The translations under genes and the position numbers were made by a program. Shown here piece by piece: positions 1-64,000 of a stretch of 64,000 nt of DNA. Positions within the stretch are counted from its first letter, which is position 1. Every line of letters starts with the position of its first letter. Source of the DNA: Chloroflexota bacterium (GTDB taxonomy: Bacteria > Chloroflexota > Anaerolineae > Promineifilales > Promineifilaceae); contig JAJRYT010000114.1 in NCBI GenBank assembly GCA_024275635.1, forward strand, positions 28,292 through 92,291, written 5' to 3'. The notes under the pieces were generated by a model, which had not been told where the DNA came from, made no database searches, and was given only the letters and a program-made list of their open reading frames with translations.

Positions 1-192
1 GGGCGGCCAATGGAAGCGGCGGCGCTGCTGCGGTTGATTGCCGCCCACCCGGCGGCGGAGTCCCAATACCGGGATCGGGCTAGGGAGCGGTTGGCCCAAT
101 TGGGCCAACCGCCCCCCGCAGCGGCGGCGGATGAGGAACGGCCGCTCGACGAGGCGGTGCGCCGGCTGCTCTACCATCCGCATGGGGGATAA
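1..192 (+). CDS. 3' end of a CDS truncated by the window edge; product unknown
   Basis: Frame open from base 1 to the stop at 190-192. Ala/Arg/Pro-rich tail with no domain I recognise. Confidence 0.3.
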   Translation, partial: GRPMEAAALLRLIAAHPAAESQYRDRARERLAQLGQPPPAAAADEERPLDEAVRRLLYHPHGG

Positions 193-217
193 CGTGGGCG
201 GCGGCTCAGCATGAAGG

Positions 218-742
218 ATGAAGCCCGCTTACAGGATAAATCAAATGCAAATTTCGTTGATTGTGGCCATGGACAGGAACCGGGTGATTGGGCGGAACGG
301 CCGTCTCCCCTGGCATTTCCCCGACGACATGAAATGGTTCCGTCGGCAGACAATGGGCAAACCGGTCATCATGGGGCGCAAGACGTATGAGAGCATCCCG
401 GCGCGGTTTCGGCCTCTGCCGGGGCGGCATAATATTGTCGTTACCCGCAACCGGCTGTATCAGGCTGAAGGCGCGGCTGTTGTTCATACTGCGGCTGATG
501 CGTTGGCCGCCGCCGGGGAGGCGCCGGAACTGATGGTGATTGGCGGCGTACAACTGTATGCCCGGCTGCTGCCCCAGGCTGACCGGCTCTACCTGACGCT
601 GATTGATGCCGAGTTTATCGGCGATGCATATTTCCCCGAAATTGACCCGGCCGAATGGCAAGAAATCTCGCGGCAACGGCATGAAGTAGACGGCCGTCAC
701 GCCTACCGCTTTAGCTGGGTTATTTTAACACGCGTCGTTTGA
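218..742 (+). CDS. folA: dihydrofolate reductase
   Basis: ISLIVAMDRNRVIGRNGRLPWHFPDDMKWFRRQTMGKPVIMGRKTYESIP is the canonical DHFR N-terminal signature and the size is right. Alternative ATG at 245. Confidence 0.9.
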   Translation: MKPAYRINQMQISLIVAMDRNRVIGRNGRLPWHFPDDMKWFRRQTMGKPVIMGRKTYESIPARFRPLPGRHNIVVTRNRLYQAEGAAVVHTAADALAAAGEAPELMVIGGVQLYARLLPQADRLYLTLIDAEFIGDAYFPEIDPAEWQEISRQRHEVDGRHAYRFSWVILTRVV

Positions 743-751
743 CTCCCCTCT

Positions 752-1996
752 GTGACTGATAGACAATTCCCCACTAAATTTTCAGGGAAGAAATCTATGC
801 GCTTACATCGCCCACAATTGATTGGTTTGCTTGTCTTTTTGTTTGTGCCGCTGACCTGGCTGGCCTGGCAGTGGCAGCAGGGGGAGGAGGCGGCCCAGGC
901 GGCCGTTTTGCCTACCCTGACGCCGACTGCGCTGCCGGTCAAACTGGCAACTGTTACGCCCATCCCACCGACGAACACGGCCGTTCCCACCCCAACACTC
1001 ACTGCCGCCACAACGCCCACAGCCACGCCCACTAACACCCCTATCCCCACGGCCATGTCCTCGCCGACGTTGACGCCGACGAATACGGCCGTTCCCGTTA
1101 GCCGCACCTGCCCCGACCCAGCCCCGCTCAAACCGTTTTATGACCGCTACACCATCGCCAACGACCGCTGGCCCGCGCCCGACCCGGCATTGGCCGCGCC
1201 TCATTTCTGGCTGGCTAAGCCGTTTCCCGGCGGCGGGCGGTTCCTGATCAACCAAAATTTTCCCTATGGCTACGATTTGAACGGCCGTCTTCTCCTGCAT
1301 AACGCGGTAGATTCGGCCGAGCCGCTGGGAACGCCGGTGCTGGCGGTGGGGGACGGCACGGTTATCGTGGCTCAGGATGACCTGAATGAGTGGTACGGCT
1401 GGCGCTGTGATTGGTACGGCCATCTGGTTGTGATTGAGCTGGATCAAATGTATAGGGGACGGCCGTTATACGCCCTCTACGGTCACGTCCTCAACATCAC
1501 GGTTGAAGCGGGCCAGCGCGTGCAGACCGGCGACCAGGTGGCCGAAGTTGGCTTTGGCGGCGCGGCCACTGCGCCCCATTTGCACTTTGAACTTCGCGCA
1601 GACACAAACGAATTTAACGCAACCTTAAATCCCATGTTGTGGATTAGTCCCGGCGCGACGCGGGGTGTGATTGTCGGCCGTCTGCTCGACCCGGAGGGGC
1701 GGCCCTGGCGCGGCGTCGGGTTGAGCCTGATTGGGTTAAGCGGAGAAACCAGCGGCGGCAATACCTGGACATATCTGGATGACCCGATGCACCTTATCAA
1801 CCCTGACCCCGGCTATGCCGAAAATTTCGTTTTTGCCGATGTGAAGCCGGGCGCGTATGAAGTGTACACTAAAGTGCAGGGTGTCGAGTATCGCGCTTCC
1901 GTACAAGTTCCCGCGGGCAGCGTCGGTGTTGTGGAAATCGTCACGGAGACGTACAAAACCCCTACCCCGGCGCCACCGCCCACGCCGGCGGGATGA
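752..1996 (+). CDS. M23 family metallopeptidase (LytM/murein endopeptidase-like) with membrane anchor and Thr/Pro-rich linker
   Basis: HNAVDSAEPLGTPVLAVGDGTVIVA...YGHLVVIELD...LYGHV...GDQVAEVG...APHLHFELR matches M23 motifs. N-terminal hydrophobic anchor. Possible start at 797. Confidence 0.85.
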   Translation: MTDRQFPTKFSGKKSMRLHRPQLIGLLVFLFVPLTWLAWQWQQGEEAAQAAVLPTLTPTALPVKLATVTPIPPTNTAVPTPTLTAATTPTATPTNTPIPTAMSSPTLTPTNTAVPVSRTCPDPAPLKPFYDRYTIANDRWPAPDPALAAPHFWLAKPFPGGGRFLINQNFPYGYDLNGRLLLHNAVDSAEPLGTPVLAVGDGTVIVAQDDLNEWYGWRCDWYGHLVVIELDQMYRGRPLYALYGHVLNITVEAGQRVQTGDQVAEVGFGGAATAPHLHFELRADTNEFNATLNPMLWISPGATRGVIVGRLLDPEGRPWRGVGLSLIGLSGETSGGNTWTYLDDPMHLINPDPGYAENFVFADVKPGAYEVYTKVQGVEYRASVQVPAGSVGVVEIVTETYKTPTPAPPPTPAG

Positions 1997-2007
1997 TGTA
2001 TCTCGGA

Positions 2008-3072
2008 TTAGCCCAGCGTGTCAAACCGTTTACTCCCCTCAATTTCCAGGATGAAATCGGCGCCGAATGCCTGGGCCGGGGTGGGCGTTCCGGCAGGGGC
2101 CTGACCGGCCAGGATTTTTTCGACGATACGCACCCCGGCAGCGGCCGTTAACCGGTACCCCTCCATCGTTTCCAGCCATGCCTCTGCTTGCTTGCCGTCG
2201 CCATTGGCGGCGCGGGCGTAGATGTAGCTTTTGGCCGTTTGTCGGGTCTGTTCGCCCGGCCCCGTCACCCGGCGGGCGACAATGGCCTGTGCCAGCCGCC
2301 GGATGGGGCCAACGGCCAGCAGACCGCGCGCCAGGGGCATCAGCCGCGCCTGCATGGGGGTGACGCGCATGGTGTTGTAGGTGGTGATGTTGGGAATGCC
2401 GGTTGTGCGGTACGCTGTTGCCAGGTCGCCCCAGGGGATGGGGGCGGCCGTGCGCTGTTTGCCGTTGTTGAAGGTGAAATTTTTGGCTCCCTGGCCGAGG
2501 GGGATGTGCTGGTAACGGCCGTTTCGCCGCACAATGCTTCCCTTTTTCAGCGCGGGCATAGATTCCAGCATCGTGTTTGTCGTCCCTGCGCTGACGCTGC
2601 CCGGGGCCATGAACGCCAGTTCCAGGTCTGCTGCTCCCGGTAGTTTGTCGGCCACGTACCGCGCCAGGCAGTCCGTAGGTACAACGTCAAAGCCCACGCC
2701 GGACATGAGCACGATGCCTTTCTCCCGCGCCTGTTTGTCGTAACGGAACGTATTCTCGAAAACGGCGATTTCGCCAGTGATGTCTACGTAGTGGGTTGAC
2801 CCGGCCAGGCAGGCGCGTATCATCGGGTCGCTGGTGATAGCAAACGGCCCGGCGGCGTGGAAAACGAGGTCGAAGGGGGCGACGGCCGTCACCAACTTAT
2901 CCCCATCATCCAAATCCAAAGCCAGCCAATCCAGACCGAATTGATCGGCTAGCGGCGCTAATTTAGCCACATTGCGCCCCGCCAAAACAGGCTTGTGCCC
3001 GCGCCGTACCGCTTCCTCAATCACCAATCGGCCGGTGTAGCCATACGCGCCATAAAGTAACCAGTTTGCCAT
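2008..3072 (-). CDS. saccharopine dehydrogenase-like NAD(P)-binding oxidoreductase
   Basis: N-terminal Rossmann motif LLYGAYGYTGRLVIEEAVRRGHKPVLAGRN and overall length are typical of the saccharopine dehydrogenase NADP-binding family. Confidence 0.75.
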   Translation of the reverse strand: MANWLLYGAYGYTGRLVIEEAVRRGHKPVLAGRNVAKLAPLADQFGLDWLALDLDDGDKLVTAVAPFDLVFHAAGPFAITSDPMIRACLAGSTHYVDITGEIAVFENTFRYDKQAREKGIVLMSGVGFDVVPTDCLARYVADKLPGAADLELAFMAPGSVSAGTTNTMLESMPALKKGSIVRRNGRYQHIPLGQGAKNFTFNNGKQRTAAPIPWGDLATAYRTTGIPNITTYNTMRVTPMQARLMPLARGLLAVGPIRRLAQAIVARRVTGPGEQTRQTAKSYIYARAANGDGKQAEAWLETMEGYRLTAAAGVRIVEKILAGQAPAGTPTPAQAFGADFILEIEGSKRFDTLG

Positions 3073-3102
3073 CTTCCTACCTCCGCTTGAGTTTATTGAT
3101 TG

Positions 3103-3135
3103 ATCCTCCCGGAGATTCTGAACCTCCGGGAGGAT
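3103..3135. repeat. perfect 12-bp-stem hairpin, CCTCCCGGAGG family
   Basis: atcctcccggag / ctccgggaggat flank a 9-nt loop. Related copies at 4346-4379 and 59925-59957. Confidence 0.8.
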
Positions 3136-3268
3136 GATTACGATTGTAAAGCGAAATGGCAGAATGACTATTTATCGTTACAATTCATTCATCTTTCCGG
3201 GCAGCGGGTAGGCGGCAGGACACCGTTTTCTGCCTTCTTTCTTTTGCCGTAACTGCTCAGGCAGAACT

Positions 3269-3329
3269 AGACTTTTGAAGTTTCCACTCTGGAATCGCTT
3301 CTCTGTGCCGATCGAAACTTCAAAAGTCT
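3269..3329 (+). promoter_or_regulatory. 5' leader hairpin directly upstream of the lplA RBS
   Basis: Perfect 16-bp inverted repeat agacttttgaagtttc / gaaacttcaaaagtct with a 29-nt loop. It ends 4 nt before GGAGG (3333-3337) and the ATG at 3343. Confidence 0.45.
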
Positions 3330-3342
3330 TAACGGAGGCATC

Positions 3343-4326
3343 ATGCTCTTTGTTGATAATCAAAACCACACCGACCCGCGCACGAATCTGGCAATTGAAG
3401 AACATCTGCTGCGTAACGCGCGCGTGGACGAGCCTATTTTGCTGTTTTACATCAACGAGCCGTCGGTCATCATTGGCCGGAACCAGAACACGCTGGAAGA
3501 AATTGACCCTGATTACGTTGAGGCCAACAGTATTCATGTCGTGCGGCGGCTCTCCGGCGGCGGCGCAGTTTATCACGATTTTGGCAACCTCAATTTCAGC
3601 TTTATCACCAACGGCAAGGAAGATTTGCACAACTTTGCCAAGTTCACCGACCCTGTTATTCATGTCCTGCGCGATTTGGGCGTTGACGCTGCGCTGCATG
3701 GCAAGAGCGATATTTTTGTGGCCGGTAAAAAGGTGTCGGGCAACGCGCAGTATCTGACGCGCGGCCGGATGTTCAGCCACGGCACGCTGCTGTTTGATTC
3801 TAATTTGGAGGAACTGCTGAAGGCGATTAACCCGCGCCGGGTGAAGATTGAATCGAAGGCGGTGCAGTCTATCCGCAGTTTTGTGACCAATATCCGCGAC
3901 CATTTGCCGGAAGCGATGGATATACGCCAATTGAAGCAGGCGATTTTGCGCGGCGTGTTTGCCGGCAGCGAGGTGGCAACGTATGATCTGACGGCCGATG
4001 ATTGGGCACAAATCGAGCGGTATCGCGCCCAGCGGTACGATACTTGGGAGTGGAATATCGGCCGTTCGCCCAAATTTACGGTGCAAAAGAGCGAGCGTTT
4101 CCCCATCGGCAAGGTGGACGTGCGGATTGATGTGGCGCGGGGGCGCATCCAGGGGGTCAAAATCTACGGCGATTTTATGGGCAAACGGGAGGTGGCCGAG
4201 TTGGAGAATCGTTTGATTGGGCTGCGGTATGAACGGGGGGCGTTGGCAACGGCCGTGCAGCAAATGGAGATCGCCGCCTACTTCGGCCCCCTGGCCCCGT
4301 CCGACCTTCTAAAATTGTTGTATTAA
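3343..4326 (+). CDS. lplA: lipoate-protein ligase A
   Basis: TNLAIEEHLL...RRLSGGGAVYHDFGNLNFSFI...GKSDIFVAGKKVSGNAQY matches the LplA/BPL-LPL catalytic domain, with a C-terminal LplA accessory domain. Good SD. Confidence 0.9.
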   Translation: MLFVDNQNHTDPRTNLAIEEHLLRNARVDEPILLFYINEPSVIIGRNQNTLEEIDPDYVEANSIHVVRRLSGGGAVYHDFGNLNFSFITNGKEDLHNFAKFTDPVIHVLRDLGVDAALHGKSDIFVAGKKVSGNAQYLTRGRMFSHGTLLFDSNLEELLKAINPRRVKIESKAVQSIRSFVTNIRDHLPEAMDIRQLKQAILRGVFAGSEVATYDLTADDWAQIERYRAQRYDTWEWNIGRSPKFTVQKSERFPIGKVDVRIDVARGRIQGVKIYGDFMGKREVAELENRLIGLRYERGALATAVQQMEIAAYFGPLAPSDLLKLLY

Positions 4327-4345
4327 CCTGCCGTCAAATCGCGGA

Positions 4346-4379
4346 ATCCTCCCAGAGGTTCCCAACCTCCGGGAGGATG
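4346..4379. terminator. hairpin between convergent genes (CCTCCCGGAGG family)
   Basis: atcctcccagagg ... cctccgggaggat, 13-bp stem with one mismatch, between the lplA stop (4326) and the stop of the minus-strand gene (4386). Confidence 0.5.
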
Positions 4380-4385
4380 GTTAAT

Positions 4386-5042
4386 TTACGACGCCACCAC
4401 CCAGCCCAACTGCTCCAACTGCTGCGGCGACGCGGCCAATGCCACCTGCGCGATGGCCTTGTAATCGGCCAGCCATTGGTCCAGTTCATCCAGCTTGGCG
4501 TCCCGCGTTTTTGTTGCCGTCTGCGCTTCGCCCCGTTCCTTATCCTGTGTCTCGCTGGCCGTGGCCACCGCCTCCACCAGCGCCGCTTCCGCTTCCAACT
4601 TCGTTTGGTCGTAGCTGTACGGAGTCATCGTCGCAATAAAGTCGGGGCTGCGCAGCAGGTTGTTGTAAAAGCGGCGCGCCTGATCCAGCCAGCCGCTCAG
4701 GCTTTGCTTGCGGGAGCCGCTCAACCCCAGCGCATTGCGCGCCGTTTCGTTGCCGCGAAAGGCGATGCGGGCGATTTTGAGGGCGGCGCTGTAGGCCGCG
4801 CCGGCCGCGTCCCATGCTTGCCGCACGGCCTGGGTCGCCTCGTACTGTTCGCCGTACTCCTGCTTTTGCTGTTCGTCCAGCGTTCGCGCCTCCTGGTACA
4901 GGGCGCGCGCCGCTTCCAGGCGGGTCTGGTCGTAGCCGAAGCTGGTGACTTTGGCCAGGATGTCGGGGTTGGACAGGCTGTTGTTGATGGCCAGTTCGGC
5001 GTCCAACAGCCGCTGGGCAATACTTTTGGTTGGCTTTGCCAT
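4386..5042 (-). CDS. hypothetical protein (helical, internally repetitive)
   Basis: Long ORF. ATG at 5042 is preceded by AGGAGG, so I prefer it to the ORF-track start at 5090. No recognisable domain. Confidence 0.6.
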   Translation of the reverse strand: MAKPTKSIAQRLLDAELAINNSLSNPDILAKVTSFGYDQTRLEAARALYQEARTLDEQQKQEYGEQYEATQAVRQAWDAAGAAYSAALKIARIAFRGNETARNALGLSGSRKQSLSGWLDQARRFYNNLLRSPDFIATMTPYSYDQTKLEAEAALVEAVATASETQDKERGEAQTATKTRDAKLDELDQWLADYKAIAQVALAASPQQLEQLGWVVAS

Positions 5043-5230
5043 GATAAAACCTCCTATGGGGTGATAAAATGCCCAAACCGGGCGGCCCAAAAGGGCTTGA
5101 AAATAACCGAATCAGAATGACGTTTTATCCCCGGAGGCCGGAAAAGGGTCTCAGGTGGATGAAACGCGGCTGAATCGGATGAAAAACAAGAGAATGGTCT
5201 GAAAATTAGGTGAAAAGTTGTCGTTTAGCT

Positions 5231-5419
5231 CCCCCTAAAGCTCATTTAATCGTTCCTGACACGCGTTGAGTCGTTCCTATGGCTCGTTGAGTCATCCCTA
5301 AAGCTCATTGAGCCGTTCCTGACACGCGTTGAGTCATTCCTAAACATTATTTGGTTATTCCTAAGGCTTGTTGGGCGGCTCCTAAGGCTCATTTGGTCAT
5401 CCCTATGGCTCGTTTTGTT
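5231..5419. repeat. 9 contiguous degenerate 21-bp tandem repeats
   Basis: Units such as gttcctgacacgcgttgagtc, gttcctatggctcgttgagtc and atccctaaagctcattgagcc. Conserved TCCT and GCTC-TT columns. No spacers between units. Confidence 0.85.
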
Positions 5420-5614
5420 ATTGTCGGGGATTATAGCGGGGAAACGGCCGTTTTGCACGCATTTTTTGTTGGGTTTTATGGGGGTTGGGCGGGGGAACGG
5501 TCTCTAAATAAATATTTAAGCAGGGTTCAATTATGCTGAAATCATCTTTACAATTAACCTGTTTTAACAGGTTTCCCTCTTTAGTGAGCGTCCATTAAAT
5601 AAGTTCCCTGTTTT

Positions 5615-5672
5615 GAGACTGGAGACTGGTTAACTGGAGACTGGCAGTCTCCAATCTCCAATCCCTAGTCTC
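5615..5672. repeat. heptamer hairpin, GGAGACT/AGTCTCC family
   Basis: gagactggagactgg...ggagactggcagtctccaatctccaatccctagtctc. Tandem 7-mers on both arms. Confidence 0.8.
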
Positions 5673-5826
5673 AGGAAGTAATTTTTAGATGCTCACTTAG
5701 CGGGGCATTTCAATGCCCCGTGATGGCGGCCATATTGTAAAGATTAATTGTTCAGTTTTGAACCATGCCCTTTTTTCGCTCTTTGCTGTTTTGTACCTTT
5801 GATTAGGGTTCCTGACACTTTTTCAC

Positions 5827-6999
5827 TCAAGCCGCATTCCCAGCGACTTTTACCACACTGGAACTGGCTAATCTTTCCCCTATAATTGTATTGGACAATT
5901 CATCGTGGAACAATTTCTTGGTCTTTTTGAATCTGAAATATTGTACGATCAAGAGAACGCCAACACTAAGGCCGTACAAGTAAAGCACAACGGTCCTCAT
6001 GATATTTCTCCACAAGGCGCGCAGATAAGAAATACGTTCCCCTTCTCTATCGGTTATCTGCAACTTCAATATTCGTTTGCCAATAGTGCCTTGCCATTGC
6101 GACGATTCCATAATTGGAAAGACCACGACATATATGATGATCGTAAGAATTGCTCCTACCTCATCAGCAATGGCAAATGCTATTCCCGTTAAAATGAATA
6201 AAAAGAGCTGGTCAATAAGCATAGCCCCGGCTCGTTTCAGCGTGACCGTTTTGTAGTACTTTTCTCGCCAATCAACAGCTATCGGCGACGATTCTCTTGC
6301 TTTACTCGTAGTCTGACTGTTGGATGTTCCTGAAGCAGCCTTAAAATCAGGGGTGTTTTCCACTTTCGTAGCAGACGATAGTTGCAATGCTTCATCTACT
6401 GGAGAAGCTGCCCTTGGTTGACTCGTAGTCTGACTCTGAGATGTTTCTAAAGTAGCCTTAAGCTCAGGAACGCTATCCATTTCCACAGCAAGCGATGGCT
6501 GCACTGCTTTACTTTGAGCCAACTCGTTAATCGAATCGTAAATATCGCTTGCCACAGCCATCGCCGCATCATCAGGGCTGTTCCAGAATTGTTTATTATT
6601 CAGTGGTTGTAGATTCTTTGGCAGCACATCCAGGCTGTTAAAAGGGGTTGCCGTCCACATGCAGTTACGAACGAGTATCGGAATCATGACAGTCTCATGA
6701 TTATTGTGTTTTTCAATCACCGTTTGATTTCGGCGGTAAATTCCATCGTCATCAATGAAATCAACACTAATAAGAGCGAGTACGATATCTGCATCAAATA
6801 ATCGTTGTTTATATTCTGCTCTATCCGCTCCACTGGGGACATTGAAATCACTATTCACCTGAATGGGTATCGCCGAATTTCTGATGATGGGCGAAAGATG
6901 CTTTTCGATCCCTTCGCAGATATCCTGGTCTTCCAGCGCTGCCAATAGATACACTTCAATGTTTCTATGCTGAGAATCGCGAGTTTCTGTAATCGTCAT
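5827..6999 (-). CDS. TIR-like domain protein fused to a C-terminal RDD-family membrane domain
   Basis: The N-terminal domain (IVLALISVDFIDDD...MIPILVRNCMW...LDVLPKNLQPL) is paralogous to the TIR of the next gene. Duplicated S/T/Q-rich linker. C-terminus has RDD-like motifs (RAGAMLIDQLF, GKRILKLQI, HDELSNT) and TM helices. AAGGAG SD. Confidence 0.7.
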   Translation of the reverse strand: MTITETRDSQHRNIEVYLLAALEDQDICEGIEKHLSPIIRNSAIPIQVNSDFNVPSGADRAEYKQRLFDADIVLALISVDFIDDDGIYRRNQTVIEKHNNHETVMIPILVRNCMWTATPFNSLDVLPKNLQPLNNKQFWNSPDDAAMAVASDIYDSINELAQSKAVQPSLAVEMDSVPELKATLETSQSQTTSQPRAASPVDEALQLSSATKVENTPDFKAASGTSNSQTTSKARESSPIAVDWREKYYKTVTLKRAGAMLIDQLFLFILTGIAFAIADEVGAILTIIIYVVVFPIMESSQWQGTIGKRILKLQITDREGERISYLRALWRNIMRTVVLYLYGLSVGVLLIVQYFRFKKTKKLFHDELSNTIIGERLASSSVVKVAGNAA

Positions 7000-7043
7000 A
7001 AAAGTAACTCCTTCATTTTTTTGATTGCCTTAGGGCACGTTCG

Positions 7044-7073
7044 TTTATAACTTTGGCGTTTGAAAAATTGTAA
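7044..7073 (-). promoter_or_regulatory. possible sigma70-type promoter for the TIR-RDD gene
   Basis: On the minus strand, TTACAA - 18 nt - TATAAA, about 45 nt upstream of the ATG at 6999. Confidence 0.3.
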
Positions 7074-7125
7074 CCAGGTAATTGGTAACTGGTAATTACC
7101 TGGTTACTCAATTACCAATTACCAG
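7071..7125. repeat. heptamer hairpin, GGTAATT/AATTACC family
   Basis: ccaggtaattggtaactggtaattacctgg palindrome followed by ttactcaattaccaattaccag. Confidence 0.8.
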
Positions 7126-7216
7126 CAAACTGCAAAGTTAATTTTGAACGAACCTTTAGAATAGCAGGCCCTCTTATTTTTGATTCGACCGGCTAGTACC
7201 TTAACTTTATGATTTT

Positions 7217-7268
7217 GTAGGGTGAATTTGCAATTCGCCCAGGCTGGCGATTTACAAAATCGCCCTAC
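7217..7268. repeat. imperfect ~23-bp-arm hairpin between the two TIR genes
   Basis: gtagggtgaatttgcaattcgcc ... ggcgatttacaaaatcgccctac. Enclosed by an outer inverted repeat ctagtacc(t)taac / gttac(g)gtactag. Confidence 0.65.
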
Positions 7269-7296
7269 ATTTTTAGAAGGTTACGGTACTAGATCG

Positions 7297-8055
7297 CTAG
7301 GACAAGACGTGGGGGTAATCACTTGTCAATAATTGGAAAAGGCGCGGCGTCATATTTCGCCGCTCAACGTGGGCAATAAGCGCCATGATTTTGGTCGTCT
7401 TAGCTTCACTACCCTCTAAATTCTCATAATCAATATCTAGATCAAAAGCAACTTGTTTCACCTCATTTACACTCAGCCTATCACCGAGTCGCTTGCGTAA
7501 TTCATTTTGGGGCATGACCGGAACCTCAAATAGTTTCTCTTTAATTGGCGCGATATGAGAAGTATTTGCCTTGTTGGGTACGGCCGTTGACTTTTTCAAG
7601 ATATGATCAACGAGATCCTCAACACCTTTGGCAATTTCGGTAAATGCATCGTCGCGATTGGGGTATTCTGTGACTGGCGTCGCATTGCGGGGAAGCGCCT
7701 GCAGATTGGTGTACGGTTGGCTGCTCCAATCACACTTACGGAGTATGATCGGCACCACGTAAGCCGTTCCCTCTTCATGGCGTTTCATAGCTGACTTGAG
7801 TTCGTTATCCCAGATAGAATCTGAGGCGATGAAGTCAACACTTATCAAGAGTAAGATGATATTTGCCTTGTTTAATTCAGACATAATGGTCTGATCCCGC
7901 TCCTGCCCACCCAGAAGCTCCCTGTCGTTCCACGTCTGGATTTTTGAGGAACGCTTTAATACCTTTAAGTGCTTATCCAATTCCTTTTTCAAATCTTCGT
8001 CTTCATGGACATAAGAAATAAAGACGGAAACGCCGGATTGGGAACCTTCTATCAT
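7297..8055 (-). CDS. TIR domain protein with C-terminal effector-associated (Death-like adaptor) domain
   Basis: VFISYVHEDEDLKKEL...ILLLISVDFIASDSIWDNEL...VVPIILRKCDW...LQALP is a TIR_2-type domain. The C-terminal ~70 aa (VKQVAFDLDIDYENLEGS...IMALIAHVERRNM...LFQLL) resembles EAD-type adaptor modules. Confidence 0.75.
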   Translation of the reverse strand: MIEGSQSGVSVFISYVHEDEDLKKELDKHLKVLKRSSKIQTWNDRELLGGQERDQTIMSELNKANIILLLISVDFIASDSIWDNELKSAMKRHEEGTAYVVPIILRKCDWSSQPYTNLQALPRNATPVTEYPNRDDAFTEIAKGVEDLVDHILKKSTAVPNKANTSHIAPIKEKLFEVPVMPQNELRKRLGDRLSVNEVKQVAFDLDIDYENLEGSEAKTTKIMALIAHVERRNMTPRLFQLLTSDYPHVLS

Positions 8056-8118
8056 TATGAATACCTCTGGGATTTAATTACTTTGCTTGGGATGGTTGTG
8101 CGCAACTTAGAGATTTTC

Positions 8119-8146
8119 ATTATATACTCTGGATACAAAACTGCAA
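8119..8146 (-). promoter_or_regulatory. possible sigma70-type promoter for the TIR-EAD gene
   Basis: On the minus strand, TTGCAG - 16 nt - TATAAT, about 60 nt upstream of the ATG at 8055. AGAGG SD 8 nt before the ATG. Confidence 0.35.
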
Positions 8147-8475
8147 GCCGGCGCTCGGTAACGAGCCGCCGCGGCCAGCTTAAACGCTGCCTGAGTATTG
8201 TTAACCTGCGCCGGGCGTCGGATACTGCCAGGTGTCGGATAGCTGCCAGGTTAACCGTCAATTAGGACGAAAAACCGGCAAAATGGGCAAAATATGATGA
8301 GATTTGGGATTTTATTGGGCTTATTGGCTGGATACCCCCCCGATGGGGAACCATTCCGACTCCAAAAACATTCACAATAAGCAAGGGGGCGTATAAGAGA
8401 TTAGAAAAGTATTAAGGGTTCGCTTTGTTTCCGTGTTGTTTATGTTTTTTGGGGGGAAAACGGCCGTCCCCCCCA

Positions 8476-9615
8476 TCATTTCCCATACAAAAAGCGATAA
8501 ACCACATACCCGGTATAAATCCGCTCAATATACAGCCGCGTTTCAGCGAAATTGACCGTTTCCAGGTATAAATCATGGTCATTCCCCGCCTCCTCGTACC
8601 AGATGGCGGCGTTGCCCGGCCCGGCGTTGTAAGCGGACAGCGCGGCGGCGGTGAAGCCGTCGAAGGCGCGTAACTGCTGATCCAGGTAGTAGCTGCCAAA
8701 AGTCAGACCCACGTAAGGCTTAAACAGGTCGTCATTTTCATAATCAGGCCAGGCCAGCCGCTGGGCGATGTAGGCGCCGGTGTCGGGGATGACCTGGGCC
8801 AATCCCTGCGCCGCTGCGCCGGAGCGGGCGAAGCTCTCAAACAGACTCTCCTGCCGCACCAGGGCGAATTGCAAGAGGGGGTCGTAGCCGTGTTGTTCAG
8901 CCAGGGGCAGGATGAGGTCGGCGTAGTAAGCGGGGTAAGCGAGACGGCCGATAAACATTGGCGCGTCAAACACGGTCTGGTTGGTCAGTTCAAGGACGGC
9001 CGTAGCTGCCAGAATAGAGGAGCGGTAAAGGCCCAGGTCGCGGAAGGCGAGGGCGAGCTGGTAGCTGAGCAAGGCGTCATCGGCGGTGTCGGCGCGGAGG
9101 GATTCCAGTTCTCGTTTCGCTTGTTCCCACAAGCCAGCCCGCCACAATTTTACGCCGATGATGAAGCGGGTATCTTCGACCAGCGCGTCGGATAGCGCGG
9201 AGACGTTGGTTTCCGGTTCCAGTTCTAACCAATCGCGCAGCCACGCTTCGGCTGCGGAACGGCCGTCATCCTCATCAGGCAGGTTCAAATCCGGCACAGG
9301 CGGGAAGGGGCCCGCTGCATTAGCCAGGTCGCGGGCGCGCAGCGGATAGTAGTTGGGAGCAGGGGCTAAAGCGAAAGCGAGAGCAAGCGGGTCAGTGGGG
9401 GTGATGGTTGTGGTTGCCGAAATTGTAGCCGTGGGTGTGATGGTCAGCGTGGCGGCGACGGTCGATGAGGGAACGCTGGGGCCGGTTTTGAGCAGCCAGA
9501 CGAGCGATGCCGCGCCGTATTGGGCTTCGGGGTAATTTTGGCTGGCTTGCTGCCACAAAGTGACGGCCGTTTCCCCATCTCCCCGCCTCTCCGCCAAAAA
9601 ACCGGCCCGGAACAA
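8476..9615 (-). CDS. lytic transglycosylase (SLT domain) segment; lacks its own signal peptide and continues the upstream TPR frame
   Basis: QESLFESFARSGAAAQGLAQVIPDTG...YNAGPGNA are SLT catalytic motifs. The ORF begins at a TTG one codon after an in-frame TAA. Confidence 0.8.
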   Translation of the reverse strand: MFRAGFLAERRGDGETAVTLWQQASQNYPEAQYGAASLVWLLKTGPSVPSSTVAATLTITPTATISATTTITPTDPLALAFALAPAPNYYPLRARDLANAAGPFPPVPDLNLPDEDDGRSAAEAWLRDWLELEPETNVSALSDALVEDTRFIIGVKLWRAGLWEQAKRELESLRADTADDALLSYQLALAFRDLGLYRSSILAATAVLELTNQTVFDAPMFIGRLAYPAYYADLILPLAEQHGYDPLLQFALVRQESLFESFARSGAAAQGLAQVIPDTGAYIAQRLAWPDYENDDLFKPYVGLTFGSYYLDQQLRAFDGFTAAALSAYNAGPGNAAIWYEEAGNDHDLYLETVNFAETRLYIERIYTGYVVYRFLYGK

Positions 9616-9618
9616 TGC

Positions 9619-11031
9619 TTACGGCGCGTCTTCGTGCCAGGGATACTTTTCGGCCAATGATTGGTAAAGGGTGATAGCTGTCTCTGTGCCTCCCAATCGT
9701 TCCATCAACGCCGCCGCCCACCAGGCGGCGAAGGGGGCGTCCGGGCCGTCGGGGAATTGGGCGGTGTAATCGAGGTAAAGGGTGACGGCCGTTTCCGCTT
9801 GCCCGGCGCGGGCCATCATTTTAGCCCGTTCCAGCAGCGCGCCCGCCGGCTCGATGGCCGCGTAAGCGTCCAACTGCGCCTGCGCCGCCGCCAAATCCCC
9901 CAGCGCCTCATACGACCAGGCCAGGTAAAGGTAGGCGTCGGCGCGGAAGTCGTCCGGGTTGGCGGCCAGATAGCGTTGGAAGGCGGCGATGGCCGGGTCG
10001 TAGGCGTTGGCGTAATAATCCACCAGCCCGCGCTGGAATTCGTCCACCGGCACGCCGGCCTCGACCAGGGCGACGAGGGCCAGGTAGCTTTCGTAGGCGC
10101 GGGGGTAGTCGTTGACGCCGGTCAGGTAGCGCTGGTAGGCGGCGCTGGCATCGCCGGCATTGAGGACGGCCGTTCCCGCCAGGTAAGTCATCTGCCCGCG
10201 CGTGTTTTCGGTGATGGCCAGATCGTGAATGGCGTCATACTGGGCGGCGGCGGCGGCGTAACTCTCGCCTGCCAGGTACAAATCGGCCAATGTTTGCCGG
10301 ATGGCGATGTGGGTCAGCCGGTGGGCGGGCGCGTCCAGGGCGGCTTCGTAGGCAGCGACGGCCAATTCTTGGCCGTTGGCCGTTTCCCGTTCCCCCAGCG
10401 CCAGATAATCGGCGGCAATACGCGGCTGGACATAGGCGGCCATTTCCGGGTTGGCGGCCAGATAGGCTTGATAAGCGGCGATGGCGTTCTGGTAATCGGC
10501 CGTGCCGTCGAGGGACAAGGCCAGTAGGAATCGGGTTTCGGGGGGTGGGTTATTGGTAATTAGTAATTGGGTAAATGTGTCGGCGGCGGGGGCGAAACGG
10601 CCGTCTTGCAGGTAACTTTTGCCTAAATTGAGCAGCGATTCGGTTTGTTGGGCGTCGGTTAGCGCGCCGGGTTGGCTGAGGCTGGATTCAAATTGGGAAA
10701 CGGCCGTTTCCCAATCGCCTTCCGCCAGAGCCTGCTCGCCCAGGGCGATGCGGGTGGCGGGCAGCGGCGTGGCCGTCGGCGTGGGGCTGGGCGTGAAGGT
10801 GGGCGACGGGCCGATAGTGGGCGGCGGCGGGTCGGTGGGCAGGCCAGGGATGAGGGTAGGCGTGGGCTGGGCAGCGGCGGTTGGCTCTTGCGCCAGCGGG
10901 GTGGGCGCGGACGGCGCGTCGGCGCAGGCGGCCAGCAGCCAGAGCAGGAGGAGAATGATGAATGGTGAATGATGAATGATGAATGATGAATACGGCCGTT
11001 CACCATTCACCATTCGCAATTCATCATTCAT
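9619..11031 (-). CDS. TPR-repeat lipoprotein-like protein (probable N-terminal part of a TPR-SLT transglycosylase)
   Basis: Repeated ...A.A...Y..YL...P TPR-like units. LLLLWLLAAC lipobox-like signal. The first ~25 codons are encoded by a heptamer hairpin, so the start is uncertain. Confidence 0.75.
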   Translation of the reverse strand: MNDELRMVNGERPYSSFIIHHSPFIILLLLWLLAACADAPSAPTPLAQEPTAAAQPTPTLIPGLPTDPPPPTIGPSPTFTPSPTPTATPLPATRIALGEQALAEGDWETAVSQFESSLSQPGALTDAQQTESLLNLGKSYLQDGRFAPAADTFTQLLITNNPPPETRFLLALSLDGTADYQNAIAAYQAYLAANPEMAAYVQPRIAADYLALGERETANGQELAVAAYEAALDAPAHRLTHIAIRQTLADLYLAGESYAAAAAQYDAIHDLAITENTRGQMTYLAGTAVLNAGDASAAYQRYLTGVNDYPRAYESYLALVALVEAGVPVDEFQRGLVDYYANAYDPAIAAFQRYLAANPDDFRADAYLYLAWSYEALGDLAAAQAQLDAYAAIEPAGALLERAKMMARAGQAETAVTLYLDYTAQFPDGPDAPFAAWWAAALMERLGGTETAITLYQSLAEKYPWHEDAP

Positions 11032-11032
11032 T
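10953..11032. repeat. heptamer hairpin, GAATGAT/ATTCACC family, with ACGGCCGT in the loop
   Basis: gaatgatgaatggtgaatgatgaatgatgaatgatgaat-acggccgt-tcaccattcaccattcgcaattcatcattcatt. Confidence 0.85.
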
Positions 11033-11869
11033 ACTTCCTCTTCGTCCGGTTAGCAGTTCCAGCCCCAGGTACAGGGGAGCTAACTGTATCAGTCCCAGCC
11101 AGACGAGGATGATGGCAGCGCCTGTTTTAATCGTGCTGATCTGAGTCTGGAGGCCGGCGCGGGATTGGCGGATGGCGTCGCTGAGTTCGGTAACGAGGCG
11201 AATGTAGTCGTCTATTAAAGCAGGAAGTTCGGCGATACGGCCGTTAATGTTCTCCAAATCCCCGGCAATTGTTTCCATGTCCGCGCTGATGGCAGCCAGA
11301 TTTTCGTCGGCAACAGCCATTTCCGCTCCCAGATTTTCCAATCGTTCCGGCAGGCCGTCCATGCTGCTGCCCAGGCTGATGACGGTTTCGTCGAAGGGGA
11401 CGGAGGGATCGTAGTTGATGCCTAAATCGTACTGGATTTTGAAGCCGAGGATTTCTTGGTCAATGCGGAATTTGCTCAGGGTGACGAGGGTGCTGTCAAT
11501 AACGGCGGCGGCTTCGGCCATATTGGGGATGGCGGCCTGCATGGTGCGGATGCTGGCGGGGACGTCTTCGCTGGTAACGGCCGTCACTTCATCCAGTAAC
11601 GGCCGTGTCTCCTCCATCGTCGTCCCCAAATCGGCCGCCAATGCGCTGACCGAATCCAGACCGTTGTTGGTCTCTTCCACCGTTCTTTTGGCCAGCGCCA
11701 GCGAATCTTGCACCGTATCCAGGCTTTCGACCGTCAGGGCCAGTGTGTTGTCCAAACTAGCGCCGACGGCGTTAATTACGCTGGGCGCTTTTCGGGTTCC
11801 GGCAATGCTCAAGGCCACACCGATTAAGCTGATGAGGATGATAACTGTGCCAATCAATTTGCGAATCAT
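11024..11869 (-). CDS. hypothetical membrane protein with long coiled-coil-like ectodomain
   Basis: N- and C-terminal hydrophobic helices. Central Ala/Leu/Asp/Glu-rich helical region. No domain recognised. Confidence 0.6.
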   Translation of the reverse strand: MIRKLIGTVIILISLIGVALSIAGTRKAPSVINAVGASLDNTLALTVESLDTVQDSLALAKRTVEETNNGLDSVSALAADLGTTMEETRPLLDEVTAVTSEDVPASIRTMQAAIPNMAEAAAVIDSTLVTLSKFRIDQEILGFKIQYDLGINYDPSVPFDETVISLGSSMDGLPERLENLGAEMAVADENLAAISADMETIAGDLENINGRIAELPALIDDYIRLVTELSDAIRQSRAGLQTQISTIKTGAAIILVWLGLIQLAPLYLGLELLTGRRGSNE

Positions 11870-11942
11870 GTGCTTCTCCTGATGTGCTGCGTAATACTCG
11901 GTTTGTCCACAGAATGTGCGTTATGCGCGTTGATTTTTTGCC

Positions 11943-12003
11943 ACGAATTTCACGAATTGCACGAATTAAAACCGTCTAAATTCGTGCAATTCGTGAAATT
12001 CGT
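11943..12003. repeat. perfect 25-bp-stem hairpin built from 9-mer CACGAATTN repeats
   Basis: acgaatttcacgaattgcacgaatt / aattcgtgcaattcgtgaaattcgt. Related copy at 31495-31543. Confidence 0.85.
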
Positions 12004-12042
12004 AGCAGAGATTTTTGATTGCGGCTCTGCTGCGATATGTAT

Positions 12043-12327
12043 TTACGCAGCACGTTCGTACAATGTTTGCCGCCGCCGCCGAAATTCTGGGGAATCGCGC
12101 AGGTCGGCGCTGTGGCTGAACTGGTCAATGCTGCCGGTTAGCAAGTATAGCCAAACATCGCGCGGAAAGCAGGCCAGTTTTTGCCGGATCGGTTCCAGTT
12201 GGCCCAATCCGTCGCTAAAGAGCGCGCCCTGCGTTACGCCGAGTAGATGCTGCTGGGCGAAGTGGTAAAACATCTCATTCAATTTGAGGCCGGGAATAAA
12301 TTTAGGCATTGACACTCTTGTAGTCAA
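12043..12327 (-). pseudogene. short gene fragment, possibly a DUF4037-like remnant
   Basis: 94-aa ORF with ...CFPRDVWLYLLTGS..., which recalls the DUF4037 core. Far shorter than that family. Weak recognition. Confidence 0.3.
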
Positions 12328-12365
12328 GTAGTCGGGTGGTCAGGTATCTCTCGAATTCCTAATCT

Positions 12366-13025
12366 CTAGTCGCCAGTCTTTAGCTGGTAGACAGCGCCGG
12401 TTACTCCTTCGTATTGGAGGTTGGCGAGGGTTTGGGCAACGGCCGTTCTATCCAGTTCCCCCGTATTGGCCGTCAATTCTAACGCCTGCCATAACAGTTG
12501 AAACGCATCGTAAGCCGAAGCGGCATACGGCCCGGCCGTTTCGTCAAACGGGGTGACGGCCTCGTAAGCCTGGGTGAAATCGGCGGGCAGCAGGGCCGGG
12601 TCGTATTGGCCGATGGGAGCCTCTCCGGCGGGGAGAAAGGGCAGTCTGGCGGCGGCGTAGATGGGCGCGGCGGCCTGTGTCGTGTCCGGCTGCCAGTGCC
12701 CGATGACGGCGACGACGGCCGTATCAATGACGAGCGATTGGGCAACTTCCTGCGCCAACTCCGGGTCGCCGCCGTCGTCCAGCGCCACTAGAGCTACCCG
12801 ATAGCCGCCAATTCCGCCCGCTGCATTAATCTGGCGCACCGCCAGCCGGGCGCTGTAAATCACATCATATCCCACCGCCCGTTGCTGCCCCTCAAACGGC
12901 GCAACCAGGCCGATTTTGACGACAGGGGCGACGCTGGCGCAACTTGTGAGGAGGGAAAGGATTAATAGATTAAAGATTAAAGGATTGAAGATTGAAAATT
13001 GAAGATTGGACGATATTTTAATCAT
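12366..13025 (-). CDS. short periplasmic binding protein (type I, LivK/amide-binding-like), probably truncated
   Basis: VKIGLVAPFEGQQRAVGYDVIYSARLAVRQINAAGGIGGYRVALVALDDGGDP is a type I PBP N-lobe. Only ~220 aa. The signal peptide is encoded by a heptamer repeat. Confidence 0.6.
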   Translation of the reverse strand: MIKISSNLQFSIFNPLIFNLLILSLLTSCASVAPVVKIGLVAPFEGQQRAVGYDVIYSARLAVRQINAAGGIGGYRVALVALDDGGDPELAQEVAQSLVIDTAVVAVIGHWQPDTTQAAAPIYAAARLPFLPAGEAPIGQYDPALLPADFTQAYEAVTPFDETAGPYAASAYDAFQLLWQALELTANTGELDRTAVAQTLANLQYEGVTGAVYQLKTGD

Positions 13026-13047
13026 TAATCCCCAATCTTCAATCTTT
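12961..13047. repeat. heptamer hairpin, GATTGAA/TCAATCT family
   Basis: gattaaagattaaaggattgaagattgaaaattgaagattgg ... ccaatcttcaatctttt. Confidence 0.8.
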
Positions 13048-14133
13048 TCAACGACAACGTTCCACATTAGCCAGATGCTCCTCATAGGTGATGCTGAAAA
13101 CGTGGCTGCCGGGGGTAACGGCCGTACAGTCCACGACGAAAAAAATAAATTCAGTTTGTGTCGGTTCGGCGACGGCTTGCAGAGAAGCCAGCCCCGGATT
13201 GGCGATGGGGCCGGGCGGCAGACCAGCAGTGGCGTAGGTGTTGTAGGGGGAGTCCAGCGCCAAATCTTCCAAATAGAGCGGCGTTTTCCACCATTGGCTC
13301 GTATCCGGTTGGTAGCCGAGGGCGTATTGGATGGTGGGGTCGGCTTCCAGGCGCATCCCCTGATGGAGACGGTTGAAGAAGACGCTGGCGATGAACGGCC
13401 GTTCCCCATCCACTACCGCCTCCCGTTCCACAATCGAAGCTAAAACGACCGCCTCGCGCAGGGATAACCCGTTCACGCCAAACGCCTGCCGCAGCGCCGG
13501 GGTCACGCGGCGGCCAAAATTTTGCAGCAGCGCGTCTACCAGATAAGCAGCGTCGGCGTCGGGTGGGACGCGGTAGGTGTCGGGGAAAAGATAGCCTTCC
13601 AGCGTGGCATCCTGTGGCAGGGAAGCCAGAAAATCATAGGTGGAGAGGTCAAAAGGAGCTTGTCTTCGTGTAATCATTAGGAATTGATCGGCATCAATGG
13701 CTGCGGGGCGGGTTTCGGCCAGGGAGGCGGCCATCTCTTCCAACCGCCAGCCTTCGACGAAGCGCAGTTCGATTTCTCGTTTACGGCCGTCGGTCAGCGC
13801 GGCGGCCAGTTCGGGGATGCTCATTTGTGGTGAGAGGGTGAAGTCGCCCGCCTCAAGCTGGGCGTCCAGGCCGTGATAGCGGGCGTAGCGGCGGAACAGG
13901 TCGGCGTCGTTGAGCAGCCCGGCGGCAGACAGGTTGGCGGCGATGGAGTCGGCCGTTTCTCCGGGGGCGATGGTGAAATCGACGGGTAAGCTGCCATCCC
14001 CGGCTGGCTTTTGTAACTGTTCTTGCCGCGATGACAGCCAGGTTTGCAAGTAGATGCGTTCGATAGGATTGAGGGCGGGGTTGTTTGTGGTGGGAGCGGC
14101 GCGCAGGATGAGGAGGAGAACGACCGCGCCCAA
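13048..14133 (-). CDS. mltG: endolytic murein transglycosylase MltG (YceG family)
   Basis: LASIVEREA...IASVFFNRL...ADPTIQYA...YNTYATAGLPPGPIANPGLASLQAV are YceG/MltG motifs. TTG start in the track. The N-terminus may be longer. Confidence 0.85.
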   Translation of the reverse strand: MGAVVLLLILRAAPTTNNPALNPIERIYLQTWLSSRQEQLQKPAGDGSLPVDFTIAPGETADSIAANLSAAGLLNDADLFRRYARYHGLDAQLEAGDFTLSPQMSIPELAAALTDGRKREIELRFVEGWRLEEMAASLAETRPAAIDADQFLMITRRQAPFDLSTYDFLASLPQDATLEGYLFPDTYRVPPDADAAYLVDALLQNFGRRVTPALRQAFGVNGLSLREAVVLASIVEREAVVDGERPFIASVFFNRLHQGMRLEADPTIQYALGYQPDTSQWWKTPLYLEDLALDSPYNTYATAGLPPGPIANPGLASLQAVAEPTQTEFIFFVVDCTAVTPGSHVFSITYEEHLANVERCR

Positions 14134-14221
14134 TCCTGCCAGCGCCGTCAGCCCTCCGCCGGTCCGAATCCAACAGCCAAGTCGTTTTTTGTTGATGAAG
14201 CCCTCCGTTCTCGTAACCCGT

Positions 14222-14279
14222 TTTCCGTAATCCGTGCTTTGTACTTAGACGATGGTTTACGGATTATGGTCTACGGATC
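14222..14279. repeat. hairpin, TACGGAT/ATCCGTA family
   Basis: ccgtaatccgt ... acggattatgg...ctacggatc, between the ruvX stop and the mltG start. Confidence 0.55.
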
Positions 14280-14706
14280 ACCGATGCGCGTCCAAATAAT
14301 TTTGCAAAATAAACGCCGCCGCCACCGCATCCACCCGCGCTGTGGCCTTTTTGCCACGAATGTTGCGGGCGCGCAGACTGGCTTCCGCTTCTACCGTCGT
14401 CAGGCTCTCATCCCAAAATTCAATGGGGATGGTGAGGCGCTGCCGCAAATCGGCGGCGTAATTGCGCACCCAGGCCGTTTTTTGGCTGTCCGCGCCGCCC
14501 AGGGTGATGGGCAGGCCGACGACAAGCAGGGTGATTTTTTGCTCGGCGATGATGGCTTGGTAGCGGGCAAAATCTTCCACCCGCGATTTGCGTTTGAGGA
14601 CGGCATATGATTTGGCAATCAGCTGCAGCTCATCGCTGACGGCGACGCCGATTCGTTTTTCGCCTAAGTCCAGGGCCATGATGCGGCCTTTGAGTTCAAA
14701 CATCAT
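14278..14706 (-). CDS. ruvX: Holliday junction resolvase-like RuvX/YqgF
   Basis: GRIMALDLGEKRIGVAVSD... plus ~140 aa length is typical of YqgF/RuvX. Confidence 0.85.
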   Translation of the reverse strand: MMFELKGRIMALDLGEKRIGVAVSDELQLIAKSYAVLKRKSRVEDFARYQAIIAEQKITLLVVGLPITLGGADSQKTAWVRNYAADLRQRLTIPIEFWDESLTTVEAEASLRARNIRGKKATARVDAVAAAFILQNYLDAHR

Positions 14707-14709
14707 AAT

Positions 14710-14755
14710 TAAGGATTGATGATTGACGCTGCTTTAATCATCAATCTTCAATCTC
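14710..14755. repeat. heptamer hairpin, GATTGA/TCAATC family
   Basis: gattgatgatt ... aatcatcaatcttcaatc. Confidence 0.7.
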
Positions 14756-14934
14756 GAATTTTCCCAGATAACGGCCGTTTTCACTTGCCGCTTGCCCTAC
14801 GGTTGTCCGATTCCGGGTGAGAAAAAGAAGTGTAACGGCCGTTCTCCTACCTGACAAGAGTCCCGCCAAAAGATTAAACCAAAATGAACCGGATAAATTA
14901 GGCCAGTCCATCTGATCCATTACCGCAGGAGTAT

Positions 14935-14970
14935 GGAGATTGGGAGATTTAATCTCTTAATCTCCCAATC
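14935..14970. repeat. hairpin, GGAGATT/AATCTCC family
   Basis: gattgggagatt / aatctcccaatc, a perfect 12-bp stem. Confidence 0.8.
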
Positions 14971-14977
14971 GCTTCCT

Positions 14978-16522
14978 TCATTCACCGGGCCGGATGTTGG
15001 TTTGAATGCGGCTGGTTAAATAGGGCAGGCGGTGGAACCAGAGCGGCCGGATTTCAATTTCGGGCGGCGCTTGCAAGGGTAACTGCCGGTTAAGATAGGC
15101 GACGGCCGTTTCCGTTTCTTGTCCGGCGATGGCTTTCAAGTCGGCGGCTAACTCCATCTCAATCGCCATCATTCCTTCGCCAGTCATCAGGAAAGTCACA
15201 TTACCAGCCTCGTCGGCGCTGACGACCTGGCTTTCGCCAAACCGGATGCTGTCGGGAACCAGGCTGAAGCCGGGCGTTATCTGTCGGGCCAGGGCTTCGT
15301 ATACCAGACCAGAGGCGGCGGTGGTATCAACGGCCGTCCCTTGCAGCGCCGCTTCCATTTCCACGCCCAGCCGTTCGGTCTGCTCACCTACCGCGTGCGA
15401 AAATCGTTCGCTGAATATCTCCACCACGCGCAGCGACTCCCGCGCTAAAAATTCCCGTTCCGTGATCTGGGTTTCCATTTCTGACAGGGCCACCGCTTGC
15501 AAAAATTGCAGCGCTTGTGAGCGCAGACGGGCGACATCAGCTTCAGAAACGGCCGTGACCGCTTGCACCGCCCCGCCTACCATTGGGGCCGGGTTACGGA
15601 CTTTGACTCGTTCGGCCAGCGGTTCGGACAAAATCGTGATGGTTTCTCTGGTCACATTCCCCTGCGGGCCGGGTTCCAGGGCGATAACGTCTGTTTCGGC
15701 CGTGCCGCCGGCGACGCCCACAACGATCACTTCTTCTACAGTCTGGAAGGCGATGTCGCTGCCGTCGTTGGCGCGGATGATGGTTCCGGCGGGGATGGCG
15801 ACCGTTTCGCTGGTGACGTTGGTGAAGACGATGCGCCCGCGGCCCGGGGCGGTGGGCACATCAATCACGCCTGTCGTTTCAATCTCGGTTTTCCAGGTTT
15901 GGGTGATGGTAAGCAGGCGGGCGGGGATGGTGTTTTGCGCGTAGTCAATATCGGAGAAGGTGGGGACGGCCGTAATTTGCTGAACGGCCGTCAGCGGTTG
16001 TACAATTGGTTCCAGCGTAATCGTGGCGCGGGGAACCAGATACAAAAAGGAGATAACGGCCAGCGCGCCAGCCACAAAAAAGAGCAAAATCGCCGCATAC
16101 CGGATGAGCCATTGGCGCGGCGTGATAACCGGTGCGGGCAGCAGTTCCCCGTCATCGTCGGCCTCAGTCTGGTGCGGTTTGCCGTCGTCCAGCGGTTCGC
16201 CGTAGGTGGGCAGGCCCAGCCGTGCCTGCCGCCGCCTGCCGCGCCACCAGCCGCGGCGGCTCGTTTCCGCTTCGGCGACGCTGGCGAAGGCAGGCAGCCC
16301 CACCGCCCGCGCCTGTCGTGATAATTGGCGATTGGTTGTGACTAGGCCGACTTCAACCCGGTTCCTGTCCGCGTAACGGCGCAGGCGGATGAGAGAGAGG
16401 GGGGGGAGAACGGCCGTTTCTTCCTCCGGCAGGACAAACAACACCCGCTTTTCATCCGACCAATCCAGCCGATCACACACGGAGATGATGTCGTCGTCGG
16501 GGGTGAGGGAGATTACTTTCAT
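14978..16522 (-). CDS. hypothetical membrane protein (central region weakly baseplate J/gp47-like)
   Basis: 514-aa ORF with one TM helix. GRIVFTNVTSETVAIPAGTIIRA...ALEPGPQGNV recalls baseplate-J-like proteins. Weak recognition. Confidence 0.6.
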   Translation of the reverse strand: MKVISLTPDDDIISVCDRLDWSDEKRVLFVLPEEETAVLPPLSLIRLRRYADRNRVEVGLVTTNRQLSRQARAVGLPAFASVAEAETSRRGWWRGRRRQARLGLPTYGEPLDDGKPHQTEADDDGELLPAPVITPRQWLIRYAAILLFFVAGALAVISFLYLVPRATITLEPIVQPLTAVQQITAVPTFSDIDYAQNTIPARLLTITQTWKTEIETTGVIDVPTAPGRGRIVFTNVTSETVAIPAGTIIRANDGSDIAFQTVEEVIVVGVAGGTAETDVIALEPGPQGNVTRETITILSEPLAERVKVRNPAPMVGGAVQAVTAVSEADVARLRSQALQFLQAVALSEMETQITEREFLARESLRVVEIFSERFSHAVGEQTERLGVEMEAALQGTAVDTTAASGLVYEALARQITPGFSLVPDSIRFGESQVVSADEAGNVTFLMTGEGMMAIEMELAADLKAIAGQETETAVAYLNRQLPLQAPPEIEIRPLWFHRLPYLTSRIQTNIRPGE

Positions 16523-17163
16523 TCTTGGTTCAAAAGCAGCGTAATAGCGAGAAGGTTAACCGCATCATAATTTTTTAACCGTTTTCGCAGCCAATACCCG
16601 TGCTCTACACCGACTAAAACTAACAATCGCTTTCCAGGATACTTTTGTACGGTTTGCAATACTACGTCGAGGAAATGCTGATTCCACCCATCCCAACCTT
16701 GTTGTTCCTTTGCGCCGTAAATTTCATTTTGGAGGGCATGTTTGGCTGCAAACAACGAATCGGTGAGGGGTGAATTTACCGCGACTGGGGAATCCCAAGT
16801 TTTCAAAAGTAGTTCAAGCAACGCGCTAACATAATTCCCAAAGGCTTCTTCCTTTTCGACATCAATTTCTTGAGCTTCTGATTCGCGTATCAGTTTAACA
16901 AGTTCAGAGAATTTTGGCTCGGCGGGTTCGAGAGGGACAACCACAGAATTATGTTTTTTCAGCAAGGGGAAAACGCTCTTTTGATACTCTTGCTTGATTT
17001 TTTGCTCTTTTTGTTGCGTCAGATCGCTGGAGGTGAGTTCCACAGCCAATACGTGCGGTTTAATGCCTTCGATGATTTCCGACAGTTTGGTGAAGCTATA
17101 ATTGGCCACCGAATCATGAAATTGGTGCAGCGTTGCCAGTACGATTACTTCAGTTTTAATCAT
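16519..17163 (-). CDS. hypothetical protein (possibly TraB/Tiki/DUF5694-like)
   Basis: AT-richer ORF. VIVLATLHQFH...LAVEL...VLVGVEHGYW is reminiscent of TraB/GumN-type erythromycin-esterase-like folds. ATGA overlaps on both sides. Confidence 0.5.
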   Translation of the reverse strand: MIKTEVIVLATLHQFHDSVANYSFTKLSEIIEGIKPHVLAVELTSSDLTQQKEQKIKQEYQKSVFPLLKKHNSVVVPLEPAEPKFSELVKLIRESEAQEIDVEKEEAFGNYVSALLELLLKTWDSPVAVNSPLTDSLFAAKHALQNEIYGAKEQQGWDGWNQHFLDVVLQTVQKYPGKRLLVLVGVEHGYWLRKRLKNYDAVNLLAITLLLNQE

Positions 17164-17606
17164 TTTAATGGGATGCGTATGGTGGACTCAAAGTCGTCGC
17201 AATTGATTTGTAAACTGTCTAGGGTGGGGTTGACACAAGTGTGTTGGTAAACCACTGCACCCGCACGATTTCCGCCGGAAGGGTCGCTGTCATATCGGAA
17301 GTAGAAAATATCGCCGTTATGGGTTGCTGCCCAGCCGTCGGCAACGTGGGAATCTATCCCCTGCTGTTGGATTTGCAGGAAGAATCCCTGGCCCGTCTGC
17401 TGCGCTTTCGAGGCGCAGGCAAACCCTGGCCCTGGATCATCTCCGACGCGGGTGATGCCGCAATCAACGGCCGTTTTCTCTGCATGATCGGCTAAAAATT
17501 TATGGAACACGGCCGTGTCATCCGCGCGTCCCGTCATAAACAGCAGCAAGATGACCAGCATACTTGCCAGTAATATTGTTCCCTGTTTCCAGCCCCATTT
17601 TTTCAT
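17160..17606 (-). CDS. hypothetical secreted protein
   Basis: Start chosen at MKKWGWKQGTILLASMLVILLLF (signal-like). The ORF-track N-terminal extension is Arg-rich and overlaps the upstream gene. Confidence 0.5.
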   Translation of the reverse strand: MKKWGWKQGTILLASMLVILLLFMTGRADDTAVFHKFLADHAEKTAVDCGITRVGDDPGPGFACASKAQQTGQGFFLQIQQQGIDSHVADGWAATHNGDIFYFRYDSDPSGGNRAGAVVYQHTCVNPTLDSLQINCDDFESTIRIPLK

Positions 17607-17614
17607 ATCTGCTT

Positions 17615-18118
17615 TCAGATCGGGTTGGAGCCGCCAGCCTGAAAAATCTCTTCCAGATAGCGGCGGGCTTTGTTGACTTCGTAATTGTAGAAAACCATGC
17701 TGATTCCGTAAAAGAGTATCAGGAAACTGAAAAAGAGGGTAAACGAACCTGCGCCGCCGTTGCCTGTTTCCGGCGAAACGAGGAAACCAAAGGATATGAA
17801 TGCCCAAAAGGGGATGAACAGGGCCATGAAGCCAATAATGAAATAGCTCAAGCGCGTCGTGACCTCAATGCGGCTTGTGTTCAGGTCGTTGTGAATTTGA
17901 CCGGTGATGATAGGCAGGAAGTTGTTGCGGTAATGAATGATGCGATTGATGTTGAATTTGCCGTTTTCTACTGTCCCCGCAAAAAATTTATGATCCCGTG
18001 AAAACCCCCAACGGAACAACTGGCGCGGTTCCACCTCTGCCGCCAGTCGTTGTTCCACCTCATGCGCTTGCAAATATGCCTTGATGGTAAACCGGGTGTA
18101 GGGAATGAGTAGAATCAT
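17615..18118 (-). CDS. hypothetical membrane protein
   Basis: 167-aa ORF with two predicted TM helices in the C-terminal half. No domain recognised. Confidence 0.5.
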   Translation of the reverse strand: MILLIPYTRFTIKAYLQAHEVEQRLAAEVEPRQLFRWGFSRDHKFFAGTVENGKFNINRIIHYRNNFLPIITGQIHNDLNTSRIEVTTRLSYFIIGFMALFIPFWAFISFGFLVSPETGNGGAGSFTLFFSFLILFYGISMVFYNYEVNKARRYLEEIFQAGGSNPI

Positions 18119-18128
18119 GTTTTTGGAT

Positions 18129-18182
18129 AGATTGGGGATTGGAGACTAATTCGCCCAGTCTCCAATCCCCAGTCTCCAGTCT

Positions 18183-18185
<3 letters not shown>
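18129..18185. repeat. heptamer hairpin, GGAGACT family, immediately 3' of alaS
   Basis: ggggattggagact / agtctccaatcccc, a perfect 14-bp stem, then agtctccagtctc. Confidence 0.85.
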
Positions 18186-20876
<2,691 letters not shown>

Positions 20877-20886
20877 TCCTAGTTGT

Positions 20887-20958
20887 GGATTAAAGATTGA
20901 TGATTGAAGATTGATAGGCTAGCGTCAATCGTCAATCTTTAATCTTCAATCATGAATC
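20887..20958. repeat. long heptamer hairpin, GATTGAA/TCAATCT family
   Basis: ggattaaagattgatgattgaagattga ... tcaatcgtcaatctttaatcttcaatcatgaatcc. Confidence 0.8.
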
Positions 20959-20980
20959 CTCCGAATTTTACCGTAGCAAC

Positions 20981-21016
20981 AAAAAACCGCCAGACTGATG
21001 ATGTCCAGTCTGGCGG
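20981..21016 (-). terminator. Rho-independent terminator (minus strand)
   Basis: 11-bp GC-rich stem ccgccagactg/cagtctggcgg followed on the minus strand by TTTTTT. Confidence 0.65.
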
Positions 21017-21046
21017 CGTTTGCTGCGTTTGGTTATCTCGCGTCAA

Positions 21047-21130
21047 TCAGGCACACAAACGATCCAGACCGGAGGTCTGACCGGCAGCAGCGGCAGCGCT
21101 GTTTTGGATGATTGACGAAAACTGATTCAT
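21047..21130 (-). CDS. candidate 27-aa small ORF (MNQFSSIIQNSAAAAAGQTSGLDRLCA)
   Basis: ATG with a weak AGGT upstream. Stop is 30 nt before a canonical terminator. Below the ORF-track length cutoff. Coding status unproven. Confidence 0.25.
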   Translation of the reverse strand: MNQFSSIIQNSAAAAAGQTSGLDRLCA

Positions 21131-21333
21131 GACTTTACCTAATCAAATGATGAAGCACATTTTAGAGGAGATGGCCGTACCTGTCAACCTGCGTTTGGTC
21201 GTTAGCGTTTAGTTAATGATGGGGTATCGTGGGTTGTGTACGGCCGTTCCTCGCGTAAAATGGATGATGTGTTTCCGGATAGATTTTCGGCGCGTTGGCT
21301 GATCGCTAACCGTTGACAGGCTGACAGCTTTCC

Positions 21334-23922
21334 ATGTCTAATTTCAACTGGCAAACCGAAGATGATGTACTTTGGGATGATGAGACAGCGGCGGAGGAAA
21401 CGGCCGTTTCCCGCCGCCGCCCCTGGTTCACCTTCATCATCATCGTGGCCGCCGTTATCACGGCCGGGGTTGTTATTTACCGTCAGGTGAACGAACGTAT
21501 TGAAACGGCAACTGGCAGCGTCAAGAGCGATATCCTGGCCTCCCAAAATTTGATTCAGCAGGCTGGCCGGCAGGTAGATGTTGAGTTGTTCCAGACCTTG
21601 TTATCGGGGCGCGATCCGGCCTGGGCTGATTTGCAGGGGGAGCTTGTGGCGCAGGGCTGGTTGTTTGAGCGGGCGGCGTTGGGCTTGCGCTGGCAGCCGC
21701 CGCAAGCCCCGTTGACATTGGCCGATTTGACGGGGGACAGGGCCCCGGTTGTCATTGATCTCAATCCGGAATTGAGCGCCGCCGAACTGCATTTTAATCA
21801 GGTATATGAAATTGAGATTGGGAATGGGCTGACAAAAACGGTGACGCTGCGGCAAACGGCCGTTTACCGGCGCGGAACCCAGCGCTGGTTATATTCGCCG
21901 CCGAAAGACGCCTTTTGGGGAGCGTATACAACCAACGCCGGCAGCGTTTTGACCCTGGCTTACCCGGAGCGGGATGCCGCAGTTGCCGCAAGGTTGGCCG
22001 TTGATCTGGATGCTAAACTGAACGAAATGTGCCGGACTGTTATTGATATAATCTGCCCCGATGATTTGCGAATTCATTTACGCTTTGACAATAATAGTGA
22101 AAGTTTGATGGATGCAGCGGCCCCCTTGTTTGTATCGAGCAGCGGCTTACAGATCAAACTGCCAGCGCCGACGCTGGTGGGGCTGCCGCTGGATGAGGCC
22201 GGCTACCAGGCATTATTTCGCGGCTACGCCGCCCAGGTGGTAACGGCCGTTATCACCAACCTGGCGGCGTATCAATGTTGTGATCATGTAGCCTTTTACC
22301 AGGCGCTGCTCGATTACCAACTGGATAGGCTGGGGTTACGGCCGTTCCCGCACGATAAAGTTGACTATGCCCGAGTAATCGGTGAAGGCATCACCTTTGA
22401 GGAGATGAACACGCCCTGGCGCAGCAGCCGGATTGATTACCTGGCCGGCGAAAATGGGTGGCTGGTGTATACGGCCGTTGACTTCATACGCCAGCAGTTT
22501 CCCACGCTCTCCCCGGCCCATATGCAGCGAAATATGAACAACCGCCGCTCACTCACCGCCTGGCTGTTGGTTGTGACCAGTGAAACAGCCGCCTCCATCG
22601 CCGACGTGACCGCCGCGGCTGATCTATACCAAAAATGGCAGCAGTTCGCCCTGGCGCAGACCCAGGCTGAGCAAGGGCCGCCGCCCGTTCCTTTGCCGGA
22701 GCAGGACATCTACCTGCTTTGTACGCCGCCACAAGAATCGCCGATAACTGGCTTGTATCAATATGACTTGGCAACTGCGGAATGGACAGAGCATGAGTTT
22801 GATTCATTGGCCGTTTTTATGAGCGCCCTGCCCCAGGCTGACACTCTCCTGCTGCAAACAATCGGCAGTGAAAACGGTGAGAGCCAGGCGATCCTCTGGC
22901 GCGACGACTTAAGCCAACCCTATTTACCAACCGGTTATTTGACTTTCGGGCAGTTTGATCCCCCTAATCGGCGACTTCTTGTGTATGGCTTTAACCAAGA
23001 GGAAACAGTTGTTGTGCATGTGGCAGAGAAGGATGGTTGTGAAGAGGCCGATTGTCCCCTCTTGTTGGCGGCGGGAATTCCGGTTTGGTCGCCGGATGGG
23101 GATCGGTTTATTTTGATCTCGGCAGAGGCTATCGGTCAAAATCCGTTTGTGGTAAACGGCCGTGTCGTCCTGTTTGATCTAACCAGCCAACCGTTCGAGT
23201 GGCCGCTGTATCGCGGCGATGTCACCCAGGTGACGACCAGCATCAACGAATTAACGCGAATTGGCATTGGATACTCACCATTCTGGCTGGATGAGACGAC
23301 TTTTGGCTACATCTGGCAAATTCCGACCTCCTCCGACACCAATCGTCACCAATTGGTTTTGATGTCTACCGGCGACGAAACGCAGCAGCCCGGCCTGACA
23401 GAAACCGAACTGCTGCTGGCGCTGCCGGACAACAACGCCATTCCGGCGCCCACGATGCGGTATGTCGTGGCTCCTCCGCGGCAGCCCAACCTGCTTTTTA
23501 TTGTCGCTTTGGGGGAAGCGCAGCAGTTCTACATTTTTTCGTATGATGTGCGGACGAAAGAGGTGCGTTACCATTTGCAAGTGGGGCCGGGGGAGAATCA
23601 TTCGTTGAGTTTTTCACCGGACGGCCGTTTCCTGGTGTTAACCGGGACCGCGCCTGAGAGCAGTGAACGGCCGTTCTCCGACCAGAGTTACACGCTGTTC
23701 CTTTACGATATTACCGGCGGTCAGGTAGAAACCTTTGCCAGCACATCGTTGGCTTTCGCCCCTTCGTCCACCTATGCCTGGTCGGCTGACGGCGAATGGT
23801 TGGTCATTGTGCAGGATAACCAGATGTTAACCTTGGTCGCACCCAGCTATGGTTACCGGCAGTTTATCCCGCATGGATTAAGCGGCTGTTCCAGCGTAGC
23901 CTGGTTGAACCGGGGAAGCTAG
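21334..23922 (+). CDS. large hypothetical membrane-anchored protein with C-terminal beta-propeller-like repeats
   Basis: N-terminal TM helix. C-terminal repeated WSPDGDRF / FSPDGRFLV / WSADGEWLV motifs like TolB/WD40-type propellers. Confidence 0.7.
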   Translation: MSNFNWQTEDDVLWDDETAAEETAVSRRRPWFTFIIIVAAVITAGVVIYRQVNERIETATGSVKSDILASQNLIQQAGRQVDVELFQTLLSGRDPAWADLQGELVAQGWLFERAALGLRWQPPQAPLTLADLTGDRAPVVIDLNPELSAAELHFNQVYEIEIGNGLTKTVTLRQTAVYRRGTQRWLYSPPKDAFWGAYTTNAGSVLTLAYPERDAAVAARLAVDLDAKLNEMCRTVIDIICPDDLRIHLRFDNNSESLMDAAAPLFVSSSGLQIKLPAPTLVGLPLDEAGYQALFRGYAAQVVTAVITNLAAYQCCDHVAFYQALLDYQLDRLGLRPFPHDKVDYARVIGEGITFEEMNTPWRSSRIDYLAGENGWLVYTAVDFIRQQFPTLSPAHMQRNMNNRRSLTAWLLVVTSETAASIADVTAAADLYQKWQQFALAQTQAEQGPPPVPLPEQDIYLLCTPPQESPITGLYQYDLATAEWTEHEFDSLAVFMSALPQADTLLLQTIGSENGESQAILWRDDLSQPYLPTGYLTFGQFDPPNRRLLVYGFNQEETVVVHVAEKDGCEEADCPLLLAAGIPVWSPDGDRFILISAEAIGQNPFVVNGRVVLFDLTSQPFEWPLYRGDVTQVTTSINELTRIGIGYSPFWLDETTFGYIWQIPTSSDTNRHQLVLMSTGDETQQPGLTETELLLALPDNNAIPAPTMRYVVAPPRQPNLLFIVALGEAQQFYIFSYDVRTKEVRYHLQVGPGENHSLSFSPDGRFLVLTGTAPESSERPFSDQSYTLFLYDITGGQVETFASTSLAFAPSSTYAWSADGEWLVIVQDNQMLTLVAPSYGYRQFIPHGLSGCSSVAWLNRGS

Positions 23923-24086
23923 AGAATGGAGCGTGAGATGGAGGAGATGATAAAGATTAAGAATTAGCTCTTTAGGATTACATGGGGTTGACACCAAATG
24001 TAGGGGGGGGTCGCGAACCGCCCGTATACCGACTCACCCCGTGAAATCCCCAAGACTCTAAGAATTTAGGTTCATTATCCAGGAGA

Positions 24087-24120
24087 GGGGAACGGCCGTA
24101 CACTACAACGGCCGTTCCCC
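24087..24120. terminator. hairpin formed by two ACGGCCGT palindromes
   Basis: ggggaacggccgt / acggccgttcccc, a 13-bp stem with an 8-nt loop, 165 nt after the stop at 23922. No T-run. Confidence 0.4.
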
Positions 24121-24246
24121 CTTCATAATTCATCCTGGCTTATTTAATGATTCCAGTCTAGGAAACGGCCGTTATCACCCTATTACCGCTTCGTTAGCAA
24201 AACATTCAACTTTCGTTAGCACTTTTGATAACATATATAATGGTTC

Positions 24247-24860
24247 ATGGCTCGACTCAACATCTCGCTATTGGGTACATTTCAGGTTATGTTGGAACGA
24301 CGGTTTATTTCCCGTTTTCGCTCAACCAATAATCAGGGATTATTGGTTAAGCTTCTGCTGCAAAACGACAAACCGCTTTCCCGTGAACTGCTGGTCGCAC
24401 TTTTTTGGCCGGAGGAATCGGAGAAGAACACGCGCAACAATCTGCGCCAATCACTTTACCAGCTGCATAAACTGCTGGGCGATTTAGACGAACCGCAGCA
24501 GCCTTATTTTCTGGCGACGCGCCAGATAGTGCAGTTCAACCCCGATAGCGATTATGTGTTGGATGTGGGTCAATTTTACAAGCGATTGACGACGGGGATT
24601 TGGAAACGGCCGTTTCCCACTATCACGACGACCTGCTCCCCGGCTTCACTTGTGACAGCCTTGAATTTGAATCATGGCTGCGGCAAGAAAGAGAGCAACT
24701 GCACCATCTGGCCTTGGCGATGATGTTGGAGGCAACGCGGGATAGTTTGCGAAACGGCCGTTACGCCAAAGCGCAAGCCACCGCACTACCTGTGGCTAGG
24801 CGGGGTAGTTTCTGGTTGGAGAACGGCCGTGTTTCCTGCCTTTTTATCGTTGTAGACTAA
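24247..24860 (+). pseudogene. frameshifted, truncated SARP/BTAD-type transcriptional regulator remnant
   Basis: The winged-helix + BTAD start (LSLLGTFQV...LLV.LFWPE...RNNLRQSLYQL) continues in another frame (ETAVSHYHDDLLPGF...FESWLRQEREQL). Frame change near 24590-24600. No NTPase/TPR tail. Confidence 0.6.
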
Positions 24861-25076
24861 CTTTATCAACTTATCGAGCAGCTTTACAGCATCATTTAAC
24901 CGCTTTATTTCAAGTTCCCCGGGCCAGTCAAAAATACAAAGTCTGCTAAAGTCAGCGCCATTCTCCCCTTTTTGTCACAATAGATCGCTATTCGTCCCCT
25001 CCAGGCGATAAAGCCACGACAGCCGCCTATTATCCTTAGCAAGGCGATATGAAAAATTGTTAAGAAAGGAACGGCC

Positions 25077-25289
25077 GTGTCCCCCAAACGATTTGCTTTT
25101 GTCCTTCGGCTTTGGAATGAAACAGAAAGCCACACAATAATCGGTCCGACGATAATGCGTGGATCATTGCAATTAGCCAACTCTGACGAGGTTATGTACT
25201 TCAATTCCCTGGAACAAATTCCGACAATTTTACAGGAACTAACTGGTTGGTCGGACCCGGCCGAAACCGAGTCGCCCGTATCGGATTAA
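25077..25289 (+). CDS. small hypothetical protein
   Basis: 70-aa ORF (FAFVLRLWNE...MRGSLQLANSDEVMYFNSLEQIPTIL). Plausible composition. No domain recognised. Confidence 0.4.
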   Translation: MSPKRFAFVLRLWNETESHTIIGPTIMRGSLQLANSDEVMYFNSLEQIPTILQELTGWSDPAETESPVSD

Positions 25290-25319
25290 TTTTCTTTCAT
25301 GTCATGGAGGCATTGGATA

Positions 25320-26414
25320 ATGATACAACAATTGAAACAACAGAAATTTTTCTTATTGGTAATAAGCCTGACCTTTCTTTTAGCCGCCTGTGGGGGAAAT
25401 AGTGAGGAAACGGCCGATTCCGAACCGACTGCCGAGCCTGTTGTCGTACAAACGGTGGTTGTCGTAGCCACGCCAACCACAGCCCCAATCGGGGAAGCTT
25501 CTGAACCCTCAGAAGAAACAGCGCCGGCTGTGGATGCGCCGGTTCTGGAAGCCCCCGCCGCCCAACCAGGCGAACCGACAATGACGGCCCTGGTAGATTT
25601 GAATGTCCGCACTGGCCCTGGCACAAATTATCCCTCAGTTGGCGCTTTGCGGGCCGGGAGCAGCGCCCGCATCATTGGGCAAAGTCCCGATGGGTTTTGG
25701 TGGAAAATTGAATGCCCGCCCGGCGCCGGCTCGGAATGTTGGTCTTCGGCCGGAAGCCAATATGCTTCAGCGGCTAATGCCGGCGGTGTGTTGGTAGCGG
25801 CCGTTCCGCCTGCGCCAACCCATGTTCCGGCGGCGACCAGCGCAGCGACGGAAATCGCCCAGGTCTCGCCCACAGCAACTGCAACAATGGACAACAATGG
25901 CGAAACGCCGACTATCACGGCGACGCCCCCTACTGGAAACGAGGCGACGCCAACCGCCGCTGCCACGCCACCAACGGAAAATAATACGCCCACGGCAACA
26001 GCCACAGAACCGGGCGTACCGTTGGCCGATTTTGACAACGATTCACTGCAAAATCCAGCTACATCCGTATTCTTTAGGCCAACAGGCACGCGCAACTTTA
26101 GCTACAGCAACGCTATTTCGTTCCCGGATGGGGATCAGGATGATTGGGTTGAATTTGAGTTCCCGAACAATTCCAACACGGCCCAACGGGTGTGGATCAC
26201 CTTAAACTGCTCAATTACGGGCGATCCTGGGGCGCAGGTCAGGGCAACGGTGTGGGAAGATGGCGTAAAAACCACAAAAATCGTCCTTTGCGGCCAGGGG
26301 GAAACGCAGTTGACGGTGGATAATACCAAAACGCAGCAGTTACAAATTCATTTTGGCATAGCCAGCGATCCGGTTTATGCGACCTATGATTTAACGGTGG
26401 TTGGGTTCAAGTAA
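25320..26414 (+). CDS. SH3b-domain lipoprotein with Thr/Pro/Ala-rich linkers
   Basis: Lipobox LTFLLAACGG. ALVDLNVRTGPGTNYPSVGALRAGSSARIIGQSPDGFWWKI is a bacterial SH3 domain. The ORF track allows a start at 25299. Confidence 0.7.
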   Translation: MIQQLKQQKFFLLVISLTFLLAACGGNSEETADSEPTAEPVVVQTVVVVATPTTAPIGEASEPSEETAPAVDAPVLEAPAAQPGEPTMTALVDLNVRTGPGTNYPSVGALRAGSSARIIGQSPDGFWWKIECPPGAGSECWSSAGSQYASAANAGGVLVAAVPPAPTHVPAATSAATEIAQVSPTATATMDNNGETPTITATPPTGNEATPTAAATPPTENNTPTATATEPGVPLADFDNDSLQNPATSVFFRPTGTRNFSYSNAISFPDGDQDDWVEFEFPNNSNTAQRVWITLNCSITGDPGAQVRATVWEDGVKTTKIVLCGQGETQLTVDNTKTQQLQIHFGIASDPVYATYDLTVVGFK

Positions 26415-26512
26415 AACGATTAATCCTCTCGGCGGTTAGCTCGATGAAAACAGCTAACCTCTCGTGAACCCCCGGGAGGATGTTTTAATCGAAAAATAAT
26501 TCCAGGGTAAGC

Positions 26513-26549
26513 AAAACGGCCGTTCCCCCCACCGGGAAACGGCCGTTTT
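26513..26549. terminator. bidirectional terminator-like hairpin made of two ACGGCCGT palindromes
   Basis: aaaacggccgttcc / ggaaacggccgtttt between convergent genes. T-run after the stem on the plus strand and A-run before it. Confidence 0.55.
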
Positions 26550-26571
26550 CATCTTCACAAGAATCTGCTAG

Positions 26572-27366
26572 CTATATTTTTACTGATTTAGGATCAATCC
26601 CGGCCGCCTTCAACGCCTTCTTGTAAGCTGATTTGGCTTTAGAATTGGCGATACGCGCCTTCCGTTTTTCATCTGGGGGCATATCGGCGGTGATTTTAAT
26701 CAATTCGGGCAGCGGCATATTGGCCGGAGCCGGTTCAGCCGTCGCCGCCGACGCAGAAACAGCCGCCGGAGCCGGGGCGGCTGGCGCGGCCGCAACGGCG
26801 CCAGCCGCTTTAGCCGCCTTCTTAGCCGCTGATTTGGCTTTGGCATTGGCAATGCGCGCCTTACGCACTTCGGCCGGAGGCATATCATCCGTGATTTCGA
26901 TGACCGGATAATCCTTACCCGGCACCAATTCCACACTTTTACCAACAGCGGGGGCGGCGGCAGGAGCAGCAGGTTCCGCGATAACGACTCCAGTACGTAC
27001 CCCTTCCCAACCATGATAGGCGGCAATTTTAACGGCCGTTATCGGATCCTTAGCCACACCCTGCCAGGCCGTCTTTAGTCCATTCGATTGGCCTAAACGT
27101 CTAATCCCCATGTTCGCGCCGCGCGGTAACTGCGCCGCCTGCTTCGCCGCCAGACGGCGCGCTTCTCGTAATTGGGTTTCTAAATCAGCTTCAACAGGAA
27201 TTTCAAAACCTTGAGTCAGCGCCGGATTATACCGGGAACCCGTTTTTACGGCCGTCCCCCGGTCTTTCTGAACCGCTTCATCTAAGCGGGCCATCCCTTT
27301 TGACAGAAGAACAGCCGCGACAATGATAAAAATGACCACAACTACAGCAATGACGTAAATAAGCAT
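26572..27366 (-). CDS. hypothetical membrane-anchored protein with an internal duplicated Lys/Ala-rich module
   Basis: N-terminal TM helix. Two copies of I(T)xDMPPxExRKARIANxKAKSAxKKAxKAAG separated by an Ala/Pro tract. Confidence 0.6.
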   Translation of the reverse strand: MLIYVIAVVVVIFIIVAAVLLSKGMARLDEAVQKDRGTAVKTGSRYNPALTQGFEIPVEADLETQLREARRLAAKQAAQLPRGANMGIRRLGQSNGLKTAWQGVAKDPITAVKIAAYHGWEGVRTGVVIAEPAAPAAAPAVGKSVELVPGKDYPVIEITDDMPPAEVRKARIANAKAKSAAKKAAKAAGAVAAAPAAPAPAAVSASAATAEPAPANMPLPELIKITADMPPDEKRKARIANSKAKSAYKKALKAAGIDPKSVKI

Positions 27367-27428
27367 TTCCTATCCCTCAAAATATCAGGTTGTAATGTTC
27401 AATTAGCCGGGTCATTATACATTTCTTT

Positions 27429-27536
27429 GGCCATAGAACCAGAAAGCGGCGCCGAGATGTCTCGGCGCCGCTTTCTGGTCTGTCCTCTACTTTGATCTGT
27501 GCGCGGCTTTCCTGGTCACTCCCCTTACTTTCTCAC
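27429..27536. repeat. copy A of a ~100-bp repeated element containing a 19-bp-stem hairpin
   Basis: ggccatagaac...aaagcggcgccgaga..tctcggcgccgcttt...ctactttga...gtcactcccc..actttc aligns with 31571-31668 in the same orientation. Confidence 0.7.
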
Positions 27537-27670
27537 AACCGTCTAGCGAAGCTTCGCCTCAAACCGATGAATAGGCCACAAATTTTCATGATTAGCGTAG
27601 TTTTTTACATTTTAGGCCTGAAATCTATTCTTATCAGCGTTAATCAGCGCCCTAAACACAGCCTGTTAGC

Positions 27671-27874
27671 CTATTCTTTCTTGATAGTAGACAGTTTGAA
27701 AGGCGCGTAAAGCGGGCAAAAACTGAGAAAGCTGGTAGCCAAAAATATAACAGCCAGAATGCCCAGGATGATGGCTAACGTCCCGGAAATCACATTGGTG
27801 AAGTAAAGCGCAGCGACGACGACGGCGAAAATGGCGCGAATAATACGATCTGTCGTTCCCATATTAGATTTCAT
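27671..27874 (-). CDS. DUF2892 (YgaP-like) small membrane protein
   Basis: DRIIRAIFAVVVAALYF...ILGILAVIFLATSFLSFCPLY is the DUF2892 pattern. Confidence 0.7.
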   Translation of the reverse strand: MKSNMGTTDRIIRAIFAVVVAALYFTNVISGTLAIILGILAVIFLATSFLSFCPLYAPFKLSTIKKE

Positions 27875-27886
27875 GATAAACCTCCG

Positions 27887-27994
27887 TTTATGCAGTAAAA
27901 GATTGGATTAAAATGGTCAGGCCAGCAACGAGGCCGATACAAATGACGCAAATGATTGCCAGTTTGATGAGTTTCGTTCTTGTTGTGTCTTCCA
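27887..27994 (-). CDS. candidate 35-aa single-TM peptide (MEDTTRTKLIKLAIICVICIGLVAGLTILIQSFTA)
   Basis: ATG preceded by GAGG. Lies between the anti-sigma and DUF2892 genes on the same strand. Below the ORF-track cutoff. Confidence 0.3.
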
Positions 27995-28072
27995 TTCTCT
28001 GCCTCTGTTTTGCCTGTTTGCTCTTTTGACGGAGCAGTCATGAAAAGGTTACAAAATTGGGCGCTGACTTTT

Positions 28073-28318
28073 TCAGCAGTCCGCTTCCGCTTGCAGGAAA
28101 GCGTCTTGGAGTTGGTCAAACAATCGCTGCCGCCGTAGGGTCGGAATCGTCCGTTTACCCTGTTCACGGAAAAGCGAGATGGTTTGCTGGGTGGTATCCA
28201 GCACGACGCGGCAGTTATGGCACGTTGCCAGGTGTTCCTGGGCAGCGGCCGTTAATTCTTCATCTAAATTCTGATCAATGTAGTCGGACAGGTATTGTAA
28301 CAGTTCCTCACAAGTCAT
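28073..28318 (-). CDS. zf-HC2 anti-sigma factor
   Basis: MTCEELLQYLSDYIDQNL...HLATCHNCR is an H-x3-C-x2-C zinc anti-sigma motif. Directly downstream of the ECF sigma gene. Confidence 0.75.
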   Translation of the reverse strand: MTCEELLQYLSDYIDQNLDEELTAAAQEHLATCHNCRVVLDTTQQTISLFREQGKRTIPTLRRQRLFDQLQDAFLQAEADC

Positions 28319-28329
28319 ATTTCGTTCCT

Positions 28330-28902
28330 TTATGCATGCTGCGCGAGCGACTCAGCCAATCGTTCACGTAAAAATAGCCGCGCCCGGTGCAAGCGTACTT
28401 TAGCCGCGCTGATGGAAATGCCGGTGATGTCGGCCGTTTCCTGCGTAGATAACCCCTCAATTTCGCGCAAGATGAAAACCGCCTTGTGTTTCTCCGGCAG
28501 CGCCGTGATGGCCTTGTCCAGTTCCGCCTTGATTTCGGCCTCCGTCAACAGCCGCTCCGGCACATCCCGCCAGTCGGCCAGGATGACCGGCGCCGGTATG
28601 TCATCGTCATCCGCGGCAAAATCCAACATCATGGTCGGACGACGTTGCCGCAGGCGATCCATGGCCGCGTTATAGGCCACACGATACAGCCAGGTGCTAA
28701 TTTTGGCGCGCCCTTCAAACCGATCCAGCCGCTCAAATAAACGCAAGAAGCTCTCCTGCACCACGCCTTCAGCTTCCATGTCATCCTCAAGCAAACCGGC
28801 GGCCAGCCGGTACACTTTGTCCGAATAGCTTTCAAATAAGAAGGTGAATGCATCAGGATCGCGGCGGCGTAGGGTTGTAACGAGTTCTTGTTCAGAATAC
28901 AT
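28330..28902 (-). CDS. ECF-type RNA polymerase sigma factor
   Basis: Sigma-70 region 2 (FLFESYSDKVYRLA...VQESFLRLF..) and region 4 (ALPEKHKAVFILREIEGLSTQETADITGISISAAKVRLHRAR). Confidence 0.9.
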   Translation of the reverse strand: MYSEQELVTTLRRRDPDAFTFLFESYSDKVYRLAAGLLEDDMEAEGVVQESFLRLFERLDRFEGRAKISTWLYRVAYNAAMDRLRQRRPTMMLDFAADDDDIPAPVILADWRDVPERLLTEAEIKAELDKAITALPEKHKAVFILREIEGLSTQETADITGISISAAKVRLHRARLFLRERLAESLAQHA

Positions 28903-29203
28903 ATGCTTTTTCCTTTTGACGATGGTTGGGTCGTTTGGTTACATCGATTATCTTATGCAACGGCCGTTCCTGCTAATTCTATCCCCGTCTTCCTCAGCGC
29001 AAGATTATATACCAGATACTGCCCGCCACGACAACCGCCCATAAAGATAACGCGGACCAATTCGGGCGGCCATTCATCCAATCCGTCCGGCTTTGCGTAT
29101 GTATTGACAGATGGAGCAAAAAGATCGGATCTGTCAGCCCCATTCACCGGTGAAGTTTTAGATTTAATCCGTTTTAGCAAGTTCAAGCACAAGGAGACAA
29201 TAA

Positions 29204-29833
29204 ATGTTCAAGCAGAAAAGACAAACAGGCATCCTCATTTTACTGGTCATACTCATTGTTGCCGCAGTCACAGTCAGTGTGAACGCAGATTCCAAAGAAG
29301 TGGACATAGAACTGTTTGCCCCGCGCAGCGGCGATGTAGCCGGCGTAGGCAGCCGCGGCTTTTTAGTAGATTTGGCCGTCCGTTTTGAAGGCGACCTGGC
29401 CGCTACCGGCGCCGCTTTAGAACTGACCGGCCCGGCCGCCCACGCCAACACGCCGCCCCTTCCTGGCGATTTTGGCCCTGGCGCTGATCCCAGCTTCCCT
29501 GGCCTCATCGTTTTGCTATCATCCAGTAAAGTAGGCGCCGGCCCCGGCCAAAATTTGGCGAATTTGTTCAACATCGTGGCCGTCACCGACCGCAAGGATG
29601 ACGAAACGGAAATTTGGGCCGCCTGGATCATCGGCGCACCCAATCTGTTTGGTACAGTAGGCCAGATGGAAGAGTCGAAACTGCTGGTCGCCGTGGTGGA
29701 TGGCATGGCCCCCAGCGCTATCAGCGACATGGATGGCGATGGCGATTACGATAAGGATGACTTGGCGGCAATGGGGCTCACCATTCTCTCTGATGTGCGC
29801 GAGGTTGATTTTGTTGTGAACGGGTTTAATTAA
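29204..29833 (+). CDS. hypothetical secreted protein with C-terminal Asp-rich Ca-binding-like motif
   Basis: Signal-anchor ILILLVILIVAAVTVSVNA. C-terminal DMDGDGDYDKDDL. Sits between the two sigma modules. Confidence 0.6.
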   Translation: MFKQKRQTGILILLVILIVAAVTVSVNADSKEVDIELFAPRSGDVAGVGSRGFLVDLAVRFEGDLAATGAALELTGPAAHANTPPLPGDFGPGADPSFPGLIVLLSSSKVGAGPGQNLANLFNIVAVTDRKDDETEIWAAWIIGAPNLFGTVGQMEESKLLVAVVDGMAPSAISDMDGDGDYDKDDLAAMGLTILSDVREVDFVVNGFN

Positions 29834-29870
29834 GCGCAGAACCGGAGATTAATTAACGCGGTTGTGAATG

Positions 29871-29908
29871 GAGATTGAGAAATTAGCCAATGGCAATTTC
29901 TCAATCTT
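29871..29908. repeat. hairpin, GAGATTGAGAAATT family
   Basis: gagattgagaaatt / aatttctcaatct. Overlaps the ORF-track start of the next gene. Confidence 0.75.
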
Positions 29909-29922
29909 CAATTTATTTGTTG

Positions 29923-30576
29923 ATGACGCTTTCGCAAACAATTGGCGGCAACATCCCAACTCCTATAAAATTTCATGCTATTCGAGGCGATGAAAAGGAG
30001 TTGCAATCGGCGTTGGCTGTCACGGAGTTGGATGATTTTGCGCTCATACAACGAACGGCCCAAGGGGATGAGACCGCCCTGGGCGCATTGTATGATCGTT
30101 ACGGCCGTCTCGTTTTAAGCGTGGCTTATGGCGTGGTGCAAAATCGGGAAACGGCCGAAGAAGTGACGCTGGATATTTTCACCCGCGCCTGGGAAAAGGC
30201 ACACACGTATGACCCGCAGCAGGCAAAAGTAAGCACCTGGTTGACCCGCATGGCCCGCAACCGGGCCATTGACCGGCTGCGCCGGGAGAAGGTACGGCCG
30301 TTTCACCACAGTGTCCATTGGTCTGATGTAATCGCCGAACCGGTGACAGAAAGCAATCAGCCGGAAACGGCCGTTCATTTGAGCCTGGAACAACAGCGCG
30401 TGCGAGCAGCCGTCGCCAGCCTGCCGCCCGCGCAGCAAGAAGCGCTGGCCCTGGCCTATTTTCAAGGATACAGTCACAGCGAAATCGCCCAGGCGCTTGA
30501 CCAGCCGCTGGGCACAGTGAAGGGGCGCATTCGCGCCGGCATGCAAAAACTGCGGGCCTTGCTGGGAGATGGATAG
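29923..30576 (+). CDS. ECF-type RNA polymerase sigma factor (SigK-like)
   Basis: Region 2 (LYDRYGRLVLSVAYGVV...DIFTRAWEKA) and region 4 (LPPAQQEALALAYFQGYSHSEIAQALDQPLGTVKGRIR). The track start at 29890 lies inside a hairpin, so the ATG at 29923 is preferred. Confidence 0.85.
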   Translation: MTLSQTIGGNIPTPIKFHAIRGDEKELQSALAVTELDDFALIQRTAQGDETALGALYDRYGRLVLSVAYGVVQNRETAEEVTLDIFTRAWEKAHTYDPQQAKVSTWLTRMARNRAIDRLRREKVRPFHHSVHWSDVIAEPVTESNQPETAVHLSLEQQRVRAAVASLPPAQQEALALAYFQGYSHSEIAQALDQPLGTVKGRIRAGMQKLRALLGDG

Positions 30577-30685
30577 TAAGCATTCAATAGTTGATAGGCG
30601 CAATCTTGTGACGAAAGTAATGAAGAACCGTCCAATTAAATGGCGGCAGCGTATAATCAGTCAGAAATTCTTTTAGAGTAGCGCG

Positions 30686-31408
30686 ATGCACAACGAAAAT
30701 CATGACCACATCATAGAGTTGATACCGGCTTATGCCCTGGGTGTACTGGACGCCGATGAGTCGGCTGTGGTAATCCAGCACCTGGGGGGATGCACCGCCT
30801 GTCGGGCAGAGTTGGCCGCCTATGAATCCGTCGTGGACGCGCTGCCCCTGGCTGCACCACAGATTGATCCTTCGCCAGCTTTGAAGGAACGCTTGTTGGA
30901 ACAAATTCAGGCGTCGCCCGCGCCGAAAACGGCCGTTCCTCCCGCATCTCCCTGGCAGCGCTCCATCGCCGACTACATTCAGGAATTCCTGGCCGGGCCG
31001 CGCTGGCAGCCCGCGCTGGCGTTGGCAGTCATCGTTTTACTGGCCGGCGCCTTTTTCATCTGGCAGCAGGCCGGCCCCACCCCGCTCAATCAGGTTGAAC
31101 TTACGGCGACGGACGCGGCCCCGGACGCGCACGGCCTGATTGCGATTGCGGCTAACGGCCGTGACGCCACCCTCACCGTTGCCGGTCTGCCCGCCTTGCC
31201 CCCGGAAAAGCAGTACCAACTCTGGCTGATCGAAGACGGCCAGCGGGACAGCGGCGCTGTTTTCTCTGTCAACGCTGATGGCTCGGCAGATGTGACGGTT
31301 GATTCGGAACGGCCGTTAACCGAGTACAGCGCGTTTGGCGTCACCATCGAACCGGCCGGCGGCAGCCCCGGCCCGACCGGGGAGCGTGTTTTGGGTCATA
31401 ATCTGTAG
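30686..31408 (+). CDS. anti-sigma-K factor RskA-like
   Basis: N-terminal zf-HC2-like H..GC..C, a central TM helix, and a C-terminal RskA domain (YQLWLIEDGQ...AFGVTIEPAGGSPGPTG). Confidence 0.8.
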   Translation: MHNENHDHIIELIPAYALGVLDADESAVVIQHLGGCTACRAELAAYESVVDALPLAAPQIDPSPALKERLLEQIQASPAPKTAVPPASPWQRSIADYIQEFLAGPRWQPALALAVIVLLAGAFFIWQQAGPTPLNQVELTATDAAPDAHGLIAIAANGRDATLTVAGLPALPPEKQYQLWLIEDGQRDSGAVFSVNADGSADVTVDSERPLTEYSAFGVTIEPAGGSPGPTGERVLGHNL

Positions 31409-31494
31409 GCGCTAACAGCGCCTGTAGCGACAAAAAATTGTCGCTGTCCAATAGCTTATCAATGAAAATTTTGTTTTGTGTACAAGAATTTTTT

Positions 31495-31543
31495 GACACG
31501 AATTAGGATGGTTTTAATTCGTGCTATTCGTGAAATTCGTGTC
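31495..31543. repeat. hairpin, CACGAATT family
   Basis: gacacgaatt ... aattcgtg...aattcgtgtc. Confidence 0.75.
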
Positions 31544-31570
31544 GAAATCTTCTCTGGCTTGTCCAGGTCA

Positions 31571-31668
31571 GGCCATAGAACAAAAAAAGCGGCGCCGAGA
31601 CATCTCGACGCCGCTTTATTATCTATTCACTACTTTGAACCATGTCACTCCCCCCACTTTCCCATTTT
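31571..31668. repeat. copy B of the ~100-bp repeated element (includes the tRNA-Leu terminator)
   Basis: Aligns with 27429-27536: shared ggccatagaac, GC-rich hairpin, ctactttga and gtcactcccc blocks. Confidence 0.7.
31586..31618 (-). terminator. Rho-independent terminator downstream of tRNA-Leu
   Basis: Minus strand aaagcggcgtcgaga-tg-tctcggcgccgcttt followed by TTTTTTT. Confidence 0.65.
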
Positions 31669-31700
31669 GATGTTCCAGGGTAACTCATGTTAAAAGCGAA

Positions 31701-31785
<85 letters not shown>

Positions 31786-31856
31786 GGGGTATAGCGGCAT
31801 TTTACCAATTCAAAGCCAAAAGTCAACAAAAATCTAAAATAGGCTAAAATTAGCGC

Positions 31857-32423
31857 ATGAGCCAGACACCCATTTACACCATCGGCTACGGGGCGCGGGA
31901 TGTGGACGAATTCATTGCCGTCCTGAAAACATATCAGATCGCTTTTCTGATTGATGTGCGCTCCAAGCCTTATTCCCGGTACAAGCCGGATTTTTCTAAA
32001 CAAGCGTTGGCAAAGCATCTCCAAACCAACGACATTCGCTATGTGTTTATGGGGGATTTGTTGGGCGGACAACCGGATAACCTGGCTTGTTACACTAATG
32101 GCAAGGTAGATTATGATAAAGTGCGCCAACAGCCGTTTTTTCAGGCGGGAATCGGCCGTTTACAAACAGCCTGCCAGCAGAGCCGACGGGTGGCGCTTAT
32201 GTGCAGCGAAGGCAAGCCAGAACTATGTCATCGCAGCAAACTCATTGGCGAAACATTAACAAGCGCAGGCATTACCGTAACCCATATTGATGAGAAAAAT
32301 CAACTTACCACACAAGAAAACGTTATTTTACGCCTACACAAAGGACAGCCTAGTTTATTTAATGATTTTTTTCAATACACATCTCGAAAACGATATGTAA
32401 ATGACGACGAGGAGGGAGAATGA
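31857..32423 (+). CDS. DUF488 domain protein
   Basis: [36 protein letters not shown]...[10 protein letters not shown]...[15 protein letters not shown] is the DUF488 pattern. Confidence 0.8.
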
Positions 32424-32905
32424 TCAAAATTGTGACGATTGGAGTCTATGGTTTTACTGAGGATGGGTTTTTCCAAGCCTTACAGAAAGCAAAGGTGGAT
32501 ACATTTTGCGATATCCGGCAGCGGCGCGGCGTGCGCGGCGCTAAATATGCGTTTGTCAACAGCAAACGGCTGCAAGAAAGATTGACCGAGTTGGGAATTC
32601 GTTACCTGCATCGCAAAGATTTAGCCCCGACAACGGCCGTTCGCCAACGTCAAAAAGAGGCCGACAAAGCTAACAAAACAGCTAAACGGCAGCGGACAGC
32701 CTTAGGATCGGCTTTCATCGCCGCTTACCAGGCAGAAATTCTGGCCGATTTCGCGCCGCAATCGCTGCTGGACGACTTGGATCCTGATACGCAAACCGTC
32801 GCCCTTTTCTGCGTAGAACGGGAACCGGCCGCCTGCCACCGTTCGTTAGTCGCCAATAAATTGCAGCGAGAGTTGGGTTTAGCAATGGAGCATATCGTGC
32901 CATGA
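32420..32905 (+). CDS. DUF488 domain protein (divergent second copy)
   Basis: [37 protein letters not shown]...[21 protein letters not shown] overlap with both neighbours. Confidence 0.75.
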
Positions 32906-35811
32906 AAGTCGTCATTGTTGCTAAAACGAGGATGGGGAGCGGGGCTTGTGTTGGGGGAATCACGTTTGACGGCCGTTCCCTGCGCCTCATCACGCCCGAC
33001 ATGGATAGCCATGATCATTTCAACATGGAATATAACATCGGTGATGTGTGGGATGTAGATTTTACACCCGCCGCAAACCGTCCCGCCCCGCACACAGAAG
33101 ATGTAATCGTCCACAGTAAACGCAAACTTCCCCCCATTGACAATGTGGCGGAATTCATCGAATATCAAATGCTGCCTCAGGAAGGCGGGGCGACTGTGTT
33201 ATTCGACGGGTTGGCCCAGACCACTAAAGCAGGCGTTCAGTACATTGCCGAGCGCGCAGGGACACCCGCCTACAGCACAATGTTCTGGCGGCCCGACCAA
33301 CCTTTAACCCGCGACGATGACGCCAAACGCATTCGCTATCGCTACCCAACACCCGACGGCGGACGTACGCTGACTTTTGTCGGTTTCCAGGAGCCGTTGG
33401 CTGAGATTCCGGCGGGAACGCTGCTGCGCGTTTCTCTGGCGCATTGGTGGCGGCCCAAAGATATGCCCGACGGCGAACTGCGCTGCTACGTTCAGTTGTC
33501 CGGCTGGTATTTGCCGGAGAGTTTAGAAAATGAAGATTGGCAACCAGATATTGACGCCGACCAAATTCCAATCTCCAATCTCCAATTGCTAGTCTCTAAA
33601 CCGCGCACGCCGGTTCCCCTTGATCTCTCTACCGCCCAGTCCCTCCTCAAAAAAGTGTTTGGCTATGATGAATTCCGGTCGCTGCAGGCGGACATCATCC
33701 AAAATGCGCTGGACAAGCGGGACTCGCTGGTGATTATGCCCACCGGCAGCGGCAAATCATTGTGCTACCAGCTGCCGGCGCTCATGTTCCCCGGTCTCAC
33801 CGTTGTTGTGTCGCCGCTGATTTCGTTGATGGAGGATCAGGTGGCGCAGTTGCGGGAAGCGGGGGTAACGGCCGTTTACCTCAATAGCACGCTCTCTTAC
33901 GACCAATATCTGTACACTACCAACCAAATCCGATCCGGGGCCGTCAACCTGCTCTACGCCGCCCCCGAAACCCTGATGCGCCCCGAAACCTTGCTGCTGC
34001 TGGAACAAAGCCGGGTGGACTGCCTGACCATTGATGAAGCCCACTGCATCTCCGCCTGGGGACACGATTTCCGGCCTGAGTACCGCCAGTTAGTCGAACT
34101 GCGCCGCCGTCTGCCCGACGCCGTCTGCCTGGCCGCCACCGCCACCGCCACCGACCGTGTGCGCCAGGACATCAAAACCTCGTTGGGCATTCCCGCCGCC
34201 GGAGAATTTATTGCCAGCTTCAACCGCGAGAACCTGTTCCTGGCCGTCGAACCCAAAACGGCCGGTCTGCGGCAAACGTTGGCCTTCCTGGACGCCCATC
34301 GAGACCAAGCGGGTATCATCTACTGCGCCACCCGCAAACAGGTGGACGCGCTGACGAATGACCTGGCGGCGAACGGCTGGCCGGTTTTGCCCTATCATGC
34401 CGGACTGGATGCCGGGACGCGCCAACGTAACCAGCGCCGCTTCACGCATGAGGAAGCGGTGGTGATGGTCGCCACAATCGCCTTTGGTATGGGCATTGAC
34501 AAATCAAACGTGCGCTTTATTTTGCATTACGACCTGCCCAAAAATCTGGAAAGTTATTACCAGCAAATTGGCCGCGCCGGGCGCGATGGCCTGCCCGCCG
34601 ACTGCCTGCTCCTGTTCAGCTACAGCGATGTGCAGACGATCAATTATTTCATCATGCAAGCCGCGCCTGACCAGCAAATCGGGGCGCGGATGCGGCTGGA
34701 GGCGATGCTGCGTTTTGTGGAGACGAATGTGTGCCGGATACGGCCGTTACTGGCCTATTTTGGCGAAACCTACGCGACCGAAAACTGCCAAACCTGCGAC
34801 AACTGCACCGCTGAAGCGGAAGATTTAACCGATTTGACCATCCCGGCGCAAAAATTCCTCTCCTGCATCAAACGCACCGGCGAACTGTTCGGCGTCAGCC
34901 ACATCATTGACGTGCTGCGCGGCTCCCAATCGCAAAAAGTGTTACAGCGGCGGCATGACCGGCTTTCCACCTACAACATTGGCCGCGAATTTTCCAAGAA
35001 GGAGTGGCAGCATTTGTCGCGCCAATTCATCCAGCAGGGGTTGATTGCGCAGGACATGGAACATGGCAGCCTGAAACTGACCCCCCAAGCGTATGCCGTC
35101 TTCAAAGGGGAAAAGGTGATGGGGGTTCTGCCAAAGCGGGAAACGGCCGTCGCCCACACCCAAGCCCCCCTCGCCCACGACCCGGTTCTGTTTGGCCTGC
35201 TGCGCCAGAAACGCACCGAACTGGCTGCCGCTGCCGGTGTACCGCCCTATGTCATCTTCTCTGATCGTTCCTTAGTGGAGATGGCCGCCTACTTCCCGCA
35301 ATCGCGGCCGAATTTCGGCGGCATGTACGGCGTCGGTCAGGCTAAATTGGAAAAGTACACGGACGAATTTTTACCCATCATCCAGGCCTACTGCCGGGAA
35401 CATGACATCGCCGAAAAACCAAAGGGGGGCGGGGCCGTATCGCCCGCCTGCCGCATCGTGACCGGCCTCAAAGGGCGCACGGAAGCAGTCATCGAGGCGT
35501 ACAATGCCGGGCATGCCATCCCCGACATTGCCGCCGATTTGGGGGTAAAGACGGGGACGGTGTTAGGCCATTTATGGAAAGGGGTACAGGCGGAACGGCC
35601 GTTACGCGCCGACGGCCTGCTTCAACTTTCCCAACTCGCCGCGGAAGAACAACAGCGTGTCCTGGACGCTTTCGCCGAACTGGGAACTGATTTCTTGCGT
35701 CCGGTGTTTGAAGCGATGGGGGAAACAGTCAGCTACGATGAGTTGAAAATTTTGCGGTTGGTTACGGCCGTGATGAATAATAACCCACATACAGAAGATA
35801 GAAGTAATTGA
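32902..35811 (+). CDS. recQ: RecQ-family DNA helicase with a ~205-aa uncharacterised N-terminal domain and C-terminal HRDC plus helix-turn-helix-like tail
   Basis: FGYDEFRSLQ...MPTGSGKSLCYQLPAL...DEAHCISAWGHDFRPEY...ATATA...VATIAFGMGIDK...QQIGRAGRDG, a Zn-binding Cys cluster, RQC and HRDC (ELAAAAGVPPYVIFSDRSL). Confidence 0.9.
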   Translation: MKVVIVAKTRMGSGACVGGITFDGRSLRLITPDMDSHDHFNMEYNIGDVWDVDFTPAANRPAPHTEDVIVHSKRKLPPIDNVAEFIEYQMLPQEGGATVLFDGLAQTTKAGVQYIAERAGTPAYSTMFWRPDQPLTRDDDAKRIRYRYPTPDGGRTLTFVGFQEPLAEIPAGTLLRVSLAHWWRPKDMPDGELRCYVQLSGWYLPESLENEDWQPDIDADQIPISNLQLLVSKPRTPVPLDLSTAQSLLKKVFGYDEFRSLQADIIQNALDKRDSLVIMPTGSGKSLCYQLPALMFPGLTVVVSPLISLMEDQVAQLREAGVTAVYLNSTLSYDQYLYTTNQIRSGAVNLLYAAPETLMRPETLLLLEQSRVDCLTIDEAHCISAWGHDFRPEYRQLVELRRRLPDAVCLAATATATDRVRQDIKTSLGIPAAGEFIASFNRENLFLAVEPKTAGLRQTLAFLDAHRDQAGIIYCATRKQVDALTNDLAANGWPVLPYHAGLDAGTRQRNQRRFTHEEAVVMVATIAFGMGIDKSNVRFILHYDLPKNLESYYQQIGRAGRDGLPADCLLLFSYSDVQTINYFIMQAAPDQQIGARMRLEAMLRFVETNVCRIRPLLAYFGETYATENCQTCDNCTAEAEDLTDLTIPAQKFLSCIKRTGELFGVSHIIDVLRGSQSQKVLQRRHDRLSTYNIGREFSKKEWQHLSRQFIQQGLIAQDMEHGSLKLTPQAYAVFKGEKVMGVLPKRETAVAHTQAPLAHDPVLFGLLRQKRTELAAAAGVPPYVIFSDRSLVEMAAYFPQSRPNFGGMYGVGQAKLEKYTDEFLPIIQAYCREHDIAEKPKGGGAVSPACRIVTGLKGRTEAVIEAYNAGHAIPDIAADLGVKTGTVLGHLWKGVQAERPLRADGLLQLSQLAAEEQQRVLDAFAELGTDFLRPVFEAMGETVSYDELKILRLVTAVMNNNPHTEDRSN
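33567..33597. repeat. GGAGACT-family heptamer tract embedded in-frame inside recQ (domain linker)
   Basis: ttccaatctccaatctccaattgctagtctct encodes IPISNLQLLVS between the N-terminal extra domain and the helicase core. Confidence 0.75.
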
Positions 35812-35838
35812 ATCGAGTAATTACCAAATTACTCGATT
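35811..35838. terminator. 12-bp perfect hairpin starting at the last base of the recQ stop codon
   Basis: aatcgagtaatt-acca-aattactcgatt. No T-run. Confidence 0.45.
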
Positions 35839-35977
35839 ACTAAATTGTATTGTGTCATAAAACTATCAGTTGGATAAACGCGGTTTTCACCACGCAGAAA
35901 TTATGCCCGGAGGGTAAGGTTGTAATCTTTCACGTCGTCTTTATGGAAGGTGAATCATTTCTGAAAGGAGAACAACC

Positions 35978-36721
35978 GTGACAATGAAACAAAGCTACTA
36001 TTTTGAGCCAACACCGCGCTGGATCCGGGCAAAATTTGGCGGCAAGATTATTGCCGACAGCAAACGCGCCTTATTGGTTTGGGAGGGCGGCGGGCCGCGT
36101 ATCCATTACTATTTCCCGCAGCAAGATGTGTGCATGGATTATTTGCATGAGACGGGACGCAGCGGCCTGAAACGGCAATCGTGGCACGTAAAGGTTGGTG
36201 ATCAGATAGCCGAAAATGCAGCCTGGAGCCATCTTGAACCTCGTGAAGAATTGAAGGGCATTGAAGGGTATGTGGCTTTCCGTTGGAGCAAACTAGACCA
36301 TTGGTATGAGGAAGAGGAAGAACTGTTTGTTCATCCGCGTGACCCGTATCACCGGGTTGATACTTTGCCTAGTTCCCGCCATATCAAAGTGGTGGTAGAT
36401 GGCGTAACGGTAGCGGAGACAACACGGCCGTTTCTTCTCTTTGAAACCGGCTTACCAACACGTTATTATATCCCCCCCGAAGATGTAAGACAGGAGTTGT
36501 TGGAACCGACAAACACCCAGACCAGTTGCCCTTATAAAGGCATTGCCTCTTATTGGTCGGTAAAAGCAGGCGACCAGGTGCATAAAGATATTGTTTGGAG
36601 CTACCCGGAACCCATCGTCGAAATTCCCAAAATTAAAGGTTTGCTGAGCTTTTACAATGAAAAAGTAGCCATTTATGTGGATGGCGAACTGGAACATATA
36701 ACGGATTCTCCCTTTGCCTAA
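35978..36721 (+). CDS. DUF427 domain protein (two DUF427 repeats)
   Basis: IRAKFGGKIIADSKRALLVWE...YYFPQQDV... and a second copy VVDGVTVAETTRPFLLFETGLPTRYYIPPEDV...CPYKGIASYWS. Confidence 0.75.
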   Translation: MTMKQSYYFEPTPRWIRAKFGGKIIADSKRALLVWEGGGPRIHYYFPQQDVCMDYLHETGRSGLKRQSWHVKVGDQIAENAAWSHLEPREELKGIEGYVAFRWSKLDHWYEEEEELFVHPRDPYHRVDTLPSSRHIKVVVDGVTVAETTRPFLLFETGLPTRYYIPPEDVRQELLEPTNTQTSCPYKGIASYWSVKAGDQVHKDIVWSYPEPIVEIPKIKGLLSFYNEKVAIYVDGELEHITDSPFA

Positions 36722-37484
36722 AAAAATTGGCTTTTGGCTGTTCTTCATTTTATTTTTGGCGGCCTGCCGTTCGGCAGCCATTGAACCGGGAACGGCCGTT
36801 AATACGAATTTAGACACGGCCGTTCCTGTCGCTGCCCCACTGGAGAAACCGATCATGCGTTATGAAACGATGACCTTGTTCGCTGGAACGACCGTCCGCT
36901 ATGCTATCGTTTTGCCGGCCGGATTTACCCCCGAACAGCCCTATCCCACGCTGCTGGCGCTGCCACCGGGCGGGCAAACACAGCCAATGGTGGAAGCCGG
37001 TCTGGGCTATTGGCAGGCCGAAGGGCAAAAACGGGGCTGGGTGGTAGTCAGCCCCATCGCGCCGGACAGCGTGCTGTTTTTCCAGGGATCGGAAGCGCTG
37101 CTGCCAGAGTTTATGGATGGGATTGCGGCGCGGGTTCGAGTGGAGAACGGCCGTTTCCACCTGGCCGGAGTCAGCAACGGCGGCATCAGCGCCTTTCGCA
37201 TTGCCCTCAACGAGCCAGAGCGGTTCCAATCAATGCTGGTCGTGCCTGGCTTACCGGGGACAGATGACGACTTTGCCCGACTCGACAGGTTGGTAGACCT
37301 GCCCATCGCCATGTTTGTGGGTGAAAATGATACAACCTGGCTGGTCCGGATGCAGGCCACGAAAGAGGAGTTACGCCGGTTAGGAGCTGATGTATCATTG
37401 GAAATTGTGCCTGGCGAAGGTCATGTCATTCAGAGCCTGGGAGATGGGGCGCGCTTTTTTGACTTTTTCGATTCCCATCGCTGA
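36714..37484 (+). CDS. secreted alpha/beta hydrolase (esterase/PHB-depolymerase-like)
   Basis: Lipobox-like FILFLAAC. Nucleophile elbow LAGVSNGG. C-terminal ...PGEGH catalytic His context. TTG start. Confidence 0.65.
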   Translation: MPKKIGFWLFFILFLAACRSAAIEPGTAVNTNLDTAVPVAAPLEKPIMRYETMTLFAGTTVRYAIVLPAGFTPEQPYPTLLALPPGGQTQPMVEAGLGYWQAEGQKRGWVVVSPIAPDSVLFFQGSEALLPEFMDGIAARVRVENGRFHLAGVSNGGISAFRIALNEPERFQSMLVVPGLPGTDDDFARLDRLVDLPIAMFVGENDTTWLVRMQATKEELRRLGADVSLEIVPGEGHVIQSLGDGARFFDFFDSHR

Positions 37485-38217
37485 TTGCCGCCGTAATCAA
37501 GGATTTTAACTTGCCGTAATGGGATCCTTTCCAATAAATCTGGTTGCAGCCGCGGCAAATCCGGAACTCGTGAAAATATAACTTTGTTTTTGGCGCCAGC
37601 CGGTGCATGATCGTTTCTTTCTTCACCGGCTGGAGTTGGCCGTTACAGCGCAGGCAGCGGCTCCAAGGGGTGATTTGGTTGTAGAGTTGGTAGCGGTGGA
37701 GAACGGCCGTTACCTGTTCCCGTGAATCCTTCGTCCGCAAGCAATAACCAAAAGTCACCAGACTACGCTTCAGCAAACCCCGATCCCGCGTCAACAAAAT
37801 ACGCCCCTCATCATGTGCAATTTGAGCCAGTTCCGGGTCGTCGGCTGTGTCATTGAGATAGAGCGCATCAAAACCCAGCAAACGCAAATAACGGGCCAAC
37901 CGTCCCAGATGATTATCCAGAATGAAGCGGTGCGGTTTAGGTAAAGGCGGGCGCAGCTGTGTCACTGGCGACACGTCAATCGTGGCGAAGGCCGGGTAAA
38001 TACTGATCCGGTCGCCATCCTGCACCAGGTAATTAAAGCCCACTGGCTGCCCGTTAGCCAGAATCAGTTCGACTTCGGTGTGGGGGATGCCCGCCGCCTC
38101 AATCATATGTTTGACAGAGACCGGGCCTTGAAAGGGGTAGACGACCGTGCGTTGCCGCTTCTTCGGCGGCGCAAAATCATTCAACTCTGCATAAAATCGA
38201 AAGTAAGCGGCGTCCAT
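37426..38217 (-). CDS. Mut7-C RNase domain protein with N-terminal ubiquitin-like (beta-grasp) domain and C-terminal Zn ribbon
   Basis: SVKHMIEAAGIPHTEVELILANG..V...LVQDGDRISIYP (Mut7-C ubiquitin), FILDNHLGRLARYLRLLGFD (PIN-like Mut7-C) and CLRCN...CRGCNQIYWKGSH. Confidence 0.75.
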   Translation of the reverse strand: MDAAYFRFYAELNDFAPPKKRQRTVVYPFQGPVSVKHMIEAAGIPHTEVELILANGQPVGFNYLVQDGDRISIYPAFATIDVSPVTQLRPPLPKPHRFILDNHLGRLARYLRLLGFDALYLNDTADDPELAQIAHDEGRILLTRDRGLLKRSLVTFGYCLRTKDSREQVTAVLHRYQLYNQITPWSRCLRCNGQLQPVKKETIMHRLAPKTKLYFHEFRICRGCNQIYWKGSHYGKLKSLITAAISDGNRKSQKSAPHLPGSE

Positions 38218-38224
38218 CGTTACC

Positions 38225-38257
38225 AGAAATCCGATTTCTTGGAGAAATCGGATTTCT
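38225..38257. repeat. perfect 15-bp-stem hairpin
   Basis: agaaatccgatttct-tgg-agaaatcggatttct, between the tex stop and the Mut7-C gene start. Confidence 0.8.
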
Positions 38258-38259
38258 AA

Positions 38260-40386
<2,127 letters not shown>

Positions 40387-40571
40387 AATTCGTTCGGTGC
40401 CATCTATAAATCGTTTCAACCGCCTTCGCTTCGATACCTTCCGGCGAGATATTGTAAGCTGTTTGAGAATTACCCTCAAACATTTGCCTCAACCGCGCAA
40501 ATAATGATGAGTGGCGATTAGTACTCTAGCCACTTCCCATTTTAGTCACTTCCCACTTGCGGTTTACCGCG

Positions 40572-41657
40572 TTATGATTTTGCGCTGTTTTGTTGCACTG
40601 TTTCCACCACCATATCCCCTACCTGCGTTGTACTCAGCCCGCTGCGGGCATTGACTGATGGAATCTTGCCGCTGGAGAGGAGTTGGGCGACGGCCGTTTC
40701 AATCCGCTGCGCCCCCTGTTTCTCCCCCACATAATCCAGCATCATACTCACCGCCATAATCGCCCCCAATGGGCAGGCCACATTCTTGCCGCCGTACTTG
40801 GGCGCGGAACCGTGAATCGGCTCAAACATCGAAGTCTTGCCCGGATGCAAATTGCCGGAAGCGGCGATGCCCACCCCCCCTTGCAGCATCGAACCCAGGT
40901 CGGTGATGATATCGCCAAACAGATTCGTCGTCACAATCACCTCAAACCATTCCGGGTTCTTCACCATCCACATGGTGCAGGCATCCACGTAAGCGTGATC
41001 CTGCTGCACGTCCGGGTACTCCTCGCCTACTTCGGCAAAAGCGCGCGTCCAGATGTCGTGCGGCCGTACCGCGTTCGCCTTATCCACCAGCGTCAGCCGG
41101 GCTGGTTTGCCCAATTCGGCCGCCCGCGTCTGCGCCAGCTCATAGCCGTAGCGGATCGCCCGTTCCACCCCCTTGCGCGTGTACACCCCGGTGACGGTCG
41201 CCACCTCATCCGGCGTCCCTTTCTTCAGGATGCCGCCGATTTGGGCGTACAGCCCCTCGGTGTTCTCGCGGACGACGACCATGTCAATGTCCTCCGGCCC
41301 CTTATCCTTCAGCGGGCACAAATGGGCGGCGTACAGCTTGATAGGGCGCAGATTGATATACAAATCCAGGCCAAAGCGCAGCCCCAGGATGACTGACCGT
41401 TCCACCAGCCCCGGCTCCACGTCCGGGTGGCCGATGGCTCCCAGGTAAACGGCGTCCAGCCCGCGCCACTCCTCAATCACCCGTTCCGGCACCAGCTCCT
41501 TCGTCTTCAAATAATATTCGCCGGAATAGGGGTACTCGACCAGGTTGCAGTCGAACCCTTCATCCTTCATCACTGTGCGCAGCACCTTCAGCCCTTCATT
41601 CGCTACCTCCGGGCCAATGCCGTCGCCGCCGAGTACACCGATATTGTAAGTTGTCAT
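40572..41657 (-). CDS. isopropylmalate/tartrate/isocitrate dehydrogenase family enzyme (LeuB-like)
   Basis: [13 protein letters not shown]...LGAIG...NLRP...[10 protein letters not shown]...[10 protein letters not shown]...GSAPK. The ATG at 41657 has AAGGAG 6 nt upstream. Confidence 0.85.
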
Positions 41658-41693
41658 GGTTGCTCCTTTTTCCACTTTGTGTTTGATGTGACA

Positions 41694-41801
41694 GGAGATT
41701 GGAGACTGGAGACTGGAGACTGTAAATCTTCGCCGCTAGTCTCTAGTCTCCTAGTCTCTAGTCTCTAATCTCTAATCTCTAATCTCTAATCTCTAATCTC
41801 T
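41694..41801. repeat. long heptamer hairpin (GGAGACT x3 / TAGTCTC x4) followed by (TAATCTC)x6
   Basis: ggagattggagactggagactggagactg...ctagtctctagtctcctagtctctagtctc taatctc taatctc taatctc... Confidence 0.9.
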
Positions 41802-41803
41802 TA

Positions 41804-42958
41804 TCATCTACTTCCCGCCAACTTCCGCGCAATTATCAATCTTTGAATCTGCGCTGTTCCCTCATAAATCTGCAAAATCTTGGCGTCCCGCATCCACTTT
41901 TCCACCGGATAGTCGCGGATAAAGCCGTAGCCGCCCAGTACCTGCACCGCGTCCGTCGTCACCTTCATCGCCACGTCGGCCGCGAACAATTTAGCCATAC
42001 TCGCCTCTTTCGTACACGGCTTCCCCCGGTCGGCCAGGCGGGCGGCGCGCCAGGTGAGCAGGCGAGCAGCATCAATCTGCGTCGCCATCTCTGCCAGCAT
42101 GAAGGCGATGGCCTGGCGCTGGATGATCGGCTTGCCGAACTGCACCCGCTCCTGGGCGTATTGCAGGGCATATTCGTAGGCGGCGCGGGCCAGCCCAACG
42201 GCCGCAGCCGCGATGTGTGTCCGCGTGATCTCGAAGGTCTTCATGGCGAGCTTGAACCCTTCCCCTTCTTCGCCCAACCGGTTCTCGACAGGGACGCGCA
42301 TATCTTCAAATGCCAGCGTCGCTGTGGGCGAGGCGCGAATGCCCATCTTCTTCTCCTTCTTACCGATGACCAGGCCGGGCGTGTCCTTCTCCACGATGAA
42401 GGCGGTGATCCCCCGGTGTCCCCGGCTGACGTCCACGGTGGCGAAGACGACGAAGATGTCAGCGATGGGGGCGTTGCTGATGAAATGTTTGTAGCCGTTG
42501 AGGATGTAATGACGGCCGTCCCGCCACGCTTCCGTCGCCAAACTGGCCGCATCCGACCCGGCCGAAGGTTCTGTCAGGGCAAAGGCGCCGATGGCCGGTT
42601 TACGGCCGTAGCTAAACTCGGACAGGAACTTGAATTTCTGGTCGTCGCTGCCGGCCAGGATGATGGGAGTAGCGGCCAGAGCGGTAGCGCCGATGATGGA
42701 GCGCACGGCCGTACACCCCCAGGCCAGCTCCTCATTCACCAGCGCCTGGGTCACCTTATCGGTCACGTCCCCGCCGCCGTACCGTTTGGGAATGTAATAG
42801 GAAAAGAACCCGGCTTCGGCCGCTTTTTCGATGACCTTCCAGGGCACTTCTTCCCGCTCGTCGTATTCAGCGGCGACGGGCCGGATATCTTTCTCGGCAA
42901 AGCGGCGGGCCATCTCCCGCATTTCGCGCTGTTCGTCACTCAGTTCAAAATCAATCAT
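41804..42958 (-). CDS. acyl-CoA dehydrogenase
   Basis: MIDFELSDEQREMREMARRFAEKDIRP...ALTEPSAGSD...YEGTAQIQRLIIAR is the classic ACAD pattern. Confidence 0.9.
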   Translation of the reverse strand: MIDFELSDEQREMREMARRFAEKDIRPVAAEYDEREEVPWKVIEKAAEAGFFSYYIPKRYGGGDVTDKVTQALVNEELAWGCTAVRSIIGATALAATPIILAGSDDQKFKFLSEFSYGRKPAIGAFALTEPSAGSDAASLATEAWRDGRHYILNGYKHFISNAPIADIFVVFATVDVSRGHRGITAFIVEKDTPGLVIGKKEKKMGIRASPTATLAFEDMRVPVENRLGEEGEGFKLAMKTFEITRTHIAAAAVGLARAAYEYALQYAQERVQFGKPIIQRQAIAFMLAEMATQIDAARLLTWRAARLADRGKPCTKEASMAKLFAADVAMKVTTDAVQVLGGYGFIRDYPVEKWMRDAKILQIYEGTAQIQRLIIARKLAGSR

Positions 42959-42977
42959 ATGCCCTCACTCTCTCGCT

Positions 42978-43535
42978 TTACTTGTTCCTACGCTCAGCAT
43001 GAAAAGAGGCAGAATTATTCAAGACAATAGGCAGGAATATTTTTGTAGACCCTAACTGTGAAATCACTATCCAAGTGCCAGACGCTCTACACAGACTTTG
43101 TAAAGTCTCATCATAATAATAGACATAATAATCGCCCGTTCCGGTAATTGCTGATGTGAAGGTTCCTGTAAAGACTTTTCCAAAGCCATCGATTATGAAA
43201 GTATCGTCAACAATTGGAGTTCCGGGAGCATTGCCCAGGGTAATGGAGCTAAAGATTGCAGGTCTGATCAACGTGCCACATCGTTCATCATAACTAATTT
43301 CGAAAGGAGTCACATGGGTGCGGGTTTCATTAACTGTGAAACTAATCGAATATCCCTCGCTTGTATTACCTTGCCAGTTACCCTTAGATGGTGCAAATGA
43401 AAATGCGAGAATCGGTTTGGTCGACTGATTACCAAGCGAAACAAACCTTATTGTGAGCAATAGAAGAATAAGTGAGTATGTAAATGTAAAGCAAAGTCTT
43501 ACAAAAAGATGTTTCCTCATTTTTCTCATTCTCAC
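42978..43535 (-). CDS. hypothetical secreted protein (AT-rich insertion)
   Basis: 185-aa ORF with a signal-like N-terminus. Markedly AT-richer than both flanks. No domain recognised. Confidence 0.5.
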   Translation of the reverse strand: MRMRKMRKHLFVRLCFTFTYSLILLLLTIRFVSLGNQSTKPILAFSFAPSKGNWQGNTSEGYSISFTVNETRTHVTPFEISYDERCGTLIRPAIFSSITLGNAPGTPIVDDTFIIDGFGKVFTGTFTSAITGTGDYYVYYYDETLQSLCRASGTWIVISQLGSTKIFLPIVLNNSASFHAERRNK

Positions 43536-43628
43536 ACTCTGTGTAGAGATGCTTGCCGGAACGCTCCGTATTTTACTTGACGCGGAGCGTCTGCCCGTTC
43601 AGTCTACGCTCCGCGTGGAATGAGGCAA

Positions 43629-45665
43629 TTATGCTTCCTGCGCCAGCCGATCCTCGACGTAGGCCAACAGGCCGCCCCGGTCAATGATGCGCTGGAGGAA
43701 GTCGGGGAAGGGTTGGGCGCGGTAGGTTTCGTCTCGCGTCAAGTTGCGAATGACGCCGGCGGCCGGTTCCACTTCCACCCGGTCGCCCTCCTGGATGCGG
43801 TCTACCGCTTCCGGGCATTCCAGGATGGGCAGGCCGATGTTGATGGCGTTGCGGAAGAAGATGCGGGCGAAGGATTTGGCGATGACGGCCGATACCCCCG
43901 CCGCTTTAATCGTCAACGGGGCCACTTCCCGCGAGGAGCCGCAGCCGAAATTGGCGTCGGCCACGATCAGGTCGCCGCGGCTCATGTTATTGACGAACTC
44001 CGCGTCGGCGTCTTCCATGCAGTAGAGGGCCAGTTCGCGCGGGTCGGCCGTGTTACAGCGGCGGGCGGGGATGATGGCGTCGGTGTCTATGTTTTGGCCG
44101 AATTTCCAGGCCGTGCCGTGGATGCGCACCCGTTCCCGCAGATATTCCTTCCACACCGGGCCGCCGCCGCGCCGGGGCAGGGCGTCGAAGAAGAGGACGC
44201 GGTCGGGCCGGGCGTAATCGGCTAAATGTTCGGCGGCGAAGTTGAGTAAATCTCCCTCGCTGAAATCGGCCGACGGCCGTTTCACCACACAGGCGCACGA
44301 TATTTCCCCGTAAATCAGGTCGGGGATGCTGACGACGGCCGCTTCCTTCACCCCCGGATGGGAGCGCAAAACCATTTCCACCGGGCCGGGGTACACTTTG
44401 AAGCCGCCGCGGTTGATCACCTCATCCTTGCGGCCGACGATACGCGCCGGGCCGTCGGGGTCAATCACCGCCAGGTCGCCGGTGCGCAGCCAACCGTCGC
44501 TGTCAATCGCCTCCGCCGTTGCCTCCGGGTCGTCCCAGTACCCCTTCATCACGTTGTAGCCGCGCACGCATAATTCGCCCTCCGCCCCTGGGGGCAAATC
44601 GCGTCCCTGCTCGTCCACCACTTTTAGCTCAATGCCCTCGTGGGGACGGCCGACGGTTTCCACGGCCGTCACTGGGCCATCGTCAAAGCGCGTAATCGTC
44701 ACGCCGGGGGAGGCTTCCGTCAGCCCGTAAGCCAACAGCAACTGGCAGCCCATCTCCTCGCGGACGCGGCGCACCAGTTCCGGCGGGCAGGGCGCGCCGG
44801 ACATGATGCCGGTGCGCATCCGGCAGGCGGCGGGGTCAAAATCGGGGTGGTTCAATTCCAGGCTGAACATGGTGGGGACGCCGTGATGGATGGTGACGCT
44901 CGCTTCCCGGATGAGGCGCAGGGCGTCGCCGGGGCGGTAGCGGGGCAGGCAGACGAGTTCGGCCCCGGCGATGGCGCCGGCCAGGATGGTGGGCGTAATG
45001 CCGAAGGCGTTGGAGAAGGGGACGGCTCCCAGGAAGACGTCGTCGGGTGTGGCGGCCAGTATCTGGGCGACGGCGGCGGCGTTGCGCGCCAGGCCGCCGT
45101 GCGTCAACATCGCCCCGCGCGGCTGGCCCGAGCTGCCCAGCGTATGGGCGATGACGGCCGTGTCCTCCAGTCTGGTTGTAGGTGCGGGGGGAACGGCCGC
45201 GCTTCCCAACAAATCCGCCCATTCCGCGCTGCCAACGGCAATCACGCGCTCCAAGTCGGGCAAATCGGCCTGCAAACGGCGGGCCAGAGCCAGGTGATCC
45301 ACGCCGTGAAAATTATCCGGGTCGGAGAAGGTAAGCAGTGCGCGGGGGCGGGTCTTTTCCAGCCGGGCGGCCACCTCTGTCTCGTGGCGGCGGACGTTGA
45401 TGGGGACTAAAATCAGCCCCACTTTGGCGGCGGCGAACAGCGCCAGCACATATTCCGGCAGGTTGGGCAGGAGGACGGCCAGCCGGTCGCCCGCTTCCAG
45501 CCCCAGCCGGCGCAGCCCGGCGGTCAGAGCGTTGGCCTGTCGCTCCGCTTCGGCGTAGGTGATGCGGTCATTTCCCAGGCGCAAGAACGGCCGTTGGCCA
45601 TATTTCGCCGCCTGGGTAGCTAGTAGTTCGCCAATGGTCATTTGGTGGGTAGGTTCGTAGGTCAT
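43629..45665 (-). CDS. fusion protein: AMP-dependent acyl-CoA synthetase/ligase + LeuD-like (aconitase-family small subunit) domain
   Basis: N-terminal ~500 aa AMP-binding (TLGSSGQPRGAMLTH...YGLTE...GWLRTGD). C-terminal ~165 aa GQNIDTDAIIPAR...ANFGCGSSRE...FFRNAIN, as in LeuD/HacB. Confidence 0.8.
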   Translation of the reverse strand: MTYEPTHQMTIGELLATQAAKYGQRPFLRLGNDRITYAEAERQANALTAGLRRLGLEAGDRLAVLLPNLPEYVLALFAAAKVGLILVPINVRRHETEVAARLEKTRPRALLTFSDPDNFHGVDHLALARRLQADLPDLERVIAVGSAEWADLLGSAAVPPAPTTRLEDTAVIAHTLGSSGQPRGAMLTHGGLARNAAAVAQILAATPDDVFLGAVPFSNAFGITPTILAGAIAGAELVCLPRYRPGDALRLIREASVTIHHGVPTMFSLELNHPDFDPAACRMRTGIMSGAPCPPELVRRVREEMGCQLLLAYGLTEASPGVTITRFDDGPVTAVETVGRPHEGIELKVVDEQGRDLPPGAEGELCVRGYNVMKGYWDDPEATAEAIDSDGWLRTGDLAVIDPDGPARIVGRKDEVINRGGFKVYPGPVEMVLRSHPGVKEAAVVSIPDLIYGEISCACVVKRPSADFSEGDLLNFAAEHLADYARPDRVLFFDALPRRGGGPVWKEYLRERVRIHGTAWKFGQNIDTDAIIPARRCNTADPRELALYCMEDADAEFVNNMSRGDLIVADANFGCGSSREVAPLTIKAAGVSAVIAKSFARIFFRNAINIGLPILECPEAVDRIQEGDRVEVEPAAGVIRNLTRDETYRAQPFPDFLQRIIDRGGLLAYVEDRLAQEA

Positions 45666-45683
45666 AATATTTCCTGTGTATTT

Positions 45684-45787
45684 GGTAATCGGTAATTAGT
45701 AATTGGTAATCGGTAATTAGTAATTGGTAATCGGTAATTAGTAATTGGTAATTGGTTAATTACTCAATTACCAATTACCCAATTACC
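45684..45787. repeat. heptamer array: 3 x 21-bp (ggtaatc ggtaatt agtaatt) then an inverted AATTACC arm
   Basis: Three exact 21-mers at 45684-45746, then ggtaattggttaattactcaattaccaattacccaattacc. The 3' part encodes the last residues of the PaaI-like ORF. Confidence 0.9.
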
Positions 45788-46213
45788 ATCTTCCAAAAAC
45801 TGCTCCTTCTTCCGGTAAGCCATGCCGTGCAGCTCGGCAATCAAGTTCTCCTCGTCATCCGTCACCGTCATCCGGCAGAGGGCGGTGCGGCCGCCGCGAC
45901 GGATTTCAACGGCAACGGCCGTCAGCACGGCCCCCGGTTTCGGCGTGGTCACAAAATGGATGTCCATGCTCAAGGCCAGCGCCGTCTGCCCCGACGAGTT
46001 ACAGGCAGCGGCAAAAGCGACGTCGGCCAGAGCAAAAACGGCCGCGCCGTGCAGCAGGCCGTGCCCGTTGGTCAGGTGCGGAGCCATCCGCATCTCCGTC
46101 CGGGCGTACCCCGGCCGCACCGCTACCAGTTCAACCCCCAAGCGCCGGGCCAACTGGTCTCGTTCTGCCATAAAGCGGTGGACGGCCGCGGCCGTTTCGT
46201 TTTCGTTCATCAA
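45764..46213 (-). CDS. PaaI-family hotdog thioesterase
   Basis: HLTNGHGLLHGAAVFALADVAFAAACN... is the PaaI/YdiI signature, ~140 aa. The C-terminal NWVIGN tail is encoded by a heptamer repeat. Confidence 0.8.
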   Translation of the reverse strand: MMNENETAAAVHRFMAERDQLARRLGVELVAVRPGYARTEMRMAPHLTNGHGLLHGAAVFALADVAFAAACNSSGQTALALSMDIHFVTTPKPGAVLTAVAVEIRRGGRTALCRMTVTDDEENLIAELHGMAYRKKEQFLEDGNWVIGN

Positions 46214-46219
46214 TGACTA

Positions 46220-46328
46220 CACAGAGAGCACAGAGGAGACGCGGAGATCACAGAGAGAATACAAAGATTTGTTCCTTTTTTCTCTTCTTTCTCCGTGTTC
46301 TCTGTGTCATCTCCGTGCCCTCTGCGTC
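46220..46328. repeat. CACAGAG/CTCTGTG hairpin element, left copy flanking the GxxExxY gene
   Basis: cacagagagcacagaggagacgcggagatcacagagag...ctccgtgttctctgtgtcatctccgtgccctctgcgtcc. Confidence 0.85.
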
Positions 46329-46724
46329 CTATCCCATTACAAAACGTCGAATCCCGTTTTTGAGCAGTTTGACCTGGAAGTTGAGCAGCAGGCCAACTTT
46401 GCAGCCAGACAATTTCAAGTAGGACAAAACTTGGGCTTCGTGAACGGGTAAAATGTGTTCAACAACTTTAAGTTCGACAACAATCTTGTCTTCAACCAGT
46501 AAATCAATCCGGTAGCCCTGCTCCAAACGAATTTCTTTGTAAACCAGCGGCAGCGCCTTTTGTCGCTCAACCTTCAATCCTAACTTTTCTAACTCATAAA
46601 CCAGACAGGTCTCGTAAGCAGATTCCAGCAACCCCGGCCCCAAATGCCGATGCACCTCAATCGCCGCGCCGATAATCTGCTCTGTCAACTTGTTCATCTT
46701 AGCCCGGATTCCATTCATAACCAT
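46329..46724 (-). CDS. GxxExxY family protein
   Basis: LTEQIIGAAIEVHRHLGPGLLESAYETCLVYEL...YRIDLLVEDKIVVELK...SYLKLSG..VGLLLNF matches the GxxExxY family pattern (GLLESAY). Possible start at 46697. Confidence 0.8.
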   Translation of the reverse strand: MVMNGIRAKMNKLTEQIIGAAIEVHRHLGPGLLESAYETCLVYELEKLGLKVERQKALPLVYKEIRLEQGYRIDLLVEDKIVVELKVVEHILPVHEAQVLSYLKLSGCKVGLLLNFQVKLLKNGIRRFVMG

Positions 46725-46743
46725 TATTTCTTTCTAAGAATTA

Positions 46744-46859
46744 CACAGAGCGCACAGAGAGGGGATACAAAGATTCATAGAGAGGACACAAAGTTGTTGT
46801 TTTTCTTTTCTCTCCTTTCTTTCTGTTCTCTGTGTCTTCCCTCCGTGCTCTCTGTGTCC
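46744..46859. repeat. CACAGAG/CTCTGTG hairpin element, right copy flanking the GxxExxY gene
   Basis: cacagagcgcacagagagg...ctgttctctgtgtcttccctccgtgctctctgtgtcc. Same orientation as 46220-46328. Confidence 0.85.
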
Positions 46860-48121
46860 TAATTCATCACCTCGTCCGGCGACGTAATCACGCCGGTGAT
46901 GGCCGAGGCCGCCGCCACGTAAGGATTCGCCAGGTAGACCTCGCTCTCAATATGTCCCATCCGGCCGTGGAAATTACGGTTGCTGGTGGAGACGCAGCGT
47001 TCCCCTTCGGCCAGGACGCCCATGTGCCCGCCCAGACAGGGGCCGCAGGTCGGCGTCGTCACCGAGCAGTTGGCGTCCACGAAAATCTCGATCAGCCCTT
47101 CGCGCAGGGCGTCCAGGTACACTTTTTGGGTGCCAGGAACGATGACAGCGCGCACGTGTGGGTGAATTTTGCGCCCTTTCAGCACCTCGGCCGCCGCCCG
47201 CAAATCGGCCAGGTTGCCGTTGGTACACATGCCGATGACCACCTGGTCAATTTCCAGCCCGGCCAGTTCCGATACCGGCTTGACGTTGGAGGGGAGAAAG
47301 GGGGCGGCGATGAACGGTTCCATCTGTGTCACGTCGTATTCGTACACGGCCGCATATTCCGCATCCGGGTCGCTCTCAAAATATAATCCTTCCCGGTCGC
47401 CCCGCTGGCGCACAAATGCCCGCGTCACCTCGTCGGCGGCAAACAGCCCGGCCATCGCCCCCGCCTCAATCGCCATGTTGGCCATCGAGAAACGGGAGGC
47501 CATGCTCAAATGGGGCACGGCCTCGCCAGTGAACTCCATCGCCTGGTAGCGCGCCCCGGCCACGCCGATGTCGCCAATCGTGTGCAAAATTAAATCCTTG
47601 CCGCCGACCCATTTGGGGGGACGGCCGTGATAGACGAATTTGATGCTCTCCGGCACTTTCAGCCATACTTCCCCCAGCGCCATCGCCGCCGCCGCGTCCG
47701 TCGAGCCGATGCCGGTTCCGAACGCGCCCAGGAAACCATAGGTGCAGGTGTGCGAATCGGCTCCGGCCACCAGGTCGCCGGGGACGACGATCCCCTGTTC
47801 CGGCAGGAGGACGTGCTGAATCCCGGCCCGGCCCACGTCGTAAAAGCGGATGCCGTGCTTGCGGGCGAAGTCGCGGCAGCGTTTGACGATTTGGGCGCTT
47901 TTGATGTCTTTGGCCGGGGTGAAATGATCCATGACGAAGACCACCTTCTCCGGCTCGCGCACCCGCGCCCCTTTGATTTTCTCGAATTCCTCAATTGCCA
48001 GGACGCCGGACAGTTCCGAAGCCAGCGCCACGTCTACGCGGGCATTGATGAATTCCCCCGGATACACTTCATCCTGGTCGCATTTAGCAGCCAATATTTT
48101 TTCGGCAAGGGTGTGTCCCAT
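46859..48121 (-). CDS. LeuC/HacA-like aconitase-family dehydratase large subunit
   Basis: MGHTLAEKIL...DHF.P...GADSHTCT...CTNG...CGPCLG...SNRNFHGRMG, with the three Fe-S Cys ligands. ~420 aa archaeal-type LeuC. Confidence 0.85.
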   Translation of the reverse strand: MGHTLAEKILAAKCDQDEVYPGEFINARVDVALASELSGVLAIEEFEKIKGARVREPEKVVFVMDHFTPAKDIKSAQIVKRCRDFARKHGIRFYDVGRAGIQHVLLPEQGIVVPGDLVAGADSHTCTYGFLGAFGTGIGSTDAAAAMALGEVWLKVPESIKFVYHGRPPKWVGGKDLILHTIGDIGVAGARYQAMEFTGEAVPHLSMASRFSMANMAIEAGAMAGLFAADEVTRAFVRQRGDREGLYFESDPDAEYAAVYEYDVTQMEPFIAAPFLPSNVKPVSELAGLEIDQVVIGMCTNGNLADLRAAAEVLKGRKIHPHVRAVIVPGTQKVYLDALREGLIEIFVDANCSVTTPTCGPCLGGHMGVLAEGERCVSTSNRNFHGRMGHIESEVYLANPYVAAASAITGVITSPDEVMN

Positions 48122-48156
48122 ACTGTCTCCTTAATTAACGAGTTGGTTATTGGAAA

Positions 48157-48213
48157 TTAGAGACTGGAGACTAGAGATTAGAACAGTCTCCGATCTCTAG
48201 TCCCTAGTCTCTC
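48157..48213. repeat. heptamer hairpin, GGAGACT/TAGAGAC family
   Basis: ttagagactggagactagagatta...cagtctccgatctctagtccctagtctctc. Confidence 0.8.
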
Positions 48214-49200
48214 TCAAGTCACAAACTCCGGCCGATCCCTTAACGGCGGCGGGGAAGTCGGCAGTAATTTGCCCGTTTCGATAGATTCCACCAGCGCGGC
48301 CTCGTCGAACCAGCTTGAGGGCGGCTTGTGGCCCCAGAAGGTGGCCCGGCGCGGGTCGTTGATGCGCCAGCGAATCGGTTCCCAATCGGGATCGGGGATG
48401 ATGTAATCGTTGGTGTACAGCTCGATGCGGTTGCCGTCGGGGTCGCGCAGGTAGACGAAGAGGGCGTTGCTGATGCCGTGCCGGCCGGGGCCGCGTTCGA
48501 TGCTGTCGGCGTAGCCGCTGGCGGCCAGCACGTCGCAGGCGCGCAGGACGCTCTCCTGGTTGGCCAGCCAGAAGCCGGCGTGGTGCAGCCGCGGGCCGAC
48601 GCCGTTCATGAGGGCGATGTCGTGGACGTTTTGCTTGCGGTGCAGCCAGGCGGCCCACAGGCTGGGCGGCTCCTCCTCGGTGACGGTCAGTTCGGAGCAG
48701 TAGAAGCCGAGGGTCTGGGTGAACCAGTCGTAGGCGGCCTGCACCTGGGGAACCTGGACGTTGAAATGATCCAGGCGCATGACGTTGGCCCCGCGATATT
48801 GATCAAAACGCTGCAGCCGCCAGTCGCGCCGCTCCATCTCGTGGTAAAACTCCAGGGGCAGGCCGGTGGCGTCTTGCACGCGCAGGGCGCGCCCCTGGCC
48901 CGCTTCTTCGCCGGGAGCCAGCCAGCGGGTGGGACGGCCGTTTTCCGCATACAGCCGCGCCAGCCGTTCCAAATCGCCGGGGTCGGCCACGCGGAAGGCG
49001 AGGTGAGAGACGCCGGGGCTGTCGGCCAGCCGCAGCGTCAGGCCGTGATGTTCCCGCTCTTCCAGGCCGCCCAGGTAGAGGTGTTGGTCGTCACGGCCGT
49101 TTTCCAGGAACCCCAATACTTCCACATAAAAATGGCGCGCCCGCTCCAGGTCTGTCACCCGGAACTCGATGTGTCCGGCGCGGGTGATGGAGAATGTCAT
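48214..49200 (-). CDS. two-domain VOC-family extradiol ring-cleavage dioxygenase (catechol/homoprotocatechuate 2,3-dioxygenase-like)
   Basis: ITRAGHIEFRVTDLERARHFYVEVLGF...HLAF... with a repeated second VOC module (MRLDHFNVQVP...HDIAL...HHAGFW...YLRDPDGNRIELY). Confidence 0.8.
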   Translation of the reverse strand: MTFSITRAGHIEFRVTDLERARHFYVEVLGFLENGRDDQHLYLGGLEEREHHGLTLRLADSPGVSHLAFRVADPGDLERLARLYAENGRPTRWLAPGEEAGQGRALRVQDATGLPLEFYHEMERRDWRLQRFDQYRGANVMRLDHFNVQVPQVQAAYDWFTQTLGFYCSELTVTEEEPPSLWAAWLHRKQNVHDIALMNGVGPRLHHAGFWLANQESVLRACDVLAASGYADSIERGPGRHGISNALFVYLRDPDGNRIELYTNDYIIPDPDWEPIRWRINDPRRATFWGHKPPSSWFDEAALVESIETGKLLPTSPPPLRDRPEFVT

Positions 49201-49216
49201 GGTTTACCTCCAAAGA

Positions 49217-49256
49217 GAATTGCCAATTGTGAATTATGAATTGTCAATTGTTAATT
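49217..49256. repeat. heptamer tract, GAATTGT/CAATTGT family
   Basis: gaattgccaattgtgaattatgaattgtcaattgttaatt. Inverted partner at 49454-49492, 200 bp away. Confidence 0.75.
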
Positions 49257-49453
49257 TCCTCGCTGCCATGGATCGTAGAAAACCTGCACCGGCTCCGCTT
49301 CCCAGCCCAGGTCAGGGGCGGGGGGAGACTCGGTGGTGTGAAGACGGCCGTACCTGCCGCCGTAAAAGAGGAGCTGCCGTCGTGGTTCAATCCTCTCTAT
49401 CCTCAATATCGTCCCCTTTCGCCATTACATTTGTCTCCCCAGAAACCATCCTC

Positions 49454-49492
49454 ATTCACAATTTACAATTCACCATTCACCATTCACAATTT
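49454..49492. repeat. heptamer tract, ATTCACA/ATTCACC family
   Basis: attcacaatttacaattcaccattcaccattcacaattt. Confidence 0.75.
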
Positions 49493-50935
49493 CTCATCAT
49501 TTCGCCGCAAAAACTCCCTCACCATCTCCATATACGGTGTCATATCATGACTCCGCACCAGGACGCCGGCCATGCGCACCGGGTCGCCGAAGAAGTAGCG
49601 TTCGTACAGGGCCTGCCGCGCAGCAAAGGCGGACAGCGCCGTATCCCAGGCCAGGCGGAAGATGGGGATGCGCTCCAGGGCGTCGGCGCGGGCGGCCTGG
49701 TAAAAGCGCTGAATTTCCTCACGCAGCGGCCCGTTGACGTCCGCTTCGGTGGGCGCGGCGACCAGCCCGCTGGCTCCCAACTGCTGGATGATCTCCACCA
49801 TGCGCGGGTAGAGGTGGGGGTAGAGGTTGCGGGCAGCGTCCAGCGGATCCCAGGCGGGGCGCATGACGCCGTAGTCGTCCAGGGCGGCGTCGGCTTCGGC
49901 CGCTTTCAGGAACGCTTTCATCGTCTCCAGGTTGACCCAAATCGTGGACAGCTTCTCCTGCACGTGCTGGAAGACCTCGATGCCGATGGTGTGTACCAGC
50001 AGGGATGCCACCCCCAGCAGGAATTCCGTCTTGGCGATGTTTTTGACGAGCACCTGGTGGGCCATGTTAACGATGGCCCCGGTGGCTGAGTACGCTTTGT
50101 TGCAGGTTTCCACGTCGCGGTACAAAAAGACGCGCTCCCAGGGGACGAAAACGTCGTCGAAGATGACGACGGCGTCCATTTCTTCGTAGCGGGAGCCGAG
50201 GGGGTGGTCGTAGTGGGAACGGCCGTAATCCAGGCTCTCCCGGCAAATAAACTTCAGCCCCGGCGTGTTGCAGGGAATAGAAAGGCCAAAAGCGTAGGGC
50301 GCGTCCTCCGGCCGGTTCTTGAGCAGCGTGGAGGGAAAGACCATGATCTCGTCGGCCATGGGCAGCGTGGCCAGCATCCGCGCGCCGCGAATGACGATGC
50401 CGGCGTCTGTTTCCTCTTTGACGCGGGCGGCGAGGAAGGGGTCCGCTTGATCGGCCGTGCCTTTGGCCCGGTTGGCCTGGGGCGTGATCAGCGTATGCGT
50501 CAGGCAAAGGTCGTTTTCGCGGATGTGTTCGTGGTAATCGGTGACATTTTGCCCGAAGCGGGGGTCGTGGGCGGCGATGAACGCCGCGCCGCCGGCATAG
50601 CCGGTCATGGCCCGGTTCAGGTAATCGGGCGCGCGCCCCATCATGCCGTGATGATGGTCGGCCCACACCTTCATCATCCGGCTGACGCTGAGCAGTTCCT
50701 CTTGGGTGCGCGGGATCAGGAAAGAACGGCCGACTTTCTCCCCCGTCGTCGGCGAATCAAACAACATCACGTCCGGCTGCTGCCACTGCACGTCGTACAG
50801 CTCCGCCAGACTGCGCGCGCCGTTCTTAAAGGCCGGATGCGTTGTCACATCCGCCACCCGCTCCCCCCGGTACCAGATTGCCGGCCCTTCCTCGCGCAAT
50901 TTTTGAATGACCTGTTCGCCTCGTCTCGCTGGCAT
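49484..50935 (-). CDS. hpaB: 4-hydroxyphenylacetate 3-monooxygenase, oxygenase component
   Basis: ~483 aa with an HpaB-family N-terminus (EGPAIWYRGERVADVTTHPAF.N.ARSLAELYD) and C-terminal domain. The ATG at 50935 is preceded by GGAGG. Confidence 0.85.
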   Translation of the reverse strand: MPARRGEQVIQKLREEGPAIWYRGERVADVTTHPAFKNGARSLAELYDVQWQQPDVMLFDSPTTGEKVGRSFLIPRTQEELLSVSRMMKVWADHHHGMMGRAPDYLNRAMTGYAGGAAFIAAHDPRFGQNVTDYHEHIRENDLCLTHTLITPQANRAKGTADQADPFLAARVKEETDAGIVIRGARMLATLPMADEIMVFPSTLLKNRPEDAPYAFGLSIPCNTPGLKFICRESLDYGRSHYDHPLGSRYEEMDAVVIFDDVFVPWERVFLYRDVETCNKAYSATGAIVNMAHQVLVKNIAKTEFLLGVASLLVHTIGIEVFQHVQEKLSTIWVNLETMKAFLKAAEADAALDDYGVMRPAWDPLDAARNLYPHLYPRMVEIIQQLGASGLVAAPTEADVNGPLREEIQRFYQAARADALERIPIFRLAWDTALSAFAARQALYERYFFGDPVRMAGVLVRSHDMTPYMEMVREFLRRNDEKL

Positions 50936-50950
50936 TCTAACCTCCAAAAA

Positions 50951-51030
50951 TTATGAATTGTGAATTGTCAATTGTGAATTATGAACGGGATCATTCACCA
51001 TTCACAATTCATCATTCGCAATTCACAATT
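50951..51030. repeat. heptamer hairpin, GAATTGT/ATTCACA family
   Basis: ttatgaattgtgaattgtcaattgtgaattatgaa-cggga-tcattcaccattcacaattcatcattcgcaattcacaatt. Confidence 0.85.
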
Positions 51031-52495
51031 ATTCTGCTCCTAATTTTGGTATCTTGTGTTCGCCCAAGGCCACGTGAATGGTGGTCACTTCGGTGTAAAA
51101 ATCAAAGCTGTAACGGCCGCCTTCCCGACCGATGCCGCTGTGCTTGCTGCCGCCGAACGGGGTGCGTAAATCGCGCACGTTTTGGGAATTGATCCAGACC
51201 ATGCCTGACTCAATCGCTTCGGCGACGCGATGCCCCCGCGTCAGGTCGCCCGTCCAGACGTAGGCGGCCAGGCCATACTTGATGTCGTTGGCGATGCGCA
51301 GCGCCTCAGCTTCGTCCTGGAACCGGATGACCACCAGCGCCGGCCCGAAAATCTCTTCCTGGGCGATGCGCATCCGGTTGTCCACGTTGGTGATGAGGGT
51401 GGGCTGGAAGTAGTTGCCGTGGGGGAGGTGCGACGGCCGTTCCCCGCCCACCGCAATCACCGCCCCCTCATCACGGGCCACATTCATGTACGCCCGCACC
51501 CGCCCCCAATGCTCCGGGTGAATCAGCGGGCCGACTTCCGTGTTCATGTCCATCGGGTCGCCCACCCGGATTTTGGCCACGCGGGCCGCCAATTTGTTTA
51601 CAAAATCGTCGTAAATGGAGGCCTGAACCAGCAGCCGCGATCCGGCCGTGCAGCGCTCGCCATTGAGCGAATACACCTGCCAGATGGCCCCATCCAGCGC
51701 CCGATCCAAGTCGGCGTCCTCAAACACCATCGTCGGCGACTTGCCGCCCAGTTCCATGGAGAACCGCTTCAATGTGGCCGCGCCGTTGCGCATGATCTCC
51801 TGCCCCGTCGTCGTCTCGCCGGTGAAAGAGATCAACTGCACGCCGGGATGAGCCACCAGGGCGGCCCCGGCCGTTTCGCCGATGCCCTGCACCACGTTGA
51901 AGACGCCCGGCGGCAGGTCGGCTTCCTGGATGATTTCGGCCAGCTTATTGGCGGAGAGGGGCGCCCATTCGGCCGGTTTGAGGATGCAGGTGTTGCCCGC
52001 CGCCAGGCAGGGGGCCACCTTCCACGTTTCCAGCATGAAGGGGACGTTCCAGGGGGTGATCAGCCCGGCCACGCCCACCGGCCGGCGGACGGTGTAATTC
52101 ATGAACTGGCCGTCTTTGGGGAAAGATTCGCCGCTGATTTGCGTCACCATTTCGGCGAAGAAATAAAAGTTTTGGGCGGCGCGGGCGATAACCCCTTTCC
52201 TGAGCTGGCTGGCGGGGACGCCGGTGTCCGTGATTTCCACATCGGTGATTTCTTCGGCGCGCTTTTCGATGAGGTTGCCGATTTTGCGTAACGCTTTGGC
52301 CCGGTCGGCGGCCGTCATGCGCGGCCAGGGGCCTTCGTCAAACGCTTGGCGCGCCGCCTGGACGGCCCGGTCAATATCGGCCGCGCTGCCGGAGGCGACG
52401 GCCGTGATGGGCTGGTTGGTGGCCGGGTTTAAGGTCTCAAATGTCTCCCCCTCAACGGGGGGGACAAATTCGTTCTCAATAAAATGATGAATCAT
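51029..52495 (-). CDS. NAD(P)-dependent aldehyde dehydrogenase (ring-fission semialdehyde dehydrogenase-like, HpaE/XylG type)
   Basis: ALDH motifs: FTGETTTG, ELGGKSP, ...ERCTAGSR (catalytic Cys), EEIFGP. The track allows a GTG start at 52516. Confidence 0.9.
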   Translation of the reverse strand: MIHHFIENEFVPPVEGETFETLNPATNQPITAVASGSAADIDRAVQAARQAFDEGPWPRMTAADRAKALRKIGNLIEKRAEEITDVEITDTGVPASQLRKGVIARAAQNFYFFAEMVTQISGESFPKDGQFMNYTVRRPVGVAGLITPWNVPFMLETWKVAPCLAAGNTCILKPAEWAPLSANKLAEIIQEADLPPGVFNVVQGIGETAGAALVAHPGVQLISFTGETTTGQEIMRNGAATLKRFSMELGGKSPTMVFEDADLDRALDGAIWQVYSLNGERCTAGSRLLVQASIYDDFVNKLAARVAKIRVGDPMDMNTEVGPLIHPEHWGRVRAYMNVARDEGAVIAVGGERPSHLPHGNYFQPTLITNVDNRMRIAQEEIFGPALVVIRFQDEAEALRIANDIKYGLAAYVWTGDLTRGHRVAEAIESGMVWINSQNVRDLRTPFGGSKHSGIGREGGRYSFDFYTEVTTIHVALGEHKIPKLGAE

Positions 52496-52588
52496 TTTTG
52501 CGTTTCCTTTTTCCACAATCCGCAGATGGCGCCGATTATGCAGATGAATTGGTCTTAAATCGGCGCAATCCGCGTAATCAGCGGATTT

Positions 52589-53332
52589 TTATTCCGCCAC
52601 CACCCGATTCTCCAACGCGCCCAGCCCATCTATTTCCAACCGCATCTCGTCGCCGGGATAGACGTGGGAGATGCCTTTGGGCGTGCCCGTCCAGATCATG
52701 TCGCCCGGTTCCAGGGTCATGATCATGGAGATGAAGGCGATCAGGTCGGGCACGGGGCGAATCAGTTGGCCGGTGTTGCCCTGCTGCCGCAGTTCGCCGT
52801 TGACGAATGCCCGCAGGTTCAGGTCGGCCGGGTCGGGGATTTCATCGGCCGTCACCAGATACGGGCCGACGGGGCCGAAGGTGTCGTACCCTTTGGCGCG
52901 CACCGGCGGCCGGTAAAAATCCATCACAAAGTCGCGCACGGTAACGTCGTTGCCGATGGTGTAGCCGGCGATGACTTCGTGCGCCCGTTCCGGCTTCACG
53001 CGGCGGCAGCGACGGCCGATCACTACCACTAGTTCAACTTCATAGTGCATGTACGCGATCCCTGCCGGAGCCGTCACCTCCCCTTTGTGCCCGATGAGCG
53101 AGCTGGTCGGCTTGAAGAACAGGGCCGGTTCCGGCGGCGACTCCATCTTCAACTCGGCGGCGTGGTCGGCGTAGTTGAGGGCCAGGCCTATGGCTTTGGT
53201 AGGCGTAACCGGCGGCAGCCAGACCACATCGTCGGGGGCGTAAATGGCGCCGTCGGCGGCAGCCAGTTGGCCGTCGTTGTTGACTGCGCCCTCGTGGATA
53301 CGGCCGTTTACGGCAAAGCGAGCCAGTTTCAT
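52589..53332 (-). CDS. fumarylacetoacetate hydrolase (FAH) family enzyme (HpaG/2-oxohepta-3-ene-dioate hydratase-decarboxylase-like)
   Basis: IGLALNYADH...FFKP.SSLIGH...YEVELVVVIG...AGYTIGNDVT.RD...KG.DTF.P.GP...GD.I.TGTP.G. Confidence 0.85.
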   Translation of the reverse strand: MKLARFAVNGRIHEGAVNNDGQLAAADGAIYAPDDVVWLPPVTPTKAIGLALNYADHAAELKMESPPEPALFFKPTSSLIGHKGEVTAPAGIAYMHYEVELVVVIGRRCRRVKPERAHEVIAGYTIGNDVTVRDFVMDFYRPPVRAKGYDTFGPVGPYLVTADEIPDPADLNLRAFVNGELRQQGNTGQLIRPVPDLIAFISMIMTLEPGDMIWTGTPKGISHVYPGDEMRLEIDGLGALENRVVAE

Positions 53333-53347
53333 CGTCTAGACCTTTTT

Positions 53348-53451
53348 GGGACACAGAGGGCGCGGAGAAGACACAGAGATTCACAGAGATAAGGAGAAAA
53401 ATCTCTCCAATCTCCGTGTTCTCCGTGTATCCTCAGTGTCCTCTGTGTCCC
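53348..53451. repeat. CACAGAG/CTCTGTG hairpin element, third copy without cargo gene
   Basis: gggacacagagg...cacagagattcacagag...ctccgtgttctccgtgtatcctcagtgtcctctgtgtccc. 12-bp perfect terminal stem. Confidence 0.85.
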
Positions 53452-53453
53452 AC

Positions 53454-54317
53454 TCATCCTTCCTCCTCGAACACCATACCCAAAAACGCCCGGATCGGCG
53501 GCACAACGCGCGGGTTATCGTGCAGGATCATCGTGAAATGGTTGACGCCGGGGATGTCCACCCGCCAGCAGTTGGGAATCCAGGCCACGAAAGCGGCCGC
53601 TTCCCGTTCGTCCAGCACATGCGCCTTGTCGCCCAGCAGCCCGTTTTGCGGCCGGATAAACAGTGTGGGGCATTGCAAGGTAGGAAAGTGAACGCACATG
53701 CTGTAGTAAAAATGAACGTCTAAATCCTTTTTGATGGCGGCGGCGGAAGATTTGGGTTGGACACGGCCGTTCCCCGCCTCCGCCAAATGATCCAACAAAA
53801 ACCGCTCCAATCCCGGATTCCAGGGCGCGTAAAAAGGGAGTTCCCGCATCGCTGCCAGGTACGCCTCCGCCGATTCATAAGCGTGCCCCAGCCGCTCAAT
53901 CGCCGGATACATCGCCTTCATCACTTCCTCTTTCGGGTCCGCGCCGCCGTCAATCAGCGTCAGCGAACGCACCTGCATCGGCCGGATAGAAGCCAGATAC
54001 ACACCCACCGTGGCCCCAAACGAATGGCCGATGATGTGAAACCGCTCAAATCCCATCGCCTCCACAAAAGCCATGACGTCCCGCGCGTGGTAAGAAAAGC
54101 CGTACCCTTCCGCCGGTTTGTCGCTGTCCCCCCGGCCGCGCAAATCCAGGGCGAACAGGTGATATTCCGGGGCCAACCGGCCGGCGACCTGGTCAAACGT
54201 CCCCTTATGGCCGATGAGGCTGTGCAGGCAGATCACCGGCCCCTTTTCCCCCGGCCATTCTTTGTAGGCCAGGGTGATGTCGTTGACCTGGATGGTTTGG
54301 GTATCTGAATTCATCAT
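53454..54317 (-). CDS. alpha/beta-fold hydrolase (possible meta-cleavage product hydrolase)
   Basis: HG..G....F, nucleophile elbow IIGHSFGATV and a C-terminal ...PGVNHF. ~285 aa. Confidence 0.8.
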   Translation of the reverse strand: MMNSDTQTIQVNDITLAYKEWPGEKGPVICLHSLIGHKGTFDQVAGRLAPEYHLFALDLRGRGDSDKPAEGYGFSYHARDVMAFVEAMGFERFHIIGHSFGATVGVYLASIRPMQVRSLTLIDGGADPKEEVMKAMYPAIERLGHAYESAEAYLAAMRELPFYAPWNPGLERFLLDHLAEAGNGRVQPKSSAAAIKKDLDVHFYYSMCVHFPTLQCPTLFIRPQNGLLGDKAHVLDEREAAAFVAWIPNCWRVDIPGVNHFTMILHDNPRVVPPIRAFLGMVFEEEG

Positions 54318-54321
54318 GATT

Positions 54322-54387
54322 GGGGGATTGGAGACTAGAGACTAGAAATTGAGTCGCCCGGTCTCCAGTCTCTAGCCCCTAGTCTCC
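54322..54387. repeat. heptamer hairpin, GGAGACT/TAGAGAC family
   Basis: gggggattggagactagagactagaaattgagtcgcccggtctccagtctctagcccctagtctcc. Confidence 0.8.
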
Positions 54388-55274
54388 ACTATTCCATACT
54401 CCGCCAACACCTGCCGCAGTTTCGCTTCATTTTCCGGCCGTAACGGGGCCAGCGGCGGCCGTACCTCCGGGCTGATTTTGCCCATCATGCCCAGCGCCGT
54501 TTTGGCCGGGACGGGGTTGATTTCGATAAAAATGGCGTCATTGAGCGGCATCAAGCGGTAGTGCAAATTTTGGGCTTCTTGCCATCTACCCGCCGCCGTC
54601 AGGTCGTACAGCCGGGCTACTTTGGCGGGCAGGATGTTGCCCGTTGCGCTGACGTATCCGGCCCCGCCGATGGCCAGCACTGGGAAGCAGAGCAGTTCGA
54701 TGCCGGAGTAAACCAGGAAATCGCGGCCCAGCTTTCCCAGCAGGCGGGTGATGTGGGAGAAATCTTTGTTGGCTTCCTTGACGCCGATGATATTGGCGCA
54801 ATCATCGCGCAGGCGGGCGACGGTATCAATTCCCAGGTTGACGGCCGTCCGTCCGGGAATATTGTAGAGGATAATCGGCAGCGACACCGCGTCTGCCACT
54901 GCCTTAAAGAACCGGTACAGCCCTTCCTGGCTGGGACGAATGTAGTAGGGAACGATGAGCAGCAAGGCGTCAGCCCCGGTCTTTTGGGCGAAGCGGGAGT
55001 AATGCAGGGTTTCCTCCAGATTGTTGCTGCCCGTTCCGGCGACGAAGGGGACACGGCCGTTCACCGTTTCCGCTCCGATTTGAATCACCCGCTCCCGTTC
55101 GGCCCGGCTGAGCGCGCTCGGCTCGCCCGTCGTCCCCGTCACCGAGACGCCGTGACTGCCGCTGGCGATCTGCCATTCAATCAGATCGGCCAGCCCCGTT
55201 TTGTCCAGCTTTCCATCCCGGAAGGGCGTCACCACTGGCACAATCGAGCCGCGCATCTGTTCTGGCTTAAACAT
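54372..55274 (-). CDS. DapA/NAL-family class I aldolase (dihydrodipicolinate synthase family)
   Basis: GSIVPVVTPF...G.HGV.V.GTTGE...LS..ER...GTGSN...YY..P....L..HF..., and the lysine region IIGVKEA. Start set at MFKPEQMRG. Confidence 0.8.
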   Translation of the reverse strand: MFKPEQMRGSIVPVVTPFRDGKLDKTGLADLIEWQIASGSHGVSVTGTTGEPSALSRAERERVIQIGAETVNGRVPFVAGTGSNNLEETLHYSRFAQKTGADALLLIVPYYIRPSQEGLYRFFKAVADAVSLPIILYNIPGRTAVNLGIDTVARLRDDCANIIGVKEANKDFSHITRLLGKLGRDFLVYSGIELLCFPVLAIGGAGYVSATGNILPAKVARLYDLTAAGRWQEAQNLHYRLMPLNDAIFIEINPVPAKTALGMMGKISPEVRPPLAPLRPENEAKLRQVLAEYGIVETRG

Positions 55275-56427
55275 CCTGCACCCTCCGGCGCAGCCGTTCC
55301 CCCGCCGCCTGCAACGTTTCGATTTTCTTGGCAAAGGCAAAGCGAATCAGATTCGTCCCCATGTCCGGCGTGCCGAAAAAGGCGGAGCCGGGCACAACCG
55401 ACACCCCTAGATGCTGCGGCAGCCAGCGGGCCAGGTCAAAATCGTCGCCATCAAACGCCCAGCCGCTGAAATCGGCCATGACGTAGTATGCTCCTTGCGG
55501 TGGTTGGGCGGCCAGGCCGATGTCGTCCAAAATTTTCATCATCAACGCCCGGCGTTCGGCGTAATCCCGTTTGAGCTGCGTGTAGTAATCGTCCGGCAGA
55601 TTAAGAGCGGTCACGGCCGCCGCCTGCAGCGGCGCGGCGGCGCAAATGGTCGTAAAGTCGTGGACGGTACGCAGAGCGGTACTCAATGCTGCCGGCGCGC
55701 AGGCGTAGCCCAACCGCCAGCCGGTAGCGGCATACGTCTTGCCCAGGCCGCCAATCGTCACCGTCCGTTCGGCCAGGCCGGGAATGGTAGCGGGGGGGAT
55801 GTGGGCGCGGCCGTCATACACGATAAACTCATAAATCTCATCCGTGATCAGCGCCACGTCAAACGCATCACAAAGCGCGGCTACCCCTTCTAGTTCGGCG
55901 CGGGTGAAGACATGCCCCGTCGGGTTGTGTGGCGTGTTCAGGATGATCGCCTTCGTATTTTGATTAAACGCCGCTCGCAGCCGCTCTAAATCCAGGGCAT
56001 AATCCGGCGCTTCCAGGGCCACAAAGCGCGGGCTGGCTCCGGTAAACGTCACCGCTGGGGCGTACCCCTCGTGGAACGGCTCAATGATGATCACCTCGTC
56101 GCCCGGATTACACAGGCTCATCAGCGTCGCCGCAATCGCCTCCGTCACGCCGCAGGTGACAGTGACGTGCTTATCCGGGTCAAAATCCAGGCCGTACAAC
56201 CGCGCCATCTTGGCGGCAATCGCCTGGCGCAGCGCCGGGTTGCCCCAGGTGATGGTGTACTGGTTGGCCCCTTCGTCCAGCGCCCGGTGCGCCGCGGTAA
56301 TCACCTCTGGCGGCGGCCCAAAGTCGGGAAAACCCTGCGACAGGTTGATAGTTTGGTGCTGAATTGCCAGCCGCGTCATTTCGCGGATAAACGATTCGCG
56401 CATACCGGATAATCGTTGTGCAAACAT
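55267..56427 (-). CDS. class I/II pyridoxal-phosphate aminotransferase
   Basis: INLSQGFPDF..P......A.......NQYT...G...LR.AIA... and SLGKTYAATGWRLGY (PLP-Lys context). Start set at MFAQRLSGM. Confidence 0.85.
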   Translation of the reverse strand: MFAQRLSGMRESFIREMTRLAIQHQTINLSQGFPDFGPPPEVITAAHRALDEGANQYTITWGNPALRQAIAAKMARLYGLDFDPDKHVTVTCGVTEAIAATLMSLCNPGDEVIIIEPFHEGYAPAVTFTGASPRFVALEAPDYALDLERLRAAFNQNTKAIILNTPHNPTGHVFTRAELEGVAALCDAFDVALITDEIYEFIVYDGRAHIPPATIPGLAERTVTIGGLGKTYAATGWRLGYACAPAALSTALRTVHDFTTICAAAPLQAAAVTALNLPDDYYTQLKRDYAERRALMMKILDDIGLAAQPPQGAYYVMADFSGWAFDGDDFDLARWLPQHLGVSVVPGSAFFGTPDMGTNLIRFAFAKKIETLQAAGERLRRRVQDV

Positions 56428-56428
56428 A

Positions 56429-57682
56429 TTACGCTTCCTGTATGGTAACGGCCGGCCGGAGCAAAAATGAACCAACCAGACCCAAGACGGATACGCCCCC
56501 GGCCAGCAAAAAAGCGGGCGCAAACGAGCCAGCAGCGTCGGCGATGGCCCCGGCGACGCCTGGCCCCAATGCCTGCCCAATGCCAAAAAATAACGTGAGA
56601 AATCCCAGCGCCGCCGGGGCCAGCCGGGAGCCGAGCAAGTCGCCGCAAGTGGCCGACATGATGGCCGGGATACTCCAGGCTGATAGACCGAACAAAACGG
56701 CCGATACCGTCAGCCCGGCCGGCGTCGGCCACAGGGCGAACAGGCTGAAGGCAATTGCGTGAAACAGGTAGACGCCCATCAGCGCCAGTTTACGTCCGAT
56801 CACGTCCGACACTGTCCCCCACAGCAGGCCGCACAGCAGGCTGAACCAGCCCATCGTCATAAACAACGACCCGGCTGCCGCCGCCGTGTAGCCCGCTTCG
56901 GCGATCAGGTACTTGGTGAAAAAGGTGATGTAAATGATGTAAGCAAACCCAAAAGCGGAATAGACCAATCCCAGATGCCAGACCGCGCCCGACCGGTAAA
57001 CGCGCGGCCAATCAACCGGCCGCCGGGCGGGGCGGGGGGGCGGCGGTTCGTCTGACTCATCGCCCAACGGCCCCAGCCCTTTGTCGCCGGGATGGTCGCG
57101 CAGCAGCAGCCAGACCAGGACGGCTAACGCCAGCGTGACGCCGCCGAAAACAATCCAGGTCAGCCGCCAGCCATTCTCGCCGTTGGCGGCCAGGATGCGG
57201 GGCACGGTCGGCCCGATGAGGATGATGGCCAGCGACGAGCCGGAGACGACGATTCCCGACGCCAGGCCGCGCCGCCGGGGAGCAAACCAGGCGGTCATCA
57301 AGCCCATCACCGGCACGTTGCTGGCGCCGCTGCCGACGCCGGTCAGCAAGCGCCAGACGGCCGCCGCCAGGAAGCCTCCCGCCAACCCCGTCAGCGCCAT
57401 GCCGCCGCCCACCAGCGCTACGCCCAGCGCGATCACCCGGCGCGGCCCGTAGCGGGCGGCCAGCATCCCGCCAATCAAGGAGAGCGCCAGGTAGCCGACC
57501 ACGTTGGCCGAGGCCAGGACGCCGGCCTGGGTGTTGTCCAACTTCAGGCTGGTTTGCATGGCGGGCAGCAGCATCGTGTAACCGAAGCGGGCCAATCCTA
57601 GCACGCCAAACACGACCAGCGTGCCCATGATGAGTACGATCCAGCCGTAGTGGAGGCGATGCGTAGCGGGTGTAGTTTCCAT
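56429..57682 (-). CDS. MFS transporter
   Basis: ~12 predicted TM helices and a G..A.RYGPRRV-type loop 2-3 motif. 417 aa. Confidence 0.8.
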   Translation of the reverse strand: METTPATHRLHYGWIVLIMGTLVVFGVLGLARFGYTMLLPAMQTSLKLDNTQAGVLASANVVGYLALSLIGGMLAARYGPRRVIALGVALVGGGMALTGLAGGFLAAAVWRLLTGVGSGASNVPVMGLMTAWFAPRRRGLASGIVVSGSSLAIILIGPTVPRILAANGENGWRLTWIVFGGVTLALAVLVWLLLRDHPGDKGLGPLGDESDEPPPPRPARRPVDWPRVYRSGAVWHLGLVYSAFGFAYIIYITFFTKYLIAEAGYTAAAAGSLFMTMGWFSLLCGLLWGTVSDVIGRKLALMGVYLFHAIAFSLFALWPTPAGLTVSAVLFGLSAWSIPAIMSATCGDLLGSRLAPAALGFLTLFFGIGQALGPGVAGAIADAAGSFAPAFLLAGGVSVLGLVGSFLLRPAVTIQEA

Positions 57683-57688
57683 GATTTT

Positions 57689-57755
57689 GGGGATTAGAGA
57701 CTGGAGATTAGAGATTTGAGACTGGTAATCTCTAATCTTCAGTCTCTAGTCTCTC
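57689..57755. repeat. heptamer hairpin, TAGAGAC/GGAGATT family
   Basis: gggattagagactggagattagagatttgagactggtaatctctaatcttcagtctctagtctctc. Confidence 0.8.
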
Positions 57756-59597
57756 GCCTAGTCCTTCAATTTCCGCCTGTCGTTCAGTCGGCACACGGCC
57801 GTCCGCGTCCCAACCTCTTTCTTCATAATACTCATCCAGCATTCGCTGGAACTGTTCCCGGTCTACGTGATGCCCTTTCGTTTTGCGGGCGGGCATGGGA
57901 TCGTCAAAATAACGCTTGGGCAGCGTGTCGTCGGCGCGGGAGAGGCCGAAGTCGGCGTTGATCAGCCGCTCCGTATCCAGCGCCCGGCGGCCGACTTCGC
58001 GCAGGCTCTCCGGGGTAAATTTCAGCCCGGCGGCGGCGGCGATCAGGTCGCAAAAATGGTCGTAACCCAGCAAATGGGGGCTGTTGAAACCGTGCGTCAC
58101 GAACTTGCAAATGCCCAGGCTGTCGGTGACGGCGAAGATGTCGTCGCCCCAGGCGACGATCAGCCCTTTGTCTTTGTAGCCGGTGGGATCGGGGTCGTTG
58201 GGGCGGCCGTAAATCTTCTCTCTCACCTCATCCGGCAGCTTGAATACTTCCAGCGTCGGCCGGTTGCGCAAATGATCCGCCCCCCGGCTGGCGACGGCGA
58301 TGCCCAGGGCAAACCCCTTGAAATAACGCACGTCGTGCGGGTCAGACTGGGGCAGCCCCTTGACGGCGATCAGGTAATCCTGCGCTTCCGGCGGAAAAAA
58401 ACGGATCGCCCGCGTGCTTTCCGCCAGCACGTCGCCAAAGCCGCGCCGGTGGGCGATGTCCTCGATCAGGCCGTGAACGGTCTCGTAATCGCCCCAATTA
58501 AGCGGCCCGCCGGTCAAGTCGTCGCCAATCAGGCCGCGCTGGTACAGTTCCATCGCCCAGGCGATGATCGTGCCCACCGAGGAAGCGTCCAGCCCCAAAT
58601 CATTAACCAGGTTGTTGAGCGTGATCACCTGGTCGGTAGGGGCGATGCCCAGGTTGGCCCCCAGCAGGCCGATGGTGGAGTATTCCGGCCCTTCGCCGCC
58701 CAGGGTGTTGCGGTGGCGGCAGTGGACGACGCAGGAGGTGCAGGCCAGCATCTTGTCGGAGTATTTCTCGATCTCCTCGGCGTTGAGGCTGTCCTCGAAG
58801 TAGTTGTCCTGGCTGTTGCGGGTGCGGATCGCCCCCAGCCGGTTGCTGACTTCGTAGAGGAGCGGCGTGCCGACGTGGCCCAGCACCTGCACGATTTTGG
58901 AGCTTTTGAGGTATTTCTGCTGCTGGATGCGGACGGCGCGCAGCGTCTCTTTTTGGGCGACAGCAATCGCTTTGCCGCCGCGGGCGACGACGGCTTTGAG
59001 GTTTTTGCTGCCCATCACCGCGCCCATGCCGCCGCGGCCGGCGGTGTTTTTCTGGCCGGTCATCACGCCGGCCATGCGCACTTTGTTTTCGCCGGCCGGG
59101 CCGATGACGGCCGAGATCGTCCCCCGGCCGAACCGTTCTTTCAAGGCGTTCTGGGCGGGCATGTTTTCCAGCCCCCACAGGTCGCTGGCGTCCTGGACGT
59201 GGACACGGCCGTCTTCCAGCAGGATGAGCGACGGCCGTTCGGCCCGCCCCAAAATCACCAGCCGGTCAAAGCCCGCCTTGCGCATCGCCGCCGCAAAAAA
59301 GCCGCCGCAGTTGGCGTCGCCCAAAATACCGCTCTCCGGCGATTTGGCGGAGACGTTGAAGCGGGCGGCGTTGGGGGCAATCGTCCCCGTCAGCAGCCCT
59401 GCGCCGAAGATGAGCGGGTTGTCCGGCCCCAGCGGATCAACCTGGCGGGGATCGCCGGCGGCGTGCAGGTAGCGGCGCAGGTAGGCCATGTTCAGCCCCC
59501 GGCCGCCCAGGTACGCCCGCACCAGCTCCGGCGGCGTTTCTCCGACCCGCACCTCTCCCGTTGTCAGGTTGATAATCGCTGTGGTTGATTCACTCAT
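57732..59597 (-). CDS. aor: aldehyde:ferredoxin oxidoreductase (tungstopterin AOR family)
   Basis: N-terminal AOR domain (INLTTGEVRV...YLGGRGL...) and a C-terminal AFOR domain with a CxxCxxxC-type cluster region (ACTSCVVHC). 621 aa. Confidence 0.9.
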   Translation of the reverse strand: MSESTTAIINLTTGEVRVGETPPELVRAYLGGRGLNMAYLRRYLHAAGDPRQVDPLGPDNPLIFGAGLLTGTIAPNAARFNVSAKSPESGILGDANCGGFFAAAMRKAGFDRLVILGRAERPSLILLEDGRVHVQDASDLWGLENMPAQNALKERFGRGTISAVIGPAGENKVRMAGVMTGQKNTAGRGGMGAVMGSKNLKAVVARGGKAIAVAQKETLRAVRIQQQKYLKSSKIVQVLGHVGTPLLYEVSNRLGAIRTRNSQDNYFEDSLNAEEIEKYSDKMLACTSCVVHCRHRNTLGGEGPEYSTIGLLGANLGIAPTDQVITLNNLVNDLGLDASSVGTIIAWAMELYQRGLIGDDLTGGPLNWGDYETVHGLIEDIAHRRGFGDVLAESTRAIRFFPPEAQDYLIAVKGLPQSDPHDVRYFKGFALGIAVASRGADHLRNRPTLEVFKLPDEVREKIYGRPNDPDPTGYKDKGLIVAWGDDIFAVTDSLGICKFVTHGFNSPHLLGYDHFCDLIAAAAGLKFTPESLREVGRRALDTERLINADFGLSRADDTLPKRYFDDPMPARKTKGHHVDREQFQRMLDEYYEERGWDADGRVPTERQAEIEGLGERLETED

Positions 59598-59660
59598 TAC
59601 TCATTACTCATTACTCATTACTCATTACTCATTACTCATTACTCATTACTCATTGCTCAT
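59591..59660. repeat. pure tandem heptamer array (TTACTCA)x~10, no inverted partner
   Basis: cactcat tactcat x8 tgctcat. The first unit overlaps the aor start codon (59595-59597) and the array extends upstream of it. Confidence 0.9.
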
Positions 59661-59663
59661 TTA

Positions 59664-59915
59664 TTACCCGCCGGCAATGGGCCAGACGAGGTGGACGTGA
59701 CGGCCGTCCCCCAACACCGTCGCCTCATCCGCCTCATCCTCGCCCACAAACAACAGCGGCGGCGCATCGGCAAACTCCTGCGCCAGCGCCGGGTACTGCG
59801 CCAGCAGCGCCGCCAGCAAATCCGCCATCCGCGATCCGGCCGCTAGTTCCACGTCCAGATTACGCTGACCCACGACCCGCCAAAACGGTTCCGCCAGCCG
59901 CACGTGTACGTTCAT
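59664..59915 (-). CDS. MoaD/ThiS-family ubiquitin-like beta-grasp protein (C-terminal GG)
   Basis: 83 aa ending ...VHLVWPIAGG. Size and Gly-Gly terminus are typical of MoaD/ThiS sulfur carriers. Adjacent to aor. Confidence 0.6.
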   Translation of the reverse strand: MNVHVRLAEPFWRVVGQRNLDVELAAGSRMADLLAALLAQYPALAQEFADAPPLLFVGEDEADEATVLGDGRHVHLVWPIAGG

Positions 59916-59924
59916 CGGTGAAAA

Positions 59925-59957
59925 AACCTCCGGGAGGTTCCGAACCTCCCGGAGGTT
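59925..59957. repeat. 15-bp perfect hairpin, CCTCCCGGAGG family
   Basis: aacctccgggaggtt-ccg-aacctcccggaggtt, between the paaK stop and the moaD-like start. Confidence 0.85.
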
Positions 59958-59963
59958 GAAATC

Positions 59964-61283
59964 TCAGCCCTTATACAAATCCCGCTTATCCACAATCCGC
60001 TTCGCCTTGCCGATAGAGCGTTCAATCGAATGCGGCCCGGTCAGCTTCACCTCAGCCCGGATACCCAGAGCGTCGTTCAGATGTGCTTCAGTGGCGGCCC
60101 GCAAATTTTCCAACGCGCCCGTGTCAATCGGCTCAAAGAAGCGTTGGTTCGCCTCGACCCAGATTTCCAGCTTGTCCAACTGCTCCTGAGTCCGGTCTAC
60201 AATAATCTGGTACTGCGGCTCCAGACCTTCGACACTCAGGAGCGTTTTTTCGATGAGTGACGGGAACACGTTCACGCCGCGCACAATCAACATGTCGTCG
60301 GAACGGCCGCGAATCTTCTCCATGCGCACCATCGTCCGGCCGCAGGCGCACTTCTCCGCGTGCAGCACCGTCAAATCGCGAGTGCGGTAGCGGAGAATAG
60401 GCATCGCTTCCTTCGTCAGCGTGGTGAAGACCAGTTCCCCTTCCTCGCCGTAGGGCAGCTGCTCGCCCGTGTTCGGGTCAATGATTTCGGCCAGGAAATG
60501 ATCCTCATTGATGTGCAGCCCGTTGTGATGCTCGCACTCCACCGACACGCCGGGGCCGATAATCTCCGTCAGGCCATAAATGTCATACGCCTCAATGCCC
60601 AGTCGGGCCTGAATTTCCTGGCGCATCTCTTCTGTCCACGGCTCTGCGCCAAAAATGCCCACCCGTACTTTCATCCGAGACTTAAAATCAATACCTAGTT
60701 CGGCCGCTTCCTCGGCCAGCACCAGCGAGTAAGAGGGGGTGGCGGTCATCACCGTCGCCCCGAAATCCTCCAGCAGCATAATCTGCCGCCGCGTCATACC
60801 GCCGGAAACAGGCACCACCGTTGCCCCCACTGTTTGGAACCCCAGGTGGAAGCCCAAACCGCCGGTGAACAACCCGTAGCCATACGCATTGTGAGCGACG
60901 TCCTTGTCCGTTACGCCGCAGGAAGTAACCGTGCGCGCCATTACCTCGGCCCACAATTTCAAATCATTCTGTGTGTAACCGCCAACAACCGGCTTGCCGG
61001 TCGTGCCGCTGGAAGCGTGCAGGCGAATCACTTCTTCCAGAGGAACAGCGAAATTGTTGAACGGGTACTCATCACGCAAATCTTGCTTGGTGGTGAATGG
61101 CAGTCGTTTTAGATCATCCAGCCCTTTAATCTCATCCGGCGCGATGCCCAACGCCTTAAATTTGCGCTGGTACATTGGAATTTTGTTAAAGGTGTAGGCG
61201 GCGATTTTGCTCAGCCGTTCCCCCTGGAGTTTCTCCAGGTCGCCGCGTTCCATACTCTCAAATTCAGGGTTCCACATTGGCAT
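59964..61283 (-). CDS. paaK: phenylacetate--CoA ligase
   Basis: WNPEFESMERGDLEKLQGERL...SSGTTGKP...YGLTE..GPGV..EC... and a C-terminal ACT-like tail. ~439 aa, typical PaaK. Confidence 0.9.
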   Translation of the reverse strand: MPMWNPEFESMERGDLEKLQGERLSKIAAYTFNKIPMYQRKFKALGIAPDEIKGLDDLKRLPFTTKQDLRDEYPFNNFAVPLEEVIRLHASSGTTGKPVVGGYTQNDLKLWAEVMARTVTSCGVTDKDVAHNAYGYGLFTGGLGFHLGFQTVGATVVPVSGGMTRRQIMLLEDFGATVMTATPSYSLVLAEEAAELGIDFKSRMKVRVGIFGAEPWTEEMRQEIQARLGIEAYDIYGLTEIIGPGVSVECEHHNGLHINEDHFLAEIIDPNTGEQLPYGEEGELVFTTLTKEAMPILRYRTRDLTVLHAEKCACGRTMVRMEKIRGRSDDMLIVRGVNVFPSLIEKTLLSVEGLEPQYQIIVDRTQEQLDKLEIWVEANQRFFEPIDTGALENLRAATEAHLNDALGIRAEVKLTGPHSIERSIGKAKRIVDKRDLYKG

Positions 61284-61300
61284 AGTTTTCCTCCCAAAGT

Positions 61301-61398
61301 AATTGTCAATTGTGAATTGTCAATTGACAATTGTTAATTCATTGTTTGTCGCCAGGTCTCATTCACAATTTATCGTTCACAATTCATCATTTACAATT
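61301..61398. repeat. heptamer hairpin, CAATTGT/ATTCACA family
   Basis: aattgtcaattgtgaattgtcaattgacaattgttaattcattg...attcacaatttatcgttcacaattcatcatttacaatt. Confidence 0.8.
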
Positions 61399-61999
61399 AG
61401 TCCCCTAGTTCCCACGCTCCTTCTCGTCCGGCTAAAAAGGCTTTGCGGTTGACCTCTTTGTGACGGGCGGGCACTTTTTCCATGATTACCTCTAACCAGG
61501 GCTGTTCGTCTTCGGCCAGTTCGGCCGAGAGCGCGCCCAGCAGGACGCTGTTGGCGGTGCGCCGGTTGCCCAGGCTTTCGGCGACGCCGACGGCGTCGAG
61601 CGCCAGCAGTTTGCCGGCGATCTGGCCGATGGTGGTGAATATCCGCTCTTTATCCGGGTAGACGGCGCTGCCAAAAACTGTGCCTGTCGGCGGCAGCTCT
61701 TGCTGGCTGAGGATGACGGTTCCGCCGGGCCGCAAATATTCCAGCCAGCGCATCGCTTCCAACATTTCCTGAGCGACAAAGAAATCTACAGTTCCTTTTT
61801 CGCAGAGGGGGGAGGCGACTTTTTCGCCCCAGCGCACGTGGCTGGTGACGGCGCCGCCCCGTTGGGACATGCAGTGTACTTCGGATTTTTTGGCTTCTAG
61901 CCCCTGGCGCAGGCCTACTTCGGCAACGATGTCGCTGGCCAGCAGGGTCCCCTGCCCGCCGACGCCGGCGAGTAGAAAGTTGGCTTTTTTGTTGGTCAT
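61397..61999 (-). CDS. iorB: indolepyruvate:ferredoxin oxidoreductase subunit beta
   Basis: NFLLAGVGGQGTLLASDIVAEV.....V...E.HGMSQRGG-type motif (here HCMSQRGGAV). ~200 aa, directly downstream of iorA. Confidence 0.85.
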   Translation of the reverse strand: MTNKKANFLLAGVGGQGTLLASDIVAEVGLRQGLEAKKSEVHCMSQRGGAVTSHVRWGEKVASPLCEKGTVDFFVAQEMLEAMRWLEYLRPGGTVILSQQELPPTGTVFGSAVYPDKERIFTTIGQIAGKLLALDAVGVAESLGNRRTANSVLLGALSAELAEDEQPWLEVIMEKVPARHKEVNRKAFLAGREGAWELGD

Positions 62000-62015
62000 A
62001 ATTTCTCCTTTTTCG

Positions 62016-62108
62016 ATTGGGAAACTGGAGATTGAAGAGTGGAGACTAGAGACTGGAGACTGCCTGTCTCCAAATCTCCAATCTCTAGCCTTCAGTCTCT
62101 AATCTCTC
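62016..62108. repeat. heptamer hairpin, GGAGACT/TAGAGAC family
   Basis: attgggaaactggagattgaagagtggagactagagactggagactgcctgtctccaaatctccaatctctagccttcagtctctaatctc. Confidence 0.85.
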
Positions 62109-63899
62109 TCATGCAGCCATCACCGGGATTTCTTTGCCGGGTTCGATTGCCTGCCGGGCGCAGACGTCGTAGCAGAGGCCGCAGCCGACACATTGAACCG
62201 GGTCAATCCACGCTTTGGGGCGCTGTGTTTTTTCGTCTAATTCGTCGCTCTTGAAGATGGCCGGGCAGCCGATGCGGAAGCAGAGGGTGCAGCCGTTGCA
62301 GTCGTCGTTATGGACGATGTAGGGTTCGCGGTTGTGGCTGGTCTCGAAGACGCAGATGGTGCGGGCGACGATGACGGCCGGTTCGCCCGATTTTTGCGCT
62401 TCTTTGATGGTGTTCTGCATCTCTTTCAGTTCGCGGGCTTCTAGCTCGTACACGTGTTTGACGCCCAGGGCGCGGGCGACTGCGGCGATGTCAATGCGGT
62501 GGCCGTGTTCGCCGCGCAGGGTTTCGCCGGAGCCGGGGTTGCCCTGGTGTCCGGTCATGCCAGTGGTGCGGTTGTCTACGACGATGACGACGATGGGGGT
62601 GTTGTTGTAAACGGCCGTTGCCAGCGCCGATAACCCCGAATGGAAAAAGGTGCTGTCCCCAATCACCGCCACATTCTCTTTTTCCAGCCCGGCGTGCCGC
62701 ATTCCCATGGCCACGCCGATGCTGGCCCCCATCGCGCCGATGGTATCGCTCGATTCCAGCGGCGGCAGGACGCCCAGGGCGTAACAGCCGATGTCGGAAT
62801 TGACCGTCACCTTCAGCCGACGCAGAGTCCAGAACACGTCCCGGTGGCCGCAGCCGGCGCAGAGGACAGGCGGGCGGATGGGCAGCGCGCCTACATCCGG
62901 CGTGTGACCGTTGCCGTTTTTAGCCAGAACGCCGGCTTCAACCGCCGCCGCCCGCACCCGTTCCGGCGTCAATTCGCCAATGGCCGGGAAGATGCTCTTA
63001 CCTTCCACAGCGATGCCCATTTGACGCACGTGCTCTTCGATGAACGGCTCCAGCTCTTCGATGATCAGCAGCCGGTCTACCTGGGCGGCGAAGTCGCGGA
63101 TTTTTTGTTCCGGCATGGGCCAGGCCATTCCTAATTTGAGGATGGAGGCGTTGGGGAAGATTTCGCGGGCGTACTGGAAGGCGGCGCCGGCGGAGATGAT
63201 GCCGATTTTCTTGTCGCCCCATTCGATGGTGTTGATGGCGCAGGTTTCGGCCCACTGGCGCAGTTTTGCAGTGCGTTCCTCGATGACGGGATGGCGGCGG
63301 CGGGCGTAGGCGGGGATCATGACGAATTTGGGCGGGTTTTTGATGTACGGCCGTTTCTCCTTCGTCTCCCGGTCTTCCAACGTGATCACCGACTTGGCGT
63401 GCGAGGTGCGCGTAGTGGTGCGGATCAGAACCGGCGTATCATGTTCTTCACTCAACGCCAACGCCAGGGCCACAAACTCCTTCGCCTCCTGACTGTCCGA
63501 CGGCTCCAGCATGGGCGCTTTGGCGAAGCGGGCGTAGTTTCGGTTGTCCTGCTCGTTTTGCGAGGAGTGCATACCGGGATCATCGGCGGTGATGATGACC
63601 AGCCCGGCGTTGACGCCAGTGTAGGAGGCGTAAAACAGCGCTTCGGAAGCGACGTTGAGGCCGACGTGTTTCATCACCGCCATCGTCCGCCGCCCGGCGT
63701 AGGCTGAGCCGATGGCCGTATCCAGCGCCACCTTCTCGTTCGCCGCCCACTCCGAATAAATATCGTCGTACAGGGCGACGTTCTGTAAAATCTCTGTGCT
63801 GGGCGTGCCCGGATAAGCCGTCGCTACCTCCACGCCCGCTTCCCAGGCTCCCCGCGCCAATGCTTCGTTGCCACTCATCAATGCTTTATCCATAGTCAA
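62109..63899 (-). CDS. iorA: indolepyruvate:ferredoxin oxidoreductase subunit alpha
   Basis: MSGNEALARGAWEAGV..A.AYPGTPSTEI, a TPP-binding region (GDSTFFHSG) and a C-terminal 2x[4Fe-4S] motif CNGCTLC...CP / CVGCGLCYDVC. Confidence 0.9.
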   Translation of the reverse strand: MTMDKALMSGNEALARGAWEAGVEVATAYPGTPSTEILQNVALYDDIYSEWAANEKVALDTAIGSAYAGRRTMAVMKHVGLNVASEALFYASYTGVNAGLVIITADDPGMHSSQNEQDNRNYARFAKAPMLEPSDSQEAKEFVALALALSEEHDTPVLIRTTTRTSHAKSVITLEDRETKEKRPYIKNPPKFVMIPAYARRRHPVIEERTAKLRQWAETCAINTIEWGDKKIGIISAGAAFQYAREIFPNASILKLGMAWPMPEQKIRDFAAQVDRLLIIEELEPFIEEHVRQMGIAVEGKSIFPAIGELTPERVRAAAVEAGVLAKNGNGHTPDVGALPIRPPVLCAGCGHRDVFWTLRRLKVTVNSDIGCYALGVLPPLESSDTIGAMGASIGVAMGMRHAGLEKENVAVIGDSTFFHSGLSALATAVYNNTPIVVIVVDNRTTGMTGHQGNPGSGETLRGEHGHRIDIAAVARALGVKHVYELEARELKEMQNTIKEAQKSGEPAVIVARTICVFETSHNREPYIVHNDDCNGCTLCFRIGCPAIFKSDELDEKTQRPKAWIDPVQCVGCGLCYDVCARQAIEPGKEIPVMAA

Positions 63900-63910
63900 C
63901 CTCCACGTAT

Positions 63911-63974
63911 GGGAGATTAGAGATTGGAGATTAAGTCTCCAATCTCTATCTCTAGTCTCTAGTCTCTAGTCTCT
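63911..63974. repeat. heptamer hairpin, GGAGATT/TAGTCTC family
   Basis: gggagattagagattggagattaagtctccaatctctatctctagtctctagtctctagtctc. Confidence 0.8.
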
Positions 63975-64000
63975 TATGATTCACCCGCCCTAAATACGCT

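Follow-up and report, generated by a model that had tools for sequence, protein, structure and literature searches.

Two DUF488 genes (D1 and D2) and the recQ gene that follows them in a Chloroflexota bacterium are a dedicated unit, co-inherited across phyla. With moderate confidence, we read the three genes as encoding one RecQ-centred DNA-processing complex that would also be the cell's only RecQ pathway. The order D1-D2-DuOB::RecQ, in which DuOB is a tandem-OB domain at the helicase N-terminus, was kept in 68 of the 70 related loci whose upstream DNA was long enough. Cassette loci came from Chloroflexota/Anaerolineae, Poribacteria, Latescibacterota, Verrucomicrobiota and Planctomycetota. 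The DUF488-RecQ linkage described in an earlier note on this DNA is therefore not sporadic, and its idea of a dedicated unit stands, backed also by D1::RecQ fusions in the same genus. Two loci (L071 and L095) had DuOB::RecQ without D1 or D2 nearby.

Operon layout

The analysed stretch of 64,000 nucleotides is called the window. In it, D1, D2 and recQ form a three-gene operon (Table 1), chained by ATGA overlaps at 32420-32423 and 32902-32905, just as the earlier note had it. Such overlaps suggest stoichiometric co-expression. In 77% of 60 loci, D1 and D2 either overlapped or were at most 10 nt apart. The D2 start, within the ATGA of the D1 stop, is preceded by GAGGAGGGAG. The D1 ATG starts 7 nt past the end of a candidate -10 element, and no Shine-Dalgarno sequence was found between the two; D1 may thus be translated from a leaderless message.

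Table 1 Features of the cassette and its upstream neighbour, in window coordinates.
Feature	Position	Strand	Description and source
tRNA-Leu(CAG)	31701-31785	-	ARAGORN; divergent neighbour, context only, outside the conserved unit
Promoter-like site for tRNA-Leu	31826-31799	-	Divergent; overlapped by the D1 promoter-like site; pattern match only
Promoter-like site for D1	31823-31850	+	TCAACA-16 nt-TAAAAT; consensus scan, pattern match only
D1	31857-32423	+	188 aa; DUF488, PADLOC PDC-M45B type
D1 conserved loop	32202-32234	+	C116-S-E-G-K-P-E-L-C124-H125-R126; orthologue alignment, model
D1 tail motif	32343-32360	+	G-Q-P-S-L-F, residues 163-168; orthologue tails
D1 tail motif	32379-32396	+	T-S-R-K-R-Y, residues 175-180, then acidic end DDEEGE
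D2	32420-32905	+	161 aa; DUF488 'active N3' subclade (DUF488-N3a), PADLOC PDC-M45C type
D2 conserved loop	32810-32842	+	C131-V-E-R-E-P-A-A-C139-H-R141; sequence comparison
RecQ	32902-35811	+	969 aa
DuOB	32902-33507	+	RecQ residues 1-202, two tandem OB folds; Pfam 87.5 bits, profile positions 1-210 of 210
Linker, DuOB to helicase core	33508-33678	+	Acidic, Trp-containing, …ENEDWQPDIDADQIP…; sequence
Canonical RecQ core	33679-35382	+	Pfam, TIGR01389, motifs
DEAD			RecQ residues 260-420; Walker A GSGKS at 282, DEAH at 378
Helicase_C			RecQ residues 462-563
Zinc-binding			RecQ residues 574-636; CQTCDNC at 629
RQC			RecQ residues 642-739
HRDC			RecQ residues 763-827
HTH_40	35488-35754	+	RecQ C-terminus; Pfam 53.3 bits

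An orthodox RecQ with a tandem-OB domain

Pfam recognized DuOB, DEAD, Helicase_C, RecQ_Zn_bind, RQC, HRDC and HTH_40 domains in the RecQ protein, which scored 714 bits against the NCBIfam recQ equivalog TIGR01389 (cut-off 640). The helicase, zinc-binding, RQC and HRDC domains, the Walker A and DEAH motifs and the cysteine cluster are those of the canonical E. coli-type RecQ. Unlike the canonical enzyme, the window protein has the 202-aa DuOB and the HTH_40, and its gene is coupled by translational overlap to the two DUF488 genes. HTH_40 was found also in a fused RecQ (G003) and a plain RecQ (G006) of relatives, and is thus a lineage trait rather than a cassette-specific one.

The genome (93.65%-complete) has no RecQ other than DuOB::RecQ, and most cassette-carrying relatives have no RecQ besides the cassette copy. 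The earlier note had set the unit apart from a housekeeping RecQ and left room for a second, canonical recQ; neither idea is supported.

The AF2 model of DuOB (pLDDT 93.2) was all-beta. Its best PDB fold matches were the HIN-200 tandem-OB DNA binders (E 7e-5), and BRCA2 OB folds were matched as well. HIN-200 proteins (AIM2, IFI16, MNDA, p202) are DNA sensors of mammalian innate immunity and, like DuOB, have two consecutive OB barrels; at TM 0.35-0.42 and 8-11% sequence identity, the resemblance is one of architecture alone, with no evidence of common descent. This N-terminal region, which joins the DUF488 pair as a third partner, was absent from the earlier note.

Two DUF488 subtypes

D1 and D2, the only DUF488 genes in the genome, are two distinct DUF488 subtypes, each with an invariant Cys-x-Glu-x5-Cys-His-Arg loop (C-x-E-x5-C-H-R in both). 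D1 scored 81 bits against Pfam DUF488 and 175 bits, full length, against PADLOC PDC-M45B. D2 scored 56.5 bits against DUF488, 32.6 bits against DUF488-N3a (cut-off 27) and 47.9 bits against PDC-M45C. Both DuOB (PF22557) and DUF488-N3a (PF22751) were matched above their curated cut-offs in window proteins, and these family names indicate that a DUF488 subclade and a dual-OB partner had already been recognized computationally. The description of DUF488 as uncharacterised was thus half right: Pfam splits out both families, and PADLOC lists the triad of DuOB and two DUF488 proteins as candidate PDC-M45. No biochemical study of a DUF488 protein, of DuOB or of a RecQ of this subtype was found in the searchable literature.

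In the D1 loop, C116, E118, P121, C124, H125 and R126 were invariant among 43 orthologues; among 73 sequences, at least 95% kept the D2 loop. The D1 model (pLDDT 89.6) gave weak fold matches to PTP, dual-specificity phosphatases and tetrapyrrole-methylase-like domains, with phosphatase-fold TM values of 0.40-0.47 in PDB and at most 0.53 in the viral library (E > 1e-3 except for one match). In the modelled secondary structure, a strand (112-116) and a helix (125-136) flank the loop, which would lie at the site of the phosphate-binding loop of PTP-fold enzymes; from this we infer a catalytic role.

The D1 tail carries a QxSLF motif that resembles the bacterial sliding-clamp-binding consensus QL[SD]LF, and is a putative clamp-binding peptide. 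The pattern Q[LPMQT][SDNRP][LM]F occurred in 60 of 65 cassette D1 tails, and was not found in 70 RecQ ORFs or six D1::RecQ fusions. Residues 161-170 were modelled at low confidence (pLDDT 66), and this segment is probably flexible. An SRKRY-like motif was present in 64 of the 65 D1 orthologues, with residues 175-179 modelled as a strand packed against the domain.

Fusions of D1 to RecQ

In same-genus relatives, D1 is fused straight to RecQ, and D2, DuOB and the D1 tail are gone. DUF488::RecQ::HTH_40 proteins were listed for G002 and G003 (same genus), G007, G010, G015, G020 and G023, although G020 is of the cassette form in the RecQ tree and the alignment. Neither D2 nor DuOB was found genome-wide in fusion-bearing genomes.

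The fusion proteins, found in Anaerolineae of the same genus and the same family (e.g. G003, 960 aa), share with the window an orthologous RecQ core, the D1 domain (47-62% identity) and the HTH_40 tail. Identity of the core is 69-70% in the same-genus G002, G003 and G010, and 57-59% in the other fusions. They differ by lacking D2, DuOB and the QxSLF/TSRKRY tail, and by the covalent joining of D1 to the RecQ linker. A residue-level alignment of the G015 fusion with D1 and DuOB::RecQ of G020 showed that precisely the D1 tail, D2 and DuOB had been lost, with the acidic linker retained.

In the RecQ tree, the fusions were scattered inside the cassette clade, where well-supported branches force at least three changes; G015 (fusion) was sister to G020 (cassette; support 100/99). 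The D1 tree likewise paired these two. Both gene trees thus show that the cassette collapsed to D1::RecQ at least three times. Order-level relatives have D1, D2 and a stand-alone DuOB with a TPR::RecQ-like helicase of a separate clade, which is a second, independent helicase link.

Relation to PDC-M45 and defence

According to Payne et al. 2024 (bioRxiv 10.1101/2024.01.29.577857), the PADLOC phage-defence candidate PDC-M45 (cassette CAS_00153) consists of three families, and PDC systems are defined by embedding in BREX, DISARM or type I R-M loci. The window encodes the same three modules: DuOB (M45A), D1-type DUF488 (M45B) and DUF488-N3a (M45C). The two differ in gene order, B-C-A::RecQ in the window and A-B-C in PDC-M45, and in DuOB, which forms the N-terminus of a complete RecQ in the former and a ~230-aa protein in the latter.

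It is possible, if rather doubtful, that the triad is an anti-phage or anti-plasmid defence that would sense or modify incoming foreign DNA, and to which RecQ was recruited as motor or effector. The matches of D1 and D2 to PDC-M45 models and the definition of PDC systems by defence loci speak for this. On the Agrobacterium plasmid pAt1D1108a, the M45A protein was confirmed to be a stand-alone DuOB (209.8 bits to Pfam DuOB, 294.8 bits to PDC-M45A). Its triad has an integrase, a toxin-antitoxin gene and CBASS as neighbours, and a triad on a Rhodothermus marinus plasmid adjoins cas1, cas2 and cas6. The cassette also lacks a fixed genomic context (no conserved flanking gene; top flanking family in 4 loci) and crosses phyla, with Poribacteria and Latescibacterota copies nested within the Chloroflexota clade of the RecQ tree. 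A DUF488 link to spacer acquisition points the same way: deletion of E. coli yeaO changed CRISPR spacer acquisition (one preprint).

PDC-M45 is, however, one of 145 untested candidates, and the window DuOB matched none of four M45A models. Unlike PDC-M45, the window locus is neither in nor beside a defence system among the adjacent genes scanned: Pfam revealed no defence gene or integrase in the seven flanking genes, which include ECF sigma/anti-sigma, DUF427, esterase, Mut7-C and Tex. A dedicated immune helicase would usually come as an extra copy, whereas this one is the genome's sole, orthodox RecQ.

Proposed mechanism

In the RecQ-centred complex, RecQ would unwind DNA 3'->5' while DuOB holds it. 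D1 would be a Cys-dependent, PTP-like phosphoesterase or phosphotransferase, and D2 its partner or a second enzyme. D1 might remove or transfer a phosphate-linked group at a helicase-exposed DNA end or nick, candidate targets being a 3'-phosphate or a sugar-phosphate adduct; this assignment of substrate and chemistry to D1 and D2 is conjecture from sequence and models. The flexible D1 tail (QxSLF, TSRKRY and acidic end) would recruit the complex, the simplest target being the beta sliding clamp that remains at stalled forks or gaps. The tail could instead dock onto DuOB or D2, since it is lost exactly when these are lost.

An unlikely alternative is that the targets of D1 and D2 are small molecules, such as nucleotides or sugar phosphates derived from NAD/ADP-ribose, and that the two proteins provide, take away or sense a ligand by which RecQ is regulated. 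Neither protein has a recognizable DNA-binding domain of its own (Pfam), as this reading would expect. Steady pairing with a tandem-OB DNA binder and RecQ-family helicases, the covalent fusions and the clamp-like tail nevertheless argue for action on or at DNA.

Composition and genomic setting

The GC content was 46.2% in D1, 51.9% in D2, 57.5% in RecQ and 56.7% in the window, so that the DUF488 genes are AT-richer, as the earlier note observed. A smaller gradient running the same way is typical of the family: in 49 of 57 related loci, D1 was lower in GC than the RecQ core (mean difference 2.7 points), and D1 < D2 < RecQ was found in relatives too. The window has 113 copies of the genomic palindrome ACGGCCGT (1.77 per kb). 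The DUF488 genes had been called palindrome-free, which is true only in a weak sense: D1 has no copy (about one expected), D2 one (at 32633) and RecQ six.

The cassette does lie directly beside tRNA-Leu(CAG), 71 nt from the D1 start codon, but the notion of a tRNA landing site lacks support. That the DUF488 genes or the whole cassette integrated recently and site-specifically at this tRNA is very improbable, even with D1 and D2 5-10 points of GC under the window mean. The DUF427 and esterase genes downstream of RecQ had no DNA match in four same-genus genomes, and the nearest cassettes belong to other genera (L050, with 81% identity in the RecQ core, and G024, with 79% over the whole RecQ), same-genus copies being of the fusion type at about 69-70%; these points also favour a recent arrival. 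Integrases, however, usually insert at the 3' end of a tRNA gene, whereas the cassette lies to the 5' side of this one. Pfam showed no integrase in the seven flanking genes scanned, none of 58 other loci (each with at least 1.5 kb upstream) had a tRNA upstream of D1, the GC gradient is shared with relatives, and the same-genus genomes are so rearranged that an empty site is undefinable.

Chance adjacency, with two unrelated DUF488 genes having landed in front of an ordinary recQ in this one strain, has just the sole-copy status of recQ in its favour and is rejected given the conserved order, the fusions and the presence of DuOB, a known partner of DUF488 pairs, inside the RecQ protein. The earlier note had named much the same scenario as contrary to its reading; its sole-copy half is true and its strain-specific half false.

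Significance of the triad

The module is widely conserved and already catalogued computationally, with a candidate function. DuOB, D1 and D2 would also work without RecQ on plasmids, which would make RecQ an added motor and the triad the enzymatic core of the proposed complex. As RecQ-less triads sit in defence islands, a role in conflict is favoured, at least for these.

Gene organization and composition of the cassette

The cassette consists of two DUF488 genes, D1 and D2, followed by recQ. Its position and that of neighboring features are listed in the table. The earlier note had described the three genes as chained by ATGA overlaps, and both junctions, D1/D2 and D2/RecQ, do read ATGA across stop and start. 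GAGGAGGGAG precedes the D2 start. A promoter-like TCAACA-16-TAAAAT, found by pattern match only, ends 7 nt 5′ of the D1 ATG. The D1 message may be leaderless, because no Shine-Dalgarno sequence lies between this site and the ATG. A divergent promoter-like site, again a pattern match only, was found for the tRNA-Leu gene.

Features of the cassette and its surroundings (positions within the 64,000-nt stretch)
Feature	Position	Strand	Description
D1	31857-32423	+	ORF, 188 aa
D2	32420-32905	+	ORF, 161 aa
RecQ	32902-35811	+	ORF, 969 aa
tRNA-Leu(CAG)	31701-31785	opposite strand	71 nt from D1 start
Dispersed repeat	31449-31572		~120 bp, internal palindrome; between anti-sigma gene and tRNA-Leu terminator
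Linker	33508-33678		after DuOB
DUF427 and esterase	35978-37484		downstream of recQ
Palindromic sequence	38223-38259		35 bp; between Mut7-C and Tex genes

The DUF488 genes were confirmed to be AT-richer, with a GC content of 46.2% in D1 and 51.9% in D2, versus 57.5% in recQ and 56.7% in the window. D1 was also lower in GC than the RecQ core in 49 of 57 related loci, by a mean of 2.7 points, and the gradient D1 < D2 < RecQ recurred in the nearest relatives. Part of the AT-richness therefore belongs to the gene family, which weakens GC content as a sign of recent transfer. The description of both genes as palindrome-free held for D1 (no ACGGCCGT, with about one expected), but not for D2, which has one copy at 32633. 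The argument from palindrome poverty was underpowered and carries no weight.

The 8-mer palindrome ACGGCCGT was present in 113 copies in the window (1.77 per kb), and CGGCCG in 226 copies. This excess, far above chance, suggests a genome-wide signal or a bias related to restriction-modification.

The genome's only RecQ carries a dual-OB domain

RecQ matched the NCBIfam equivalog TIGR01389 with 714.4 bits (cut-off 640.2 bits) over profile positions 2-591 of 591. The full Pfam RecQ domain set (helicase lobes, Zn-binding, RQC, HRDC) scored above cut-off, with DuOB, the Pfam dual-OB domain, before it and HTH_40 after it. The motifs include Walker A GSGKS at 282, DEAH at 378 and the zinc cysteine cluster CQTCDNC at 629. 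By model search, it was the sole RecQ-family protein above cut-off in the whole assembly (93.65% complete), and the remaining RecQ-model matches were ordinary DEAD-box helicases. D1 and D2 are the genome's only DUF488 genes. A sole housekeeping RecQ, with DUF488 genes inserted in this strain only, had been put forward as the case against a dedicated complex. The first part of that description applies here, the second does not.

Two other assignments of the helicase were rejected. DpdF, the helicase of 7-deazaguanine DNA modification, scored 194.9 bits on the NCBIfam model (cut-off 550), where the helicase core alone matched, and the PADLOC DpdF matches at 685 bits cover the generic RecQ core. 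PsyrT likewise matched by its generic helicase core alone.

Residues 1-202 of RecQ matched DuOB (PF22557) with 87.5 bits (cut-off 27 bits) over positions 1-210 of 210. The AF2 model of this domain was all-beta, with a pLDDT of 93.2. Its best PDB fold matches were the HIN-200 tandem-OB DNA binders MNDA, AIM2, IFI16 and p202 (E down to 7e-5, TM 0.35-0.42), and the OB folds of BRCA2 came next. The model is compatible with a tandem OB that binds DNA, but goes no further than that. When 1.84 billion representative proteins were searched with the DuOB profile, only 863 clusters (50% identity) were found; among the clusters listed, most were stand-alone proteins of 200-230 aa.

The linker after DuOB contains a recurring acidic-aromatic patch, EDWQPD in the window and DDLWLPDY, ADFWPADE or DFDDDFFY in relatives and in fusion proteins. 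It loosely recalls the acidic C-terminal tip of SSB, which binds E. coli RecQ.

D1 and D2 represent different DUF488 subtypes

DUF488 is a large, prokaryote-wide family, of which E. coli YeaO is a member. Both D1 (81 bits) and D2 (56.5 bits) belong to it (PF04343, gathering cut-off 22.2 bits). D2 also passed DUF488-N3a (PF22751, "active N3 subclade"), with 32.6 bits at a gathering cut-off of 27. D1 reached 17.2 bits on this model, below the cut-off, and is therefore of a different DUF488 subtype.

The D1 model was confident (pLDDT 89.6). In fold comparison, no solved structure was close to it, and even the best matches were weak (TM 0.34-0.53). In the PDB, these were tetrapyrrole-methylase-like domains and a Sulfolobus PTP-fold phosphatase; in the viral library, they were PTP and dual-specificity phosphatases. 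The matches to PTP and dual-specificity phosphatases had E values of 1e-3 to 2e-2 and TM values of 0.34-0.53. PDB sequence searches with D1, D2 and DuOB returned nothing meaningful.

The invariant D1 residues C116, E118, P121, C124, H125 and R126 lie in a loop that leads from strand 112-116 to helix 125-136. PTP-fold enzymes bind phosphate in the loop between the central strand and the next helix. The spacing in D1 is C-x9-R or C-H-R, compared with C-x5-R of the PTP type. D2 has the same pattern as D1, C-x-E-x5-C-H-R, and by this shared motif both proteins look catalytically competent.

The cassette is inherited as a self-contained unit

DuOB was detected in 13 of 40 same-class relatives. In the carriers of family f1 and in G038, it forms the N-terminus of a RecQ of ~850-1120 aa, with two DUF488 genes upstream, first one of the D1 type and then one of the D2 type. 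A wider scan, with one genome per species and two DuOB peptide patterns, yielded 373 confirmed loci, of which the best 80 were examined. These were mostly from Chloroflexota (Anaerolineae: Ardenticatenaceae, Promineifilaceae, Caldilineae); the other phyla were Poribacteria, Latescibacterota, Verrucomicrobiota and Planctomycetota. DuOB and the RecQ core shared a single ORF in 78 of the best 80.

The earlier note had named sporadic linkage as an outcome that would refute its reading. The linkage is not sporadic: D1 then D2 were found upstream, on the same strand, in 68 of the 70 loci with at least 1.3 kb of upstream sequence. The two exceptions, L071 (genome G017) and L095 (Caldilineaceae ACE_CHL8), had no D1 or D2 in the 1.4-6 kb of upstream sequence. 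G017 (83% complete) encodes DuOB::RecQ with neither DUF488 gene, and had no DUF488 match genome-wide. Both loci are possible natural "helicase-only" variants. With start sites estimated from the alignment, the D1/D2 junction was overlapping or ≤10 nt in 77% of loci, and the D2/RecQ junction in 27%.

The cassette RecQs of five loci from Poribacteria and Latescibacterota (L113, L116, L117, L120, L124) formed one well-supported clade within the Chloroflexota sequences. This placement in the tree suggests that the cassette was transferred as a whole from one phylum to another.

The neighboring tRNA gene had been read as a landing site for accessory DNA. This idea of a tRNA-linked island was not supported, as none of 58 other loci had a tRNA upstream of D1, and the cassette lies on the 5′ side of the tRNA, not on the 3′ side expected of such an island. 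No integrase was present among the neighbor genes scanned. A fourth conserved partner gene was not found, the best flanking family occurring in 4 loci, and none of the window's flanking genes adjoined the cassette in 20 related loci. The cassette is therefore a self-contained unit, and the tRNA a local accident. No empty site could be defined, because the flanks were scattered over different contigs in four same-genus genomes.

Several features of the surrounding DNA were recorded. The dispersed repeat beside the tRNA-Leu gene matched its own genome 54 times, over many contigs and at 74-92% identity; these 54 include partial or reverse-strand hits to one and the same site. Far more matches were seen in G002, of the same genus. 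The repeat resembles a MITE-type element. The palindromic sequence between the Mut7-C and Tex genes recurred in same-genus genomes at 91-100% identity, in either orientation and over many contigs, and looks like a REP-type intergenic repeat. The segment with DUF427 (two NTP_transf_9 repeats) and the esterase had no DNA match in four same-genus genomes, and Mut7-C and Tex, which come next after the esterase, matched them at 72-81%. The stretch with DUF427 and the esterase may be variable.

Some copies of the cassette were damaged. In L033/L064 (G016:C20, Anaerolineae MAG ACE_NR_CHLO5), D1 was split in two ORFs, D2 was separated from DuOB by a 680-bp gap, and RecQ was split in two, with an in-frame TAG; this is probably a decaying cassette. 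In L049, L083, L087, L104 and L123 (MFD "uncultured Chloroflexia" MAGs), RecQ was broken into several overlapping ORFs, for which assembly frameshift errors are a more likely cause than real pseudogenes.

Fusions of D1 with RecQ arose repeatedly

In the same-genus genomes G002 and G003, and also in G007, G010, G015, G020 and G023, RecQ carries a DUF488 domain of the D1 type fused to its N-terminus, in a single protein of ~910-970 aa. Pfam confirmed this D1::RecQ architecture for G003. The fusion genomes are without DuOB and D2, save G020, which has both forms. G006 has a plain RecQ.

In the maximum-likelihood tree of RecQ cores, the fusions were scattered within the cassette clade, well-supported branches required three or more changes, and the fusions formed one group in none of the bootstrap trees. 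The G015 fusion was sister to the G020 cassette (support 100/99), and the D1 tree gave the same pairing. When aligned to the G020 proteins, the G015 fusion follows D1 up to just before its tail, continues with ~10 residues, and then resumes in the RecQ linker after DuOB. What is lost each time in the fusion form is exactly the D1 tail, D2 and DuOB. As natural Rosetta-stone fusions, these proteins indicate that D1 works with RecQ, and that D2 and DuOB come and go together. Within G020 (L029 and L042, on contigs C24 and C13), the cassette and fusion RecQ cores were not each other's closest relatives.

A second helicase partner was found in three order-level relatives, where D1, D2 (N3a) and a stand-alone DuOB precede a helicase of ~1000 aa. 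This protein has an N-terminal TPR region followed by RecQ-like DEAD, Zn, RQC and HRDC domains. It falls in a separate, deeply divergent clade, so DuOB, D1 and D2 have joined RecQ-family motors on two or more occasions.

The D1 tail resembles a sliding-clamp-binding motif

Residues 163-168 of D1 read GQPSLF, with QPSLF at 164-168. The bacterial sliding-clamp-binding consensus is QL[SD]LF. The relaxed pattern Q[LPMQT][SDNRP][LM]F was matched by 60 of 65 D1 orthologs, most of which read QLSLF or QPSLF. It is followed by a TSRKRY motif, present in 64 of 65 orthologs, and by an acidic end. The segment was modeled with a low pLDDT of 66, as expected for a linear motif. The clamp-like pattern was absent from all 70 RecQ ORFs and from all six D1::RecQ fusions. 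Since the tail vanishes exactly when DuOB and D2 are both lost, it may alternatively dock onto one of these two proteins rather than onto the clamp.

A stand-alone DuOB protein is the M45A component of PDC-M45

The PADLOC defense candidate PDC-M45 comprises the families M45A, M45B and M45C. D1 matched PDC-M45B (PDLC04657) with 175.2 bits over positions 1-174 of 204. D2 matched PDC-M45C (PDLC04658) with 47.9 bits, and PDC-M19A slightly higher, with 55.2 bits. The window's DuOB had no match at E ≤ 1 to the PADLOC models, including those of PDC-M45A (PDLC04653-04656), and a search of the genome and five relatives with PDLC04656 (M45A) found nothing. PDC-M45A is a separate gene, whereas in the window the homologous domain occurs only as the RecQ N-terminus.

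The identity of M45A was settled indirectly, through plasmid homologs of D1. On Agrobacterium pAt1D1108a, two DUF488 genes (279 bits on M45B and 242 bits on M45C) are preceded by a 233-aa "hypothetical" protein that matched both Pfam DuOB (209.8 bits) and PDC-M45A (294.8 bits). PDC-M45A is the DuOB protein. This plasmid triad neighbors a CBASS system, a toxin-antitoxin gene and an integrase. In Rhodothermus marinus pRMAR01, D1, D2 and DuOB (236 aa) follow one another in this order and adjoin cas1, cas2 and cas6. The Rhodothermus D1 keeps GQLNLF at the tail; in the Agrobacterium D1, the sequence there is degenerate.

Discussion

We lean slightly towards a mechanism in which RecQ would unwind DNA and DuOB would hold it, while D1, together with D2, would be a phosphoesterase or phosphotransferase that depends on Cys and targets a phosphate-linked group where DNA ends or is nicked. 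Recruitment of the complex to the sliding clamp would fall to the D1 tail.

The main alternative, a function of the cassette in defense, appears rather unlikely. It would agree with the plasmid contexts of the triad and with its place in PADLOC, where PDC-M45 belongs to a set of 145 "phage defence candidates" proposed on the grounds that they are embedded in BREX, DISARM or type I R-M loci (10.1101/2024.01.29.577857). However, the cassette RecQ is the only one of the genome, and its neighborhood in the window is ordinary (ECF sigma/anti-sigma, DUF427, esterase, Mut7-C, Tex). The repair and defense readings are not exclusive, since an end-processing module of the repair type could be used for either purpose.

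A more far-reaching proposal is tentative, and we hold it to be possible though doubtful: that DuOB and the DUF488 pair are a clamp-recruited DNA-end phosphoesterase, welded in these Chloroflexota to the cell's only RecQ. D1, kept time and again in the covalent fusions when D2, DuOB and the tail are lost, would be the catalytic partner of RecQ, D2 and DuOB would be a detachable targeting adaptor, and the main RecQ repair would run through an enzyme set that elsewhere is plasmid-borne in immune islands. If true, a single module would link fork repair, a housekeeping task, with anti-phage defense, and DUF488 would gain its first biochemical function.

With the Pfam names DuOB and DUF488-N3a and PADLOC's PDC-M45, the module is already catalogued computationally; the two Pfam families presumably derive from Burroughs & Aravind 2023. 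In the searchable literature, we found no paper joining DUF488 and RecQ and no biochemical study of DUF488, and its main texts made no mention of DUF488-N3 or PDC-M45. According to one preprint, E. coli without yeaO (DUF488) acquires CRISPR spacers in a skewed manner; its authors note that no literature on the protein exists. This analysis adds that the cassette RecQ is the genome's only one, that a collapse to D1::RecQ, exact to the residue, occurred repeatedly in the same genus, and that the tail is lost along with D2 and DuOB. It also adds a direct check of PDC-M45A as DuOB and the rejection of a tRNA island.

The fixed, translationally coupled tie to the well-understood RecQ motor offers a concrete test bed for DUF488. 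RecQ is routinely studied by biochemistry, its partners are small and look soluble, and the D1::RecQ fusions are a natural minimal version. Such work would reveal the chemistry of DUF488 on nucleic acids, and would tell whether PDC-M45 is a defense system or a repair module riding on mobile DNA.

Follow-up and report, generated by a model that had tools for sequence, protein, structure and literature searches.

One gene in the window (the whole 64,000-nucleotide stretch that we analysed) encodes a 678-residue protein joining an ANL (acyl-CoA-ligase-like) domain to a LeuD-type small subunit (43629-45665, minus strand; Pfam and NCBIfam), and this fusion gene is genuine and was fixed anciently in the Anaerolineae. 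At its C-terminus is the small subunit of an iron-sulfur isomerase of the LeuC/LeuD type, which is paralogous to the leucine enzyme and distinct from it. The N-terminal ANL fold is under purifying selection, yet the lysine canonical for adenylation (A10) and the histidine of motif A4 are both gone. Together, the isomerase, a LeuB-like dehydrogenase and a short synthase of the LeuA kind make up a one-carbon chain-elongation module for 2-oxoacids, set within a supercluster that is conserved in Anaerolineae and serves the anaerobic catabolism of aromatic acids. From the sequences we propose, with about even confidence, that this module lengthens arylpyruvates by one carbon and delivers arylpropionyl-CoA, which would pass through beta-oxidation to (hydroxy)benzoyl-CoA.

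The earlier note has the coordinates and gene content of this region right; every gene is on the minus strand. The LeuB-like beta-decarboxylating dehydrogenase of the IPMDH family (40572-41675; NF002898 425 bits, above 393) starts at a GTG at 41675, the ATG of the earlier note being at 41657. The acyl-CoA dehydrogenase (ACAD; Bcd/AcrC-like, 41804-42958) lies between LeuD and LeuB and keeps that position in the gene maps of five relatives (G761, G691, G378, G697 and G290). It is a recurrent member of the cluster, unlike the PaaI-type (hydroxy)phenylacetyl-CoA thioesterase (45764-46213; TIGR02286 103 bits, below 118.9). The PaaI gene is lineage-specific, occurring in the genome that holds the window (G000), G761 and G378, and is functionally part of the Hpa/PaaK/IorAB2 block, itself a lineage insertion. 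Two further genes lie among these. An AT-rich ORF of 185 residues (42978-43535) had no match in Pfam and NCBIfam searches, its site in relatives is empty or filled by other ORFs, and it is probably an insertion. The GxxExxY PD-(D/E)XK gene (46329-46724; Pfam/NCBIfam) is bracketed by direct repeats (46269-46331 and 46797-46861) and, of the gene maps compared, appears on those of G000 and G761 alone; it is an insertion outside the pathway.

The supercluster extends well beyond these genes; the earlier note covered only part of it. It comprises two IorAB sets, the synthase, the ACAD, a MaoC hydratase, an SDR, a thiolase and a thioesterase, together with a PaaX regulator, PaaK, an AOR and homologues of benzoyl-CoA reductase (Bcr), Dch, Had and Oah. 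The synthase, IorAB, beta-oxidation and ring-reduction genes lie outside the window. Two loci (L020 and L022) share the order SDR-thiolase-4HBT2-ZnADH-Amidohydro2-IorA-IorB-synthase-LeuC-fusion-LeuB, and G000 has these genes on its contigs C53 and C108. In G378 and G761 they are contiguous on a single contig, running on to BcrCBAD-, Dch- and Oah-like genes and PaaX. G290, in which LeuD is unfused, has the same genes and, besides, one resembling the alpha subunit of 4-hydroxybenzoyl-CoA reductase. Between LeuC and the synthase, the lineage of the window carries an aromatic amino-acid/4-hydroxyphenylacetate block (48214-63899, minus strand; NCBIfam) with HpaD, HpaB, HpaE, HpaG, a hydrolase, HpaI, an aminotransferase, an MFS transporter, an AOR (top PDB match 1AOR, not BamB), PaaK, IorB2 and IorA2. 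Neighbours with an aromatic signature are PaaK, PaaX, the AOR, the aromatic-acid MFS transporter and the Hpa genes. The guess of the earlier note that the substrate is an aryl-malate-type acid fits, because the set is embedded in the CoA-ester catabolism of aromatic acids.

Most of the neighbours (Bcr-, Dch-, Had-, Oah- and PaaX-like) score under their equivalog cut-offs. A BcrC-like gene occurs in 11 of the 18 genomes bearing the synthase, against 11 of the 383 without it (raw counts that ignore kinship), and was not detected in the other 7 synthase-bearing genomes. Distant synthase homologues in G508, G470 and G433 have no LeuCD neighbours. Since a LarA-like racemase and a CoA-transferase adjoin the Bcr-like set, that set could instead be an aryllactyl-CoA dehydratase; the beta-oxidation genes could likewise serve the lower benzoyl-CoA pathway and not arylpropionyl-CoA.

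Because they lie within an anaerobic aromatic-acid cluster, the Leu-like genes probably extend phenylpyruvate-type acids and do not serve leucine synthesis. Arylpyruvates would come from Phe/Tyr via the neighbouring aminotransferase, or from arylacetate via PaaK and IOR running in reverse. The synthase would condense arylpyruvate with acetyl-CoA to a 2-benzylmalate-type acid, LeuC and the fused LeuD would isomerise it, and the LeuB-like enzyme would decarboxylate the product oxidatively to 2-oxo-4-arylbutyrate, a candidate substrate for IorAB, which would yield 3-arylpropionyl-CoA. The ACAD, MaoC hydratase, SDR and thiolase are predicted to convert this to (4-hydroxy)benzoyl-CoA and acetyl-CoA, with the former then taken up by the Bcr-, Dch-, Had- and Oah-like enzymes or by a thioesterase. 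If true, the proposed route bypasses the alpha-oxidation of phenylacetyl-CoA.

The pocket of the synthase bears on the choice of substrate. At the five pocket positions tabulated for such synthases (PMC12961565, Table 1), 19 of 21 cluster-type synthases read A/M/V/C/H, whereas the canonical LeuAs aligned with them have L/E/S/N/E. The gatekeeper Ala is that of HphA (A73), but the other residues, M/V/C/H, differ from the D/A/M/S of HphA. The LeuB-like protein has a hydrophobic pocket (ERSVIL) and M. tuberculosis LeuB (1W0D) as its top PDB match, and reaches only 254 bits with TIGR00169 (below 353). Hydrophobic pockets like that of the LeuB-like enzyme and that of the synthase suit any large non-polar side chain, so the module might elongate aliphatic or branched 2-oxoacids (for instance 2-oxoisovalerate, 2-oxoisocaproate or 2-oxobutyrate). 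From the products IorAB would make acyl-CoA with a branched or odd-numbered chain, to be beta-oxidised or used as a primer for lipids, and the aromatic neighbours would merely share a catabolic island with the module. The best matches of the ACAD, which are short-chain types (AcrC/Bcd-like), and the Liv-type ABC transporter genes between IorA2 and the synthase are in keeping with this. We nevertheless consider it unlikely: IorA scores above the IOR_alpha (indolepyruvate, hence aryl) equivalog cut-off (671 vs 650.9 bits), the PaaX, PaaK, AOR, HcrA-like and Bcr/Dch/Had/Oah-like genes recur in at least three families, and the gatekeeper is Ala as in HphA where IPMS has Leu.

Among solved structures, homocitrate synthases (6KTQ and 2ZTJ) come closest to the synthase, and the ACAD scores 302 bits against the glutaryl-CoA dehydrogenase model from Desulfococcus. 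These matches would suit a dicarboxylate module resembling homocitrate synthase, homoaconitase and homoisocitrate dehydrogenase, in which 2-oxoglutarate became 2-oxoadipate, IorAB made glutaryl-CoA and the ACAD acted as glutaryl-CoA dehydrogenase, with a tie to the lower benzoyl-CoA pathway or lysine metabolism. Such a module is very unlikely here, however, as the His72 and Arg133 that bind 2-oxoglutarate in the T. thermophilus enzyme (numbering confirmed on the PDB sequence) are Ala and Met in the synthase, the LeuD loop has no YLRT-type Arg position and the LeuB-like pocket resembles that of IPMDH.

The ANL part of the fusion (residues 1-515; 44121-45665, minus strand) matches AMP-binding at residues 16-377 and AMP-binding_C at 429-499 in the profile search. 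It was described in the earlier note as a complete ligase, which is right for its extent but not for its catalytic motifs. These read TLGSSGQPRG (A3), FSNAFG (A4), YGLTE (A5), TGD (A7) and GRKDE (A8), and the A10 position is Pro503 (codon CCG at 44157-44159), which stands opposite the SGK lysine in the PDB alignments. Residue 503 varies among 120 aligned homologues (P83/A9/L9/V7/T4/G3), none of which has Lys. Across the family, Asn stands in place of the A4 His, Arg in place of the A3 Lys, and Pro (in some members another non-Lys residue) in place of the A10 Lys; the nearest unfused relative (P0274) has canonical motifs. With these catalytic residues replaced, neither a complete ligase nor the channelling that the fusion was said to imply is supported. 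The two domains are also non-consecutive in the best pathway model, and in the orthologous clusters of G697, G290 and G411 LeuD is not fused and a ligase of this kind is missing. The closest relatives of known structure act on aryl acids (salicylate-AMP ligase, feruloyl-CoA synthetase 8WEV and 4CL). The domain may be an arylpropionate/cinnamate-CoA ligase of a non-canonical kind that supplies the same beta-oxidation, a step that fits poorly with an ANL domain devoid of the A10 Lys; we slightly favour a non-adenylating binding or regulatory module.

Only one model places the fused domains on consecutive intermediates: the pathway would run in reverse, the LeuB-like enzyme carboxylating an aryl 2-oxoacid, LeuCD isomerising the product, the fused ligase forming a 2-arylmalate CoA ester and the synthase homologue cleaving this as a lyase. 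A CoA-transferase pair within the supercluster would accord with it, but the lysine needed for adenylation is missing, the synthase is like Claisen condensing enzymes and unlike HMG-CoA lyase, and the ligase is wholly absent from unfused clusters. We know of no precedent for such 'dehomologation' and regard it as highly improbable.

The LeuD-type domain (residues 516-678; 43629-44120, minus strand) was assigned from TIGR02084, loop comparison and a tree. Profile positions 1-155 of 156 match residues 517-671, at 235-239 bits, below the cut-off of 245.85. The GCGSSRE motif is intact and the specificity loop atypical (IIPAR-RCNT), cluster-type LeuDs having R[H/R/Y]C where leucine enzymes have RYL, and in the tree they form a clade of their own (support 98/89). 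The large-subunit partner, a type 2 LeuC (46859-48121, minus strand; TIGR02083 615.6 bits, cut-off 610.65), keeps all three cluster cysteines, is the sole type-2 LeuC of the genome and adjoins the fusion in all relatives. Canonical leuA-leuC-leuD genes lie on contig C102 (leuC 725 bits, leuD 222 bits) and leuB on C65 (494 bits), with curated cut-offs passed. True leu genes thus exist elsewhere, as the earlier note had asked to be checked; the Leu-like set of the window is a second, non-biosynthetic one, and the fusion is ruled out as the organism's own leuD. There is accordingly little chance that the module is a plain second biosynthetic leuBCD/cimA set, for leucine or for isoleucine via citramalate, with a neighbouring ligase read through into leuD by chance. 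LeuC and the LeuB-like protein do pass one curated IPM-type cut-off each (TIGR02083 and NF002898), but besides the canonical set, the synthase lacks the LeuA regulatory domain and has a different pocket, the LeuD clade and loop are distinct, and the context is catabolic, the module being present in just 18 of 401 genomes of the class.

The same three-domain architecture was found in more than 120 protein clusters (90% identity clustering; Anaerolineae/Chloroflexota assemblies held by NCBI, JGI, ENA and Logan) with 63-87% identity to the fusion. The junction has no linker (LRERVRI[R/H]G.AWKFG) and is constant across these homologues; in the DNA, the GTG codon of V513 (44127-44129) precedes the LeuD domain and may be the former leuD start. 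Between G000 and G761, dN/dS comes to 0.20 in the ANL domain and 0.165 in the LeuD domain, and the AF2 model of the fusion has a mean pLDDT of 80 and a pTM of 0.64. The source genome is a MAG in 253 contigs, yet the probability that an assembly error or frameshift falsely joined two genes is negligible, as the identical in-frame junction recurs in these independent clusters, among them the closed 3.97-Mb contig CP129482.1, and an artefact is ruled out by this conservation across assemblies. The searchable literature yielded no description of the fusion.

Compared with known ANL aryl/acyl-CoA ligases (salicylate-AMP ligase 5WM2, 8WEV, DhbE and 4-coumarate:CoA ligase 3A9U; 230-253 bits), the fused domain has both sub-domains at full length and shares A5, A7 and A8, but it lacks the A10 Lys, A4 His and A3 Lys and its C-terminal helix passes directly into LeuD. 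The isomerase shares fold, GCGSSRE, cluster cysteines and two-subunit architecture with type-2 isopropylmalate isomerase LeuC/LeuD; its LeuD is 56-64% identical to canonical Anaerolineae LeuD and differs in its separate clade, its loop (R[H/R/Y]CNT vs RYLN(V/T)(S/T)) and its genomic context. The beta-oxidation of 3-phenylpropanoate to benzoyl-CoA employs a ligase, an ACAD, a hydratase/dehydrogenase and a thiolase (PMC5109826), and the anaerobic pathway for 3-phenylpropanoate/cinnamate in Desulfococcus multivorans, Aromatoleum aromaticum and Rhodopseudomonas palustris has in common with the present cluster a CoA ligase, an ACAD, a hydratase, a dehydrogenase and a thiolase beside genes for benzoyl-CoA ring reduction; here, however, arylpropionyl-CoA would be made internally, by arylpyruvate homologation and IOR, and the ligase is fused and atypical. 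In Nostoc punctiforme, HphA, HphCD and HphB (benzylmalate synthase, isomerase and dehydrogenase) carry out homophenylalanine homologation (PMC12961565). The enzyme logic is the same, with a short LeuA-like synthase devoid of the regulatory domain, a LeuC/LeuD-type isomerase and an IPMDH-type dehydrogenase for arylpyruvates, the likeness being one of logic and of the gatekeeper Ala. The Hph pathway, however, makes a non-proteinogenic amino acid, whereas the present genes stand in a catabolic context of IorAB, beta-oxidation and ring reduction, and LeuD is fused to an ANL domain.

The gene that joins an ANL (acyl-CoA-ligase-like) domain to a LeuD-type small subunit lies at 43629–45665 on the minus strand and encodes 678 residues. 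Both ANL sub-domains are present, the N-terminal one as AMP-binding (PF00501, residues 16–377, 287 bits) and the C-terminal one as AMP-binding_C (PF13193, residues 429–499), followed by LeuD (TIGR02084). All genes that the earlier note had named from the sequence were recovered in place on the minus strand, and its claim of a fusion is borne out by an identical architecture and a linkerless junction in homologs from several assembly sources. When 5.8 billion proteins were searched, the matches grouped at 90% identity into more than 120 clusters, 670–713 residues long and 63–87% identical, all with the same three Pfam domains. Their source assemblies, from NCBI, JGI, ENA, and Logan, carry the labels Anaerolineae, Anaerolineales, or Chloroflexota; a 3.97-Mb contig (CP129482.1) is among them. 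Over an alignment of 120 homologs the junction ...YLRERVRI(R/H)G.AWKFG.N(I/V)DTD is >90% conserved with no linker, and in an AF2 model the helix formed by residues 506–513 continues directly into the first LeuD strand (residues 516–522). Comparison of the genome of the window (G000) with that of a relative (G761) gave dN/dS values of 0.20 (ANL part) and 0.165 (LeuD part), and other genome pairs gave 0.16–0.35 and 0.12–0.24, respectively; purifying selection therefore acts on both halves. The fusion gene is genuine and old, and we found no published description of it in the literature.

The A10 lysine is required for the adenylation half-reaction in ANL enzymes such as PrpE, Acs, and 4-chlorobenzoate ligase. 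In the window's protein its position (SGK motif) is taken by Pro503, and lysine is found there in 0/120 homologs (P83/A9/L9/V7/T4/G3); the region reads LPRRGSG-P-VQK in the fused family, and HMMER alignments to 8WEU/8WEV and 5WM2 place the proline opposite the SGK lysine. Motif A3 has become TLGSSGxPRG, with Arg in 117 of the 120 sequences, and does not match the canonical (T/S)SG(T/S)TGxPKG, while A4 reads FSN(A/T)FG and lacks the canonical histidine. Motifs A5 (YGLTE), A7 (TGD), and A8 (GRKDE) are intact and invariant or nearly so. The description of this half as a complete ligase in the earlier note thus holds for the two sub-domains and for A5, A7, and A8, but not for the A10 and A3 lysines or the A4 histidine. 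The closest unfused relative that we found (protein P0274, 46% identity) has canonical YTSGTTGTPKG (A3), FHVFG (A4), and SGK (A10). A representative search with the ligase part returned mostly multi-module NRPS proteins, together with a truncated fused form (P0129), a fused form (P0131), and the unfused P0274; loci related to the closest unfused ligases are mostly ≤43% identical and spread over many phyla. Among proteins of solved structure, the best relatives of the domain are enzymes for the activation of aromatic acids, namely salicylate, ferulate, dihydroxybenzoate, and coumarate. Judged by its motifs, the ANL domain is conserved but is probably not functional as an ordinary ligase, and the fusion would be a natural example of such a domain that selection has maintained beyond the loss of its catalytic lysine.

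Residues 517–671 of the fusion protein cover positions 1–155/156 of the type-2 LeuD model TIGR02084, with 235–239 bits against a cut-off of 245.85. In every fused form the specificity loop reads R(H/R)CNT, and unfused forms from related clusters have RYC or RHC there; canonical Anaerolineae LeuDs have RYLN, and the isopropylmalate-isomerase loop RYL(N/V)x(S/T/M) is not matched by the fused LeuD. The LeuC large subunit (46859–48121, minus strand) just passes TIGR02083, and the LeuB-like dehydrogenase scores above the cut-off of NF002898 and below that of TIGR00169. The latter is closest to LeuB of M. tuberculosis (1W0D) and has a hydrophobic ERSVIL where 1W0D has ERGLLL, a segment that would correspond to the substrate side-chain pocket of IPMDH structures. 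In the metagenome-assembled genome (5.7 Mb, 253 contigs, 93.65% complete), canonical leuA, leuC, leuD, and leuB all score above their cut-offs: a bacterial-type leuC (TIGR00170, 725 bits) and leuD (TIGR00171, 222 bits) adjoin a leuA of 545 residues on contig C102, and leuB (TIGR00169, 494 bits) is on C65. An aconitase gene is found on C251. The earlier note had left room for the window genes being the organism's only leuBCD; with true leuABCD present elsewhere, this therefore falls away. The fused LeuD is not the organism's leucine-pathway LeuD, and the window set is paralogous. Databases label these genes leuC, leuD, leuB, or “fatty-acyl-CoA synthase,” an annotation practice against which the fusion family warns.

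Besides the fusion, the stretch between the LeuB-like gene and LeuC holds genes for an acyl-CoA dehydrogenase (ACAD), a PaaI-type thioesterase, and a GxxExxY nuclease-fold protein, as well as an unannotated AT-rich open reading frame. This last one (185 residues, 42978–43535, between the fusion and the ACAD) encodes an N-terminal hydrophobic segment and gave no family match; relatives have other small reading frames or none at its site. The GxxExxY gene is confined at this locus to G000 and G761 and has the appearance of an inserted cassette; a CT-rich element (TCTCTGTG / TCTCCGTG) is repeated in direct orientation on either side of it, at 46269–46331 and 46797–46861. Four tandem 21-nt units (GTAATTGGTAATCGGTAATTA, with GGTAAT(C/T)-like heptamers) occupy the spacer directly upstream of the fusion start (45678–45756), with a weaker copy at 49216–49252; they may form an operator array or belong to the repeat elements of the window. 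A promoter and terminator scan of 40300–48400 found sites no more numerous than in shuffled sequence.

The cluster proper is far larger than the gene set described in the earlier note. Two related loci, L020 on CP129482.1 and L022 on a JGI contig, share the order SDR, thiolase, YbgC-type thioesterase, Zn-ADH, Amidohydro_2, IorA, IorB, synthase, LeuC, fusion, and LeuB-like gene. Their synthase is a LeuA-like protein of 437 residues without the regulatory domain, IorA is above the cut-off for the indolepyruvate:ferredoxin oxidoreductase alpha subunit, and the best match of Zn-ADH is 6-hydroxycyclohex-1-ene-1-carbonyl-CoA dehydrogenase (Had; 276 bits vs. a cut-off of 339). The genes from synthase to thioesterase are, in G000, on the same contig outside the window (C53:99902–105466), and a block of aromatic genes of ~23.5 kb separates them from LeuC. 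The part of this block inside the window (48214–63899) comprises, in coordinate order, HpaD, HpaB, HpaE, HpaG, a hydrolase, HpaI, an aminotransferase, an MFS transporter, AOR, PaaK, IorB2, and IorA2; past the window end come genes for Liv-type ABC transporters and another PaaK-like gene. In G000 the oxygen-dependent homoprotocatechuate pathway (HpaB, HpaD, HpaE, HpaG, and HpaI; 48214–55340) thus has oxygen-sensitive ferredoxin and tungsten enzymes on one side and the Leu-like module on the other, and only a fragment of HpaD is left at this site in G761. AOR was considered as a class II benzoyl-CoA reductase (BamB) and ruled out (386 bits to 1AOR vs. 180 bits to 4Z3W).

In G378 and G761 the whole series is on one contig and one strand: LeuB, ACAD, fusion, PaaI, LeuC, aminotransferase, AOR, PaaK, and IorAB2, followed by synthase, IorAB, Amidohydro_2, ZnADH, thioesterase, thiolase, SDR, MaoC, Dch, Oah, PaaX, and Bcr-like genes. 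In G000 one end of another contig, C108, carries MaoC, SDR, and thiolase, with Dch-like and Oah-like crotonases, a PaaX-like regulator, and two activase-type ATPases upstream; C108 must abut the end of C53. It also encodes BcrB-like and BcrC-like proteins, a CoA-transferase pair, and a LarA-like racemase. The ring-reduction neighbors are best matches yet all below equivalog cut-offs: BcrC-like 268 bits (cut-off 421), BcrB-like 200 (486), Dch-like 176 (292), and Oah-like 216 (464). As an alternative to ring reduction, the Bcr-like genes may encode an aryllactyl-CoA dehydratase. Their neighbors at C108:270–4425 are the two-subunit CoA-transferase, a luciferase-like reading frame, and the LarA-like racemase, a nickel-pincer type for 2-hydroxyacids (385 bits to LarAH10); this neighborhood hints at aryllactate chemistry next to ring reduction. 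G290, from another family, has the same set with an unfused LeuD and a 4-hydroxybenzoyl-CoA reductase alpha-like gene (823 bits vs. a cut-off of 994). An ACAD between LeuD and LeuB recurs (G761, G691, G378, G697, and G290), and PaaI is found only in G000, G761, and G378.

Sampling of 401 genomes across the class recovered the cluster-type synthase in 18, which represent 17 of 216 genera. A BcrC-like gene accompanies it in 11 of these 18 genomes, vs. 11 of the 383 without the synthase, counts that are descriptive and no test because the genomes are related to each other. Fused LeuDs were found in G000, G761, G691, and G449, and in G378 from the phylum sample. Phylogenetic analysis placed the cluster-type LeuDs in a clade (support 98/89) separate from canonical type-2 LeuDs, with 23 of 24 fused sequences in one clade (98/94) and the fused G449 sister to the unfused G411 (100/96). 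The junction and altered motifs of G449 are the same as in the other fused forms, and one fusion event with later loss of the ligase part in G411 would therefore be the simplest history. A second, independent fusion joins synthase and LeuC (857 residues, linker TSAPAILTPSGQDTG) in G432 (L094, 7160–9730) and G540, which belong to one genus; a 1166-residue “fusion” frame at the G686 synthase was rejected as a GC-rich read-through frame and not a protein. Other Chloroflexota classes (G100, G145, G052, G136, G003, and others; L025–L042) have a second family of short synthase–LeuC–LeuD–LeuB clusters with the LeuD loop RYCHIT, followed by a distant thiolase-like gene. In the LeuD tree this family is sister to the Anaerolineae type.

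Five side-chain-contacting positions have been tabulated for three characterized synthases (PMC12961565, Table 1): Ala, Asp, Ala, Met, Ser in HphA; His, Arg, Thr, Ser, His in HCS; and Leu, Glu, Ser, Asn, Glu in IPMS, with mutation of HphA Ala73 altering substrate specificity. We mapped these positions through PDB alignments and then MAFFT onto 21 cluster-type synthases (48–100% identity). As a check on numbering, the PDB sequence of 2ZTJ does have R, H, and R at the places of Arg12, His72, and Arg133, and canonical LeuAs in the same MAFFT alignment read L/E/S/N/E, in agreement with PMC12961565. The cluster type reads Ala, Met, Val, Cys, His in 19 of 21 sequences, and all 21 have the gatekeeper Ala at the HphA A73 position, where IPMS has Leu and HCS has His. 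The pocket thus resembles that of neither IPMS nor HCS; as read from the alignment it is hydrophobic and has a small gatekeeper in common with benzylmalate synthase. An aliphatic substrate for the module is one alternative to the aromatic one that we favor, and a dicarboxylate is another. Homocitrate synthase itself is ruled out by Ala and Met at the 2-oxoglutarate-binding His72 and Arg133 (T. thermophilus HCS numbering).

For the aromatic substrate, the pathway would begin with condensation of an arylpyruvate and acetyl-CoA to a benzylmalate-type acid, which would be isomerized and oxidatively decarboxylated to 2-oxo-4-arylbutyrate. IorAB would convert this to arylpropionyl-CoA, and ACAD, MaoC hydratase, SDR, and thiolase would release (hydroxy)benzoyl-CoA and acetyl-CoA, the former to be ring-reduced or freed by a thioesterase. 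Such a route would bypass phenylacetyl-CoA alpha-oxidation. The module may alternatively run in reverse. The earlier note took the fusion to imply channelling, which we do not uphold: the fused domains would act on non-neighboring steps, so that the fusion is no evidence for it, and the AF2 model (mean pLDDT 80, pTM 0.64), which gives the domain folds and no confident inter-domain orientation, is silent on the matter. We tentatively propose, as a possibility that we hold to be less probable than its opposite, that Anaerolineae possess an undescribed oxygen-independent route from phenylalanine and tyrosine to (hydroxy)benzoyl-CoA via one-carbon 2-oxoacid homologation, IOR, and beta-oxidation, and that the small subunit of the isomerase has, in one lineage, acquired an ANL domain which has lost adenylation and now serves as an acyl-CoA/adenylate-binding control or docking module.

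Our literature search found nothing on Anaerolineae benzoyl-CoA reductase with phenylalanine, nor on isopropylmalate with indolepyruvate. Homologation plus beta-oxidation would account for benzoyl-CoA formation in strict anaerobes without Pad, with electrons passing only to NAD, ferredoxin, and ETF; since Anaerolineae are plentiful in digesters and sediments, the route could matter for the turnover of protein- and lignin-derived aromatics. In sulfate reducers without Pad enzymes, the step from phenylacetyl-CoA or phenylpyruvate to benzoyl-CoA has been described as unclear (PMC5109826). The latter part of the proposed pathway mirrors the known phenylpropanoate route (PMC5109826) and the first part mirrors Hph homologation: the clusters share with HphABCD-type arylpyruvate homologation a short synthase without LeuA_dimer, a LeuCD-type isomerase, and an IPMDH-type dehydrogenase, encoded in one cluster.
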